Virus record (IMG/VR): IMGVR_UViG_3300013121_000005
Location: 288,001-352,000 of that record
Origin: a virus
Lineage: Duplodnaviria; Caudoviricetes
Length of the DNA: 64,000 bases
Direction: 5' to 3' (one strand)
Shown: one piece after another, positions 1 through 64,000 of the stretch
Numbering within the stretch: the stretch's first letter is position 1
Layout of the letters: every line of letters starts with the position of its first letter
Position numbers and translations under genes: made by a program
The notes under the pieces: generated by a model
Seen by the model: the letters and a program-made list of their open reading frames with translations, nothing else
Database searches by the model: none
What the model was told of the DNA's origin: nothing

Positions 1-118
1 GCTGGAGAACCCGACGTGGGGTGCTGTCCGGCCCCATGAGAAGGTCGCCGACCTTCACCTGCTCGACCGGCAGCAAGGTACCGTCGAACATGAGAATCTT
101 CTGACCCTTCCGGTGGCA
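1..118 (-). mobile_element. Intein N-terminal splicing region inserted in the Walker A motif
   Basis: CHRKGQKILMFDGTLLPVEQVKVGDLLMGPDSTPRRV starts at Cys474, right after GPQG; typical HINT block A. Confidence 0.88.
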
Positions 119-1537
119 CCCCTGAGGTCCGATGAGCAGAGCGTTGGCTTTATCAGCACTCTTGCTGGGGCTCAAAGCTAGGAAAAAGTCGTGCCACCTG
201 GCACTCTCACGTACTTGACGGATGAATTCCTTTACCTGATCAAAGCCAGAGCCCACTACATCATCAAGGTTGACGACAGGCTTGACCCCGGGGGTGATCG
301 TAAGGGCCCCAGGTGCCTCCCCCGTGAAAGGGTTACCGTTGCCAATTTTGCAGACATAGAAGCTGTTCTCGTCCTGGTAGTACGCATGCAGCTTGGCCTT
401 TCGATCAAGGATATACTTGATCAAGTTGCCAGTCTCAGACTTGGAAAGTCGTTCGACAACCTCCTTAATCGTAGCGTTGCGAAACTCTAACTCGAAGCGT
501 TCCTCCGCTGTTAGGAGCCCCTTCTTATCCTTATAGGTGACGTTTCTCGGATCAAGGTCATCCAAGAATACAAGAGCCTCATGGAATTCTCCATCCTTCA
601 TCCCCTGGAAGGTTGTTGGGAGGTCAAGGTGTGCTCGGACCTGAGTCGCTAGAGGTTTAACCAAGTCGTCAATCTGGTTCGCCAAGTCCCAGAGAAGACT
701 AAGGTTACTCTTGATGAAATCTAAGAACTCTGACGGTCTCCGAATGAAAGTACCGACCATACCGTTTTGGATTGCGTCTACTACAATGAGCGCCTTACGG
801 ATCGAGTAGGCACTCACCTCATCCGCCTTTTTGCCGTCGCGAATCTCCCCGTTGGCATCTACGTTCTCATAGATCGAAATGGCAAGGTCTGTAATTACCG
901 GGTCACGATGGACCTGGATGCCTTCCACCGTATGTCGTCGTACCAGAGTTGCGAAGTAGGACTCTAGCTTTTCGACGACAAGACGCCCCACGTCGATTGC
1001 AATACCCTTCGACCGCTCAGCCTCAAGAACCCCCTTCGTAAACCGAGTAATCGTAGGGCGATTCATGTTGAATTGAATCGCAAATGAGTTGAGCTGTTCA
1101 ATTGTCTCGGGAGCCCCACTAATTCGCCCCCCGAACAAGAGAAGCTTACCCGGACGAATCTTCTCCACCGTGTTCTTTACAGTGTGGAACCCTTTACGGA
1201 TTACTTCACACACCTCGAAGATAACCCTCATGAAGTTATGACCGTCGAGTGTGTGTCGAAGGTCTGCAAGAGGGTCATCCTTTTCCCCTTCCGTAAGAAA
1301 GGGGTTGTGCTTTCGTCTGGTCGTATTCCGAACCTCAGACAGAAGAGCGTTGTTGGCCTTTGCGAGTTGGGAAGTCTCCTGGTCTATGCTGTGACACATC
1401 GAGTCCAACAGCTTCAGGAGTTCCGTGAGGTCTTCAACATCTTTCTTCTTTAGGGACTGGATTAGGTCCACAAGGGCATAGAACCGGGTTGGGTTCAACT
1501 CTTCGATTGAAAGGTTAGGATCGATAAGGGTTTGCAT
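1..1537 (-). CDS. AAA+ / P-loop ATPase, intein-containing, truncated by the window edge
   Basis: Manual translation from ATG 1537 (MQTLIDPNLS...) is open to base 1. It contains VNLDDVVG and ALLIGPQG (start of Walker A) followed by intein block A. It is absent from the ORF track because no stop lies in the window. Confidence 0.85.
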   Translation of the reverse strand, partial: MQTLIDPNLSIEELNPTRFYALVDLIQSLKKKDVEDLTELLKLLDSMCHSIDQETSQLAKANNALLSEVRNTTRRKHNPFLTEGEKDDPLADLRHTLDGHNFMRVIFEVCEVIRKGFHTVKNTVEKIRPGKLLLFGGRISGAPETIEQLNSFAIQFNMNRPTITRFTKGVLEAERSKGIAIDVGRLVVEKLESYFATLVRRHTVEGIQVHRDPVITDLAISIYENVDANGEIRDGKKADEVSAYSIRKALIVVDAIQNGMVGTFIRRPSEFLDFIKSNLSLLWDLANQIDDLVKPLATQVRAHLDLPTTFQGMKDGEFHEALVFLDDLDPRNVTYKDKKGLLTAEERFELEFRNATIKEVVERLSKSETGNLIKYILDRKAKLHAYYQDENSFYVCKIGNGNPFTGEAPGALTITPGVKPVVNLDDVVGSGFDQVKEFIRQVRESARWHDFFLALSPSKSADKANALLIGPQGCHRKGQKILMFDGTLLPVEQVKVGDLLMGPDSTPRRVLQ

Positions 1538-1564
1538 TTGGATCTGATTTTTCCTTACGGGGGG

Positions 1565-1912
1565 TCAAGAAGCACTCGACCGGTACCGGCTAAAGTAAAG
1601 GCATGCTTTGCAAGTAACTGTTTCCGGGTCGGTTGTAATTTCATCATGGATAGGCCACTTAGAGACTGGGCCATACCTTTTCGTCATACTACACCAAGAA
1701 GGGCCCTCATCTGTGCGCCCTAGATGCAAACTGAAATGAGTAGCCCGCTCGAATCGGGACAAGGTAACGGGAGCCTCATCGTCATGTAAAAGGGAGTGCC
1801 CTATCGCAGATATCTTACACTTCGAGCACGTAGCTGACGAGCCAGTTTCCCAGACCACCTCTGGGCCATCCCAAAGATGCTCTCCTCCCTCAGGGCAACT
1901 GTTGTTTCCCAT
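1565..1912 (-). CDS. Cys/His-rich hypothetical protein (two Zn-binding-like modules)
   Basis: CSKC and VTCKAC motifs; internal SRFER. Confidence 0.65.
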   Translation of the reverse strand: MGNNSCPEGGEHLWDGPEVVWETGSSATCSKCKISAIGHSLLHDDEAPVTLSRFERATHFSLHLGRTDEGPSWCSMTKRYGPVSKWPIHDEITTDPETVTCKACLYFSRYRSSAS

Positions 1913-1914
1913 TG

Positions 1915-2268
1915 CTACTGGGGGGAAGAAATCTGTATCCTCATCTTAGGTGTACGGCACCCCTCATTCAGGGTGAACCTTGCTGCACACTCTACAGGGT
2001 GCACTTGGACCCCATTCGGGGTTGATGCCGACACCGAGCATGAAACGTAGCCATCTCCGTCTGTATCTCGATCTGCGCAGACCGCAGTAGGGGAGGGAAG
2101 CCGCATTTCCTGCGCCCAGTTGAGCGCCGCATCTTCTGCTTGGGCCTTCGAGGAGAAGCACCCTTTGATGCTCGCCAAGAAGAAAAAGGCCCCTGCAATC
2201 AGAATACCCAAGAGAAGAGGACTGGGGGAGGAGGACTGGGGCAGAGTGTAGTGTTCCAAAGGTTTCAT
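1915..2268 (-). CDS. Membrane-anchored protein with DxDGDG motif
   Basis: N-terminal hydrophobic helix, DRDTDGDGY, four Cys in the soluble part. Confidence 0.7.
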   Translation of the reverse strand: MKPLEHYTLPQSSSPSPLLLGILIAGAFFFLASIKGCFSSKAQAEDAALNWAQEMRLPSPTAVCADRDTDGDGYVSCSVSASTPNGVQVHPVECAARFTLNEGCRTPKMRIQISSPQ

Positions 2269-2307
2269 TTCTTTACATTTTCAGGTTAGTGTGGTGTAGG
2301 GTGCAGA

Positions 2308-2532
2308 ATGTGGACCAGATTCGACCTAGACCCTGATTCAGTTATACCAGGCCCAATTACCCGTCTAGTTGTTTACGATCCTGGGTGTGGAAAGAAGGGG
2401 ATTCGAGACTCAGACTACCCTTGCAGTGAGTTCAACCCAGGAACTCCAAACGGAAAGTGTTATTCAGACGGCCATTACCTCTGCCGCGAATGCCTAGAGT
2501 TAGACCCCAAGAGTAGGGACCATTCATCGTAG
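2308..2532 (+). CDS. Small Cys-rich hypothetical protein
   Basis: CYSDGHYLCREC; GGTGTA motif 9 nt upstream. Confidence 0.65.
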   Translation: MWTRFDLDPDSVIPGPITRLVVYDPGCGKKGIRDSDYPCSEFNPGTPNGKCYSDGHYLCRECLELDPKSRDHSS

Positions 2533-2727
2533 CCGTCCCTTTACTCGATGGGTCCCGGTCTCTCTTACCCGTTTTTCCCAGGTGTCCGACTGGCCCCGAT
2601 ACTCCAGCTCGATCTCTTCTTGAGTGCCATAGGTCCTGTGCAAGAAACCCGTAAGGGTATTGACCACTTCCCATCGTCCTTTCAGTGTCGGATCAGGCTT
2701 GATCTGGAAAATGCCAACAATCAACAT
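2524..2727 (-). CDS. Hypothetical protein
   Basis: ORF in the minus-strand run; start refined to ATG 2727. Confidence 0.5.
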   Translation of the reverse strand: MLIVGIFQIKPDPTLKGRWEVVNTLTGFLHRTYGTQEEIELEYRGQSDTWEKRVRETGTHRVKGRLR

Positions 2728-2741
2728 GGGGCCTAGGCTCA

Positions 2742-3143
2742 CTAAGGTAGGTTGTGCGCTGCTTTCGTCTGCTTCTGCAACTCGTAGAAGGTCCCCATGA
2801 TTACATAGCGTAGGCAGTAAGGGGGGTTCTTGAGGCGAGCCCACATATCAGTGATGCGCTGCCCTACGGTAGCAGTGATGTCTTTTGCAGGGATATGGGA
2901 TATCCCATGGGTGACTTCCCTGTCTTCTTTACGCCCAAAAATCCCTACTGACAAGCACTCCTCGGTAAACCCGATGTGGATCCCAAGAGGCCAAAGGATC
3001 TCAACGACCCCTGTTGCCCTTTGAATCATATCGATGACTACGCTCGCGATCAGAACTCTTTCTTCAGGGTTGTTGAGCACGGCGCAAACAATGTCTGACC
3101 CAATCTTCGTTCCAGGAGTAGGGAGAGAATTACTCATCTGCAT
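2742..3143 (-). CDS. Hypothetical protein
   Basis: Overlaps the stop of the upstream gene. Confidence 0.65.
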   Translation of the reverse strand: MQMSNSLPTPGTKIGSDIVCAVLNNPEERVLIASVVIDMIQRATGVVEILWPLGIHIGFTEECLSVGIFGRKEDREVTHGISHIPAKDITATVGQRITDMWARLKNPPYCLRYVIMGTFYELQKQTKAAHNLP

Positions 3144-3630
3144 CCTTCTCTTCCTGGGCCACTGCCATCATATGCTGGTCGACAAATTGAACCGCTTTTT
3201 CGTGAGCCCCCTCCCTAATGCGGAAAACAGCCGGGTACTCCGTTACCTGCTCAAGTAGCCCATCCTTGACCAACTCTTTGCAGACGCCGCGAATGGTAGA
3301 AGGTGGAAAGCCACACCTATCAGTAAAACCACTCACTGTCTTCGGGGTCGGGTCCTTGAGGAGACAATCTAGAAGACTTGCACCTACAAGGTAGTAGGTT
3401 TTGTGAGCCTTTGGGTTGTAGGTAGGTTTCGTCGGAGTAGGGGTGACGGTTGGGGAAGGGGAGGTTGGAGGTGAAGTCGTGATAGGGGAGTACGGAGACG
3501 ACCCTGAGAGGTTGACCAGTTTGTCCCCAAAGTTCCTGATTGCGTACCCAATTCTGCGAAGAAGCATGAAGGATACTACACCAGTCACCTTAGGTTTCAA
3601 GTAGAGTGAAATTTTCGCAAGAGTTGTCAT
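3130..3630 (-). CDS. Hypothetical protein with probable C-terminal winged HTH
   Basis: Pro/Thr linker then PSTIRGVCKELVKDGLLEQ. Confidence 0.6.
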   Translation of the reverse strand: MTTLAKISLYLKPKVTGVVSFMLLRRIGYAIRNFGDKLVNLSGSSPYSPITTSPPTSPSPTVTPTPTKPTYNPKAHKTYYLVGASLLDCLLKDPTPKTVSGFTDRCGFPPSTIRGVCKELVKDGLLEQVTEYPAVFRIREGAHEKAVQFVDQHMMAVAQEEKDADE

Positions 3631-3664
3631 TTTTGAAAGTCCTCATTTGGGGTATAGAGGCAAC

Positions 3665-3934
3665 ATGAGCCTCTGGGTCTGGGTCCTCTTGTGTGTCAAC
3701 CTCCTTATTCTCTTCCTTCTCCTGCATTTCAAGGGGGAGACCCTACGCCTGAAAGCGGAAGTCGAGGAGCTAACCGATAGGGTAAAGGAACTCGAAGAAG
3801 GCGAACCCTATGCAGACGAAGAGGGTGAAGACGGTGAAGACGAACACTATGCAGACGAAGAAGACGAAGGTGAAGACGAAGACGAAGCCCTCATTGAAAA
3901 GAAGCCAACAAGGTCTAGGTTTGATCGGGTCTAA
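3665..3934 (+). CDS. Membrane protein: TM, coiled coil, acidic linker, C-terminal SRFDRV
   Basis: N-terminal TM helix; D/E-rich duplicated segment. Confidence 0.75.
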   Translation: MSLWVWVLLCVNLLILFLLLHFKGETLRLKAEVEELTDRVKELEEGEPYADEEGEDGEDEHYADEEDEGEDEDEALIEKKPTRSRFDRV

Positions 3935-4433
3935 GCCGGGCAACAGACAGCATGTAGGAGGGGTCTTGCAACTCCTTCTCCACTCGATCAATTTCGGCTT
4001 GAAGCGCCGACATCTCCACCTTAATTCGCTCCAGATTGCTTAGATCCAAGAGCCTAATATGACGCAGGTGCTGCTGCCTGTGGAACTCAAGACGCCTGAA
4101 GGCTTCTTCAACGGTTTCAACTACGTTCGAGGAATAAGTCTTGAAGACTCGCCCGGTCGAACAGCTAATGTGTGCCTTGAACTTTTCGCCCTGCCATAGA
4201 AGCTTGCGGTGAATGAACGCCACAAACAACTTTTGCTGGCCACGCACACACTCCTCGAACTGGCCCGTTTGCTCGATTTCCCAAAGGGCCATATACCTTG
4301 AGCCAGCAGCAAGAACCGGATAGTACCTGTAGACTCTGCTGGCTTCTCGGGACTCCTTGCGACTTTCGCGGATCTCCCTCAGAAAGTCAGACCTATCCTC
4401 TACCGGCGCTCCCACACTTGCTCTGTTTGACAT
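3915..4433 (-). CDS. Hypothetical protein
   Basis: 172 aa ORF with class I promoter-like motif upstream. Confidence 0.65.
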   Translation of the reverse strand: MSNRASVGAPVEDRSDFLREIRESRKESREASRVYRYYPVLAAGSRYMALWEIEQTGQFEECVRGQQKLFVAFIHRKLLWQGEKFKAHISCSTGRVFKTYSSNVVETVEEAFRRLEFHRQQHLRHIRLLDLSNLERIKVEMSALQAEIDRVEKELQDPSYMLSVARLRPDQT

Positions 4434-4470
4434 CTTTTGTCGGTTAACGCAAGAGGAAGGCTCCTTTCAA

Positions 4471-5070
4471 CTAGCGGGTCTCGTTTTTTCTTCGTTCTTT
4501 CAACATGTCTAGCCAAGGATCAATCTGGGCGAACATGTCCCACCTGCAAATCTCCAGGACCAGCAGGTCTTTCCAGCAGTCTGTCCTATCCATCTCTTCC
4601 CAGACTCGCCCCCGCCTCTGCCACTCGGAGATGGAGACCCCCGGAGGCATGTCGGTTTGGTTCTGGTAGTGAAAGTCCCGGACCCGTTCATCTTTCGCGA
4701 GGAAATCAAGAACGTCTTTCATCGTCCAGTCGCAGTAGGGGATGAGGTAAATCTTCCCCTTATAGTGGCGGAACCCCACACTCACGTCGAAGTTGAACGG
4801 ACTCCGGAAGGAGGAAGCGCTGTTTTCTTGGTACCCCTTGCGGACAGAATCACGAGCAACCTCGAAACGAGCACGCCATTCATCCCCGTATCTTTCCAAG
4901 TTCTCTTGGAAAGGCTTCGAGGTAACCTCCACCTCAGGGATGAACGCTTCGTACATTTTCCTTAGGTTAGCTTGAACATTCTTGGTACCTTTCACCCGAA
5001 TGTCTCGGACAAGAGGCCACAGATCACGAGTCCTTGTGAGAACATACGCCGTCCAAATTTTGACACTCAT
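4471..5070 (-). CDS. Hypothetical protein
   Basis: 199 aa ORF, MSVKIW...DFHYQNQTD. Confidence 0.75.
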   Translation of the reverse strand: MSVKIWTAYVLTRTRDLWPLVRDIRVKGTKNVQANLRKMYEAFIPEVEVTSKPFQENLERYGDEWRARFEVARDSVRKGYQENSASSFRSPFNFDVSVGFRHYKGKIYLIPYCDWTMKDVLDFLAKDERVRDFHYQNQTDMPPGVSISEWQRRGRVWEEMDRTDCWKDLLVLEICRWDMFAQIDPWLDMLKERRKNETR

Positions 5071-5079
5071 GAATGGGGC

Positions 5080-5379
5080 CTACTTCGAGAGAAGGTCATA
5101 CCTAGATTTTGGAGGCTTTGGCTTACTTAGTTCTTCTATGCGCTTATCTACGTACTTAAGCCGAGCTATAATCTTGGAATACAGGCCACTTCTTGAGCAC
5201 TGTACCAGCCAGGCTTGGTAACGTTTGGTCCGATTGACCCTCTTAACACCTTTTAGGGGAGGGGAGGGCAAGGGGCTGAAGATTGGCCATGCCTTTCCGT
5301 AGGGGTCAAATCCAAACTTACATTCCAAGGCAATCAGAATGCTGGCCCGCTTTGTCTGCCAGTAGACTAGAGGCTTCAT
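5080..5379 (-). CDS. Hypothetical protein ending KSRYDLLSK
   Basis: ORF in operon-like run. Confidence 0.65.
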   Translation of the reverse strand: MKPLVYWQTKRASILIALECKFGFDPYGKAWPIFSPLPSPPLKGVKRVNRTKRYQAWLVQCSRSGLYSKIIARLKYVDKRIEELSKPKPPKSRYDLLSK

Positions 5380-5385
5380 GTTCTC

Positions 5386-5736
5386 TCAAAGAGAAGGACA
5401 CCGGCAAGCCACATCGAACCAACGCTCTGGGTTCTCTTGCCACTTGCTCCAGCGGAAGTCAAAGGAGCTGCGGTCCTTCTTGTGGTACGCTTTCGTGTTG
5501 ATGGCTTGGAGTCCCGACTCCATCCAAGGGAAGGGCTTGCCCTGGCAGACCTGGGCGCTCTGGTAGAGGACCCAGAGGTACCCGTACAGCGTCCGTAGTT
5601 CGAGCCGGGCACGAGCCCTCTCGATCTCCGGCCGGATGGTTTCGTAGGCTTCCGTAAGGGCCGCAGCAGCCTTGGTCCGATTGCCCTCACAGGCGTACTT
5701 CTCCGCTTGAGCACATAGTTCGTAGAGCACACGCAT
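5386..5736 (-). CDS. Hypothetical protein
   Basis: Strong SD (AGGAGG) upstream of the ATG. Confidence 0.7.
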   Translation of the reverse strand: MRVLYELCAQAEKYACEGNRTKAAAALTEAYETIRPEIERARARLELRTLYGYLWVLYQSAQVCQGKPFPWMESGLQAINTKAYHKKDRSSFDFRWSKWQENPERWFDVACRCPSL

Positions 5737-5831
5737 GATACCTCCTATGGGACGTACTTCCCGTCTCTCAGGGATAAACCCAGGGAGGGGGCGATCCGAT
5801 AAGGGGGCTAATGTCGTCCGTCATTCTCGAA

Positions 5832-6014
5832 TCACAAGTCTCTCTTGCACTTCTTGCACTTCTTGAGCTTCCCGGCGAGTCGCAGGTGGACCTTGCAGAG
5901 CCCGTCTCGGAACGCCTTGTGCTTGCAGCGACCCGGCATGTAGGGGTCCTTGTTGGCCATGATGCAGCGGGCCTTCGAGTACTTGGGTTCGAGCCACCAC
6001 CAGCGAGCCATCAC
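5832..6014 (-). CDS. Small basic Cys-rich protein
   Basis: C..C..C.H pattern plus CKKCK. Confidence 0.45.
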   Translation of the reverse strand: MMARWWWLEPKYSKARCIMANKDPYMPGRCKHKAFRDGLCKVHLRLAGKLKKCKKCKRDL

Positions 6015-6262
6015 CGGCCTTCATGCAGGTAGGATTGGCCGTCTATCACCCGACGGCCAGGGCACAAAGGGCTCGATTGCAAAGACCTTCATCTAATCTT
6101 GACGCTCAAAGTCAAGCACCCCACAAAAACTGGATTACGCTTCCTTTTGTGGGGCTTTAACCTTTGAGGTGCAACCATCAGAAAAAAGCACCCGGAGAGC
6201 TTCCTACCTAAAAACAAACGGAAACTCGGAGATGCCCTTTCAGAACAACTCTACACCAACTC

Positions 6263-6763
6263 TCAGTCATCAAGCAGGGAAAATCTACTACGAGGCGAGT
6301 TTTCCGGTAGGTTACTTTCGTAGATTGACACGGCCTCAGCTTGCCAGTGTAGAATCTCTTGATCAGAGCTTTGTTGGTCCATGTCCCCAAGCCTTCTGTC
6401 AACTGCTTTGATAGCAGCTCTAAGAGCTGCTATCCCCAGAGGAGAAGCCCCCTCATAGTATAGCTGGTCTTCTAGACAAAGGAACAAAACCCTATAGAAA
6501 ATGGCTTGATAGGTATGCTTAAAGTCGGCTGCTTGTTCAGCACGTAGGAGGTTACGGTCAACCTCTGAATCAAGCTCAGCCTCAACTTCTGGAGCAATAC
6601 CGTTACCCCAGAATTCTTCCTGGATTTCATCCTCAAAACGGGCACTCATGTCCGAAATAGAGTCTTCTACTGAGTAGTTAGCTAACTCAGAGTTAGGTTG
6701 CTTCTTTACCCATAGTTGCATCAAAGCTTGAGCCCTACTATAGGCAGGAGCTTGAAGGTTCAC
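6263..6763 (-). CDS. Hypothetical protein ending RSRFSLLDD
   Basis: 166 aa ORF. Confidence 0.7.
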   Translation of the reverse strand: MNLQAPAYSRAQALMQLWVKKQPNSELANYSVEDSISDMSARFEDEIQEEFWGNGIAPEVEAELDSEVDRNLLRAEQAADFKHTYQAIFYRVLFLCLEDQLYYEGASPLGIAALRAAIKAVDRRLGDMDQQSSDQEILHWQAEAVSIYESNLPENSPRSRFSLLDD

Positions 6764-6782
6764 GTTCTACTCCCTGAAGTAC

Positions 6783-6899
6783 GAGAATGACCGCATCAAA
6801 TTCCGAGTCTGAACTTAGTAAGTACACGATCAATGTCCGCCCAAAACGGGCCAACCCCATTCTTCTCATTGAGAATGACCGCATCAAATTCCGAGTCTG
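6783..6899. repeat. 29-bp exact direct repeat at the 3' end of the dNMP kinase gene
   Basis: GAGAATGACCGCATCAAATTCCGAGTCTG at 6783-6811 and 6871-6899. Confidence 0.95.
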
Positions 6900-7620
6900 G
6901 GATGGCTTCTTGCTCCATCTCTGATGGGTGCTTACGCCAGGTCTCCCCGCTCTCCTTGGGCTTTGGGAGCTTGATGCGGATGACGTAACCCCCGCCTCGG
7001 TGGATACCACGAATCTCGTTGAGGTATCGAACGTCCGAGATCACCACGTCAGTCTTGGCGAGCACGCCGGGGCTATCGACGTAGGAGACGTACCCGAGCC
7101 CTCGCTTCATGTCGTAGTAGCAACCGCCGCCCTTGAGCGCCTTGGCGACACGGATGGCGTAGTCGACGAGAATGTCCGGGTAGCAGTGTCTTCCGTATTC
7201 CGTCCCCAAGAGCTGGAGGGCATAGCGACACGTCAGGTAGCACGGCTCGACGTCCTCTTCGTCGGGAATATACAAATCATCTTCGACAAGGCGTTTTCTT
7301 GCCTTTTGTCCGCAGCAAGCACATGAGTAGCTTAAGGACGAAAACCCGCCAGATGGGGCATCAGTTCCCCTCATGTAGTCTAACACCCCATCCCATGTAT
7401 CCTGCTCCTTCCATGTGTGCCTTCGTGGGTAGCGCTTATCCGGCAGGTTCCGCATCTCGGACGGACCCCAGAGTTGGTCATCCGTGAAGTCGAACATGTC
7501 CTTGGCATACCGCTTGAGCGAGTCTGCGAAGGCGACACGGACGAAGTTATGCTTTGTTGTGAGCCGCTGTGCCCCAAGGTCTTTACCAGCTCCTGCAACC
7601 CCGCAAATCCCAATGATCAT
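6796..7620 (-). CDS. Deoxynucleoside monophosphate kinase (T4 gp1-like)
   Basis: MIIGICGVAGAGKD P-loop, FADSLK, RYALQLLGTE, VISDVRYLNE, HPSE. Confidence 0.9.
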   Translation of the reverse strand: MIIGICGVAGAGKDLGAQRLTTKHNFVRVAFADSLKRYAKDMFDFTDDQLWGPSEMRNLPDKRYPRRHTWKEQDTWDGVLDYMRGTDAPSGGFSSLSYSCACCGQKARKRLVEDDLYIPDEEDVEPCYLTCRYALQLLGTEYGRHCYPDILVDYAIRVAKALKGGGCYYDMKRGLGYVSYVDSPGVLAKTDVVISDVRYLNEIRGIHRGGGYVIRIKLPKPKESGETWRKHPSEMEQEAIPDSEFDAVILNEKNGVGPFWADIDRVLTKFRLGI

Positions 7621-7669
7621 GGAATGGCCCTCTTAGGTCCTACACCGATTCGACTGGTTTCCGTAGTCT

Positions 7670-8665
7670 TTACACAGCCACTTTGAATGAAAGGGCGGGC
7701 CATGGATCATAACCCTCAAGCACGAAATGCTTCATGACTTCCTCGGTTGTGACCTCGGGGGCCATGAGCTTCTCGATGTCGGAAAGGTCTTTGATCTGGT
7801 CAGAAATGATGAGCCTAGGGAGTCTACGTAGCCCTCTCGCAATCTGTTCCTTGAGACCGGGCACGTGGTCGTACTCCGCCTTGGAGCCATCCGGCTTCGC
7901 CGTGTAGATGTGGGCATCGACCAACGTGTGCCCGAAAATGCCGGGCTCGATCCCGCTGAAACGAGAGAACAGCTCCAGGAGCAAGGCGTAGCTGGCGATG
8001 TTGTATGGCACCCCGAGAGCCACGTCACACGAGCGCTGAGTGAGGTGGAGGCAGAGCCGCTGCTTCGTGACCTTCTGCTCAGTCCCAGACCCATCATGGC
8101 CAAAACCGGGACCGCCCCACGAACCAAGCTCCTCCCGCTCTTCGTTCTGCACGTTGAACATGAAGAGACAGTGGCAGGGCGGGAGCTTGCTCGTCTGAGC
8201 GTTCCCCGGCGCCCACGCTGAGACCACCATGCGGCGGGACATGGGATTCCGCTTCAATTCGTCCAAGACCCACCGGATCTGGTCGTTGAAGTTCGGCCGC
8301 AGTACGGGTTCCCCGCCTGGAAAGAAGTCTGGCACGGCGGGCTCGATTCGATGGGTCGGGAAATGCCGCCAAAACGACCCGTAAGCGGAAGGCACCTCAC
8401 CCGTCTCTGGATGCGCCCACGCATCCCAGAAATTGCAACCATGACGTTTGAGGATAGCTATATCCGTGGCTCCACTGAGGAACCACAGCATCTCGACCAC
8501 AATGTTTTTCCACGAAATGCTCTTGGTCGTGAGAAGGGGAAAGCCTTCCCGAAGATCGTGTTTGTAGTTGTAGTTGAATACCGAGAGCACATCAATCCCA
8601 GTACGATTTTCCTTCCTGGTCCCGTGTTCGAGAACGTATCTTACGAGGTTACTATACTGACGCAT
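7670..8665 (-). CDS. thyA: Thymidylate synthase
   Basis: NRTG, FPLLTTK, EMLWFLSG, SRR, LPPCH, QRSCDVALGVPYNIASY, DAHIY. Confidence 0.97.
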   Translation of the reverse strand: MRQYSNLVRYVLEHGTRKENRTGIDVLSVFNYNYKHDLREGFPLLTTKSISWKNIVVEMLWFLSGATDIAILKRHGCNFWDAWAHPETGEVPSAYGSFWRHFPTHRIEPAVPDFFPGGEPVLRPNFNDQIRWVLDELKRNPMSRRMVVSAWAPGNAQTSKLPPCHCLFMFNVQNEEREELGSWGGPGFGHDGSGTEQKVTKQRLCLHLTQRSCDVALGVPYNIASYALLLELFSRFSGIEPGIFGHTLVDAHIYTAKPDGSKAEYDHVPGLKEQIARGLRRLPRLIISDQIKDLSDIEKLMAPEVTTEEVMKHFVLEGYDPWPALSFKVAV

Positions 8666-8668
8666 CTG

Positions 8669-9184
8669 TTAGCCTTTCGCCCCGGTCAACTTCATAGCCA
8701 ATTTGATTGCTTCCTGAAGGGTATGCTTCAAAGAGGTGTTCTCAAACGCAGGAGTGTTAAAGCGCTGAGCTAGAGCATGTAGGTATTTCACATGCTCTGC
8801 CCCAGGGGGAGTGCCTAATACACACTTATCCGAAGGTACCCATAGACCAAACTCGACGTTTGTGGTAAGGGCAGGCATTGTAGCCATTACTCGGGGTACC
8901 CAGAAAATGATGGTTGTAGCTGCACTAAGCCCAGACCATTCCCAATTCGTCTGTCTTATGTAGTCTGTAGTCCAAACTCCGTTGCGAGGTTCAGGTACAA
9001 ACACAAGCCCATTAAACCCGAGTTCCCCTAAAAGCCGAAGAGCCTCGGGCCGCCAACTCGGAACCTCAGGGGAACGAGGAGTCGGACCAGCTAAGAAGAG
9101 TGAAGGGGCCAGGGTCTGACTCCTACCCGGCGTGAAAGGACCGCTGTACTGGGCATAAGGTTCTTGAGCATAGACAACAATCAT
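8669..9184 (-). CDS. Nucleoside 2-deoxyribosyltransferase-like protein
   Basis: SLFLAGPTPR..SWR, FVPEPR, FWVPR, TTNVEFG. Confidence 0.8.
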   Translation of the reverse strand: MIVVYAQEPYAQYSGPFTPGRSQTLAPSLFLAGPTPRSPEVPSWRPEALRLLGELGFNGLVFVPEPRNGVWTTDYIRQTNWEWSGLSAATTIIFWVPRVMATMPALTTNVEFGLWVPSDKCVLGTPPGAEHVKYLHALAQRFNTPAFENTSLKHTLQEAIKLAMKLTGAKG

Positions 9185-10827
9185 GGGGACTCCATTATGG
9201 TTGATTCTACAGTAATGAGGTCCTCAGGCACTTTCCCAGTAGCCCTCAATTGTTCCAGTAAAGCTCGAACAGTAGCCTTACTGGAATCAAAACTTCCAGC
9301 CTTTGTTGGTCTTGGGAGCCTAAGGGTCAAAGACAGGGAATCAGATAGGGAAAGATGCATGGGGGCCACCCCCACCAATTCCTTCGCTGCTGGGCCAATA
9401 CCATAAAGGTCAGGTCCAAACTCTACTACATTGAGGTAGAGTTCCAGGATCTCTTCCTTCTTAAGGTGACTCTCCAAGACAATGGTCAGAAACGATTCTT
9501 GGACTTTACGCCCGATAGTCTTCGAGCGCCTAAGCCATAGGTTTTTTGCGAGCTGCATTGTGAGGGTGCTTGCCCCTCGAACGGCTCTACCTGCTTTCAG
9601 GTTAGCAACTAGAGAGTTCTCTACAGCATGAAGAAGGAACCCCTTATGCTCGAAGAAGCTAGGGTCTTCTGTCGTCTGAAGAGCCGTAACCATATTCGGG
9701 CTTATCGCCTCGAAGGGGACCCAACCTTGTGATCCCGGCCCAGTTTTACGAGAGAACTCACGACCCTCCTTGTCGAAAGCGGTATACGTGAATGGAGCCC
9801 GTAGAGCCTTGATACAGCTCGGCTCTGGGCTAGGGCTCTTACACGTAAGCTTCCAGTCGAGCTTCACTACTGGTTTCGTACGCAGGTCAAATTGGAAGTC
9901 TCCTGTAAAAGTCAAATCCTTCAAGGGGCCTGTCCGAAGCTCGATTGGTACTGCTTGGTACCAGGCTTGGCAAGTTTCTGCCCCCCAAAGGTGGTGCTCT
10001 TTCAGATTGGCCCGAAGAGTCACCCCACTAATCTTGACAGCCAGGTCGCCTTCTACAGCCTTAGTGGGGTCTAAAGGCCCGACCTCGACTTTTGAGAAAG
10101 TAAGGGGTTCCGTGTGCAGTCGGTCATGCCGAAGACGTAGGGTCTCAGCAAAACCCGAAGCGAGTCCTCCTCTATACCCAACTCGAACTTCAGTGGCAGT
10201 GACCCCCTTGACCTCCACGTTTGAGACACTTGCCGACTGTGCTCCCAAATCGACAGTCGTTGGGCCGACCTGTATTGGCCCAGTCTCATACCCGAAAAGC
10301 TTCGAGGTAGGGTGAAACACACCCTCCGTAAACTTCAGCTCTGTCCGATTACGCTTGACACATAGGTTCTTGACTATGCCTCTACCTTTTGAATGAGTGA
10401 CCTTGGTAGAGACTGCGCATACCTCTCCTTCACTAACCGAAGTATCTTCAAGATCCGCTCTGACTCCATCTTTGGTAATGTGGAGACTCAAGTGCTGAGC
10501 CGTAATCTTGTACTTCTCGGCTCCTGTTGACTCCACTTGAGTTGTTTTCTTCGAGTCCAAACTAGCGGTGATCTCTCCAGTAGGGAGATTGACGGTTCCC
10601 CCACAGACCGTCGCAGAAGGAAATCTCCCGTTCACCCATTCGCGATCCACAACTACGTCCTTTAGGACTAAGCACTTTTGCTGAACCAGAAGTTCTACCC
10701 CGTCTACATGGACCCCAGGCTTCTTGTTGATCTGCCAGCGGATGACGGCTGGTGCAGAAAACCAACAAGCCCCTAGGACCATGCTGAAAGACGTAAGCCC
10801 AAACAACAACTTTTGGCGTCGTGTCAT
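9181..10827 (-). CDS. Monofunctional peptidoglycan glycosyltransferase (GT51) with long N-terminal extension
   Basis: N-terminal TM; EDPSFFEHKG, GASTLTMQLAKNL, RKVQE, KEEILELYLN. Confidence 0.92.
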   Translation of the reverse strand: MTRRQKLLFGLTSFSMVLGACWFSAPAVIRWQINKKPGVHVDGVELLVQQKCLVLKDVVVDREWVNGRFPSATVCGGTVNLPTGEITASLDSKKTTQVESTGAEKYKITAQHLSLHITKDGVRADLEDTSVSEGEVCAVSTKVTHSKGRGIVKNLCVKRNRTELKFTEGVFHPTSKLFGYETGPIQVGPTTVDLGAQSASVSNVEVKGVTATEVRVGYRGGLASGFAETLRLRHDRLHTEPLTFSKVEVGPLDPTKAVEGDLAVKISGVTLRANLKEHHLWGAETCQAWYQAVPIELRTGPLKDLTFTGDFQFDLRTKPVVKLDWKLTCKSPSPEPSCIKALRAPFTYTAFDKEGREFSRKTGPGSQGWVPFEAISPNMVTALQTTEDPSFFEHKGFLLHAVENSLVANLKAGRAVRGASTLTMQLAKNLWLRRSKTIGRKVQESFLTIVLESHLKKEEILELYLNVVEFGPDLYGIGPAAKELVGVAPMHLSLSDSLSLTLRLPRPTKAGSFDSSKATVRALLEQLRATGKVPEDLITVESTIMESP

Positions 10828-12587
10828 TTGGCACTCATCAGTTTAAGTACAGCAAGAGCCGCTAGCCTCTTAGCATCTTGCTTTTTACCGGCTGAAGCCT
10901 CCCCACGAAACTTGGTGAATACACACTCACATGTGATCTCAGGGAGGTGTGGGGGACCCGTGATGGAGAAATGGTACTCAGGGGGAGGTTCCCCTCTGGT
11001 TTGACTGAGAGACTGAAGAACTGAAATGGGGTCGTTAGTAGGCAGGGGGACCTCAGCAGCACCTTCAACAGCAACCGGGGCTGCTGGAACGGGAAGCCCA
11101 ACGATTTCGGCAAGGAGTGCTAAGGCAGCATACTGTCTAGCTTCTTTGCTTGTAGTCCCTTTAGCGGGTCCCCCTGTTAGCACCCCTTTTGGATGGTGCA
11201 GCGAAGCATGGACCGTGAACGTAGGGGCATGGTCAGGGCCTTGGCGTACCGTCTGGAATGTTGGGGTAGGCCACGAATACATCTGAGTAGCTTGGGTGAG
11301 GACACTCACTGCATCCTCAGGCTTAGATGCTAGCCTACTCAACATGGCTTCTTGAAGGCTCTTCCACCCAAGGTCAGGGTTGGCCTCCAAAATAGAGGCA
11401 AAGCACACAAGAGGGACTCGGTTGTCCTTGAGGCGATTAAAGAATGCCACCCGTATTTCCTCTCGAAGCTCATTAGGAGAACGAGTCCAAACCTTAATGA
11501 CCCTCTCGAAATCCTTGAGATTTAGCCCCTCAAGTCGTCTTGTGTCTAAAGTAACTTGAGCTTTCGCGTTGGCCTTCTCTTTTAGGCACTCCGAAAGCTT
11601 CTGACGGTCAGCTTGAATGACTTGATTCATATGCTCGGCAATCTGCTCAAGATTTTCACGGCTGTAGGGCAAACACTCCCCCTTGATAAAAGCTCGAACC
11701 TGTTGGTGGGTCACAAGATCCGCATACCTGCGAATGGGGGAGGTAAAGTGCAGATAGGCAGGCAGGTTAAGCCCGTAATGCCCAAACAGAGTAGCCCCAT
11801 AGGATGCCTTATCCAACAACATGTGGGTCTGCTGTCGAATGAGGTCCAAGTTGGAAAGAGGGGTGCTGAAAGCGCTCTGGATTTGAGCCATCAGCTCACT
11901 TCGATCTGGAGCCGCCGCTCGGGCAACATGGTTCCGAAATGGAACAGGAATATCATGCCCGACTACAAACTCAGCCACTAAGAAGTTGGCCAGAATCATC
12001 AGCTCCTGGACTATGATATTGCCCATAGTCTCCTCTTTGCTTTCGACCTTTCGGAGGTAGCCCTCTTCTGTTGTAATCCATCCGTTGTTTAGGTCGTACA
12101 GAGCAAGAGCCCCCGCCCTTCGACGATGATCCAGCAAGCCCAGTGCTACATGACTAGCATCTGCCAGCATGCTGTGAAATCTATGGGCACTATCTGCCAA
12201 AATACCTGGAATTTCAGTATAGGCAATTCGGGCTTCGCTTGTAAGTTGGGTAGCAGAGATACCAAGAAGTTGAGCCTTGTCGAAGGTAGGGGAGACCAAT
12301 GCTTCGACAGTCAAGGTTTTGCGGGGGGCCCCCGGAAACAAGGACAAGCTTCCTTCCGAGAGTTCTCGTGGTAGCATGGGGCTATTGCCCCTCGCATAGT
12401 ACTTGGTGGTGACCCGCTCTTTAGCCAGCTCATCCAACTGGCTCCGGGGTTGCACAACTTCCGACACATCCGAGATCGAAACCAAGACCCGGTAGTAAGC
12501 GCCGTCACTAACTACCCAAATTGCATCATCAATGTCTTTGGTGTAAGATGCATCAATGGTAACCCCACGAACTTCAGGAAGAGACAT
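10824..12587 (-). CDS. RNB (RNase II/R family) exoribonuclease fused to two dsRBDs
   Basis: TIDASYTKDIDDA, ISDV, SPMLP, ELMILAN, HFTSPIRRYADL; two GPxHxP...K..A..AA dsRBD repeats. Confidence 0.9.
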   Translation of the reverse strand: MSLPEVRGVTIDASYTKDIDDAIWVVSDGAYYRVLVSISDVSEVVQPRSQLDELAKERVTTKYYARGNSPMLPRELSEGSLSLFPGAPRKTLTVEALVSPTFDKAQLLGISATQLTSEARIAYTEIPGILADSAHRFHSMLADASHVALGLLDHRRRAGALALYDLNNGWITTEEGYLRKVESKEETMGNIIVQELMILANFLVAEFVVGHDIPVPFRNHVARAAAPDRSELMAQIQSAFSTPLSNLDLIRQQTHMLLDKASYGATLFGHYGLNLPAYLHFTSPIRRYADLVTHQQVRAFIKGECLPYSRENLEQIAEHMNQVIQADRQKLSECLKEKANAKAQVTLDTRRLEGLNLKDFERVIKVWTRSPNELREEIRVAFFNRLKDNRVPLVCFASILEANPDLGWKSLQEAMLSRLASKPEDAVSVLTQATQMYSWPTPTFQTVRQGPDHAPTFTVHASLHHPKGVLTGGPAKGTTSKEARQYAALALLAEIVGLPVPAAPVAVEGAAEVPLPTNDPISVLQSLSQTRGEPPPEYHFSITGPPHLPEITCECVFTKFRGEASAGKKQDAKRLAALAVLKLMSAK

Positions 12588-12646
12588 GGCACCTACCCCT
12601 ACACCTCAGGTTGACATTTCTAACCGACGAACGTTTTAAGGGGAGC

Positions 12647-12892
12647 ATGCAGTACAAGGTCGTCGTAAAGTTCACGAGGGTGCACAAGAAGGGGCCTCTT
12701 CGCGGAACAACTACCAGCCACATGATCCCTCTTTTTTCAAAAAAAGGGCTCGTCGAACAGTGGCGAAAGACTATCATAGTACTTGCCAAGCGCAATGGAG
12801 GTTGGCGGCTTGGGTCATTTGACGTCTTGGAGGGCGTTGAGGCACAACAAGCATACCAAGACGCGAAATCCAAAAATTGGCAGACGAGCTAA
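12647..12892 (+). CDS. Hypothetical basic protein
   Basis: ATG 12647 after SD and a TTGACA-N15-CGTTTT promoter-like motif. Confidence 0.6.
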   Translation: MQYKVVVKFTRVHKKGPLRGTTTSHMIPLFSKKGLVEQWRKTIIVLAKRNGGWRLGSFDVLEGVEAQQAYQDAKSKNWQTS

Positions 12893-12896
12893 ATGG

Positions 12897-12938
12897 GAAA
12901 ACAGGAATTGACCCTAGAGTCAATTCCTGTTTTCTTTC
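12897..12938. terminator. Intrinsic terminator between convergent genes
   Basis: 16-bp stem GAAAACAGGAATTGAC/GTCAATTCCTGTTTTC. Confidence 0.85.
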
Positions 12939-12955
12939 GCCTAGTTAGGCTCAGC

Positions 12956-15274
12956 TTAGAGCTTGATCTGGACTTCTTTCATTTCAACTTTGCAATCGAT
13001 GGGCTTGCCATCCAGGGTGACCGTTAGTTGAGTCTCATCCACAGACGAGAACTCCGTGAACCACACCTGGCCGACAACAATCGCGAACTTGATTTGGGCT
13101 AGCTCGAAGATGAGCCCACGGGCCTTGGCGATGGACTCCTTGGCCTTCGCATCGACCCACTTGATGAAATCCGCATCACTCGGCTTGGTAGCCAAGTAGG
13201 CTTCGACCTCCTCGACGTAGGGCTTCATGAGCTGTCCCGGACCGTTGAACTTTCCGGACGACGCCTGTTTCTTGTACTCGGTCATCGAGGGAAGCTTCGA
13301 GTAGCCCTTGAGGGATACTTCGAGCGCCTTGCCGACGTAGAAGTCCGTGGACTCCGCCGAGACCATCTTGGGCGAGAAGCCCGAGTAGTCGGTGAAGCCC
13401 TGCTCCTTGAGCCACTCGGCGCCGTCGTCCCCATAGGTCGCCTTGAAGGAGGCCGACTCCTTCTTTGGAACCCTTTCATCCTTGTACGCTTTGTACACCT
13501 TCTGGGCTGCACGAGCCTTTTCCAGCTCATACTGCTTCTCGAAAAGCGCCGTAGCCGAAGCCGTCTTGCACATCTTCCGGTTGACAACCGGAAGAGACTT
13601 CAAGTTGATGGCTCCCTCTACGTAATCCCCACTTACAACCATCTTTGCTGGCTTGGCTTCCTCAGGAAGGAACTTGGCAAGTTCCTTAGCCATCGCATGG
13701 GATACTCGAACGGGGAGGGTCTCCATGTTGACTAGACCGTCGGCGACGACGTTCCGGTCCCGGAACTGGAACGAGGGGAACGGCGTCGGGATCTTGCCTT
13801 TGAACTGGTCCGGGATGCGGTCCGCGATGTCGACCGTCCCCTCTAGCCGAAGCTTGAGCGAGATGTTCGGCCGGTCCTCGTTGAAGGTCAGCGAGGAGAT
13901 GGCGTAGCCCTCGGGCTGCTTCTTGATCTCGAACTTGAGGGGGTTCTTGTTCGCGGTCAGAGCGGCCAGCTCCTCCTGAAGCTCCTTGAGCTTCTTGGCG
14001 TTCTTCTCGCTGGCCATCTTGGAGCTGATCTCAGCCACCTTCTTCTGCTCGTCCGCCGACATGACCTCGGAGGCGTCGACCCGCTTGCGGGAGATGCGGG
14101 AGAACTTGAATTCCGGGTGGTCCAGAAGGACCCGGCTGCTGTCATCTGAAGCGAGAAGCTTGAGAAGGTCGAGGATCGTGTAGGCATCATCTGCCGGAAT
14201 CTTCGTGGGGTCGTAGCCCTTCTCGTAACGACCGGTGCCGAAAGCTGCCGCCTTCGCCACGTCCATGAACTCACTGTACTTCTGCTTGCCGAAGCACGTG
14301 GAAAACATGTTGATGAACTTCACGTCGCCCGTCGCCTTGAGAAGCGGGAAGATCACCTCCGGCTTCATGCGGACCGAGAAGAGGCTCAAGGCGGCATAAG
14401 CTGCATCGAGGGCTGGGTGGGTGTTGTTCTCGACCTTGAAGGTACCGCCGTCCGAGCCGACTGCCGAAGGGGAAAGGTAGAAGATCGCTGTTGTATCCTC
14501 GGGGATGCTGACCTTGTTGCCCTCCAACCCATAGGTCGTAAGGTCTCCTGCCCCTTGGCTCCAAACAAAACCCCCGATAGGGTCCCCTGAAATACCTAAT
14601 GTGATACGAGGAGCGCCTGAAGGGCGCTTAGCCATCGCAGCCTCGAAGATTGGCTGGAACTTGTCGAAAGCGTCGGCGTGGATGAGGGTACCTCCGGCCT
14701 TTTCCGCCATAGCCGTAAGAAGAGAGCGATCGGCGTAGTAACCGTACTCCACGAAAGTCGCCGCAGCGAGCCCTCCCGAAGCCTTCTCGCAGACCTTCAG
14801 GATGTCTTGCCGAGACCATTGGTTGTCGCAACCATCGGACATGAAGAAGAGCGAGAAGGCCGAGCCAGGGCGCTTCTTGGCCACCCTCTCGATGAGCTTG
14901 CCTGCCTCCTCCAGAGGCTCCTTGAAGCCCGTGAGACCACATGGCTTGAGCCAGCGGTCGATCGCCTTCTCCACGTCCTTGAGGTCCGTCAGCGTCGAAA
15001 CCGGCTCGGCCTCCAGAAGGGCGCCGAACTCTCCGCGCCCGCTGAACCAGATGACGGAGAGGGTATCCTTCTCCCCGATGAGCTTGGGAAGCTTCTTCTT
15101 GAGCTGCGTCCGGATCTGAGGAAGATCGTAGGACATCGACCCAGAGCAATCGATCACGACCACATGGTTAGTGGGGACCTCTACTGGTTTCGTTGCCTTC
15201 AGTGAAGAGTTGACGGATTGACGTGTGAGGTACAGACCATCGGCAATCTTATAGGACACAACACTAGGGGTCAT
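12956..15274 (-). CDS. vWA-domain protein (772 aa)
   Basis: MIDAS motif VVVIDCSGSM, T in GLT, FFMSDG. Confidence 0.88.
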   Translation of the reverse strand: MTPSVVSYKIADGLYLTRQSVNSSLKATKPVEVPTNHVVVIDCSGSMSYDLPQIRTQLKKKLPKLIGEKDTLSVIWFSGRGEFGALLEAEPVSTLTDLKDVEKAIDRWLKPCGLTGFKEPLEEAGKLIERVAKKRPGSAFSLFFMSDGCDNQWSRQDILKVCEKASGGLAAATFVEYGYYADRSLLTAMAEKAGGTLIHADAFDKFQPIFEAAMAKRPSGAPRITLGISGDPIGGFVWSQGAGDLTTYGLEGNKVSIPEDTTAIFYLSPSAVGSDGGTFKVENNTHPALDAAYAALSLFSVRMKPEVIFPLLKATGDVKFINMFSTCFGKQKYSEFMDVAKAAAFGTGRYEKGYDPTKIPADDAYTILDLLKLLASDDSSRVLLDHPEFKFSRISRKRVDASEVMSADEQKKVAEISSKMASEKNAKKLKELQEELAALTANKNPLKFEIKKQPEGYAISSLTFNEDRPNISLKLRLEGTVDIADRIPDQFKGKIPTPFPSFQFRDRNVVADGLVNMETLPVRVSHAMAKELAKFLPEEAKPAKMVVSGDYVEGAINLKSLPVVNRKMCKTASATALFEKQYELEKARAAQKVYKAYKDERVPKKESASFKATYGDDGAEWLKEQGFTDYSGFSPKMVSAESTDFYVGKALEVSLKGYSKLPSMTEYKKQASSGKFNGPGQLMKPYVEEVEAYLATKPSDADFIKWVDAKAKESIAKARGLIFELAQIKFAIVVGQVWFTEFSSVDETQLTVTLDGKPIDCKVEMKEVQIKL

Positions 15275-15327
15275 GGGGAATCCTTCTTCTGAGCTGAAAG
15301 TTCAGGCCAGGAAGGGTATACACCAGC

Positions 15328-15585
15328 TCAGCGCCTATTCCGCAACAAACGTTCCGCTCGGTCACTCCCCAAAGTAAGGTGTAGGATGGGCTCTACTTTT
15401 GCAAGGAACGCATCGCGGTTCCGAAGCTTATGCTTGGCGTGAAAGGTAAGTGTCAGTATGCCCAGCATACTGACACTTGAAAGTTGATCGACATTGATAT
15501 GGGTTAGGATCTCATCCACCTCTTGAAACTTACCGGCTCGAAAGAGCGTGTCGAAGTTAGACAGGAGGTCTATCGTATCGGTCAC
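15328..15585 (-). CDS. Hypothetical protein
   Basis: GTG start adjacent to the upstream stop. Confidence 0.6.
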   Translation of the reverse strand: MTDTIDLLSNFDTLFRAGKFQEVDEILTHINVDQLSSVSMLGILTLTFHAKHKLRNRDAFLAKVEPILHLTLGSDRAERLLRNRR

Positions 15586-15586
15586 T

Positions 15587-17008
15587 TCACCCAACCCATT
15601 TCTTTGCGGTAGCAATCGCCTTGGCTAGATCGTGAGTGTGGACCGAAGTCGGAAGGAAATTGCCTGAGTCAACATCTTTCAGAGTGACATTGAACCCACC
15701 TCTGGACGCTTCCCAAACGTAGGACTCCATGTCCCCATCTTTGCTTGTGAAGGTATGGAGAGGCTTTTCTTTGCTTGCTGCTTTGAGAGCTGCCACCTTT
15801 ACAGCCCCAGGCAAAACTGTGTTGAGCCACCAACGAACCTTCTCGTGGACTGCTCGGGGGCCATAAGCCACGAGTAACCCGATCGTCTCACAAAAGGCTT
15901 CCTCTGGGTTCTTGTTCGCGTACCCTGTGATGGGGTGCTTGGGGACTCGGATAGTCCTATGCCCCTCCTGGAGAAGCTTCTCGAAGTCCTCTTTCGTTTG
16001 GTACCGATCATACGATCGGTCATGAGTGAGAGCCTCGACTTGAAGAGCCAAAACAGGGTCTTCTGTCATTTTCTCTGAGAACTGAAAAGCCCAGGTATCC
16101 CCTGGCCACTTCTCGATAAGCTCTTTGATATCAAGGTCCCCAAAATCACCTCGAATCGTCTGAGTCCAGAAATCCTGTGCTTCCTGACTCAGATATGTCT
16201 GGAAAAGATGATGGCCCATCTCATGAGCCATTGCATGGGCGACCCACCCTGGCCCCTTACTGCGGACAGACGAAGCATAGAACGTAATGTACCCAGCTCT
16301 ATGGTACTCCCCGCCCTTATCAAGAGTGGCCTTGAACTCGACCTCTACAGGGAGCTGCTTCTTCAAGAGAATAGGAGCAACAGCCGCCGCTCGACGACGG
16401 TACAGGCGGAGCCCTTCCTGCAAGATGGCCAGCTCTTCCTCATTAGAGCCCCCTTCTTTGTACCCCAGCATCGTAAGCTGGAACCCTTCAAGGACAGTCT
16501 TGTCCGCCGAGGGAAGATCAACTTCCACAGGCTTTTTGTGGATCCCCTCGTACCAGGAAATGAAGGTCTTTACCGCCTTCCAGAAGTCCTGAGCCTTCTT
16601 CTGGACCCGAGCTTTCCACGTAGGGAACTCTCGCTCGAATCGAGCGAATAGAGCCGCCTCATTCCAGTAGTCGTCCTTGAAGCCAATGGGCATAGAACTC
16701 AACTCACTTGAGAATGTCCAGGCTACAGAGCGTAGGGTACTATCCACCCACTTTGCATCCGACTCGGATAAACCTAAGTTGTACTTGAGGTCCCGATTCA
16801 TGAAATTCTCGAAGAACAAGTCGTCGAAGTTCTTCCGGTAGACTCGCAGAGCATTCCGCAGCTCATGGGCGGTCTGATAGTCTTTCACTCGGGGCAAATT
16901 CTTGAGCAGGGTGAGGAAGTCCTTTCGGAGCTTCTCGATCCAAGCCAAGTCTATATGCTTCTTGGCAGCAAGAGTAACCCAGCGGCGATCGTAATCGGGA
17001 CCCATCAT
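15587..17008 (-). CDS. Zincin-like HExxH protein with N-terminal DYDRR tag
   Basis: AHEMGHH and YANKNPEEAFCE. Confidence 0.75.
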   Translation of the reverse strand: MMGPDYDRRWVTLAAKKHIDLAWIEKLRKDFLTLLKNLPRVKDYQTAHELRNALRVYRKNFDDLFFENFMNRDLKYNLGLSESDAKWVDSTLRSVAWTFSSELSSMPIGFKDDYWNEAALFARFEREFPTWKARVQKKAQDFWKAVKTFISWYEGIHKKPVEVDLPSADKTVLEGFQLTMLGYKEGGSNEEELAILQEGLRLYRRRAAAVAPILLKKQLPVEVEFKATLDKGGEYHRAGYITFYASSVRSKGPGWVAHAMAHEMGHHLFQTYLSQEAQDFWTQTIRGDFGDLDIKELIEKWPGDTWAFQFSEKMTEDPVLALQVEALTHDRSYDRYQTKEDFEKLLQEGHRTIRVPKHPITGYANKNPEEAFCETIGLLVAYGPRAVHEKVRWWLNTVLPGAVKVAALKAASKEKPLHTFTSKDGDMESYVWEASRGGFNVTLKDVDSGNFLPTSVHTHDLAKAIATAKKWVG

Positions 17009-17031
17009 ACCGGGACGCTTACATAGGAAGA

Positions 17032-17331
17032 CTAGGGCTCAACTCTCACAAGCTTGCCATAGATGCCCCCAAGAGAGATCCAACCGTTGGTACTCCGGAC
17101 GCCTCCAATTAGAAAGCGCTCTTGTTGGACCGCCTTAATCAGATGAAGATACTGCTTGCCGTTCACCTTACAGAGAACGATGTCCCCTTCTTGAGGTACT
17201 TGATTGCCAAGGGGCTCTACAATACAGAGCTGACCCGACTTGATCTTGGGCATCATTGAAGCCCCGCGAGGACGGAATTGGACCGTCTCCCCCGCTTGAA
17301 GCTTAGCGATGTAGGGTGTGGCCCAGCTCAC
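17032..17331 (-). CDS. S24/S26 peptidase-like small protein
   Basis: FRPRGASMMPKIKSG, GDIVLCKV, YLHLIKA; GTG overlaps the upstream TAG. Confidence 0.7.
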   Translation of the reverse strand: MSWATPYIAKLQAGETVQFRPRGASMMPKIKSGQLCIVEPLGNQVPQEGDIVLCKVNGKQYLHLIKAVQQERFLIGGVRSTNGWISLGGIYGKLVRVEP

Positions 17332-17558
17332 TACGGATCCTCCCCGTCCAACAACTCCGCCACGAGGAGGAACGGCCAGCCGAGCACCAGAAGCACGAGC
17401 ACCCCGGCGAGCATCGCCCGTGCCTTCCACTCCGACCTGATTTGCTCGTCAAGGTTCTGGCCGGAGTAGACGCTCATCACCACCTGCGCAAAAGCCACCA
17501 CACCCGCAACGTACAGCCCGCCCAAAAACAGCGTCAGAAAAAGCCCTGAGTCCGACAT
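17331..17558 (-). CDS. Small two-TM membrane protein
   Basis: Two hydrophobic helices, WP motif. Confidence 0.65.
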   Translation of the reverse strand: MSDSGLFLTLFLGGLYVAGVVAFAQVVMSVYSGQNLDEQIRSEWKARAMLAGVLVLLVLGWPFLLVAELLDGEDP

Positions 17559-18130
17559 CACTTGACAACCGGCCGGGCGGCGATGGCTTCGTTGAGCCAC
17601 TTTCGGAGCTGTTCTCGCTCATCTTGATTCTCAACCAATTCGAGCAAGGGGACGATGTACCTGTGGGTCTCGTCGATGACCCGAGCCCACCGCTTGTCCT
17701 TGAAGACTGTCCTGCCTTCACGGAGGTTGCAGATTCGGTCGGCGAGCTTCACCTTCGCTTCCGCAAACCTCAAGGTCTGACGCAGGCGAGCGAGGTAGGC
17801 GATCTTGGAGTCCGCCGCCTCGTCATGTGTGAGGCTCACGACACCGAAGACGATGTTGTAGTGTACCCCCTCGGCCATAAGATCCGCCTCGGTCACCCGA
17901 GACCCATCTTCTTTTCGGCCGTCTTCGATAAGATCGTGCATCCACGCCACGTCGATGCAGTGCTCATACGTGGCCTTCTCTCGCTCGCTGAGGGGCGATG
18001 GGTGGGTCAAATCACAAAGCTCAACCAAGAGGTTTACGAGGTCTTGTGGGTGTTCCCACGCCAGTCTGTTGCCCGGCCCCTGCCGGGTACCCGACATCCA
18101 ACGTCGGGCTAGTTCTTCACTTTTCCTCAC
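17558..18130 (-). CDS. HD-domain hydrolase, (p)ppGpp hydrolase/MESH1-like
   Basis: EHP, WMHDLIED, VVSLT, VKLADRICNL. Confidence 0.82.
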   Translation of the reverse strand: MRKSEELARRWMSGTRQGPGNRLAWEHPQDLVNLLVELCDLTHPSPLSEREKATYEHCIDVAWMHDLIEDGRKEDGSRVTEADLMAEGVHYNIVFGVVSLTHDEAADSKIAYLARLRQTLRFAEAKVKLADRICNLREGRTVFKDKRWARVIDETHRYIVPLLELVENQDEREQLRKWLNEAIAARPVVK

Positions 18131-18482
18131 TTTTTTTCATCCTCTTCTTCCTTCTCTCCCTCCTTGAACGAACGAGAAAGACGGGCTTCAACCTTGGCAA
18201 AAACAAAACTGCCAAGATAGAAGGTGGGACTTCTACTTTAAACATGTGACCATGGGGGCTCTTGAGTACCAGGAATGCTTGGTGCGACTCGTCAACAGGC
18301 TTGATCTCAAGGATCTCCCCAGAAAAAGCACGGACTTCCTCGATTTGGCGTGACTCGTAAGCATGAAGGACCTCAAGAAAAAGCTTGGTCCCGTTAGACT
18401 GGCTACTATCGCTCTCGAAGGTGAAAAACTGCATGATGTGCTCTGGGGGTTGCTTGTTCATATTCATATCTTTCTGGTTCAA
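18117..18482 (-). CDS. Hypothetical protein
   Basis: ORF in run. Confidence 0.55.
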   Translation of the reverse strand: MNQKDMNMNKQPPEHIMQFFTFESDSSQSNGTKLFLEVLHAYESRQIEEVRAFSGEILEIKPVDESHQAFLVLKSPHGHMFKVEVPPSILAVLFLPRLKPVFLVRSRRERRKKRMKKSEEK

Positions 18483-18509
18483 AGTGACTTAGACAGTTCA
18501 AACGCCCCA

Positions 18510-18716
18510 TCAGGACCGGTCACCTTTCTCTGAGGAACCCTTCAGAAGTTTGAATCTCTCCTCGATGGCCTTGTTGGTCTGCCAGAAGCTCAGGAAGCAA
18601 CGGTCCTTTTGCTCCTTGGAGTGTTCGGCTTGGCTCTCACCACACGTCGGACACCAGTCATCAGGGGCCTTGGGCTCTTCGGGTTCAAGGTCGCGGTCGT
18701 CATCCCAACGTGGCAT
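18510..18716 (-). CDS. Small CxxC protein
   Basis: WCPTCG..H. Confidence 0.6.
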   Translation of the reverse strand: MPRWDDDRDLEPEEPKAPDDWCPTCGESQAEHSKEQKDRCFLSFWQTNKAIEERFKLLKGSSEKGDRS

Positions 18717-18958
18717 CAGCTACTCCTCTGAGAATCCTTCAGAAGTTTGAGCGCATAGGCCAAAATCACGAGGAGAAAAATAGGCCAAAACACAACAACA
18801 AGGACGAACCCTGCACATGCCCCAACCTGCATCGCCTTGCTAGGAAACCTGTCCCTAAACTTCTCGGATGAACGCAAAAGAGCAACACAAATACCAGTAC
18901 TCCATGCGACCCCGACCAAATAAAAGACTACCCAAAGATGCATAGACACTCCATTCAA
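18716..18958 (-). CDS. Small two-TM membrane protein
   Basis: YLVG...FWP layout, same as 17331-17558. Confidence 0.6.
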   Translation of the reverse strand: MNGVSMHLWVVFYLVGVAWSTGICVALLRSSEKFRDRFPSKAMQVGACAGFVLVVVFWPIFLLVILAYALKLLKDSQRSS

Positions 18959-19006
18959 CGAACCGACTGAGGTTCTTCAACGCTTACACCAAGCCCAAGA
19001 TTCACA

Positions 19007-20950
19007 TTAGGGAAGTCCCAGTTTTTTTCGACGTGCACGGATAGCCTGCTTTGAGTGTGCGATGCCCACATCGAAACACATGCCCATCCATGGGTTCTTC
19101 AAAACCCAATCTTCTGGATCCAGCCGCTCAAGGATGCTGTTCCCCACGTAGGGTTTTTGGCTGTACCAGTGCTGTAAAGCCCAAGGCAAGTCCTTGGGCT
19201 TCATCCCTACGAGCACTGCAATAGCCTCAGGGCACGTAGGACGTATAGAGGTGAAAACTGTCGCTTTTACTGCCTCACGTTCAGCACAATAGGCTTTGCC
19301 CTTGTCAAAGACACCAAGCCTAAACTTGGGGAAATAAAACCCCCAAGTGTCTTGCTGATTGAGGGCAACGTTTTCATCTAGCACATAGCTCTCCGTACCC
19401 TCATGCAACCGAGTGGGGTGCCACTTGGGTAGTATCAACTCCCCCCTTGCACTTGCATCGAGGAGGAACTCCTGATTGAGCTTTAGGTGCGTCAGGTACC
19501 ACTCAGAGATGTTGGCCCCCTCTCGCTCGAACTCCTCTTCCGCAAGCTGTTGGATCACCCGCATTTGGTTAACACGAGCGGCCCATGTCCGATCTCTTTG
19601 AATCTTCTCCTTCGTTCCGAACATGGTGGGGTCCAAGGCTTCAAAGCCAGCCTTTAGCCCCAAGGTCCCCTTCAAGAGGAGTTTTGATTGCTCCCCAACT
19701 AGGTTAAAGACTTCCTCAGACACCCCAGCCCCGTACCGATCCACCATCCATCGGTTGAATCCAGTAGGTTTACACTCCCACTGATTCTCGGTACCTTCAG
19801 CCGTAAGGTCTTCTCTCTTGAGCGGAGCCAGCTCCAAGGACTGGTACAACTTCTCTTTCACAAGCGAACCTGTAGACCCTACAAGAGCTTGAGGTTCAAC
19901 AACCATTTCCCCTGTGTAGGACAGCTCTGGTAGACGTACATTCTGATCCCAGAACTTCTCCCGGATCAAGTCGAACATGAGAATCGTCCATACAAACTCC
20001 TCCGCTTCAAGATCCCGAATATCCTTGAGCGGTACCGCCTCGACATTAACCGGCACCAAAGACGTCCGGGTATTAGCGAAAACACGGCCATTCCCCAACT
20101 CACCCTCCTGTTCTCTAAGGTCCAGCAACTGGTAAGGAAACCAGTTGCGGGCAGCACGTTGAGAAAGCTGACGGTCAGGCCGACGAGTCATGCGCTTGTG
20201 CGCCGGATGGGGTCCATCCGTATGGTCTGTGAGAATGGTCAGAGTACTGCCGTTACGAATAGCGAAGACGAAGTAGGAACGAAGAGCTTCTTCCGGGTCT
20301 CGGATCAAACAAAGAGAGATCCCTGATACCTTCTGAGCCCGCATCGCAAGGAGCAACGAATTGATGTTCCAGAACTCGAAAACCTGAGGAGTAAACTTGG
20401 CAGGGGTACCCCCTCCAGGCCCCTGAGTGAATTGATGCGCCTCTAGAGCATGATGGATGCTGAAGAGAGCATCCCTTCGGAGGTGCGCCAGGGCAACTTT
20501 ATCCGCCAGGACCTTCTCCAAAGCTTCCGTAGGAAGTCCAGGTCGAACCCCGTATTGAACGGCAGCTTCCCTGAGCCGCTTCTGAAAGTCCTCGATGAGT
20601 CGAATCACCCATGGGGTCCCCAGAATAGCCTGCAACTCCTTCATTGGGTGAAGCTGAGCGTCAATCAATTTCGAGTCGAAAATGAGAGAGTACGCTGAAA
20701 TCTGCACCTCTCGGAGGTAACTTTCGACAAGCCCACGAAGCATCATGAAAGTCGTAAGCCCGGTGGGGTCCAGAGTGCGACTTTCGTTGAGCTTTTTGAT
20801 CTGCTCTTGAAGGTAATATCCGGTGCTTGCGGGTGCGCTGGAATATGCCCGCTTGTCGTGGACGCTCCACCGTTCTACTTCGAGCCAAGCTAGGGCAAGA
20901 TCGGTCAGCTCATTAATCGATTCCATGGGGGGTTTCTTGGTCGAGATCAT
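19007..20950 (-). CDS. Hypothetical protein (647 aa)
   Basis: Long ORF; GGTGTA 9 nt upstream. Confidence 0.85.
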   Translation of the reverse strand: MISTKKPPMESINELTDLALAWLEVERWSVHDKRAYSSAPASTGYYLQEQIKKLNESRTLDPTGLTTFMMLRGLVESYLREVQISAYSLIFDSKLIDAQLHPMKELQAILGTPWVIRLIEDFQKRLREAAVQYGVRPGLPTEALEKVLADKVALAHLRRDALFSIHHALEAHQFTQGPGGGTPAKFTPQVFEFWNINSLLLAMRAQKVSGISLCLIRDPEEALRSYFVFAIRNGSTLTILTDHTDGPHPAHKRMTRRPDRQLSQRAARNWFPYQLLDLREQEGELGNGRVFANTRTSLVPVNVEAVPLKDIRDLEAEEFVWTILMFDLIREKFWDQNVRLPELSYTGEMVVEPQALVGSTGSLVKEKLYQSLELAPLKREDLTAEGTENQWECKPTGFNRWMVDRYGAGVSEEVFNLVGEQSKLLLKGTLGLKAGFEALDPTMFGTKEKIQRDRTWAARVNQMRVIQQLAEEEFEREGANISEWYLTHLKLNQEFLLDASARGELILPKWHPTRLHEGTESYVLDENVALNQQDTWGFYFPKFRLGVFDKGKAYCAEREAVKATVFTSIRPTCPEAIAVLVGMKPKDLPWALQHWYSQKPYVGNSILERLDPEDWVLKNPWMGMCFDVGIAHSKQAIRARRKKLGLP

Positions 20951-20982
20951 CCCTAAGTTTACACCAAAACGCTCTTTCCCCC

Positions 20983-21170
20983 TTGACGAGTTTTTGGTTG
21001 GGCGTAGATTACCTGAGACTCAGCAACCCCTTGTTGCACACATGTGTGCAAATGCCGCAGGGTCTACATACAATCAGCAAGTAGGCTACCCCATGCCACG
21101 ACCACGATCTCCTCCGATGTGAAGAAGGAGACGAGCCCGGAACCCTAAAGTTCCGGGCTTCGTCATTTAA
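20983..21170 (+). ncRNA. Putative sRNA / leader unit 1 with a 26-aa ORF ending RSPPM
   Basis: TTGACG-N16-TAGATT, ORF 21042-21122, hairpin GACGAGCCCGGAAC/GTTCCGGGCTTCGTC. Confidence 0.5.
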
Positions 21171-21183
21171 AGGGCGAGACCTC

Positions 21184-21320
21184 TTGACTAGTTTTGGGTT
21201 AGGAATAGGATTGCGTGTGCAGCATAGGATTGCTGAGTCTCAGCTTTCCCTTGCTGCACCACATGCTTTGCCCTAGGGGGAGTAAGCCCGGAACTTTGGG
21301 TTCCGGGCTTCGTCATTTAG
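21184..21320 (+). ncRNA. Putative sRNA unit 2, paralogous to unit 1
   Basis: TTGACT-N16-TAGGAT, long hairpin, same terminal hairpin as unit 1. Confidence 0.5.
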
Positions 21321-21335
21321 GGTGTATGTAGCCCT

Positions 21336-21521
21336 ATGTGCCGCTCAGTTAGGGCTGACCAAGTAGTGGTGGGGGCCCGTATCTACAGTAAGGATGCATA
21401 CCACCCTCAAGCCAAATGGTTGAGAGTCACCAACGTTACCACATGCAGGGGATATGTGGTACTCTCAACCCCTGTGTATGATACCTGGAAGCATCCCGCT
21501 GAAGGGGTGTGCATTGAATGA
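21336..21521 (+). CDS. Hypothetical protein
   Basis: GGTGTA 9 nt upstream. Confidence 0.55.
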   Translation: MCRSVRADQVVVGARIYSKDAYHPQAKWLRVTNVTTCRGYVVLSTPVYDTWKHPAEGVCIE

Positions 21522-21882
21522 GATAGAAGAACTGGTAGGTTTAGCTCAGGACCTCCGTAGGTGGGCTGCCCAGGGTGACGATGAAGCCATTCAACGGGCT
21601 AAAGATGAACTTGCCCAAAAAGTTAGGGAGTCCACTGACCCGGAGCTAAAGAGGGCTCTTCAGGTTGCGTTAGCTTTCACGGAGGGCTTCCGCTCCCCCT
21701 TTGACCCCCCTGAATACCCAGAAGAGCCTTTGGCTCTCCGAGCATGGAGAACCGTAGAACGACTCAGACAAGAGGCTGGGCTCGAAGTACCTGAAAAGTA
21801 CACGAGGTACCATCGCCTAAACGAAGAATCTGACCCGATGGTCGCGTTCCTCGAAGCCCTAAAGCACCTCACCCGTAAGTAG
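21514..21882 (+). CDS. Hypothetical protein
   Basis: TTG start; contains YTRYHRL. Confidence 0.65.
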   Translation: MNEIEELVGLAQDLRRWAAQGDDEAIQRAKDELAQKVRESTDPELKRALQVALAFTEGFRSPFDPPEYPEEPLALRAWRTVERLRQEAGLEVPEKYTRYHRLNEESDPMVAFLEALKHLTRK

Positions 21883-21883
21883 C

Positions 21884-22285
21884 CTACTCCGTGACTCGTA
21901 GGGCTGCTTCATGGGCTTTGCGAGCTACCCCAGGTCGACGAGTATGGGGTCTTGCTAGGGCTACAGGCTCCTCCAAATCCACACTCCACCCCCCTAGGTT
22001 GCTCTCCTCGAACTCAATGTAGCCAGGATGAAGCCCATCGTGGACCTCACGATGGCATCGGGCACATAACAAAATGACCTTATCCAACTCCCGTTGGATA
22101 GCCTCCCAAGAGGTCATACGGTCTGAAATCGTGAACTCCTTAGCCCACACTTGAATATGATGGAAGTCGAAAGCTGTTGGGCAACGATCGTAGCTACAAA
22201 TCCGACAACGGCCCCCAAGGTACTGAATTGCTTGCTCACGAAGCTGCTTGCGTCGTAAAGCAGCCTTGTGCTTTCGCTCCATCAT
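21884..22285 (-). CDS. HNH endonuclease-like protein
   Basis: GGRCRICSY..FDFHH..LLCARCHREVH. Confidence 0.85.
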   Translation of the reverse strand: MMERKHKAALRRKQLREQAIQYLGGRCRICSYDRCPTAFDFHHIQVWAKEFTISDRMTSWEAIQRELDKVILLCARCHREVHDGLHPGYIEFEESNLGGWSVDLEEPVALARPHTRRPGVARKAHEAALRVTE

Positions 22286-22296
22286 CGTAACCCCTT

Positions 22297-23442
22297 TCAG
22301 AGCCTAGCAAAGATGTTTGTGAATTCTTGAGGCATGGCCATACCCAAGACGTAGTGGGCAAATGCCTCGGCGATATTCTCTTTCGGATTCGTAGCCCCAT
22401 AGGGAGTTACCGCAAGAGGCTCATGGAGAAGGGTGTTCGTGCTCACTTCAACATCCTTGGAGCCTTTAACCGCACTGAGTAGTTTGGGTTCGTCTATCTC
22501 CCCCTTCAAGAAAGCAGTCATTGGCTTTCGTATGTCTTGAATCTTAGCCCAACGCTCCAACTCTGGAGTCATCCCAAGGAAGGGTCGCCCCTCCTTACGA
22601 GCCTTGGCAATCCCTACCGCTTCTTCCGCAACAGTCTCTCGAAGCTTGGCATCGTAGAGCACCTTCTCATAGACCTTCTGGGTAGATAGGTCCCACAGCT
22701 CTTTGCGAACGCCCTTGTCCAAAAACTTATGGTCAAATCGATGCCCAAATTCATGGATGAGGGTGTAGATATCGTCGAACCGCTTCCGAGCCCGCACGCT
22801 CAAGTGGATGGTGTCATCCGTGTAGACATAATGAGCAGCCGTCTTCGCAGAGAGGTGAGTCGAGAAAAAGACCTTGCCATATAGCACTTGAGGGAACTTA
22901 CCTCGAATCTTGGAGGCTGCTTCGTCAAGCGCTTCAAGAGCCCCCTCTATTTCGGACTTCTTGACTCCCGGCATGGGGATGACGACGAACCCACCCCTCT
23001 TGATTTCTCGGTCCTCGTCTGTCGCTTGGGTAGCAAGCTCCAGGGTCCGTAGCTTTTTCTCCACCCCCCTAAGCTCGGCCACCCAATACTCACGCATACG
23101 GTTGGCTTGAGCTTGAGGGTCTGGGAACTTGCTGAATGGGGATGAAGGGTTTGTTGGGTCTGCTAGGTCCTGTTTGATTTTAGGCAGTTTACCTACCCAA
23201 TCTTTGGCTTCATTGTACACAGATTTCAAAGCCGTACGCTTAGCCGTCCCAAGCGCCCAGAACCAATCCGGAGGAGTATTGCCCCCTTCTGGCAAAATGA
23301 CCTCCATGACCTGGCCCAGAACTTCCAGCAGGGGCAGCTCATCCCCTCGCTCAAAGTCTAGGATAGCCTTTTTGAAGGTTGGAAGAAGGCTCAGTGATTT
23401 TGCAACCACGTAGCGGAAAACAACCTTGCGAACTACCCTCAT
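22297..23442 (-). CDS. Zincin-like HExxH protein with N-terminal KVVFRY tag
   Basis: LIHEFGHR and YGATNPKENIAEAF. Confidence 0.75.
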   Translation of the reverse strand: MRVVRKVVFRYVVAKSLSLLPTFKKAILDFERGDELPLLEVLGQVMEVILPEGGNTPPDWFWALGTAKRTALKSVYNEAKDWVGKLPKIKQDLADPTNPSSPFSKFPDPQAQANRMREYWVAELRGVEKKLRTLELATQATDEDREIKRGGFVVIPMPGVKKSEIEGALEALDEAASKIRGKFPQVLYGKVFFSTHLSAKTAAHYVYTDDTIHLSVRARKRFDDIYTLIHEFGHRFDHKFLDKGVRKELWDLSTQKVYEKVLYDAKLRETVAEEAVGIAKARKEGRPFLGMTPELERWAKIQDIRKPMTAFLKGEIDEPKLLSAVKGSKDVEVSTNTLLHEPLAVTPYGATNPKENIAEAFAHYVLGMAMPQEFTNIFARL

Positions 23443-23571
23443 CTTCCACCCGTAGCTATCGAAAGAATCTTAGCTACCCCTCAGAGGAGTTTCGTGTTAC
23501 TCGGTGTTATAGGTATACTGTACAGCAAAGTACAGAAGGCGTCCACCTTCCTAGTATGAAAGGATGACAAG

Positions 23572-23877
23572 ATGACACCACAAGGGGACCCCCCTGACCT
23601 AGACAAGCTGGAGCACCACCTCCAAATAGCCAGTCGCACCTCCTACCTGGCTGATGCTAGAGGGTTCGAGGACGCTGTAGATGCAGTGCTTGATGCCGCC
23701 CCTGCCCTTATCGCGGCAACACGAGAACGAAATCAGCTACTGATTGAACGAGACCAGCTACTGATTGAACGAAATCAGCTACTGATTGAACGAGACCAGC
23801 TACTTGGCTGCTTCAGAACAAAAGAGACCAGCTACTTGGCTGATTTACTACAACAACAAAAGGCGTCAGATGAATGA
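23572..23877 (+). CDS. Hypothetical protein with heptad repeats
   Basis: ER[ND]QLL(I) x4 encoded by a 21-bp tandem repeat. Confidence 0.6.
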   Translation: MTPQGDPPDLDKLEHHLQIASRTSYLADARGFEDAVDAVLDAAPALIAATRERNQLLIERDQLLIERNQLLIERDQLLGCFRTKETSYLADLLQQQKASDE

Positions 23878-24061
23878 ATTCGACCTAGAAGAGCTTCTAA
23901 AGCTCGCTCTAGCTGCGTATGCCAAGGACAACGATCTTCCCCTGAAACTCCAAACCGTCAAGGAAAAGGGGTTTGGAGGCGAAGCTGGCCTTCTCGTCTC
24001 TCTTGGCGAAGATGAGTTTCACCTCGCTATCACACAGACAGCCTTTGGTGAGGAAGAGTGA
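23870..24061 (+). CDS. Hypothetical protein
   Basis: Coupled to both neighbours. Confidence 0.6.
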   Translation: MNEFDLEELLKLALAAYAKDNDLPLKLQTVKEKGFGGEAGLLVSLGEDEFHLAITQTAFGEEE

Positions 24062-24900
24062 CTCAACCCTTCGTAAAATGGGCAGGAGGTAAGCGCCAGC
24101 TTCTTCCTACTATCCTCTCTCGCCTTCCGTTCGAGACGCGAACCTTCTACGAGCCCTTCTTGGGCGGAGGAGCCGTCTTCTTCGCGATGGCCCGAGAGGG
24201 CGTCTTCAAGCGAGCCTGTGTCAACGACCTCAACGAAGAGCTGATCCAAGCGTACCGAACCCTTGCCTCCGAGACGTTGGCCAAAGAAGTCATCGACCTC
24301 TTGAAGACGTACCCTCACGACCGGACGTTCTTCGAGAGCCTTCGTCCAAAACTCCCCACGACAGCTTCTGAGGTAGAAAGGACTGCACGGTTCATCTACT
24401 TGAACCGTGTCGGCTTCAACGGGCTCTACCGAGTCAACAAGAAGGGGGAGTTCAATGTCCCCTTCGGTCAATACGAGAACCCGACGATCTGCGACGAAAA
24501 CAACTTGCTGGCCGTATCCGAGTGCCTTCGGAACAACGTTGAGTTCCAGTGCCAGGACTTCGCCGCGAGCGTCTCGTCCGCTCAGGCGGGGGACACCGTG
24601 TACTTCGATCCCCCCTACCTCCCCGTGTCGGAGACCGCCAACTTCACGGAGTACACGGAAGGGGGCTTCCCCTTCTCAGAGCATTGCCGGTTGGCTCAAA
24701 CCTTCCGTGAGCTGGCCAATCGAGGCGTTGCTGTCCTGCTGTCCAACTCGGATGTGCCTAGGGTGCGTGAGCTATTCGAGGGCTTCCAGATCGACACAGT
24801 ATATGCACGTCGTGCAATCAACAGTAACGGGGCCAAACGAGGCCCCGTTACTGAATTGCTGGTCAGCGCTAACCTAGGTACTCCTCAAGAAGGGCCTTGA
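24058..24900 (+). CDS. dam: DNA adenine methyltransferase (Dam / D12 class)
   Basis: KWAGGK, YEPFLGGG, FNGLYRVN..G.FNVPFG, YFDPPY. Confidence 0.95.
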   Translation: MTQPFVKWAGGKRQLLPTILSRLPFETRTFYEPFLGGGAVFFAMAREGVFKRACVNDLNEELIQAYRTLASETLAKEVIDLLKTYPHDRTFFESLRPKLPTTASEVERTARFIYLNRVGFNGLYRVNKKGEFNVPFGQYENPTICDENNLLAVSECLRNNVEFQCQDFAASVSSAQAGDTVYFDPPYLPVSETANFTEYTEGGFPFSEHCRLAQTFRELANRGVAVLLSNSDVPRVRELFEGFQIDTVYARRAINSNGAKRGPVTELLVSANLGTPQEGP

Positions 24901-25816
24901 TTTTCGCATAGGGGTTTGGGTCCTCCTGGAGCATCAGGAAACTACATCCGGCTGCCTTGGTATGCCCGCCCCCCGAAAGCCCTCCTGGACGGGTCTTCAC
25001 CCAATTGCAGAAGGCAGCCGTATCGAAGTTCGATGCCCTACAGGACAGAATCATTTTCACGGCAGCCTGGTCCGCCTGGTAGTGAAACCCAACAAGCAGA
25101 TCGACTTCACGACTCATTGTGTCATGGAGGTCACTTGTTACAGAAGTCCCCTGGATGATCGCAACCCTCTTGTCCCTCAGCGTGAATTGTACGCACTGAG
25201 AGACCAGCTCAGCCGTGTAGCTAAGCTTCTTTTGGGTTAGCAGGGGGCCCAACGCCATCCTATGGCTAAAGGTTGGGTCAAAAAACCGTACCCCATCCCA
25301 AGCAGAAGATGGGAAAAACTTGAGAACCTCTGCTTGCGCACATGCCTCCTCCCAATGAGGGCTTGTCCGCTGCCAGGTGTCCCGAATACCTGCCAGAAGC
25401 GCAAACCTCTCCACGACAGGTAGAGAAGACATGCGATGGATGGGGTTGTGGTAGAACATCTTCCAAACTTGGAAAGCTAGGGTTGCACCTGAGACCCCAG
25501 GATTAAGGGTCTCGTCCCCATAGACCCCATTCTCCCCAAACTGCTCAACCACTGCCTTGGCAGTCTTGTGGTGGTCCAGGACAATTGCACCCTTGTCCAC
25601 AAACTCCTGAACTCGACCCTCTGGAGGCGAAAAGTCACAGAAAAGCATCCCCTCCCGAGCTTCCAACTCTCGATGCTCAAGGGCACCGTATTGGAGGTAC
25701 GTAACCGGAATCTCCGGGAAAACATCCCGGAGAATTAGGGCGGAAGCAACTCCATCGGGGCAGTGTGCATGAGTAATGATTTCACGCACACTGCTGAGCT
25801 TCTCAAGTCGGATCAT
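24869..25816 (-). CDS. DHH-family phosphoesterase
   Basis: HAHCPDG, DFS, LDHH, GGGH. Confidence 0.88.
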   Translation of the reverse strand: MIRLEKLSSVREIITHAHCPDGVASALILRDVFPEIPVTYLQYGALEHRELEAREGMLFCDFSPPEGRVQEFVDKGAIVLDHHKTAKAVVEQFGENGVYGDETLNPGVSGATLAFQVWKMFYHNPIHRMSSLPVVERFALLAGIRDTWQRTSPHWEEACAQAEVLKFFPSSAWDGVRFFDPTFSHRMALGPLLTQKKLSYTAELVSQCVQFTLRDKRVAIIQGTSVTSDLHDTMSREVDLLVGFHYQADQAAVKMILSCRASNFDTAAFCNWVKTRPGGLSGGGHTKAAGCSFLMLQEDPNPYAKIKALLEEYLG

Positions 25817-26031
25817 GTAGCCCCCTTTACGATTTCGTTCGGAGTGTAAACAAACGCGAGATCATAGTGACCTCCGGTTCGGAAGCAGTACCCCCCTGCC
25901 CCAGGTAGGATCACCACGGTGCAACCCTCGGGTACCTGATGCCGAATGGTACGAGCCCCATCCTGGTACCCAAGAACCAATGGCCCTTGATGGGTCCCTC
26001 GAAGGTTTGTATCACACTTGATCTCGTACAT
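25813..26031 (-). CDS. Hypothetical protein
   Basis: ATGA-coupled to the DHH gene. Confidence 0.55.
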   Translation of the reverse strand: MYEIKCDTNLRGTHQGPLVLGYQDGARTIRHQVPEGCTVVILPGAGGYCFRTGGHYDLAFVYTPNEIVKGAT

Positions 26032-26052
26032 GCAATCCTACCTTTCAGTATT

Positions 26053-26388
26053 TCACGGAAGTTTCAGGGCTACCTTCTGCGCTGCCTTGGCCAAGCCTCG
26101 CCAGGTGGTCTTCTTCCTGGCCTTCAAGTTGGCCTTCCTCTTGGTCTCCTGCTTGGCCTTCTTCAGGTTGGTCTCCTCCTCCTGCTTGGCCTTCTTCAGG
26201 TTGGTCTCCTCCTTGGCCTTCTCCTTGGCCTTCTTCAGGTTGGCCTTCTCCTTGGCCTTCTCCTTGGCCTTGCGCCATGCCTCGATGTCTGCGATCGAAG
26301 CTGAAGCCAGGATGGCGTACAACGCCTCCATGTAGATACGAGTAGCCTGCCGAACTTTACTAGAGAGAGTCATTGTTTTCCCTTTCAA
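26053..26388 (-). CDS. Lys/Ala-rich repeat protein
   Basis: KAKE / NLKKAK repeats. Confidence 0.6.
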   Translation of the reverse strand: MKGKTMTLSSKVRQATRIYMEALYAILASASIADIEAWRKAKEKAKEKANLKKAKEKAKEETNLKKAKQEEETNLKKAKQETKRKANLKARKKTTWRGLAKAAQKVALKLP

Positions 26389-26397
26389 CTGAGATCC

Positions 26398-26700
26398 TCA
26401 TATCTTATCGAACCGAGTAGGATCTCGAACAAACTCGGTCTTGAATTCACCATGCACTATGTGCTGCCATTCCCCCCTTTGATTAGGGCCTGAGGCAATT
26501 GACACATGGGGCCCACGTAATACAACCACTGAAGTACCTTGGGTTTTAACCCCTCTAATTACAAGGGTTGTGTTTGGAGGAAATTCGCTGATTGCTAGCC
26601 AGCGAGGAGAGGCCACTCGAAACCACGTGTCTTCCCCCCGGGTTACAGCGACCCCCAAAACCGAGAGGCTCTCAGGTACTACTAGGTCCCCTTCTTTCAC
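26398..26700 (-). CDS. Hypothetical protein ending PTRFDKI
   Basis: ORF in run. Confidence 0.65.
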   Translation of the reverse strand: MKEGDLVVPESLSVLGVAVTRGEDTWFRVASPRWLAISEFPPNTTLVIRGVKTQGTSVVVLRGPHVSIASGPNQRGEWQHIVHGEFKTEFVRDPTRFDKI

Positions 26701-27381
26701 TTACTTGTCCCACAACTGGGCATGGGCCGCTTCTAGGGCTTTGTAGAAGGTCTGCTTTTGGGCTCTTGTTTGGGCAGCCGACTTCAAAGCGACGAAAGCT
26801 TGTCTGTAGTTTCCTTCCGCCATTTGCCGATAGTAGGCGTACATGAAGGTCTTACCCGTCTTACGTTTAGGCGGGGTCAAGAGCAGGCAAGCAGCCTGAA
26901 GGGCATCCGCTTGTGCCTGTACTTGCTCAAGAGACTCCACGGGGGGAGCTAGCTTTTGCTCTTTACGGGCATTGGACAGGCGAACAAGGTCTGCTGAAGA
27001 CACCTCACCCACACCTACACCTGCCTTAAGGGCCCTAGAGCGAAGAACTGCCTCATTTCCATTGGCCGCAGACTCAAAAAACAGGAAGTCCCCTTCCCGC
27101 TTAACAAAGACCCCATACCAACGGTTTTGGACTATGTTGCCGCTCCAAGCAATCCGGTCCCCTCCAAACTCCACAGCATCGAACAGCATGAGCTGTTCGG
27201 TTATGTAGAGGCACCCCCCTCGCCCTTGAGGCAGGAAGTACCGGTCGAACCCCCCAGGCTTTACCGGGTTGATGTCCACGACCGCAAGCCAATTACGAGC
27301 CCGTTCCTTGCAAAGCTCCAACACAGGAGCTTCCAAGAGGGCATCGTTGACATGTCGTAGCTTGTAAACTTCCATGCGCAA
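26701..27381 (-). CDS. Hypothetical protein
   Basis: 226 aa; GGTGTA upstream. Confidence 0.75.
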   Translation of the reverse strand: MRMEVYKLRHVNDALLEAPVLELCKERARNWLAVVDINPVKPGGFDRYFLPQGRGGCLYITEQLMLFDAVEFGGDRIAWSGNIVQNRWYGVFVKREGDFLFFESAANGNEAVLRSRALKAGVGVGEVSSADLVRLSNARKEQKLAPPVESLEQVQAQADALQAACLLLTPPKRKTGKTFMYAYYRQMAEGNYRQAFVALKSAAQTRAQKQTFYKALEAAHAQLWDK

Positions 27382-27495
27382 CAGCTTTCTACACCAAAAC
27401 TCCCTTGTTCAACGAACGACCCCGAAAATTCTCAACCTGACCCTTGAAGAAATTTACCCCCCTTCGTTGAAGAGGCTGAGGTGTAAAAAAGAAGC

Positions 27496-27912
27496 ATGAG
27501 CATCGTTCAATACACGGATCTTCGTTCTATTACGAGGGACTCTAACAGATGTCAGACCCTCGTGGGGCTCGATTTCAACGGGGATAGGAAAGTGTGGCTG
27601 GTATTTGGCCAGTGCCAGATCCAACAGCGTGATGAGCCTGGGCAGCATTACCTGGAAGGCCGCATGCTGGAAGGGGCCACGGACTTTGATCATGACAGCC
27701 CCTACGCCATCCGGCTCCCCCTCGTCGGCCTGACCTACAAAAATACCAACGGTGAGGTTATCCGGTTCGAGGTGGACCCCGCAGTCGCGGCTGCACGCAA
27801 TCAACACGGAGTTCCTCAGAGTGAGATTGAAGCTCAGCTTCGTCAAATTGAGGGTGCTCTTGAAACGTGGCCGCCTTTCTGGCCCACCCCTAGGGCAATT
27901 GGTCCGTTTTGA
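27496..27912 (+). CDS. Hypothetical protein
   Basis: Class I and GGTGTA motifs upstream. Confidence 0.7.
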   Translation: MSIVQYTDLRSITRDSNRCQTLVGLDFNGDRKVWLVFGQCQIQQRDEPGQHYLEGRMLEGATDFDHDSPYAIRLPLVGLTYKNTNGEVIRFEVDPAVAAARNQHGVPQSEIEAQLRQIEGALETWPPFWPTPRAIGPF

Positions 27913-27928
27913 GGTGTAGGTAACGAGA

Positions 27929-28510
27929 ATGAACCTACCTCTCATCCAAGCTGCCCTCGAACTGATTCGACTTGAAACCGAAATGGGCGAGCACTTGGCT
28001 TACCTCCAACAGCAAGGGGGTGAGATTGGACCGCTCCTCAAGGAAGCTCACCTCAAGAAGCGAGAGAAGCTTGCCAACGCCCACCAAAAGATGCGGGAGC
28101 TTCTCCCTGACCCGAACATACTCCCAGAAGAGCTGCCCATCCAAGCTGCCCTCAAGGACCAAAAACCCATGTCCCCACTGGCAGTCTTCACCCGCCTGAC
28201 TCAATTGGGGTTCCTCCCACATATGCATGAAGTCTCACACATGCTGTGGGAAATGGCACAAGCAGGGGAGATCGAATACCTCAACCCTGGGCTGTACAAA
28301 GCCCACAAACCCAAAAGTCGCTTCCACGACCTCTTCGCCTCCGTCCACCAACCCGGCGACATGCCGAAAACCTTGATCGAACGCCTGACCGTCGAAGCCC
28401 TCGGCTGGCCAAAGGAGTTTGAGCAAGAAATCAAAGACTTCCGCAAGCTCAACACGGAGAGTAGGATCCAAGCGGCTGGGGCCTTCCTTTTCAATTGGCC
28501 AGAGGATTGA
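27929..28510 (+). CDS. Hypothetical protein, possible winged helix
   Basis: LWEMAQAGEIEYLNPGLY; internal KSRFHDL. Confidence 0.7.
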   Translation: MNLPLIQAALELIRLETEMGEHLAYLQQQGGEIGPLLKEAHLKKREKLANAHQKMRELLPDPNILPEELPIQAALKDQKPMSPLAVFTRLTQLGFLPHMHEVSHMLWEMAQAGEIEYLNPGLYKAHKPKSRFHDLFASVHQPGDMPKTLIERLTVEALGWPKEFEQEIKDFRKLNTESRIQAAGAFLFNWPED

Positions 28511-28537
28511 AAATCCTCTAGTCTCTTCGTTCTAGCC

Positions 28538-28729
28538 ATGAGGAGACGAAACTACCGGGAAGAGTTTGACCGAAAGAAAGACCTGGAATTCCTTGCGACC
28601 CTCCGCACGGCTACCCGGGAACAGCTTCTCACCCTCGAACACAACTTCCAACACGACAGTGCACCCGCATGGAAGAAAATCGCCATCGCGAGGGCCCTTC
28701 AGAGACTACCCAAAGAAGAAGAGACCTAA
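28538..28729 (+). CDS. Hypothetical protein
   Basis: Class I promoter-like motif upstream. Confidence 0.6.
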   Translation: MRRRNYREEFDRKKDLEFLATLRTATREQLLTLEHNFQHDSAPAWKKIAIARALQRLPKEEET

Positions 28730-29113
28730 ATGAAATCAGGATGCTGCAACGCCGAAATCACCTTCACGCCAAGTGCCTTCTTGGACTTTGGTTGGGACAG
28801 GTGCAGCCAGTGTGAGCTTGAAGTCCGCTACGCTCTCGTAGGCCACCCATGGGAGAAGGAACATGCATGTGGGGTGTTCCGAGCCTACGACAACAAGTTG
28901 TACTTCTTCTGGATGGCCGTGTCCTCCAAACAATCCTTGGACGATTACCTCAAACGAGGTTGGAAATTCGTCGGCGTCATTAAAGAGGTAGTCGCCACGA
29001 TCGGACAGAAATACCACACCCAAGACACAGACATGTTGTCCCCGGAACAACATAGAGCCTTCTCGCACTACTGGATGCCCCATGTGGAAAACCCAGAGCT
29101 GGCCCTGAAATGA
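28730..29113 (+). CDS. Hypothetical protein, related to 51314-51763
   Basis: SGCCNA...CSQC, mirrored by SDCCQA...CSRC. Confidence 0.65.
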   Translation: MKSGCCNAEITFTPSAFLDFGWDRCSQCELEVRYALVGHPWEKEHACGVFRAYDNKLYFFWMAVSSKQSLDDYLKRGWKFVGVIKEVVATIGQKYHTQDTDMLSPEQHRAFSHYWMPHVENPELALK

Positions 29114-29952
29114 CCCAAGAAGACCTTGACGACTTCCTTGAGTTTATTGACAACAAGCCTAAGCTTAAAGTCATCCAACCACGGGATGAAGGGGATCTCG
29201 ACGACTTCATCCTTGCTACCCAAGAGGAAATTCCAGCCCTGCCCGTGTGTGAGGACCCCGAAGCCCAAGTAACTCGGATCCTCACACACGTGCCAACCGC
29301 ACTCCCCTCCTACGTCCAACAGCTCGTCCAGCGATCCCCCTCTGCGTTCATCCAGACCCTCCTCAGCCCCATGAACGCTCGCACAACTGTGCCCCGTAAC
29401 CGAATCCTCGAATTCGGCTACGTCACTGCCAAAAAAATCCACCCGCTAGACCCACGGGGCATCCGCTGCCTCTCTGACCTCGGCCTCCCACTCAAAAAAG
29501 AATGGGTCATCGAAGATGGCCGCCGCTGCGTCGCCTACACGTTCGAGCCCGAACGGTTCATCAAACAACGCCGTCATCGAGTCGCTACCGTAAAAATCCG
29601 TAACGCTCTCGCCAAACTACGCAACTACACTTGCGAGATTTGCAAGAACGTCTACCCCCTCTCTTTCCTAGAGTGTGACCATAGGATTACCTACGCCATC
29701 AGCGGAGACGAGAACATCGAAGCCCTGGGCCTGGAAGCCTTCCAACTCCTCTGCCTCTCCTGCAATCGACGTAAGCTCATCGAGTGCCGCCGCTGCCCCA
29801 ACACACTCCCAGAAAAATGCGGTAGGTGCTTCTGGGCCTCCCCCGATGACTACGACCACATCGCAACCGTACCCGTCAAGTACTTCGTACGAGTCACCAC
29901 GCCCGACAAGTACAACCAACTCGTAGACTACGCCAAAGTTCTTGGCATCTAG
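29110..29952 (+). CDS. HNH endonuclease
   Basis: CEIC, LECDHR, LLCLSCNRRK, further CxxC. Confidence 0.82.
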   Translation: MTQEDLDDFLEFIDNKPKLKVIQPRDEGDLDDFILATQEEIPALPVCEDPEAQVTRILTHVPTALPSYVQQLVQRSPSAFIQTLLSPMNARTTVPRNRILEFGYVTAKKIHPLDPRGIRCLSDLGLPLKKEWVIEDGRRCVAYTFEPERFIKQRRHRVATVKIRNALAKLRNYTCEICKNVYPLSFLECDHRITYAISGDENIEALGLEAFQLLCLSCNRRKLIECRRCPNTLPEKCGRCFWASPDDYDHIATVPVKYFVRVTTPDKYNQLVDYAKVLGI

Positions 29953-29986
29953 TTGAAGAACCCAAATCTGGTTCGTTGTGTAAAGC

Positions 29987-30217
29987 ATGAACCAGCGCTT
30001 CATCTTCCGAACCAAGGACGGGACCCAGTACCACTTGGTTCAAGCGGGGCTCAATGGCCCCTGGACGGTCATCTACAACCCAGGGCCCGGAGGACAGAAG
30101 AAGTTCCCCTCCCTGAACCAAGCCCTCCATACCCTCGGGGGCATCGTCCAGTGGGATGCCTGGTCCAGAACCTCCAAGGCTACCCTCCTCGCCCTCAACC
30201 ACGATAAGGCTATCTAA
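29987..30217 (+). CDS. Hypothetical protein
   Basis: Class I promoter directly upstream. Confidence 0.6.
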   Translation: MNQRFIFRTKDGTQYHLVQAGLNGPWTVIYNPGPGGQKKFPSLNQALHTLGGIVQWDAWSRTSKATLLALNHDKAI

Positions 30218-30220
30218 AGG

Positions 30221-30589
30221 ATGACACCCTTCTACAAAACGCTCAACCAAGAGCACCAAGCTGTCCTGCTCACCCAGATGCGAGCATGGGGGAACGAGGC
30301 CATCCGACTCTTCGAGCAAGCACGCCTCCCACAAGGTACCATCCCAGTAGGGGCAGGGGACTTCGACGAGTACACCCTCCCAGGAGCCCTCCGACAAGAG
30401 TTGTGCTCCGCCCTCCGTACCCAACCCTCCCTAGAAGACGTCGAAGCCCAAGTCGCTCGACGCCTCACCCTGTGGGTCTTCAACCACAACAGGATGAGAC
30501 CCAAGGACGTAAACTGGCAACGGAACCCAGATACCTGGAAGCGTGACCTGGCTAAGCTCATGCAAACCCTACGACAGATTCTGACTTGA
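30221..30589 (+). CDS. Hypothetical protein
   Basis: 122 aa ORF. Confidence 0.65.
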   Translation: MTPFYKTLNQEHQAVLLTQMRAWGNEAIRLFEQARLPQGTIPVGAGDFDEYTLPGALRQELCSALRTQPSLEDVEAQVARRLTLWVFNHNRMRPKDVNWQRNPDTWKRDLAKLMQTLRQILT

Positions 30590-30955
30590 GAAACCTAGAG
30601 GGCCTTCGTTTAGGTAGGAGAGAGAGCCGGGAGAAGAAGACGGGAGACTGAGAAGAAGCCGTGAGAAGAAAGAAGCCGTGAGAAACAAGGAAAACCCCGC
30701 CCCTTGGGGCCCGGTCCCTCCTTGTTTCCAGTGAGATTGTAATCCTTCTTAGTCCCTCGTAAACCAAACCTACGACCGTCTCAGAACAGCGTCTTTCAGG
30801 AGAGAAAATGAACCCTCTTGGCACGCTATTTGACGCGAACTTTCTAAGGCGAGGGCTGAGGTTGGATTTCCGGTAACGGGCAGGAGAAACAGTTGATGAA
30901 AACCCACTACCCTTTTGGGGTGGGTTGGTGTATAGAGTTTGGAAAGGAGACTGTA

Positions 30956-31411
30956 ATGAGTGACCAGGAAATGAGTGCAGAGAAGATGTTGGCGTCCTAC
31001 AAGGACGCCACGGCGACCATGGAGAAGCTGGAGAAGGCACTGGAGGTGCTGAAGGGCCAGCGGAGCAATCTCGTGAAGGGGCTGTACGACCTTTCGGGGA
31101 AGGGGCCCTACACGGTGGAGGGGCGCGAGTGCAACATCGTGGTCAAGGGGGATACGTACTACTTCTTGCCCGTGAAGACGGCTGGGAGCGGTGGCGGGCC
31201 CAGGAAGGCGGCTCCCTCTGCTGAGACCTTGGCGCGGTTGGCCGAGGCAGTGAGGGCCAAGGGTGGACCCGTTCCCGTGTCCGTGATTGCCAGGGACTTG
31301 GGGGAGGAGGTTGGTCCCAAGTTCTCCGAGCTGGTGAAGGCGGCTCTTGAGCAGGGCCTGATCACAAAGACCGGGGAGCGTGCGGCGACCCGTTACAGCG
31401 TTCCGGCCTGA
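30956..31411 (+). CDS. Putative DNA-binding protein (C-terminal winged HTH)
   Basis: SD AAGGAG; ALEQGLITKTGERAATRY. Confidence 0.7.
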   Translation: MSDQEMSAEKMLASYKDATATMEKLEKALEVLKGQRSNLVKGLYDLSGKGPYTVEGRECNIVVKGDTYYFLPVKTAGSGGGPRKAAPSAETLARLAEAVRAKGGPVPVSVIARDLGEEVGPKFSELVKAALEQGLITKTGERAATRYSVPA

Positions 31412-31584
31412 TGTCGGATCGTCGGAAGGACAGCCTAGCGCTGGCCTTTTTCGGAGATGCCCTTAGAGAGGCTCTGGGACTGGAGCCTCTCTACCAAAGC
31501 GGTAGGGCCCCCCAGAAAGAGGCAGAGAGGTTCTATCAAGCCCCCTTCACCTTCCCCTCGCCGAGCATGCGCAGTAGGGACTAG
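31411..31584 (+). CDS. 57-aa hypothetical protein (not in track)
   Basis: TGATG overlap; MSDRRKDSLALAFFGDALREALGLEPLY... Confidence 0.5.
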   Translation: MSDRRKDSLALAFFGDALREALGLEPLYQSGRAPQKEAERFYQAPFTFPSPSMRSRD

Positions 31585-31597
31585 AGGGACCTCGAAT

Positions 31598-31642
31598 TGA
31601 AAAAAGGTGTACTTCCTGGGAAAGGAGGTACACCTTTTTTCA
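31598..31642. terminator. Bidirectional intrinsic terminator
   Basis: TGAAAAAAGGTGTAC...GTACACCTTTTTTCA. Confidence 0.85.
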
Positions 31643-31830
31643 TGTGGGTGTCTTCAGTTTCGTATGTCCGGTTAGAGTTTCATATCCCCTAGGGGTCATG
31701 AAACTCTAACCGGGTGTATGAAACTGGATCTTGGATCCAAGTCACCTACATTGGGTTTTCGGGGTCGAACTAATTGAAGGGGGTCCGGGAGGGGCGGTTG
31801 AATTAATCGAAGGGGTGTTGTCTTTTTTGG

Positions 31831-31867
31831 TTGAGAGAACTCGCACCCCTTCGTTGAAGTGGTGTAA
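31831..31867 (+). promoter_or_regulatory. Composite class I + GGTGTA promoter
   Basis: TTGAGA-N15-CGTTGAAGTGGTGTAA; same 18-mer at 35404-35421. Confidence 0.65.
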
Positions 31868-32510
31868 TCAGGAAGAAACCACGAAGAAGGTAGGCGATTG
31901 ACGTAAGCATTGGGACGCTAGCAGAATTCTGAGGGAGGGCCGAAGTGCCGTACGTGACCCTTAGAGCGGCGATAACCTTGAACGTACAACGGGCAAATTC
32001 TTAGAGGGGTGCCCTAAGCGTACGGTGATGTCGGGGACATGCCGCTCGCTCGTTAGGGGCCCCCTCACCACCCTAAAGAAAAGAGGTACGATGAGATAAG
32101 TTAGGACGCTAGAACTCGGGGTTCGCCATTGTAATTCAGAACCTACCGAGTGGAAAATTCTAGGGCAAAGGAGACTACCGACCCTAGAGCGGCGATAACA
32201 GCAGGTAGATGGGCGTAAATAGCCTGGGAGAAGGGGTCTTCTCCCAGGTGTATGTAGTCTGGGTGGAGGCTCGGTTGTTATAAGTTGGGACGCTAGGGAA
32301 TGAGGGTGCTCGACGGGATGCATACCGGGTGGGACCTCAGACCGAAGAATTCTAGAGGGAGGGCCACTGACCTCTAGAGCGGCGATAACAGCAGGGGCAA
32401 AAGGTTTGCCTCGGGGAGGAGGGCTCCTCCCCGAGGAATTAGGGTTAGAGGATGGGTACATGGGTTGAAGCCCACTACCTGAAGCGCCCATCCTCTAACC
32501 CTAGTTTGTT
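31868..32510 (+). ncRNA. Putative long structured ncRNA with three copies of a conserved motif
   Basis: GGACGCTAG...AATTCT...TAGAGCGGCGATAAC x3 with covarying stem; 17-bp terminal hairpin; no plus-strand ORF in track. Confidence 0.65.
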
Positions 32511-32583
32511 TGGTGAGGACAGGGGACCAGCGTGACAAGAGACGGCACTTGACTGGTGTAGGTAGACGTAATACTATGTAGGT

Positions 32584-32808
32584 ATGAAAAACCTACCTAC
32601 GCAGTTGAGCAACACCTTCCACAACCTTTGGACGCGGGACGTGGGGACGCCGGGCTACGAGAAGTGGAAGTGGCGTCTTATGGATCGTTGGATTTCCGAG
32701 CTGGTTCGAGCGTGTCCGGAAGGCGCGGTTCCGGCTTTCTTTTCGGGTTACGAACGAACATCAGGAAGCCTGGATATGCCGCGAGGGGCTGACGAAGCTC
32801 CGGAGTGA
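32584..32808 (+). CDS. Hypothetical protein
   Basis: FHNLWT..VG..GY.K..W. Confidence 0.65.
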   Translation: MKNLPTQLSNTFHNLWTRDVGTPGYEKWKWRLMDRWISELVRACPEGAVPAFFSGYERTSGSLDMPRGADEAPE

Positions 32809-32924
32809 CCGAGTGTCACCCCCTGCCCTCACCCTACAAGCAGGTAGCTTTGGGGTTGAGGGGTCCCATTTCTAGAGTGGGACCTCTTTGCTTTTAAGCT
32901 CCAGGCGAAAGGTTTAGTTGGCAA

Positions 32925-33155
32925 ATGCGAGGGAAAGAAGCTTACTGTCGGTTCTGGTCGGGCATCTTCTATGTTGCTACCTACCCTGACCAACAACGCA
33001 TCTGTTCGAGCAAGAGCTTTCGGCGGGCCACTCGGAAGGCCCGTAACCTTGGGTTCGACGTCCGGGTCTACAAGAGCGAGTATGGCAAGGCTCCGAGGGA
33101 CGCGGTTCAAGTCATGGGGGGTTCCTACGTGCTTCCACGGAAGAAAGTTAGTTGA
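32925..33155 (+). CDS. Hypothetical basic protein
   Basis: ORF in plus-strand run. Confidence 0.55.
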   Translation: MRGKEAYCRFWSGIFYVATYPDQQRICSSKSFRRATRKARNLGFDVRVYKSEYGKAPRDAVQVMGGSYVLPRKKVS

Positions 33156-33440
33156 CAGAGTTTTCCCTTGTTCGTTGAGTGAATATGATGTGAAACTTCT
33201 GGGTGGGTTCGATTCCCACGAGGGGCCGCCTAAGCCCCTGCTCTAAGTGGTGAGACAGAAGGCCAGTAGCATCTGTGGTCCCTTTGCCTGGCAAACCATT
33301 GGGATTACCTCTGGAAAGGGCTGTTAGGCCAGACCGGCTTCTAGAGAAGAGAGAGCCCCCTTGGAACCTAAGGCCAAGGGGGCTCTTGATTTTAACCTAC
33401 AGGTTCATTGAAGGACCCTTGGGCCCTTCGTTGAAAGAGT

Positions 33441-33671
33441 ATGATGAAGAAGGGTGATTTGGTCAAGAGTGCCAAGAATCTGGTGAACCCCCGTACTTTG
33501 CGGGTCGTGGGGGAGCCTCGGTACATTCCCGGGGGGTACGTGGTGGGGGTCACGTGGGAGACCACGGCTGATATCGAGCCGGAGGGGTGCCTTCCGGATG
33601 GGACCTTTCATCCGGCTCATGTGCCAGGGTTCACCTGGTTCGTGCCCGTAGAGAGCTTGGTGTCGGCATGA
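33441..33671 (+). CDS. Hypothetical protein (leaderless candidate)
   Basis: TTGAAG-N15-CGTTGA-N6-ATG. Confidence 0.7.
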   Translation: MMKKGDLVKSAKNLVNPRTLRVVGEPRYIPGGYVVGVTWETTADIEPEGCLPDGTFHPAHVPGFTWFVPVESLVSA

Positions 33672-34111
33672 TCTCAACAACTTTCCAAGGGGACAACGGG
33701 GCCAAGGCGACTCTTACTTGGGGTGGTAGGCTCTACGTTCTGGACGTGGATGATGACCACGGGCTTAGTTACAACCTGGTTCTCAAGGAGAATGCTTTGG
33801 GGGCTCTTCGAGAGGCCCTGGAGCCTGGGAAGAAGGCCACGAAGGTTATCTCTGGAGAGTGGTTCATTGAGGTGAACCACTTCGAGGATCGGACAACTCT
33901 CCTGGTGTGGAGGAAGGAAAGCGATCCCGTAGTCATTCCTCTCCTGGCTGAGGATAGCAGGAAGCTCCGAGAGGCTTTTGACGTCCACTATGCTTCCTTT
34001 GGGGCGGATGGGCCGTTCCGGCGATGTGGAGCCTCTGAAGGGATCGCGGTACCCTACGTCCCTGAGGTGACCTGCCCGGAGTGTAAGAAGACTTGGAGCG
34101 AAAACACCTAA
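33668..34111 (+). CDS. Hypothetical protein with duplicated unit and VTCPEC tail
   Basis: ATGA-coupled; resembles 35703-36035. Confidence 0.7.
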   Translation: MISTTFQGDNGAKATLTWGGRLYVLDVDDDHGLSYNLVLKENALGALREALEPGKKATKVISGEWFIEVNHFEDRTTLLVWRKESDPVVIPLLAEDSRKLREAFDVHYASFGADGPFRRCGASEGIAVPYVPEVTCPECKKTWSENT

Positions 34112-34336
34112 AGCCCGTTCCCCAAGGGGGTTCAGGCTATGTTGGTTAGATTGTCTTGTCTTTTCAGGAGTTGCTAGTCATCGTGACCGAGTGGAATCTC
34201 AAGGCCGTATTTACCAACATGTGGAAGGGCGGCTCTCCCAGAATCCGGGTACAGGAATCGGAGCGTGTCCTGAAGAGACAGCTTCAGGGTACTCTTTCGC
34301 GGAGCAATGTCAAGGCTCCCGGGGTAAGAGACTAAC

Positions 34337-34849
34337 GTGACCTCAATTCTCGCAAAAATCCAAAAACTCATAGCCCTCAGTGCTTCCCCTCATTTGGAAG
34401 AGGGTCGGACGGCTGCTTACATGGCCGTACAGATGATCCGAAACAACGGGGTTGTTCTAAGCCATGGGGGGTCTTCTTCTTACGACTCTTCTTCCGGGTC
34501 TTCTTCCTACCACTCTTCTTACGACTCTGAGGAAGACGTCGAGGAGGAAGAGGAAGAGACCCCGAGGGGAAGAAGACCTCGTTTTGAGATCCAGAGGGTT
34601 GCCCAGGAGAAGGCAGAAAGGCTCCTTGAATTCCTGAAGACCAAGGCCGAACGCAAGGAATATCCCGTCTTTAGCCTCACTAAGCTGACGGAAGGTAGCG
34701 TGAAAAGTAAACTCATTTCAACAGAAGAGAAGGCTATTTTCCACTACTACCTTGGGCTTGAGCTAAAGAAGCTGGTAGAGGCGGGGAAGTTGGTTAGTTC
34801 GCGGGGTCGTGGTGGTGGGTTCCGTTGGGTCGTGGAGGAAGAGGAATGA
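34337..34849 (+). CDS. DUF2786-like N-terminus plus winged-HTH-like C-terminus
   Basis: ILAKIQKLIALSASP..EE; LKKLVEAGKLVSSRGRGGGF. Confidence 0.7.
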   Translation: MTSILAKIQKLIALSASPHLEEGRTAAYMAVQMIRNNGVVLSHGGSSSYDSSSGSSSYHSSYDSEEDVEEEEEETPRGRRPRFEIQRVAQEKAERLLEFLKTKAERKEYPVFSLTKLTEGSVKSKLISTEEKAIFHYYLGLELKKLVEAGKLVSSRGRGGGFRWVVEEEE

Positions 34850-35151
34850 CGCCTGAGGAGACGTTTGACCGGGTGTGGGACATTTTGGTGGCGCAGGCTG
34901 GGGCTGACCTAGAGTCTCGTGAGGATTTCATTCGGGCGCATGCCAAGAAGGCTCCTCAAGGTAACCTGACGGAGTGGAGGTTCTGCGGGCACCTTGGTCT
35001 GGGGGGCAAGTTTCGATGTGATCGGAGTGCCCGTCGTTATCTCGTCACCTGTTACCCAGAGGATGAGACCGCTGATCGGAAACGAGTGATGGAGGAGACC
35101 AACCTGAAGCTCGCCGAAGTGCCTTGGTGTGAAGTTGGAGGAGTACAATGA
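34846..35151 (+). CDS. Hypothetical phage protein
   Basis: EWRFCGHLGLGGKFR..CYPEDET. Confidence 0.75.
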   Translation: MTPEETFDRVWDILVAQAGADLESREDFIRAHAKKAPQGNLTEWRFCGHLGLGGKFRCDRSARRYLVTCYPEDETADRKRVMEETNLKLAEVPWCEVGGVQ

Positions 35152-35378
35152 GCTTAGAGGCTATGGAGCGCCAACAGAAGGAGCTGTTCGGGCTTGTCAT
35201 CACCAAGGCGCTTGAGCTTTGCCGTAAGCTTGAAGGGGAAGAGGCGGTTTCGGCTTTCCGGGAGCTGGAAACCGCTGTTCAAGCAGCAAGTATTCAGACG
35301 GACATGGTTCGAGGGGCCAAGTTGGCTCTCGAAGAGGTTGGTTCCCGAAGAGGAGGGGCCAAGAAGAAAATTCGTTGA
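35148..35378 (+). CDS. Hypothetical protein
   Basis: ATGA-coupled. Confidence 0.6.
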   Translation: MSLEAMERQQKELFGLVITKALELCRKLEGEEAVSAFRELETAVQAASIQTDMVRGAKLALEEVGSRRGGAKKKIR

Positions 35379-35384
35379 GCACGG

Positions 35385-35666
35385 TTGAGAGACCCAAGGC
35401 TGATTCGTTGAAGTGGTGTAACTAAGACAACCCCCCAAAAGTGGGGACCTAACATTGCGCGAAACCCCTCTATTGAATATTAGAGGCAGCCAAAAACCTC
35501 CAGCCTAATGGAAAGAGGGTAGTATGGATTAGATGACGCGGGTGGCCCCCGCTTGTGCAGGGAGGTTACGCTTCCCCTCCCCTCCGCGTAAATAGTAGTG
35601 AGATTAATGTTTTGGGCCCTTGTTTCCCCTTGCTTTTAAGAAAGGGGAAACAAGGGCTTCTTTTTT
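35385..35666 (+). ncRNA. Putative ncRNA of about 250 nt between composite promoter and terminator
   Basis: Promoter 35385-35421; no ORF; terminator 35616-35666. Confidence 0.55.
35616..35666 (+). terminator. Intrinsic terminator
   Basis: GCCCTTGTTTCCCCTT/AAGGGGAAACAAGGGC plus T-tract. Confidence 0.85.
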
Positions 35667-35702
35667 AGCTTGAAGAACCTCGGGTCTGTTCGTTGAAAGA
35701 AC

Positions 35703-36035
35703 ATGATGACGATCACAGAGGTCTTGGGGGACAATGGTTCCAAGGTTGCCCTCCTCTCTATGGCGGCGGGCGTTACCCTTGTGGTGGCTGATGACGACAT
35801 CAGCTTCGTGCTTCCCCTCTCTAGGGAGGAAACGAATCAGCTCCGAAGCGCTGTGGGGAACCAGAGTGTTTCGGAGGTTAACCTGACGGGGCACGATGAC
35901 CACCCCGTGTTCATCGTGGTTCACCCCTTCGAGGATGGGCGGCTGGTTTTCCTGGTGCGCGATGATGACAGCGATGCAGTCATCGTGCCCATGTCCGTTG
36001 AGGACAGTGCGACGTTCCGTAAGGCGTTGGCCTGA
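35703..36035 (+). CDS. Hypothetical protein with internal duplication
   Basis: Class I promoter 6 nt before the ATG. Confidence 0.75.
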   Translation: MMTITEVLGDNGSKVALLSMAAGVTLVVADDDISFVLPLSREETNQLRSAVGNQSVSEVNLTGHDDHPVFIVVHPFEDGRLVFLVRDDDSDAVIVPMSVEDSATFRKALA

Positions 36036-36051
36036 AAGGTAGGGGGAAATA

Positions 36052-36234
36052 ATGAGAATGACAATTCGTAAGGGTATCGTGCAGTACTGGTCCGTGTACA
36101 ACCAGGTCTGGGAAACGTGCCCTGCGCACAGTGTTCCGGACCGTGAACTGGCTGCGATGCCCGACCGGGACCGAGCCCGAGTGTTGCGAGCGAGCTTGAA
36201 GTACGGATGCGGGTGTGAGGACCCTGCCGCCTAA
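36052..36234 (+). CDS. Hypothetical protein
   Basis: YWSVYNQVW..PDRELAAM. Confidence 0.6.
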   Translation: MRMTIRKGIVQYWSVYNQVWETCPAHSVPDRELAAMPDRDRARVLRASLKYGCGCEDPAA

Positions 36235-36285
36235 GAATTAATCATTCTTGGGGTTGAATCTTCCGCTTTTGGACGTTTAGCTACT

Positions 36286-36603
36286 ATGAATACCCCCAGC
36301 CACATGGACCTTGTTCAAAGCTACATGCTTCAGAATTTCAAGGGGCAGCCCTGTGTGGTCTTTTTCGATCCCCTCGGGGATGGGAGCCGAGTTGAGGAGA
36401 TCGGGAAGCTTCTGAAGCTTCCCAAGTCGAAGTGGAACACCCTAGTGAACGCGGACATCTACATCCATCCGTGGAAGAACATGATAGTGAACGCGGACGA
36501 TAAGGGTAGTCCTCTCTCCAACTTCGTGAACCGTTTGGGTCAGGAGACCTATGGGTTCGTGATGGCTTGGAGTGGGTGGTCCTTCGTCACTGAGAACTCG
36601 TAG
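36286..36603 (+). CDS. Hypothetical protein
   Basis: Class I promoter. Confidence 0.7.
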   Translation: MNTPSHMDLVQSYMLQNFKGQPCVVFFDPLGDGSRVEEIGKLLKLPKSKWNTLVNADIYIHPWKNMIVNADDKGSPLSNFVNRLGQETYGFVMAWSGWSFVTENS

Positions 36604-36610
36604 GAAGGTC

Positions 36611-36850
36611 ATGAACGTCAAGCGCATCGAAGTTCTTACGAATAGGGCCGGAACCGACCTGCTGTACCTTGAGCTGGAGGCAGACACTCCCTTTCCAGGT
36701 ACGACGTACACCCCTTACGCAAGGGTTGAGACCAATGCGGGGTACGGTCATACTTGGGCCCAGAAGAGCTTTCCCGGGGTCGAGGTTGTGGTCATCGACA
36801 CGAAGACCGGGGCTCGTACGGTCATCAAAGGAGTCCAAAATGAGTCGTAG
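36611..36850 (+). CDS. Hypothetical protein
   Basis: SD plus ATG. Confidence 0.65.
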   Translation: MNVKRIEVLTNRAGTDLLYLELEADTPFPGTTYTPYARVETNAGYGHTWAQKSFPGVEVVVIDTKTGARTVIKGVQNES

Positions 36851-37040
36851 TACAGACCCCCGTGAGGCGGCGGAGTCGGCCCTTGCTCAATGGAGGGAGT
36901 CAAAGAAGAACAAGGATACGGCCCGGGCCCGTATGTTCCGACGGACCCTTCAAGCGTGGATCCAAAATGGGGGGGCTCGTCCCGAAGGATTGACCCCTCG
37001 TGAGCTGTCCGCCCTGGGCTTCGTCAAGGACTCCCAGTAA
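36840..37040 (+). CDS. Hypothetical protein
   Basis: SD AAGGAG. Confidence 0.6.
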   Translation: MSRSTDPREAAESALAQWRESKKNKDTARARMFRRTLQAWIQNGGARPEGLTPRELSALGFVKDSQ

Positions 37041-37046
37041 AACTCA

Positions 37047-37151
37047 ATCCGAGGGCCCCAGGGGTTTTAGGTGTCCCCCTGGGGCCCTCATTCTAATCTC
37101 ATCCGAGGGCCCCAAGGGGTTTTGACATTGCTCCCTTGGGGCCCTCATTCT
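37047..37151 (+). repeat. Two tandem copies of a ~50-bp hairpin element
   Basis: ATCCGAGGGCCCCA...TGGGGCCCTCATTCT at 37047-37094 and 37101-37151. Confidence 0.9.
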
Positions 37152-37176
37152 CTTCCTCAACCAAAAGAATCAAACC

Positions 37177-37521
37177 ATGGAAGTCGTAAACCCTGGAGAC
37201 AAGAGCTGGGCCCGACATCGCTACCTCCTGACCTTTGGGGTGATAGGCCCAAAGGTCCTTCTGGTCTGGGCAAACTCGTTGGAGGATGCTCTTGACGAAG
37301 CCGTGGATTGGCTCGCAGAGCATGCTCCTGGGCTGCTTTGCGATGAAGAGGTCCGGGAGGCTTACCAGAATGCCCTTGCGCGGGGCCTCTCTGAGGAGGA
37401 TGCCCAAACCGAGGCAACGATGGACACTACCCAAGCAGGAAACGAGGGTCACTACCTGCACTCCTGGGAGTGGACCCTGGTGGAAGACCCTTCCCGAAGT
37501 CAAATCAAGAACTGCGCCTGA
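37177..37521 (+). CDS. Hypothetical phage protein
   Basis: VWANSLEDALDEAVDW..AGNEGHYL. Confidence 0.75.
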   Translation: MEVVNPGDKSWARHRYLLTFGVIGPKVLLVWANSLEDALDEAVDWLAEHAPGLLCDEEVREAYQNALARGLSEEDAQTEATMDTTQAGNEGHYLHSWEWTLVEDPSRSQIKNCA

Positions 37522-37554
37522 TTGAAGGGGTCCTACTCTAGTCGTTTAGTGAAC

Positions 37555-37788
37555 ATGGACTACGCGGCCAATCTTGCTCTGTTTTTGGTAGACCGGGTTG
37601 GAACTGTGTACGGGACCTGGGAAGGCAGGCTTTCCTCTCAAACTCAACGGGGCTTGTTTGGTCGCGTTCTTGGGCGAGGGCAAATTCGAGTTTCAGGAGA
37701 CACCGAAGTGGTGTCTCACACCCGAAAGGTGTGTTTTGGGACGGACTGGGTTGAGGATCTTTACCGGTTTTCGGATTTCAGAGGGTGA
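37555..37788 (+). CDS. Hypothetical protein
   Basis: Class I promoter, N6 to ATG. Confidence 0.65.
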   Translation: MDYAANLALFLVDRVGTVYGTWEGRLSSQTQRGLFGRVLGRGQIRVSGDTEVVSHTRKVCFGTDWVEDLYRFSDFRG

Positions 37789-38093
37789 CCATGCCAACAG
37801 TGACTATTTTTCCGATTTACATCTGTCGGATCAACACGGATGAGTACAACATGGCAGACCATAGCTTTTGGTCTACCGAAGAGGCAGCCAAAGCAGCTAG
37901 CAAGGGAGTTTCTTGGTACGGAGCAGACGGAACGGTGGTGAAGGGCCTCGCAGTTTGCGTGGACGGCAGTCACTACCTGATCTCCAAGAAGATCGACCTT
38001 GATGAGCGAGAAGCCATGCGTCTCCTACAACTCCAGGCCAGCGCCAGGGCCAAGTTGACCCCCGAGGAACGTGCGGCCGTTGGGCTGGACTAA
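37785..38093 (+). CDS. Hypothetical protein
   Basis: C-terminal ARAKLTPEERAAVGL. Confidence 0.7.
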   Translation: MTMPTVTIFPIYICRINTDEYNMADHSFWSTEEAAKAASKGVSWYGADGTVVKGLAVCVDGSHYLISKKIDLDEREAMRLLQLQASARAKLTPEERAAVGLD

Positions 38094-38107
38094 CACAGGA
38101 AGAAGTC

Positions 38108-38395
38108 ATGTCCAAGCGTGTAGTAGTTCTGGCACTGAAGTGCTATTTCGATAAGGATAGCTGGCGGACGTACGGTCCTCGCCTAGTGGAGCGCCAATTT
38201 GAGTCCTTGAGCGAGGCAACTGCATTCGCTGAGGAGCAACGGGCACCTCAAATGGCCGTCATCCTGCGCCCCAGCTACAACGAGGTAGACGACAAGGGAG
38301 ACTACTTCCGGGAATGGCGTAGTTTCGATGGGTCTCCCCTTAAGGAGACCCGTTGGCCAGTTGCGTCGTCAGAGATGCTTCCGAGAGACGGATGA
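38108..38395 (+). CDS. Hypothetical protein
   Basis: ORF in run. Confidence 0.65.
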   Translation: MSKRVVVLALKCYFDKDSWRTYGPRLVERQFESLSEATAFAEEQRAPQMAVILRPSYNEVDDKGDYFREWRSFDGSPLKETRWPVASSEMLPRDG

Positions 38396-38697
38396 TGGGC
38401 TTTGTGGAAGACATCCTATTCGCGGCCACCTACTACAGCACAAAGGTCAGGCTGCATGACCTGAGCCAACAAGGGGTTGTTTTTCGGCATGCTTTGGTTG
38501 GGTTGCCTGGCCTGAAGGAGTACATCCTGCCCTTCGACCAAGAACGAGTAGATGTCATGGAGCGGGTCATGCACCTGGATACCATTCTTGGGTATGACCT
38601 CGATGGTGTTTGCGGGCAGGCAATTCAAAAAGCATACCAAGAGAGTTCCCTGAAACCTGGGCATGCTTTTCAGTCCTGGATAAGATTTTTCAGTTGA
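38392..38697 (+). CDS. Hypothetical protein, distant paralog of 39349 and 39622
   Basis: EDILFAATYYS...GQAIQKAY. Confidence 0.65.
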   Translation: MMGFVEDILFAATYYSTKVRLHDLSQQGVVFRHALVGLPGLKEYILPFDQERVDVMERVMHLDTILGYDLDGVCGQAIQKAYQESSLKPGHAFQSWIRFFS

Positions 38698-38730
38698 GGG
38701 AAGTGGGGGTCATTTCGTTGAAAGAATACA

Positions 38731-38982
38731 ATGAGCGACCTTCAGTTGCACTACGAGTCGATGACCTATGGCTACTGGGCGGAGGAGGATCCGGAGACTT
38801 GCCCTTGTCACGGTCACGGTTGGGCGCTTTCCGAGGTGGATACGTGGCACAAGTGCCCGGTCCATTTTGCGGGCCAGGCTCATCCGGAGGTTCTGGATGA
38901 TGAGGAGGAGTCGGCTCAGGAGTTTTCGGTTCAGGCGGTTCAGGAGCCGGTACCCGTCGATAGCGACGACATCCCCTTTTGA
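38731..38982 (+). CDS. Zn-binding-like protein with acidic DDIPF tail
   Basis: CPCHG.GW..CPVH; SSB-like C-terminus. Confidence 0.7.
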   Translation: MSDLQLHYESMTYGYWAEEDPETCPCHGHGWALSEVDTWHKCPVHFAGQAHPEVLDDEEESAQEFSVQAVQEPVPVDSDDIPF

Positions 38983-38990
38983 AAGAGACC

Positions 38991-39155
38991 ATGGTCAAGA
39001 AGCTTCATTTGGTAGTAAGGCAAGTCCTCACCCTGGAGCGGGGAGTCCTCGTCTCTTTCGAGGAATTCAGCTTCTCCTGCGGGGCAAAGAATGGGGAGGG
39101 CACGGAGACCCTGAAAGAGGTCACCTGCCCCAAGTGCAAAGCCGGTCATGCCTAG
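38991..39155 (+). CDS. 54-aa protein with VTCPKC (not in track)
   Basis: MVKKLHLV...CGAK...VTCPKCKAGHA. Confidence 0.5.
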   Translation: MVKKLHLVVRQVLTLERGVLVSFEEFSFSCGAKNGEGTETLKEVTCPKCKAGHA

Positions 39156-39336
39156 TCCCAGCTACGAAAACGCAATTCGGGAGCTTGCTCTGCAAGTGTA
39201 CCGAACCCGAAACCAAGATGCGAAGTCCCTTTCCGCCTTGATGTTCCCAACGTTTAAGGACGCCTGGGATTACCTGGAGCGTAACGGATTCAGCAAGACT
39301 CTAGAGTACTTGCGGCATATCCATAACCGAGACTGA
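39148..39336 (+). CDS. Hypothetical protein
   Basis: ORF in run. Confidence 0.55.
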   Translation: MPSPSYENAIRELALQVYRTRNQDAKSLSALMFPTFKDAWDYLERNGFSKTLEYLRHIHNRD

Positions 39337-39348
39337 AAGGGAAACGTC

Positions 39349-39588
39349 ATGCTAGAGGATATCCTGTACGCCGTGGTGCGCTACAGCGTAGAGCAAGTTC
39401 AATGCGATGCCATTTTGTACCAGAACAGCGAGACTCCCAAGGAGTACTTGGCTTTCCGGCGAATTTGCATGTTTGACCTGCTGATGATCAAGGACCCCTA
39501 CACTCCCATTGGGATGGCCATTCGGGATGCGTATCTCAGGGGGCCGTTTGCATGCCAGGTCCCGGAAAATAACCTCCACGTCAACTAG
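39349..39588 (+). CDS. Hypothetical protein, tandem paralog A
   Basis: ILYAVVRYSVEQ..DPYTPIGMAIRDAY. Confidence 0.75.
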   Translation: MLEDILYAVVRYSVEQVQCDAILYQNSETPKEYLAFRRICMFDLLMIKDPYTPIGMAIRDAYLRGPFACQVPENNLHVN

Positions 39589-39621
39589 TTGAGAAAACCC
39601 CTTGGTGTTCGTGAGGTAGGT

Positions 39622-39828
39622 ATGGACGGCATCTTGTACGCGGCAGTGAAGTACAGCGTAGAGCAGGCTCAGCGGGAGAGCACCCCTTACCATGGGGGTG
39701 GGCCTACCCCGGAAAACTCCAAGGAGTACGCAGCTTTCAGACGTCTTTGCACGTTTGACAAGCTGCTGATGCAGGATCCCTACAACCCCATCGGAACGGC
39801 CATTCGGGATGCGTACCATGCGGGATGA
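39622..39828 (+). CDS. Hypothetical protein, tandem paralog B
   Basis: ILYAAVKYSVEQ..DPYNPIGTAIRDAY. Confidence 0.75.
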   Translation: MDGILYAAVKYSVEQAQRESTPYHGGGPTPENSKEYAAFRRLCTFDKLLMQDPYNPIGTAIRDAYHAG

Positions 39829-39832
39829 GGAA

Positions 39833-40096
39833 ATGACTCTCCTAGAGGGAGTACTGGATGCGGCGGCGGCAGCGGAGCTGCGCGTTCGGTCCTATTCGGG
39901 CCGAGGCATGTATGGGGAGACGTGCCTCGGGATCGTGACGGATAATGTCGCGAAGACCCTGCTTACCCTGGCAAGCTGCCTTCCCGATGGGATGCTAGCC
40001 GACTTGGCCGAAGAGACCGTCTGCACGGATTCCATGGGGCGGAACGCCATTGTGTATTGGCCCAACCTACCCTACAAGGGTGACGACGAGGGTTGA
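39833..40096 (+). CDS. Hypothetical phage protein
   Basis: RSYSGRGMYG..CLG..DSMG..IVYWP. Confidence 0.75.
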   Translation: MTLLEGVLDAAAAAELRVRSYSGRGMYGETCLGIVTDNVAKTLLTLASCLPDGMLADLAEETVCTDSMGRNAIVYWPNLPYKGDDEG

Positions 40097-40372
40097 ATGA
40101 ATCAGGTAGACCCATTTTCACTGGATGCCCTTGAAGCAAGGGAGCTTCTCAGCAAGAACGGGATCCCGTTTTTGTCCGTAACTCCCTACGAGTGTTCGGA
40201 CAACTGCGGCCCTGGGCCCAGGTTCATCGTACGTGGGCTTGCTTCGAGTACTGTCCGCAAAAATAGGCAAGGAAGAATCTACCCCCTCTGCTTCAACCTC
40301 TCAGAGTTGAAGGATTTCGTGAGGAAGCACTACAAGAAGTACTACCTCACGAAAAAGCACCCCTCTGGTTGA
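40097..40372 (+). CDS. Hypothetical protein
   Basis: ORF in run. Confidence 0.55.
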   Translation: MNQVDPFSLDALEARELLSKNGIPFLSVTPYECSDNCGPGPRFIVRGLASSTVRKNRQGRIYPLCFNLSELKDFVRKHYKKYYLTKKHPSG

Positions 40373-40401
40373 AAGCTAACCCCTTTCTTCGTTGAGAGAG
40401 T
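40369..40401 (+). promoter_or_regulatory. Class I promoter (representative copy)
   Basis: TTGAAA-N15-CGTTGA-N6-ATG; about 20 similar copies in the window. Confidence 0.8.
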
Positions 40402-40638
40402 ATGAAGACCTCTTGGGACGGGTTGGCGGTTCGGGTGATGCTGGGTTCGGGCTCGCTGAAGGCCAAGCAGGCTCAGCTTGCCCAGCTTGCCAAGCGGGCG
40501 AAGGACCAGCTTGAGAATCGAGTCGAGTGCCCCGAGTGTGGACACAAGGGTCCGCACGACGACAACGGGCAGACAGGGGTCCACCTGTCCTACTGCTGCT
40601 GCAACTGCGGGGCGCACTTCGACAGCGAGGAAATGTAA
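40402..40638 (+). CDS. Zn-ribbon protein
   Basis: CPECG...CCNCG. Confidence 0.7.
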   Translation: MKTSWDGLAVRVMLGSGSLKAKQAQLAQLAKRAKDQLENRVECPECGHKGPHDDNGQTGVHLSYCCCNCGAHFDSEEM

Positions 40639-40691
40639 CCCCAATGGGGGTTTTTTGGTTGAAAGCTAAGCGCTCTCTTCGTTGAGAGAGC

Positions 40692-40814
40692 ATGAAGACC
40701 TCGAAAACCTACTGGGACGGGTTGGCGGTTTACGTGGTGTCTGGGTCGGCGTACGATTCGGTCTCATCGGCGAAGAAGCTTCCGAAGCTTCTGAAGCCTG
40801 CGAAGAAGGGGTAA
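40692..40814 (+). CDS. 40-aa paralog of the 40402 N-terminus (not in track)
   Basis: MKTSKTYWDGLAV versus MKTSWDGLAV; duplicated promoter. Confidence 0.55.
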   Translation: MKTSKTYWDGLAVYVVSGSAYDSVSSAKKLPKLLKPAKKG

Positions 40815-40816
40815 CC

Positions 40817-41305
40817 ATGGCTCGCCTTACCACTAAGCAGTACAACTTCAACGGGCTTGCTGGGTGTGTGACCCAGAAGAAGGCCCGTCGGACGGGCACC
40901 CTCGTGGGGGTCTACAACAGCGAGCAATCCGAGGTCGGGGATGTCGGAGACCCCCTAACGGCTTGGATGACCGTCTGCGAGGAGCATGGAATGCTTGTGG
41001 GCCATTCGAGCCTCAAGCTCGCTCTCTCTCACTCGTCGGACCCTGAGGGGTGGTGTGAGGATTGTCGAGCCAGGAACAACTGGTACGTCCTTGACAATGG
41101 GACGGAAGCGTTCTCCTTCAACGACTTCTTCAAGAACGAGAACCTTCCCGTTCTTGTCCGGACCGTAAGGTCAGAGGAAGTCACTGAGGATGACATGGAA
41201 GGTGTCCGTGACTTGGAGGTGGGAGAGTCCCTAAAGGTCGGGATTGGAGGGACTGAGTTCACGATCACGAGGGTTCCTACAAGCCGTCCTCTGATTTTCG
41301 GTTGA
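40817..41305 (+). CDS. Hypothetical protein
   Basis: WMTVCEEHG..PEGWCEDC. Confidence 0.7.
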   Translation: MARLTTKQYNFNGLAGCVTQKKARRTGTLVGVYNSEQSEVGDVGDPLTAWMTVCEEHGMLVGHSSLKLALSHSSDPEGWCEDCRARNNWYVLDNGTEAFSFNDFFKNENLPVLVRTVRSEEVTEDDMEGVRDLEVGESLKVGIGGTEFTITRVPTSRPLIFG

Positions 41306-41340
41306 AAAGCCTAAACTCTCTTCGTTGAGAAAGTACAGAC

Positions 41341-41652
41341 ATGCCCGCCCGAAAGAACAAGCCTGGGAAGTTCGGATCGACTCCCAAGTCACTGTCGTAC
41401 AGCGCTCCGTTTCGAGAGTTCATAGCAAATAAGGTGCTCCAAGAGCGGATGGCAGACATCAAGGCTACTCTGGCCCTTGCGCTCCTAGCGCAGGAGAGTC
41501 AACGTCCTGGCGAGGCCCACTACGTGGGGTGGCCGCAGATGGCTGACGCTCTCTTCTTGGAGAAGCTCGGCTACCTCCAGGAGTCTAGGGCTGCAAAAGG
41601 ATGCTTCCATGTGACCGAGAAGTTCAAGGAGTGGGTGACCCCCTCTACGTGA
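41341..41652 (+). CDS. Hypothetical protein
   Basis: Class I promoter upstream. Confidence 0.65.
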   Translation: MPARKNKPGKFGSTPKSLSYSAPFREFIANKVLQERMADIKATLALALLAQESQRPGEAHYVGWPQMADALFLEKLGYLQESRAAKGCFHVTEKFKEWVTPST

Positions 41653-41670
41653 GATACCCCTGGTAAGACC

Positions 41671-42147
41671 ATGCACCCTTATTTGGAGCAAATAGCCGAG
41701 CGTCACGGAATCCCGCTTTCCGATCGATCGTGTTACAACGATTACATGTGGAACGGGCGAGACCTCGCTCGAATGTTCCAGAGCGAAATTTACGACAAGG
41801 AGTATGTCGAGTTTTCGGTGTCGACCCCAAAGCCCATACACGACTTTCAAATGGCACACGAGTTGGCCCATTGGGTTGTGGCGGACCCCGTAGAACGTGA
41901 GTTCCCGGAATACGGGTGTGAACTTGGAATAGTTGGTTTTGGGGCCTACCCCTGGGGTTCCATCAGCAACCCAAGTGAAAGGGATCGCCTGCTAAACGTG
42001 GCACCTGGGGTACTCTTGCCAGACGAACAGCTATTTCGTGAAATCTGCGCAGACTTCCTAGGGCAATTTTGGTGTGATTGTGCTGGTCTCATCACCCCAA
42101 AGGAGTGGCGCATTAGTTCCACAAGGCTGGCACCAAGAAGCGCCTGA
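41671..42147 (+). CDS. HExxH protein, possibly 3'-truncated
   Basis: AHELAHW..PEYG. Confidence 0.65.
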   Translation: MHPYLEQIAERHGIPLSDRSCYNDYMWNGRDLARMFQSEIYDKEYVEFSVSTPKPIHDFQMAHELAHWVVADPVEREFPEYGCELGIVGFGAYPWGSISNPSERDRLLNVAPGVLLPDEQLFREICADFLGQFWCDCAGLITPKEWRISSTRLAPRSA

Positions 42148-42256
42148 TCTACAAGGCCGACTACAAGGTGGAGCCGGACCCCGAAGGGTACGCAAAGACC
42201 AACCGTTTCACGTTGGTTATGGATGTCGACGCTTCCAAAGCTATGTGGGGTTGAAG

Positions 42257-42595
42257 ATGAAAGGCGACATTCTTCCATTCAAGATGACGGCGGAACAACG
42301 GAAGATTGCCGTTGAGAAGAGCAAGGCCACCCAAACGCCCGAGTACGAGGGCGTTCGGCTCTTTCGAGCTAAGCTCGAACCCAAAGCCCCCAAACCGCCC
42401 GCCGAACGCCCCAAGACCCTGACCCGAACGTGCGCTTGCTGTGGAAGCTCGGTGAAGGTCAAGCCTGTCAAGGCGAAGCGTCTCCCGGTCCAACCCCCGA
42501 AGCGGTGGTTCCTCTACTACGGCCCTGGTCGCATGACAGGCGGCTTCCGAACGAAGAAGGAAGCCATGAATTGGTACCTCAAGGGGGGAAGATGA
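42257..42595 (+). CDS. Hypothetical basic protein
   Basis: CACCG; ATGA-coupled downstream. Confidence 0.65.
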   Translation: MKGDILPFKMTAEQRKIAVEKSKATQTPEYEGVRLFRAKLEPKAPKPPAERPKTLTRTCACCGSSVKVKPVKAKRLPVQPPKRWFLYYGPGRMTGGFRTKKEAMNWYLKGGR

Positions 42596-42861
42596 AAACG
42601 ATTTACAAGTATGAAGTCAAGCCTGGTGAGTTCACGGTTGAAATGCCTGCGAACTCCCAGGTGTTGACTGTCCAAGCGCAGTACAACAGTGCCTTCATCT
42701 GGGCACTGGTAGACACGGATAACCTCCCCATCATCACCCGTCGGTTCTTTTCGGTCCCCACAGGAGGAAACTGGACGGGTCATCCCCACTATATCTACGT
42801 GGGAACCTTCCAGCTTGAGGGCGGAACCTTGGTGTTTCACCTGTTCGAGGCCCCTACATGA
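42592..42861 (+). CDS. Small phage protein, MKTIYKY family
   Basis: MKTIYKY..WALVD..YVGTFQ..VFHLFE. Confidence 0.8.
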   Translation: MKTIYKYEVKPGEFTVEMPANSQVLTVQAQYNSAFIWALVDTDNLPIITRRFFSVPTGGNWTGHPHYIYVGTFQLEGGTLVFHLFEAPT

Positions 42862-43136
42862 AATTCTATCAAAATGACGGTAAGCTCAGCCTAGCGGGCC
42901 AGGCGTTGTTCAACGCGGTAAAGCTGGCGATCCGCCGCGTCCTCCCCAGAAGGAAGATGAAACGTACACCAATCCTCCATCGAGAGGTCCCCCTTGGCAC
43001 TCGGGTACTCATCCCCAAGAACACTTACGTCCGGGACGTTGGCCAAAGAGGGCCCTCCCGAAGGGTCCTGCTCAAAGCACAAAATAAAAGAGAGGGGCCT
43101 TTTTGGGAGGCCCCTCTCTTCGTCGTTTTTACCTAG
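42858..43136 (+). CDS. Hypothetical basic protein
   Basis: ATGA-coupled. Confidence 0.5.
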   Translation: MKFYQNDGKLSLAGQALFNAVKLAIRRVLPRRKMKRTPILHREVPLGTRVLIPKNTYVRDVGQRGPSRRVLLKAQNKREGPFWEAPLFVVFT

Positions 43137-43140
43137 AAGG

Positions 43141-43398
43141 TCAAGCCCAGGTGATCTTGACCTTCTCCGTCCCCACCGGAACCCCACGGTCCCGGCTGGC
43201 CGAAGCCATCGGGCTATCGAAGCCCGCCTTGTCGACCCAGCGGAGGAGCGCCTTCACGACGATCCGAACCTCCACCTTGGAGGCCGCACGGCCCTGGGCG
43301 ACCACGTTCCCATCCCGAAGGACGCGAACCCCGAACACCCCCTTGTTCTTGCCGAGCGCCGTAACCTTGACGACGAACCCGTTGACATCCGTCCGCAT
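43141..43398 (-). CDS. Hypothetical phage protein
   Basis: SD AAGGAGG; LLRWVDK..SPMASASRDR. Confidence 0.7.
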   Translation of the reverse strand: MRTDVNGFVVKVTALGKNKGVFGVRVLRDGNVVAQGRAASKVEVRIVVKALLRWVDKAGFDSPMASASRDRGVPVGTEKVKITWA

Positions 43399-43495
43399 GA
43401 CCCGCCTCCTTCCTACCTCTTTTCAACGAAAGAACCAGGAAGCCTTCAAGCAAAAGCCTTTCGATTTATTGCCCCACAAGGTCAAGGGGCGCGAA

Positions 43496-43861
43496 TTACG
43501 CCTCATCACAAGGGAAGCTTTCGAGGAATTTCTCAGCTTGCATACGTTGATACTCACGTAATGCTGCGTCTCTCCTAGCTGGCCCTGTCTTACCGTGCCC
43601 GACCACCTCCTTCCCTTGTTCAGGCGGGTCTTGCTTGCGATGTACCAGGAAAGTGCTGCATTGGCCGTGAGCTGGGTCGGACCCGTGGACGTAGCCAACC
43701 CATGTGGCCACAATGTGCGTTACGCTACGACAGTCACACCCCGGCACACGGCAAGGTCGTGGCTGTCTGCTGTCCTCGCTGCGCGGCCTACCAATGTCAG
43801 CAGTATACCTGTGCGTCGAGAGGTGGTGCCCGCAGTTGACGCACACTTTTCTTCCCATCAT
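43496..43861 (-). CDS. Cys-rich hypothetical protein
   Basis: CVNCGH..H..C..PGCDC. Confidence 0.55.
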   Translation of the reverse strand: MMGRKVCVNCGHHLSTHRYTADIGRPRSEDSRQPRPCRVPGCDCRSVTHIVATWVGYVHGSDPAHGQCSTFLVHRKQDPPEQGKEVVGHGKTGPARRDAALREYQRMQAEKFLESFPCDEA

Positions 43862-43894
43862 CCCACCTCCTTGTCGAGCTGGCGGGTACGTGCA

Positions 43895-44083
43895 TCACTC
43901 AAGGGGTTCAACATCAGACTGCTTCAGCCCCCTCACCAGACCCACTACGGCCCCAACAACCAACATCGCGACGTGGGGGATGTTCTCAGGCGAACGTAGC
44001 AAGAACACAGCACAACCAAAAGTCATCCGCAACCCCCCGAAGACGTAGAGACCCAAAAAGAAATTCAACACAACTTCCCCCAA
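43895..44083 (-). CDS. Small membrane protein
   Basis: Two hydrophobic stretches. Confidence 0.45.
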   Translation of the reverse strand: MGEVVLNFFLGLYVFGGLRMTFGCAVFLLRSPENIPHVAMLVVGAVVGLVRGLKQSDVEPLE

Positions 44084-44138
44084 GAAACTACATGTGGTTC
44101 GTTTGCAGTTTCATGTACCCAGCTAGAGTTTCCCAAGG

Positions 44139-44402
44139 TCACTTTCTTCGAGGCTGAGGAAGGAACGTGTAGGCAGCTACCAGGTAGCCCACCCCCATGC
44201 CTACCCCCTCCTCAGCCTTAGCTCGGACCCATACCTCTACAGCAGGTTGCCTCGACCCATCGTACCCTAGGATCGGAGTCGAACCAAGAACCGTATAAAC
44301 CTCGATCTCCTTGTTCTCCAAGAACATCTCCATTTGGAGACGCTTGAGAAGCCTCTCCGCCTCCCCCTCTGTCAGGGTTAACGCACGCTTTTGACAGGTC
44401 AT
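44139..44402 (-). CDS. Hypothetical protein, paralog of 53063-53323
   Basis: RALTLT..IEVYTV..DGS..PAVEV.VRA..GMG.G. Confidence 0.75.
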   Translation of the reverse strand: MTCQKRALTLTEGEAERLLKRLQMEMFLENKEIEVYTVLGSTPILGYDGSRQPAVEVWVRAKAEEGVGMGVGYLVAAYTFLPQPRRK

Positions 44403-44797
44403 TTGAGTACCCCATAGCAGCAGATAGGACAGTCTGGATCCCCCTCACAATGACACAACCCCTTGAACTCTAGAGGGGGTCCGATTCGGACCTTGGCTAG
44501 AACTCTTCCTATGTCTTCTTGTTCAACCTTGTAGACCAAGGCTACTGCCAACCGATGTTTGCAGTGATTCCCCCTGTCCTCACTGTCTGGGCAAGAGCAT
44601 GTACTTTGTTTCGAGATAGGGTCGACCGTAACAAGGTAGTCCCCTTCCACCCCCTCTACGAGCCAGTCCTTCCCCCCTAAGGGGGTACACTCCCCTACCA
44701 GTGCCAGGGTCCGTTGAAGGCGCCTTCGTAGTTGAGGGTTGGCCTCCCCCCATTGAGCTGCTAGCTCGACCATCCGTTGTGCAGGAGAGACCCCCAT
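44399..44797 (-). CDS. SWIM zinc-finger protein
   Basis: YLV..CSCPD..CKH. Confidence 0.8.
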   Translation of the reverse strand: MGVSPAQRMVELAAQWGEANPQLRRRLQRTLALVGECTPLGGKDWLVEGVEGDYLVTVDPISKQSTCSCPDSEDRGNHCKHRLAVALVYKVEQEDIGRVLAKVRIGPPLEFKGLCHCEGDPDCPICCYGVLK

Positions 44798-44798
44798 C

Positions 44799-44981
44799 CT
44801 ACCCTCCACACCCGCAGGGGTACAGTGCAGCACTCCGCCAACTGTACCCCTTCAGCCTTTCGACCCCTCCGCAGACAGAGCACTTCCGTTCCATGAACAC
44901 TCGGAACTCAGGCCCACTCTCACCCTGCAACTCCTTAGCCTCTCCGGTCTTGCCCGCCTCTCCAACGTAGAGTGTCGACAT
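44799..44981 (-). CDS. Small Cys-rich protein
   Basis: CSVCG..CGCG; SD upstream. Confidence 0.5.
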   Translation of the reverse strand: MSTLYVGEAGKTGEAKELQGESGPEFRVFMERKCSVCGGVERLKGYSWRSAALYPCGCGG

Positions 44982-44982
44982 C

Positions 44983-45049
44983 TTCGTATCCAGTCCTTCC
45001 TCGTATCCTATCTATGAAGACTGGATACGATTAGTTCGTATCCAGTCTT
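44983..45049. repeat. Direct and inverted TCGTATCCAGTC repeats
   Basis: Copies at 44984-44995 and 45036-45047, inverted at 45019-45030, partial at 45001-45008. Confidence 0.9.
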
Positions 45050-45293
45050 TGAAACTCAAGGGTAGCGGCACAACATTTTCCTGAGAAAAAACCGCTCGAT
45101 TATTTGTCGGGGCCCTTGCCTTCGGTCGTATACGGCACATTCAGTTAACGTACGGTTATGGTCCGATGGTAAGGTCCGGGACAGAAAACACACAGAAAGA
45201 GTACACCCTTCAATGAACGAGGGGTCAACCTTTCGACAGGGGACCCATGAGGGTTACAAAATGTGGCCCGGTGGATTTTTCGTCCTAAACGGG

Positions 45294-45593
45294 TTATTCC
45301 TTGTCCTGGAGACCCTTGAGTTTTGCTCGAAGGTCTGCAACCTCAATCTCCAACTTGAACTTGGCGACGAAATTCTCCTGCAACACGTCCCTTAGGCAAG
45401 CGAGTTCTAAGACGGCATCGAGGCTACGTGGGAGGTCGAAGTAGTTGTGTCCTGGGTCGTGGTGGGCACAGAGCCATACGATGGGTCCTGGCTTCAGTCG
45501 ATTCGTTGTGTTGTCGACGACGAGCCCGCAAACGCCTCCATCCCATCAGGTAGCGTTACGGGTACACCCTTGGACGATACACTTGGGTCGCAT
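45294..45593 (-). pseudogene. 100-codon frame interrupted by in-frame TGA at codon 16
   Basis: SD AAGGAG; MRPKCIVQGCTRNAT*WDGGVCG...LKGLQDKE. Confidence 0.6.
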
Positions 45594-45740
45594 GGTACTC
45601 CTTTAACGAAGGAGCTGAGGGTTTTGAAATGTGGCTCGGTGGATTTTCAGGGTTGGGCGGTGAAACCCCTGAGGGTCGAAATTTCCTACGGTGGAAATTT
45701 CAGGAGCCCAGGGTCGAAACCCCGGTGTAAAGAGAAAGAG

Positions 45741-46235
45741 ATGTCACCTGACAAGATCAAAGCTTTGAAGGATGCAGCGCCCACGGTTTGGGTAGGTGAT
45801 CGTTTTGACTGTGGGGATGGGTGGTTTGGGATCCTTCTGGGGCTGAGTTCGACCCTTGCTCAGCTTGAGGTTAGCGTCTCTGGGGTGAAGGAGAAGTATG
45901 CGGGGTTGGACTGGTACGTGAGTAACCCGAACCCCCCGTATGGACCTCCTGAGGTTGGGGCGCTCTTACTGGAGGCGAGGAATCAGAGTCTGGTCACGTG
46001 TGAGATTTGCGGTGGGCCTGGGAAGGTGTGTGCAAACCAGAACGAATGGGAGCAGACTCTTTGCCCTAAGCACTGTAACGAAAAAGGGTACAACTATCCT
46101 TGGGCAGAGGGTGAAGAGAAGGTGAGGAGACTTGTTGACGCTGCATGCGACTTGCTGCGTAAGTCCACGAACCGTACAGGCTCGGCTGAGCGCAATGCCT
46201 TGAGGGACTATGACCCGAATTGGGAGACCCGATGA
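45741..46235 (+). CDS. Conserved-type phage hypothetical protein
   Basis: CGDGW..VKEKYAGL..TCEICG..TLC. Confidence 0.8.
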   Translation: MSPDKIKALKDAAPTVWVGDRFDCGDGWFGILLGLSSTLAQLEVSVSGVKEKYAGLDWYVSNPNPPYGPPEVGALLLEARNQSLVTCEICGGPGKVCANQNEWEQTLCPKHCNEKGYNYPWAEGEEKVRRLVDAACDLLRKSTNRTGSAERNALRDYDPNWETR

Positions 46236-46615
46236 TCACGAAGCAGATTGTGGCGTACGGAAAGCAAGTTGTATTGGCCTGCGATGGTCAGTGTAACAAA
46301 GCGTGGGGGTTTAACGGACGTCCTCAACTTTTCTTCATGGAGGGTGGGCCTCCACGTGCTCTTCGGAAGGGGGAGGAGCCCCGGGACTACGATGACTACG
46401 TTTGGGTTGGGGACGATGAGCTGGGGGAAGCTCCAGCGGACCCGGGCACGTATGAAGGGGGGCACGGCAAGCCCTCTGGGACCCCCATCACGGATGGGGA
46501 CCGGATGAACAAGTGGTGCTTCCGTGAATGCGAGCGAAGTTCGAGTTTCAATCCGAATGAGCCGATCCTTCTCCGAGACTTGAAGAAGCCTCGTCCGAAT
46601 ATCCCACGGCCATGA
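46232..46615 (+). CDS. Hypothetical phage protein
   Basis: CDGQCNKAWG..DPGTYEGG..NKWCFRECER. Confidence 0.8.
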   Translation: MITKQIVAYGKQVVLACDGQCNKAWGFNGRPQLFFMEGGPPRALRKGEEPRDYDDYVWVGDDELGEAPADPGTYEGGHGKPSGTPITDGDRMNKWCFRECERSSSFNPNEPILLRDLKKPRPNIPRP

Positions 46616-47079
46616 CGACGAATAGAGTCCACGTCAAGTTCTTGTTTGACCTCGGCCTTTCTTCCCCAGAGATGGGGGATCTAGTCGAGTTAATCCGCTT
46701 GGCTAGCGTGGTTGAAGAGTATAGGTACGACTCAAGTAGTTACAACCAAACAGTCATTTTGGTTGTAGAGTGTCACCTAGAGGACCTTGAGCGAATCCAG
46801 AAGGCGTGCAGTCGCTATGATGAAGCCCAGGGCACCCTCTTGTTCGGATTTAGGTATGTCCCGAAGCAAGTCTTACGAAGGGACCAGGTGAAAGAGGTTG
46901 GAGAGTATCTTGACCGCTTGCGTACCCAACCGAAGATAATTCACCCTACGTGTTCTCCAGAGTTTGACATCAATTTCATGATCTCGTGTGACGATTTCAA
47001 GGATCTTGACCTTGCGGTCTTGTTCGCGGCACAACGTGAGAAGACGAGGTTCGATCGTCTTCTTCTTGAGGACACCTGA
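46612..47079 (+). CDS. Hypothetical protein ending KTRFDRLLLEDT
   Basis: ATGA-coupled. Confidence 0.7.
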   Translation: MTTNRVHVKFLFDLGLSSPEMGDLVELIRLASVVEEYRYDSSSYNQTVILVVECHLEDLERIQKACSRYDEAQGTLLFGFRYVPKQVLRRDQVKEVGEYLDRLRTQPKIIHPTCSPEFDINFMISCDDFKDLDLAVLFAAQREKTRFDRLLLEDT

Positions 47080-47531
47080 TGGCACCTTGTGTAGAATGTG
47101 GGGCTCTGAGCCAAGTCCCCATACGCGGTCTAGCTCATGTTATTTGCGACTCGTGCCATGAAAAGCGGCGACAAGAAGGTCGGAACCGAGTTGAAAGGTT
47201 ATGCAGTGGCTGCCAAAGGCTGCTATACTACGAGGCACGCGAGACGCCCTCTGAGTTTTGTGCCATTTGCCGAGAATTCGGTGACTCGCCTAAGGAGGGC
47301 GTTATCGACCGAGCGTTCAAGGACAAAAGCGGAGACCCAGTGCTCTATGTGGCAACGAGGGACATTTTCCTGGACAGGGACACAAGGATTCTATCTGGTA
47401 CCCGCGTAGTCTTCGACGGTGTGGTCCTAGATACCCATGGGCATAGGGTTAGGGCGCCGGAACTCAATGAAGTTATTCGGTCGGGAGGGCTTAAACCCCG
47501 TAAGTTACGGGACCGTTTTGAGCGGCTCTAG
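47079..47531 (+). CDS. Zn-finger protein ending RDRFERL
   Basis: Four CxxC pairs. Confidence 0.7.
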   Translation: MAPCVECGALSQVPIRGLAHVICDSCHEKRRQEGRNRVERLCSGCQRLLYYEARETPSEFCAICREFGDSPKEGVIDRAFKDKSGDPVLYVATRDIFLDRDTRILSGTRVVFDGVVLDTHGHRVRAPELNEVIRSGGLKPRKLRDRFERL

Positions 47532-47554
47532 AGGGTTTGGTGTAAGGAAGAGAA

Positions 47555-47821
47555 ATGGACCCAGCAGAGCAGTTGAAGAGGGCGAAGGCGAAGGCAGCGC
47601 AGAAGGCTCTGGATGTTTACTACACGGAGCTGACCCGGGCCTGTATGGAGCTTGGGGTTGAGATCGGCACCTTGGTAGGGGAGCACCAGCATACGATGTT
47701 GGTGTTGACCTCGAAGGGCTCCAATGTAGTAGTGGAGGCGCAATGGATGGTTTCAGACCATCCAGCTCTCATCAAGAAGGCGAGAGATCGGATGAATGCA
47801 GAAAGGAAGAAGGGATGTTAG
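47555..47821 (+). CDS. Hypothetical protein
   Basis: GGTGTA 10 nt upstream. Confidence 0.65.
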   Translation: MDPAEQLKRAKAKAAQKALDVYYTELTRACMELGVEIGTLVGEHQHTMLVLTSKGSNVVVEAQWMVSDHPALIKKARDRMNAERKKGC

Positions 47822-48018
47822 TGTACATCAACGGAACCGAAGTGGAGATGGGTTCGACGTTCGTCTCGTATGACGACGTGGTAGCGAAGGCGAAGATGAA
47901 GGGGTGGCCTTCGGTAACGTTCTACACCTCGGATGATGAGACGAGGGGTAACCTGTCTCCTGGCTGTAGCGTAACTCTACTGCCAGGGATGTTCTTCAAC
48001 GTGTACCATACGGGATGA
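47815..48018 (+). CDS. Single ubiquitin-like (Multi_ubiq-type beta-grasp) protein
   Basis: VYING..VSYDDVV..VTF..GNLSPG.SV..GMFFNV; ends in Gly. Confidence 0.65.
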   Translation: MLVYINGTEVEMGSTFVSYDDVVAKAKMKGWPSVTFYTSDDETRGNLSPGCSVTLLPGMFFNVYHTG

Positions 48019-48483
48019 AACTAACCTTTTTACTTGAGGTGACTTCGCCGGGGCACTACGACCTTCTTGAGTCTATTTCGAGGGGGGGTGAAGTCCCTCA
48101 AGCTCCACTACCAGTTTATTAGCGGTGTCAAAGCGGCTGTCCTAGAAGTCGTCCTCGTATGTGACACCCTAAGTGAAGTTGAGCACGTACGCACTTGTTG
48201 GCTTAGAGCAGAAACGCTCCTCGGGCCTATTAAGAGTGTAGTTTCATTCACCTTTTTGACCTCAAGGGTTCCTCTTGAGGTCAAGGGTCATACGGAATGG
48301 CTTGAGAACCTATCTGGGGTACTCCGGGTTAGCTGTGTGGAGTTTCCCCCTGCTGAAGCCGAGTACACGGTACGGTTCATGAGCGAGAAGTTTTTGGTTG
48401 TGTCCCTCCCTGCAATCATCGGGCAGGTCCAATCCAAGTTTGAACGTCTCCTTCTAGACAACGGGGTACCTTGTTCGCCTTAG
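48015..48483 (+). pseudogene. Frameshifted CDS (G7 run at 48082-48088) ending SKFERLLLD...
   Basis: ATGA-coupled start at 48015; removing one G joins it to ORF 48067-48483. Confidence 0.6.
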
Positions 48484-48502
48484 CTCTAGAAGAACTAGAC
48501 TT

Positions 48503-48799
48503 ATGCTGAACCCCTACCATAGGTATTTGAAGGAGTTAGAGCTTAACCCCTTGGTGGGGAAGCTACCCGTAGATGAGCCTCCGAATCCCCGCAGTGTTGA
48601 GACGACTTTGGGCTGGCTCGCCCATGAGATTGGGCGGCTGACCCAGCGTGCGTCCCTTCTCGGCGCCGCCACCCCCCAGGGAGAAGAGGTGACCCTTGGG
48701 GCATACCGTAGCTTGTACGAGGAGCTATTTTGGAGGGCGCAGCGCTTGAGCTGTCGAACGAGGTTCGAGCTTTTTCTTCAAGCTGAGGATCGGTCGTAG
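48503..48799 (+). CDS. Hypothetical protein with RTRFELFL near the C-terminus
   Basis: 98 aa ORF. Confidence 0.6.
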   Translation: MLNPYHRYLKELELNPLVGKLPVDEPPNPRSVETTLGWLAHEIGRLTQRASLLGAATPQGEEVTLGAYRSLYEELFWRAQRLSCRTRFELFLQAEDRS

Positions 48800-49557
48800 T
48801 CGTACCTAGCGGTGAGTGCCCTTGGGGCCAGCTCCCGCATATCGGCGAAGAAGTTCCAGACAATCCACTTGTTCGAGAGGTCCTCAAAAACCTCTAGGAA
48901 CTTTTTGGACTCCTTTTCCGTGTACATGACACGGCGCATTTCTTTCTCGATCTCTTCCGAAGCCTGCTTGGCTTCTGCCTCTTGTTCGAGGAGGGCGATA
49001 GGGTCCTTGTCCGTGAGGAACTTGTCCAAGATGAAGACGATTCGCTTGAGGGGTGCTTCGATGGGATCCCTCCACAGAACCTCTTCCCTATCCATCTTGA
49101 GGACAGTTTCGTAACTATCGAGAATCCTCTTTGCCCTACCCAGTTGGACCTTCACATCGGAAAACTGATAGTCCCTCTCGGTAGGGATTGCGTACGCAAA
49201 GCTCTCTGCGAACTGGTGCTTGTCGGCTCGGTCAACCCCTAGCTCGGGGTTCTTCATGACGGCTTCGTACTCAGTTTTGCCCATTCCGATGATATGAGCT
49301 AGCAAGTCGTTGTAGCCGTCATCCCCAAGCCCCGATACTTCCTTGGAAAGCTTCTTGTCGAGCTTATCCTTGATCTTGCGGAAGGTCGTCGCAAACCCAG
49401 CGGCTTCTTGGGGGGTCAGTGCCTTCATCAGGTACTGCCTAACCGCATTGTAGTCTCGCGTCTTAGTCCCCCATTTGATTGGGTCTACAATACGCCAGAA
49501 GGTGCTTTCCGGCACTGCGACTGCAACCTTGGATGTAAAGTCGTAAGAATAGCTCAT
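48778..49557 (-). CDS. Hypothetical protein with YSYD / YDYDR tags at both ends; DUF4240-like core
   Basis: FWRIVD..W..GDDGYNDL..HIIG.G..YE..ESF.Y. Confidence 0.75.
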   Translation of the reverse strand: MSYSYDFTSKVAVAVPESTFWRIVDPIKWGTKTRDYNAVRQYLMKALTPQEAAGFATTFRKIKDKLDKKLSKEVSGLGDDGYNDLLAHIIGMGKTEYEAVMKNPELGVDRADKHQFAESFAYAIPTERDYQFSDVKVQLGRAKRILDSYETVLKMDREEVLWRDPIEAPLKRIVFILDKFLTDKDPIALLEQEAEAKQASEEIEKEMRRVMYTEKESKKFLEVFEDLSNKWIVWNFFADMRELAPRALTARYDYDRSSA

Positions 49558-49590
49558 ACTTGTCGAGGGGTACTAAAAGAGTACTGTTCG

Positions 49591-50103
49591 TTACTCTCGG
49601 GTAGTGCCAAGGGACTCAGGGCTCAAGATAGACAGGGGACGGCCAGCCGCATCAATGATGCCAGCTTTCTGGCCTTCCTTCACGAGTGTTTTAAGGTAGC
49701 TCCTACGCTTTGAGGCGGGGAGGTCACCAAAACGATAGTAAGAATGTTCTATTTCGAGGCCATAGTCCTCGTTGCCCTTGTACCAAGACCTGGCGGAAGC
49801 CCCAATGTGACGCATGAGGGCGTACTCCCACCCAAGGAAGCTTACCTCATCTGCGAGGTATGGCTTATCGTTCGTGGCGAAGATGTGCCCCATCTCATGG
49901 ATCACATCATACCATCGAACCTCCCCACAATAGAGGATTCTCCGAGTAGGCCAAGCGATCCCGATAAGGAGGTTTGTGAACGGCGCCCTAAAAAAGGAAT
50001 CGAAGATGGAGCCCTTTTGGTTCCATGCCGTCTCGTTGACCTTTACGATGTCCCCACCCCATGCGCGAGCAATGGACTGAAGCTTTCTCAACTCTGGGCC
50101 CAT
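49591..50103 (-). CDS. HExxH protein
   Basis: VIHEMGH; class I promoter fixes the ATG at 50103. Confidence 0.7.
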   Translation of the reverse strand: MGPELRKLQSIARAWGGDIVKVNETAWNQKGSIFDSFFRAPFTNLLIGIAWPTRRILYCGEVRWYDVIHEMGHIFATNDKPYLADEVSFLGWEYALMRHIGASARSWYKGNEDYGLEIEHSYYRFGDLPASKRRSYLKTLVKEGQKAGIIDAAGRPLSILSPESLGTTRE

Positions 50104-50146
50104 AGGCTTTAAACGAAGAAGGGGGTTTCTTTCAACCCCCTTTCTT

Positions 50147-50623
50147 TCACTCGTTCTCGTTGGCCCAGTCGACATCTTCAGGCGCGACGGGAATGTTCGC
50201 TTCGATGGCGAACTGGATGAGGGTCTTGAGGGGATCCTCTCCCGGGGACGTGTATTTGGAGATCCAGGCGATGAGCCGGAGCCCATCTACTGTTGCTTCC
50301 CGGAAGAGGTTCCGGTCAGCCCCTGCCTGAAAAAAGTCCGTGGGATCCTGCCATCGGTTGTGCTTCTTGACGTTCTCCTCGTATTGGCGGAGAGCCTCCT
50401 GGTACTCCCTCTTTGTGGCGAAGTCCTTCTGCACGGGGCTTACGGGGGGAGGGGGTTTCTCAGCGCGCTCTTCCTGCTTGTATCCGTAAAGCGTCCGAAG
50501 GCATCGAAATTCATCGTTGGTTAGTGTGACAGCCCCCGAGGTATGCCCACCCAAAAGACGGGTCAGTGCAGACGCCAGAGGCGTCGTAACGACGCTACCT
50601 TGGTGGGACTTAGGTCGATTCAT
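50147..50623 (-). CDS. Hypothetical protein
   Basis: Class I promoter, N6 to ATG. Confidence 0.75.
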   Translation of the reverse strand: MNRPKSHQGSVVTTPLASALTRLLGGHTSGAVTLTNDEFRCLRTLYGYKQEERAEKPPPPVSPVQKDFATKREYQEALRQYEENVKKHNRWQDPTDFFQAGADRNLFREATVDGLRLIAWISKYTSPGEDPLKTLIQFAIEANIPVAPEDVDWANENE

Positions 50624-50664
50624 GCTTGCTTAACGAAGAAGGAGGAGTTCTTTCAACCAGAACC

Positions 50665-51327
50665 TTAGTGGCGACTAAGAATAGACCCGTCCCACTTGTA
50701 TACCTCCGTCAGGAACTTCTGGTTCAAGTCCGTATAGCGTTCGTCTAACGTTTCCAAAGAAGGGACTGGGTGAATGTAGACCGAAGTGTGGGTTTGGTAG
50801 ACCGGATCTACTGTCAGGTTGAACTCCCTAACCGCGAAGTCTCTCACTTCAGGGTTGAGCGTGGGGTTGAGAATGACCACGCAGGGTGAGCCTTTGTAGT
50901 AAGCTTTCAGGTAAACCAGGGCGAGGTCTGGCAGGTCCACCAAGGACCTTGGAGCTTCGGTTTTCGGGAGATCGTTCTGAATCTCCCGGTAGAGCACATC
51001 CTTCTGTACCGTAAAACGGTTGGTAACCGTTCTGTAGTTACCGTCAGGTTGACGCAGGTAGTACTCGATCCTTTTCCCGTAGACTTTGGGGTCCTTCCAA
51101 GAGCCGGAATGGGGATCGTCCTCTTTGAGAAAACTATGGATGTAGGCCCTGCGATGGAGTTCCTCGCAGAATGTGTCGTAGGCTTGGTCTACAGCTTGGC
51201 AACCCAATCCTTCCGTCGTGAAGTACTGGGTTCGGGTCTGGCCGTCTGTAGTGATGTCCACACGCCAGGACTCAATTTGAACGGTATGTGTGTCGTTAGG
51301 CATGAGAGTCTCTTCAGGGGTTCCCAT
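50665..51327 (-). CDS. Hypothetical protein
   Basis: 220 aa ORF. Confidence 0.7.
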   Translation of the reverse strand: MGTPEETLMPNDTHTVQIESWRVDITTDGQTRTQYFTTEGLGCQAVDQAYDTFCEELHRRAYIHSFLKEDDPHSGSWKDPKVYGKRIEYYLRQPDGNYRTVTNRFTVQKDVLYREIQNDLPKTEAPRSLVDLPDLALVYLKAYYKGSPCVVILNPTLNPEVRDFAVREFNLTVDPVYQTHTSVYIHPVPSLETLDERYTDLNQKFLTEVYKWDGSILSRH

Positions 51328-51763
51328 TCGGCAAAGTAAACCAGGTCCGTAGGGGAGAGAAAGCGGAGTGTCCTACCTTGGACTCCCATTCAGCAAAGCA
51401 GGTTTTGACTTGATCGGGTAGGATGCGGTCTACATCATCCTTTTTGAATCGGGCGTTGAGCGTGTCTGAGGCCGTCATTTGGCCTACATAGACATACCCC
51501 ATTTGAAAAAAGGTATCCCAGTGCTCCTGTAGCCGACATGTGTTCTCGGTGAAGTAGTGCCAGCTTCCATCATGAAGCTGGCAAATCCCCAAGATGGAAT
51601 TCTCTAGCCGAAACGCATAGATGATTGGTTTTCTACAACGGGAGCAGATGTCTCCGGGCCCGTACACGTAGCATTCATGCCAGGGGGTGATTGCTGCCTG
51701 GCAGCAATCCGAGAGAGGCATGACCACATCCACCCAAGGTAAATCGCTAGATTGACTTGTCAT
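51314..51763 (-). CDS. Hypothetical protein, related to 28730-29113
   Basis: SDCCQA..CSRC. Confidence 0.65.
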   Translation of the reverse strand: MTSQSSDLPWVDVVMPLSDCCQAAITPWHECYVYGPGDICSRCRKPIIYAFRLENSILGICQLHDGSWHYFTENTCRLQEHWDTFFQMGYVYVGQMTASDTLNARFKKDDVDRILPDQVKTCFAEWESKVGHSAFSPLRTWFTLPNGNP

Positions 51764-51903
51764 TTTTCACTGTCCTTCGATGCCAGTGCCAGACCCCTAT
51801 GAAGCATACAGCCAAAAGAGGGGAAAGGGCACAACCCCCATACACGATCAAGTAATCCCGGAAACGCTTCCAGCTCATGTTTCTGGAGGGAGCTTACCGT
51901 ACC

Positions 51904-52296
51904 TTAGGGGGTAAGCCTAAAGTCTTCAGCGGGATTCTTGACTAGGATGTGGTCAGGTTGACACTTCAAGGTCTTACCCGACCTATCCATCTTCACGTAG
52001 ACCAAGCCGTTCTTGACTTGGGTTACACTGCCGAAACGGTCTCCCATCATCCACTGATCAGTACAGGGGTGAAGTTGAACTCGTCTCCCCTCTGGGAAGG
52101 TCCAGAGGAGAGTCAGGAAGTCCAGCCCCTTTTGAGTGATGCGAAAACCTGAAGAGTCTTCCGTACAGGGCTCCAAAGCCCCTTGTGCCTGGAGTCCTGC
52201 GCAGACCCTTGGTTGAAACCTCCCCACGGGGAACTTTGGGTCCACCAAGTGAGCAAAGAAGAAGAGTCCTTGGACTTGGGGCGCAGTAAGCTTCAT
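51904..52296 (-). CDS. Hypothetical protein with SH3-like C-terminal part
   Basis: RVQLHPCTDQWMMGDRFG.V. Confidence 0.7.
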   Translation of the reverse strand: MKLTAPQVQGLFFFAHLVDPKFPVGRFQPRVCAGLQAQGALEPCTEDSSGFRITQKGLDFLTLLWTFPEGRRVQLHPCTDQWMMGDRFGSVTQVKNGLVYVKMDRSGKTLKCQPDHILVKNPAEDFRLTP

Positions 52297-52613
52297 GGTG
52301 TGATCTCCAGTTCGTCGATCTGGACCTGAAGGGTTGTGGCCAGGGTAACCAACTCAGACACCAAGTGCTGAAATGCAGCCGCTTGCACGACCGTCTTGTT
52401 AAGCGCTGGGAATTGCACCCGGATCATGGGCTTGATGACATTCTTTTGGTTGGAGTAGTCAAACTCCACAGAGATTTGCCCTTCCAGGGCAAACGTACGA
52501 CGAACTGTCACATAGATGGACATGTTCGTTCGGTGTACCACTGCATCGGGAGGGCCAAACTTCTTCGATTGCCCTTCCACCAGATCCATTGCGAGTGTGC
52601 GAGTCATTTTCAT
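52293..52613 (-). CDS. Hypothetical protein
   Basis: Class I promoter. Confidence 0.7.
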   Translation of the reverse strand: MKMTRTLAMDLVEGQSKKFGPPDAVVHRTNMSIYVTVRRTFALEGQISVEFDYSNQKNVIKPMIRVQFPALNKTVVQAAAFQHLVSELVTLATTLQVQIDELEITP

Positions 52614-52646
52614 GGCTGATTAACGTAGAGGGTTCGGGTTCTTCAA

Positions 52647-53066
52647 TCAGAATTCTTTATCGGGATGCACCAGAACCAAGCGTTCAAGCTTGATCAACGC
52701 CTGGTAAATGGTGCAAGTTAGCTCGCTTGCGAGGTCCTTCATACGGACGCGGGTGTCCTGGATTTCCTTGTGCCGCTTTGAGCCGGGCTTGCAGCGGCGT
52801 AGCTGAAATTCGATTCGCCCTAGGGTCCGGTTGACACCCTGCAACTCGGTGAGGGCTTCAATGGTTTTGTTCTTCATTTCAAGTTCCTTAGGGGTGATGT
52901 GGTCAGGGCAGGGCCAATTGTTCCCACAGTCCCCGCAGCGTCCGGTCTTTGGGCACTTGACCTTGGGGTGGTGGGCGCCGTTCCGGTGATAGCCGCACTC
53001 GCAGCAGGCGATCTCACTCATGAGGTACTCATGGTAGAGCGCGGCATCGTAGGCTCGGTTGCTCAC
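52647..53066 (-). CDS. Cys-rich hypothetical protein
   Basis: CCECG, CGDCG..WPC. Confidence 0.6.
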   Translation of the reverse strand: MSNRAYDAALYHEYLMSEIACCECGYHRNGAHHPKVKCPKTGRCGDCGNNWPCPDHITPKELEMKNKTIEALTELQGVNRTLGRIEFQLRRCKPGSKRHKEIQDTRVRMKDLASELTCTIYQALIKLERLVLVHPDKEF

Positions 53067-53323
53067 TTATGGACGCCTTCCGAGATGGCGACGACGAAGC
53101 CAATGCCCATTCCGCACGCCTTGTCGGTCTCGGCTCGGACCATGACCTCGACGGCCGGGTGCTTCGAGCCGTCGTTCATGATCATCGGCTCGATCGCTGG
53201 GACCGTGTAGACCTCGATGCCCCGGTGCATGAGGAACGTCGAGTGCCTAAGATGGCTGAGAAGGCGAGTCGCGTCGTTGACGGTCAGGGTGAGGGCTCGG
53301 CTCTGGGAGAGTTCGGTGGTCAT
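53063..53323 (-). CDS. Hypothetical protein, paralog of 44139-44402
   Basis: Shared motifs; class I promoter. Confidence 0.75.
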   Translation of the reverse strand: MTTELSQSRALTLTVNDATRLLSHLRHSTFLMHRGIEVYTVPAIEPMIMNDGSKHPAVEVMVRAETDKACGMGIGFVVAISEGVHK

Positions 53324-53352
53324 GGTTCTTCAACGAACTAGGACCCAGGGCT

Positions 53353-53595
53353 TCAACCGGAAATCTTGGCTTTCTCGACACCGACCCGCTTCATGCTGAC
53401 GGCGACGTTCTTGTCTCCGCCGATGAAGTTGATCTTGTAGTGCGGGAACATGAACGAACTGGATCCCTCGGGGAAGACCTGGGTTACACGTGCCTCGTCT
53501 CGTCCATCTACTAGGACACGGGCACCTACTGGAAAATATGGACTAGAAGGACGCACCTGGAGCCTCTGATTCTGAGAAGAAGTAGGGAAACCCAT
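53353..53595 (-). CDS. Hypothetical protein
   Basis: Class I promoter. Confidence 0.7.
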   Translation of the reverse strand: MGFPTSSQNQRLQVRPSSPYFPVGARVLVDGRDEARVTQVFPEGSSSFMFPHYKINFIGGDKNVAVSMKRVGVEKAKISG

Positions 53596-53624
53596 ACCCT
53601 CTCAACGATCCATACAGCCTGCTC

Positions 53625-54164
53625 TCAACGCCATGGGCTGACTTCTCTGTAATCCTTCCTATGGACTTCAATGGCCTTGGTATCAAAGTCCAGGTGCACC
53701 ACGATGTTTTCCCGGAGATCCTTGAGACCAATCTCCTTCGCCAAGAAGTCCCAGACGTAAGTCTCCAACACCGTGAGGAAGTACGGTCGTTTCTTGCTCT
53801 TCAGCTCATCGAGGCGACGCAGGAATTTGCCGGGAACCTGGGTACCGTTCAACGCCACCAAAGACAGGGACAAGAAATCACCAGCTTCCTCGTGAAAAGT
53901 GGCTAGGTATACCTTTCCGTTCAACGTGCTGACGGCAAGGTTGTAGACCTGATCGGGGCCTACCTGGAGTAGGTTTCGAGCGAAATCGAACGGAAGGATT
54001 TCATCCCCGTAGTTGTCCAAAACCAGAAATGCGTCCTGCGTTGTAGAAACCTCGAAGGTGAACAAGTTGGTAGCAGGAGGGGTGATTCCTTCCGCCGCCA
54101 ATTCCCTTACTGCGGAGGGCTGGTCGAATACCCGAACGTTTTTGATGGTCTTGTTATGGTGCAT
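53625..54164 (-). CDS. Hypothetical protein
   Basis: 179 aa ORF. Confidence 0.7.
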   Translation of the reverse strand: MHHNKTIKNVRVFDQPSAVRELAAEGITPPATNLFTFEVSTTQDAFLVLDNYGDEILPFDFARNLLQVGPDQVYNLAVSTLNGKVYLATFHEEAGDFLSLSLVALNGTQVPGKFLRRLDELKSKKRPYFLTVLETYVWDFLAKEIGLKDLRENIVVHLDFDTKAIEVHRKDYREVSPWR

Positions 54165-54443
54165 GACTTACCCAGAGAGGTTCAGAGTTTACACAGGAAG
54201 CCATGCTGAAAGAAACTGGACAGTCGCCCTTCGATTTTCCCATCTACGGGTAGGCGAAGGGTATGTTCCGTCAGGTGATCAGCCTACTGGTTGAGGTTCC
54301 TAACCTTGGCCTTCGGTTAAAGAGTCCTATTGTCCAGCTTCTTTCAACACAGCTTCAGTAACTCAACGAATACACCAAGGGAGCTTCAACCTCTCAGTAC
54401 CATTTTGAATAATTGCCACAGGGTTGGTCGGGCAAACCACATA

Positions 54444-54848
54444 TCAGTCCTGCTCTGGGAACATGATGGTAATGACAGGCTCACCCTTATCCCCAGGGCC
54501 GCAGACGGCCTTGAGTTTCGTCAGGGTGGGCTGAACCCGATCGCGGACGACCAGGACCTTGAAGTGGATGGTGGTCGAGCCAGGGGCTGCCCGGCGAATG
54601 GCGTTCGAGAGCATCCAGAGCACGTCCCAGAGACGGCCCTTGATGTCGTTGCCTGCCCGCTTAGCAGCGTCCGTGAGATCCACACAGGCTGCGAAAACCT
54701 CGGCCGTCGCTGCGACCGGGAACTTGAACCCGGCGTTCTTGATGACCTCTTCGAGGTCTCCCTGGCAGAGGTCCACCAGAACACCATCCCTGATGGCTTG
54801 GGCTCGGGTGTAGGTGTGGATGAGGTCCTCTTCGGTAAACAGGTTCAT
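54444..54848 (-). CDS. DUF6573-like protein
   Basis: LIHTYTRAQAIRDGVLVD..GRLWDVLWM..GPGD.GEPVITIM.P.D. Confidence 0.8.
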   Translation of the reverse strand: MNLFTEEDLIHTYTRAQAIRDGVLVDLCQGDLEEVIKNAGFKFPVAATAEVFAACVDLTDAAKRAGNDIKGRLWDVLWMLSNAIRRAAPGSTTIHFKVLVVRDRVQPTLTKLKAVCGPGDKGEPVITIMFPEQD

Positions 54849-54870
54849 GCCTACCTAAACGAAGGAGCCT

Positions 54871-55278
54871 TTATTCCTTCAACTCAACTTTATGGGCTAC
54901 TCCGACGGACAGCTCGTACCTTACGTTCAGGTTAAATTCATGAACCGTCCCTTTCTCATCGATCACTCTGACCATGAGGTGGTCTGGGATTTTGTAACCC
55001 TCGCTTTTGATGGTAGCTGCGGACAAAAAGGCCCAAGTCTTGTAGTTGGGGTTGATCTTCTTGATTAATGCAGCCAGCATCTCTTTTGCATACAGCTCGG
55101 CTGCAAAAGCGGGGCTCTCTTGGAACCAGTTTTCCGGGATGTCCCATGGGCAGGAGTCCCTGTTGAAAACCTCCCCCTCAGCGGGTTCCGACTCGTACGC
55201 TGGGCACCAGAGTTTAGCTATCCTTGTGAGTACCATAACTACTTTCAGGGTTGAAAGATTGAGAATTCGTTCGTCCAC
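54871..55278 (-). CDS. Hypothetical protein
   Basis: ORF in run; start uncertain. Confidence 0.55.
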   Translation of the reverse strand: MDERILNLSTLKVVMVLTRIAKLWCPAYESEPAEGEVFNRDSCPWDIPENWFQESPAFAAELYAKEMLAALIKKINPNYKTWAFLSAATIKSEGYKIPDHLMVRVIDEKGTVHEFNLNVRYELSVGVAHKVELKE

Positions 55279-55313
55279 TAGGTGTAAGCCCTAAGAGGCT
55301 AAGGGAGGTTCAG

Positions 55314-55553
55314 ATGAGCTACTACTACACCCTTTACAACCAGGAAGTGATCAAGCAAATCAAGGCAGACCCCGAGCTGAGCTTGGTGTTCTTCGCAATG
55401 TACCCCCCGTACGATGATGAGCTGGACCCCCTCCATCGACCTAACTGGGCAGCAATCCGAGAGGCTGAGTATCTAGGGCAGGCCAAGGTAGCTCTTAAGA
55501 GGGCTAAGACCTGGGCCAGTGAGCGGGCTAAGAAGGAGGGATCTTTGGGTTGA
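55314..55553 (+). CDS. Hypothetical protein
   Basis: SD GGAGG. Confidence 0.65.
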   Translation: MSYYYTLYNQEVIKQIKADPELSLVFFAMYPPYDDELDPLHRPNWAAIREAEYLGQAKVALKRAKTWASERAKKEGSLG

Positions 55554-55592
55554 GTTTGGTTGAGAAGGCATTCCTTTAATCGTTGAGGTAGT

Positions 55593-55784
55593 ATGAGTAA
55601 CGAAGCCCGTCGAGTTCGAGAGTTGGCCCGAATCGAAGCCTACCATCGCGGTCCTGCTGTCAAGTATGATGACGTAGCTCGGCACTGCCCGAGCCACTGG
55701 TCCCCAAGGTTCATCGCCAACCAATGCGAATTGGCAGGGTACCCCGTGTGGTCGAGTGCCCCGGATGCAGCTCTGCGGGGCTAG
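55593..55784 (+). CDS. Hypothetical protein
   Basis: Class I promoter. Confidence 0.6.
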   Translation: MSNEARRVRELARIEAYHRGPAVKYDDVARHCPSHWSPRFIANQCELAGYPVWSSAPDAALRG

Positions 55785-55815
55785 TATCCACTATACCCTC
55801 GGTCGTTGGGGAATC

Positions 55816-63885: not shown

Positions 63886-64000
63886 TTTCTCCTCTTTTAC
63901 AAGCCCTAAACGAACATAGACCTGACCTCTCAACCAGAAAAAATCACACGAGGGGGGTTAAAGGATTGGACCCCCCTTCGTTGAAAGACCATGCGAATCA

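Follow-up and report, generated by a model that had tools for sequence, protein, structure and literature searches.

Setting and layout of the repeat locus

The window analysed here is a stretch of 64,000 nt, which corresponds to bases 288,001-352,000 of the record IMGVR_UViG_3300013121_000005 (363,484 bp, about 76% complete, GC content of about 54%). The record is that of an uncultivated jumbo tailed phage with recognisable terminase, portal and prohead protease genes, and IMG/VR contigs that reach 513 kb carry relatives of its terminase at 40-80% identity. According to ARAGORN, the phage genome contains 47 tRNA genes, clustered at 23.3-38.0 kb; the same program found no tRNA or tmRNA gene in the window.

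The genes of the window are directed leftward until about 27.9 kb and rightward beyond this point. The cumulative GC skew has its minimum near 31 kb, where the flip does not match the switch in gene direction; this minimum reflects a compositionally odd gene block located at 28-31 kb. The repeat locus described below is a singleton in a hypervariable region of orphan genes. Its two kilobases have a GC content of 0.575 and 0.551, the former being the most GC-rich kilobase nearby, and the GC profile contains no AT-rich dip or unwinding stretch at the locus. The gene upstream encodes a 172-aa protein, a singleton that is unique among 5.8 billion proteins, with weak structural leads to winged-helix HTH domains (TM 0.33-0.42), which are leads only. 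An RNB-domain exoribonuclease with dsRNA-binding motifs is also encoded within the window.

The upstream operon is closed by a terminator-like, bidirectional hairpin (31598-31642), whose 20-bp stem (19 Watson-Crick pairs and one G-T pair) is flanked by A6 and T6. Between this terminator and the promoter region lies an imperfect palindrome of 72 nt (31655-31726), with 30 Watson-Crick pairs, 4 G-T pairs and 2 mismatches; with these G-T pairs, it pairs better as plus-strand RNA. It is followed, upstream of the promoter, by two 20-nt direct repeats, GGTCGAACTAATTGAAGGGG and GGTTGAATTAATCGAAGGGG, placed 33 nt apart (31763-31815, plus strand). Both share a GTYGAA element with the promoter and might serve as activator or UP-like sites.

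The promoter itself (31831-31858, plus strand) has the form TTGAGA...TTCGTTGAA and continues with GTGGTGTAA in place of a start codon. The sequence-only reading of this DNA had described it as a composite promoter, and it is indeed a member of a genome-wide class with the consensus TTGAR-N15-TTCGTTGAR, represented by 32 sites in the phage genome, 20 of them between 300 and 360 kb. At most sites of this class, 5 nt separate the promoter from the ATG of an ORF of 40-110 aa, an arrangement like that of leaderless messages; one site precedes the 47-tRNA cluster, with 36 nt between it and the first tRNA. The site described here, at 31831-31858, is directed towards the repeats, and no ORF follows it. 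An 18-mer of the same promoter recurs at 35385, before another ORF-less stretch, which ends in a canonical terminator; the promoter is the only motif common to the repeat locus and the other ORF-less loci.

Downstream of the promoter there are three units, each delimited by two boxes. The 5' box, GGACGCTAG, is present in three exact copies (at 31913, 32104 and 32288), as is the 3' box, TAGAGCGGCGATAAC (at 31962, 32185 and 32375), so that all six sites were found again with the positions and sequences originally reported. The two boxes always occur as a pair, in the same order and at a variable distance, with 40-78 nt of variable sequence between the boxes of one unit, and successive copies of a box are irregularly spaced, by 184-223 bp. 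Neither box was found outside the three units in the whole 363,484-bp record, and a search of the 363-kb record for the 12-nt core, AGCGGCGATAAC, with one mismatch allowed, yielded no further site. Some parts of the boxes are palindromic (CTAG and AGAATTCT).

The layout of a unit is as follows: UUR-GGA-CGCU-AG, an optional hairpin insert, RAAUU, a hairpin, and AGCG-GCGA-UAAC. The AATTCT motif, said to precede each hairpin, was seen in all three units. The three units measure 67, 99 and 105 nt and are separated by spacers of 124 and 85 nt. Unit 1 (31910-31976, plus strand) has no insert and consists of TTGGGACGCTAG, CAGAATT, the hairpin CTGAGGG/CCCTTAG and AGCGGCGATAAC; it scores 56 bits with R1, a covariance model built from the three units. 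Unit 2 (32101-32199, plus strand; 117 bits with R1) carries a 43-nt insert hairpin, ACTCGG GGTTC ... GAACC TA CCGAGT, between the 5' box and AATTCT, in addition to the hairpin CTAGGG/CCCTAG. Unit 3 (32285-32389, plus strand; 107 bits) carries an insert hairpin of about 50 nt, TGAGG...CCTCA, and the hairpin CTAGAGG/CCTCTAG. The inserts of units 2 and 3 are unrelated to each other, yet they occupy the same junction and each folds into a hairpin. In both of these units AGCAGG directly follows the unit boundary. Taken alone, unit 1 does not fold better than shuffled sequences (z-score -0.14); the z-scores of units 2 and 3 are -2.2 and -3.2, respectively, and for unit 3 none of 200 shuffles folded as well.

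A longer alignment revealed that the repeat is larger than was recognised at first. It is a module of about 190 nt, in which each unit is followed by a linker, GGGC.AAA, and by another hairpin, i.e. CUUAG/CUAAG after unit 1, CCUGGGAGAAG/CUUCUCCCAGG after unit 2 and CCUCGGGGAGGAG/CUCCUCCCCGAGG after unit 3. These hairpins are GC-rich and have no U-tracts. The one that follows unit 2 (32223-32248, plus strand) is an inverted repeat of 11 bp, CCTGGGAGAAG/CTTCTCCCAGG, and it aligns with the 13-bp hairpin CCTCGGGGAGGAG/CTCCTCCCCGAGG that follows unit 3 (32409-32436, plus strand). At the start of the first spacer (31977-32100, plus strand), part of the unit 1 interior is repeated in degenerate form (AAATTCTTAGAGGGGTGCC...CGTACGGTGA, with the hairpin CTTAG/CTAAG at 32000-32018), and a long GC-rich hairpin comes next. 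The local alignment of this spacer with unit 1 scored 31, against a null of 16.8 +/- 3.4 (1/500). A fourth unit with a covarying P1 in this spacer was considered and rejected, as the sequence is a partial duplicate of unit 1 and gives no full-unit match with R1.

The array ends in a terminal hairpin (32437-32513, plus strand) with a 20-bp stem and a structured loop of 30 nt, followed by TTTGTTT; the z-score for 32390-32520 is -5.65. This hairpin had been noticed before as one of 17 bp, but it is longer, with 20 pairs (19 Watson-Crick and one G-U) between the arms 32437-32456 and 32487-32506. A simple terminator scan, with the loop limited to 8 nt, did not flag it, its loop being longer. Together with the U-run, the terminal hairpin likely constitutes the 3' end or terminator of the region. 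The next transcription unit (32549-32808, plus strand) comprises a sigma-70-like promoter, TTGACT-17-TACTAT, and a 74-aa ORF, the ATG of which (at 32584) lies 7 nt past the -10 element, in a leaderless-like arrangement. The 74-aa protein had no Pfam or PHROG family match and its look-up returned no other contig.

Coding capacity, base pairing and distribution

The predicted non-coding transcript extends from 31864 to 32513 on the plus strand, with its start placed from the promoter geometry and its end from the terminal hairpin and the U-run. No plus-strand ORF longer than 27 aa is present between 31902 and 32583, i.e. over about 680 nt. On the minus strand there is an ORF of 176 aa (31961-32491), which we judged to be spurious from its codon usage and frame logic. 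Its coding score of -0.236 bits/codon is below the 5th percentile of ORFs of at least 150 aa, it has no Pfam match, and the three DNA boxes fall in its three different frames (spacings of 223 and 190).

The minimum free energy of the predicted transcript is -262.8 kcal/mol for the plus strand versus -224.4 kcal/mol for the minus strand, a difference of about 38 kcal/mol. However, the z-scores are nearly equal for both strands (-6.7 and -6.6, respectively), which means that the energy advantage of the plus strand is largely compositional. Among the non-Watson-Crick positions in the hairpins of the locus, read on the plus strand, 6 are G-T and 2 are true mismatches.

The boxes are complementary to each other in every copy, through CGCU/AGCG and an outer helix, GUUR/UAAC. 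Ordered pairs of complementary boxes placed at a variable distance are explained by base pairing, and not by a double-stranded binding site. RNAalifold, run with no imposed structure, recovered the hairpin and a box-box helix, in which CGCU was paired with GGCG in preference to AGCG. It is thus ambiguous in which register CGCU pairs with AGCGGCGA inside the invariant boxes, and the box-box helices, being invariant, are uninformative for covariation. The proposed CGCT/AGCG closure beside a GGA/GCGA internal loop is compatible with the boxes, which can pair in all copies.

The stems CTGAGGG/CCCTTAG, CTAGGG/CCCTAG and CTAGAGG/CCTCTAG are real; they differ in sequence and stay paired. A structure model of 15 pairs, scored on a MAFFT alignment of the three units, gave 95.6% of paired cells, compared with 31-64% when the partners were slid by 1-3 columns. 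Compensatory changes on both sides affect two base pairs only, among three paralogous sequences of one genome, and G-U/A-U switches are seen in one hairpin pair and in one pair of the outer helix (G-U to A-U in unit 2). As 65 of 500 column shuffles reached the same covariation, the signal is not significant with three sequences. The stems had been called covarying, and the two pairs that change on both sides agree with this; the support is nevertheless thin.

The alignment of the three units showed a sharp contrast between the boxes, in which 31 of 32 columns are invariant, and the remainder, where only 6 of 33 ungapped columns are invariant, pairwise identity amounts to 29-47% and large indels occur. 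Boxes that stayed unchanged after an old triplication, while the interiors were randomised, point to a sequence-specific constraint on the boxes. This indicates that the box sequence is under purifying selection, whether RNA or DNA is the relevant molecule.

Several features of the locus are those of stand-alone non-coding RNA genes in general, namely a promoter-class site, no coding capacity and an end that resembles a terminator. The earlier proposal of a non-coding structured transcript agrees with the promoter, the ORF-less 680 nt, the end hairpin, the pairing of the boxes, the G-T mismatches of the plus strand and the lack of Rfam and tRNA matches, whereas covariation contributes two pairs. 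On this sequence evidence it is quite probable that the region is transcribed into a structured non-coding RNA.

A search with the covariance model, as had been suggested, led to no homologs. R1 matched only the three units in the phage's own genome and nothing convincing in related phage records; in 15 + 45 terminase-related jumbo-phage records (>12 Mb) no match was better than E = 0.18, and the best one lies inside a 141-aa ORF. A looser descriptor (GGA-P1...P1'-GNGA with the outer helix) gave 24 and 17 matches on the two strands of the own genome, versus 10-19 per strand in shuffled genomes, and its most box-like extra match falls inside an 823-aa gene. No homolog was found with blastn among the INPHARED phages. 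Two exact bipartite box patterns were searched in IMG/VR, of which one had no match and the other a single match inside a 1464-aa gene, and a 14-mer scan of IMG/VR returned single chance matches only. A 20-nt pattern had 18 single matches in the JGI metagenomes, at chance level (two of them, on contigs of 486 and 529 kb, lie in a bacterial HEAT-repeat gene), and 17 single matches in the GTDB genomes, which is about the number expected by chance.

The genes that flank the locus are orphans. The closest relative has only 148 bp in common with this 12-kb region and synteny is lost; two relatives possess homologs of the DUF2786-like gene, and neither a similar non-coding gap nor the promoter motif was found near these. 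When the variable parts of the RNA were compared with the phage genome for antisense or seed targets, matches of 12-13 nt were obtained, which is the chance level. The element is lineage-specific as judged from these searches, with no homologs in the searched collections, and this puts R-scape-type covariation statistics out of reach. For an important RNA, such absence of homologs is unusual.

Proposed function and alternative readings

The element is real, well delimited and unclassified, and most likely represents a novel structured RNA, whose fold, exact ends, transcription and function we infer. Based on our observations, we suggest that a stand-alone gene, transcribed from the phage-specific promoter, would yield, from the plus strand, a non-coding RNA of about 650 nt that is stable and highly structured, and that the locus may have originated by tandem triplication of the module of about 190 nt. 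In each module, CGCU/AGCG and the short outer helix GUUR/UAAC would join the two invariant boxes, so that every module would contain the same purine-rich internal loop, with GGA facing GCGA, and, beside a variable hairpin, the junction AG...RAAUU. In units 2 and 3 an additional hairpin would be inserted at this junction, with the variable helices acting as scaffolding. Most plausibly, the three identical loop-and-junction surfaces would be sequence-specific recognition sites, so that a single RNA would hold three molecules of a protein from the phage or the host (a small ligand being less likely) and would serve during infection as a multivalent scaffold, sponge or decoy. We propose this multivalent-binding mechanism for the three-module RNA tentatively. 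Rather doubtful is the more specific idea of a new class of phage RNA, in which one abundant transcript, made by a jumbo phage that has 47 tRNAs of its own, would use its three identical sites to sequester a protein of the host or of the phage; it might, for instance, be a decoy aimed at a translation factor or an RNA-binding defence of the host.

Some features of the locus might be expected of a cis-acting leader, in which the units would be tandem sensors (aptamers of a ligand) or put/nut-like recruitment sites by which RNA polymerase is modified, controlling read-through of the 32437-32513 hairpin into the long cluster of small genes to the right. The locus lies directly behind a promoter and before a terminator-like hairpin, it heads a rightward block of small ORFs, and each unit is followed by a GC-rich hairpin of its own; furthermore, invariant nucleotides in a loop and a junction, combined with variable peripheral helices, are typical of aptamers. 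Such a leader nevertheless seems improbable. The downstream gene possesses its own promoter and a leaderless start, the hairpins of the individual units are devoid of U-tracts, no Rfam riboswitch or leader was matched, and 650 nt would be long for a leader. In addition, three tandem copies of one aptamer class are, to our knowledge, very rare.

We also give little credence to a function at the DNA level, with the boxes as double-stranded sites of an origin (iterons), a partition system or an operator, perhaps recognised by the winged-helix-like 172-aa protein encoded upstream. Irregular box spacing of this width far exceeds that of classical iteron arrays, and there is no AT-rich unwinding region. 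The position of the locus near the minimum of the cumulative GC skew would suit an origin, but the skew flip is offset from the gene-direction switch and tracks the odd gene block. The threefold exact direct repeats of 12 and 15 bp, the palindromic parts of the boxes, the 72-bp palindrome and further direct repeats just upstream, as well as the neighbouring gene with its weak winged-helix HTH leads, are all in keeping with protein binding to DNA. This reading leaves unexplained, however, why complementary boxes are paired at a variable distance, why stem pairing is kept, why the G-T mismatches are confined to one strand and why a promoter fires into the array.

It is very unlikely that the locus is a processing or ribozyme array, in which the units would self-cleave or be cut by an endoribonuclease, releasing the spacer hairpins or the units themselves as small RNAs. 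A core that stays constant at a helical junction while the stems vary, and the AGCAGG that follows units 2 and 3, would be compatible with this, RNase III could act on the long perfect hairpins, and the window does encode the RNB-domain exoribonuclease. However, there was no match to hammerhead, twister, pistol, hatchet, HDV-like or any other ribozyme with E up to 10; the core, by inspection, does not fit ribozyme consensus sequences, and no nuclease partner was identified. That the array is a functionless remnant of tandem duplication, or a product of spurious transcription, is hardly credible, as neutral decay would not keep 31 of 32 box positions with the rest at 29-47% identity, and the region is framed by a dedicated promoter, extra upstream repeats and a terminal hairpin, even though it is a singleton among orphan genes and absent from the 60 relatives searched.

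Returning to the three-module RNA, its value lies in its clean anatomy and in the hint that a jumbo phage may possess a small set of non-coding RNAs under one promoter class. Jumbo phages contain much protein-coding novelty, while their non-coding RNAs are little known. Here a single class of promoter seems to drive at least four transcription units that have no ORF, along with the 47-tRNA cluster, and the repeat locus is the largest and most regular of these units. If the multivalent RNA-protein platform proved true, it would be a new phage tool for manipulating RNA-binding proteins of the host or of the phage, and the 30-nt bipartite core would constitute a compact, portable recognition module. 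Caution is advisable, since the element is an orphan in every collection searched, and its structure and function therefore call for experiment rather than comparative genomics.

Comparison with known RNA families and systems

The motif had been regarded as unrecognised, and comparison of the whole window with Rfam 15 (4227 models) left it so, with no match at the gathering thresholds. With E up to 10, the best score was 22 bits, compared with thresholds of 33-100 bits, and these were chance matches to hairpins.

Like HK022 put and lambda nut, the units would be promoter-proximal structured RNA ahead of terminators in a phage operon. BoxA has the sequence CGCUCUUA, which the CGCU of the 5' box resembles. 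Here, in contrast, there are three tandem copies, each of them far larger, and the resemblance to boxA is limited to four nucleotides.

Iteron origins, such as lambda ori, P1 oriR and P4 ori/crr, also have exact direct repeats, and the present array shares with them the vicinity of a skew minimum and a possible DNA-binding gene at its side. It differs in the wide, irregular spacing, the lack of an AT-rich region, the paired complementary boxes, the compensating stems and the read-through from a promoter. An iteron replication origin, which would have closely spaced repeats, an adjacent AT-rich element and an initiator gene, appears unlikely in view of the 184-223 bp spacing, the GC content of 0.575/0.551 and a neighbouring gene with only weak winged-helix leads. 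An integrase arm-site array was rejected, as the phage record contains no integrase.

Repeated RNA elements carried by phages are also known from CRISPR arrays, the solitary repeats of RNA anti-CRISPRs and the VIPR vrRNA. The sequence-only reading had argued against CRISPR, and rightly so. CRISPR arrays have near-identical repeats of 24-50 nt, unique spacers of uniform length and usually cas genes; here the units are 67-105 nt long, the spacers of 124 and 85 nt are structured, and there is no match to a CRISPR-DR family of Rfam. No cas-like, TnpB/Cas12f-type or RT gene was found in the phage record. Many CRISPR repeats begin with GUU and have AAC at their end, which is also true of the two boxes when joined. 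The VIPR vrRNA is recognised as a tandem run of four or more 5-nt GGYNN units (bioRxiv 10.64898/2026.10.15.759431). A regular-expression search of the 363-kb genome, covering both strands, returned 0 such arrays, and a VIPR vrRNA was thus rejected.

The type III toxin-antitoxin systems (ToxI and phage pseudo-ToxI) offer another parallel, with a promoter, tandem RNA repeats, a terminator, a small downstream gene and a phage context. ToxI-type repeats are about 34-40 nt long, nearly identical and arranged strictly head-to-tail, and a ToxN/AbiQ-type toxin gene comes after them. An antitoxin RNA of this type was rejected, given that the period here is about 190 nt, the interiors of the units have diverged and the 74-aa protein downstream matches no Pfam or PHROG family.

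The purine-rich asymmetric loop, with GA on both strands, brings to mind the kink-turns of box C/D RNAs, T-box stem I and SAM-I, bound by L7Ae and YbxF. In both cases the loop is placed between a GC-rich helix and a short helix, a kind of site that is clamped by protein. A true kink-turn was rejected on sequence grounds, as the loop is 3 x 4 (GGA/GCGA) without the 3-nt bulge and the tandem sheared G-A/A-G pairs, and a forced kink-turn register yields a 2-nt bulge and breaks the outer helix GUUR/UAAC. The L7Ae family (PF01248), searched with E up to 1, is absent from the record of this phage, while the control genomes were positive; a protein of this family might nevertheless be supplied by the host. 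Genes for S1 and S21 are likewise absent from the 76%-complete record, and no CsrA gene was found in it. No candidate for a protein partner was identified.

The last comparison is with the sponge RNAs CsrB, RsmY and RsmZ, which offer many GGA motifs in hairpin loops to a CsrA/RsmA partner. The present element differs from them in that its 30-nt bipartite box forms an internal loop and a junction instead of a short GGA hairpin loop, and in that it has three modules only, of 67-105 nt, with no Csr/Rsm match in Rfam. GGA is found in or beside each P2 loop and in each 5' box; in or by the hairpin loop it takes the form AAGGAG in unit 2 and GAGGGAGGG in units 1 and 3, which is a point of likeness with these sponges. 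As in CsrB, RsmY and RsmZ, a single non-coding transcript, equipped with a promoter and a terminator of its own, would carry several copies of a structured motif.

A shared promoter class and leaderless starts

The TTGAR-N15-TTCGTTGAR phage promoter class is represented by 32 sites genome-wide, and in the window its members span positions 18980-63977 (e.g. 33408, 35670, 38694, 40369 and, on the minus strand, 53356). The two GTTGA elements of this promoter are separated by about 21 nt. As the ATG is mostly located 5 nt 3' of the site, the arrangement implies that mRNAs transcribed from these promoters would be leaderless or near-leaderless. A leaderless start is likewise predicted for a second promoter type, the sigma-70-like TTGACT-17-TACTAT (32549-32584), since the ATG lies 7 nt past its -10 element.

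The same promoter class is found 36 nt upstream of the first gene of a cluster of 47 tRNA genes, located outside the window (genome positions 23,292-37,967). The closest large relative carries a cluster of about 45 tRNAs.

Promoter-class sites without ORFs

A second ORF-less unit (35385-35670) has a promoter of this class and a GTGGTGTAA start identical to that of the three-unit RNA, i.e. the predicted ncRNA at 31864-32513 with three copies of a paired-box module. It contains stems over about 200 nt, followed at its end by a canonical terminator (GGGCCCTTGTTTCCCC...GGGGAAACAAGGGC TTCTTTTTT). Comparison of these two loci revealed no common motif besides the promoter.

Another promoter-class site without an ORF is present at 33152-33400, where the downstream sequence holds a tRNA T-arm-like string (GGGTGGGTTCGATTCCCAC, about 33200); no tRNA was called by ARAGORN in this region. 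On the minus strand, the site at 54150-54389 also lacks a downstream ORF, and therefore this locus is possibly a fourth ncRNA gene.

Surroundings of the three-unit RNA

Between a putative bidirectional terminator and the promoter of the three-unit RNA (31831-31858) lies a 72-nt zero-loop palindrome (31655-31726). It has 6 imperfect positions, and 4 of these read as G-T in the plus strand.

Further to the left is a plus-strand gene block (28000-31000), which includes a 280-aa HNH-like ORF. Its GC skew ranges from -0.05 to -0.26 and its AT skew from +0.15 to +0.20, opposite to the skew of the remaining rightward genes. The seeming reversal of skew at 31 kb is produced by this block, whose composition points to an acquired module.

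Terminase, Hint-domain and RNB proteins

The large terminase (genome positions 79,359-82,718) is 1119 aa long, and many relatives match it across only about 660 codons. Their alignment contains a gap of roughly 455 residues in invariant columns, which suggests that the protein carries an insertion resembling an intein. In addition, the minus-strand ORF with which the window opens on the left (2-1537) has a Hint domain.

The minus-strand gene at 10824-12587 encodes a 587-aa protein, in which an RNB exoribonuclease domain (E 5e-59) is fused with two dsRNA-binding motifs. It is an RNase II/R-like enzyme of a kind that is unusual for a phage to encode.
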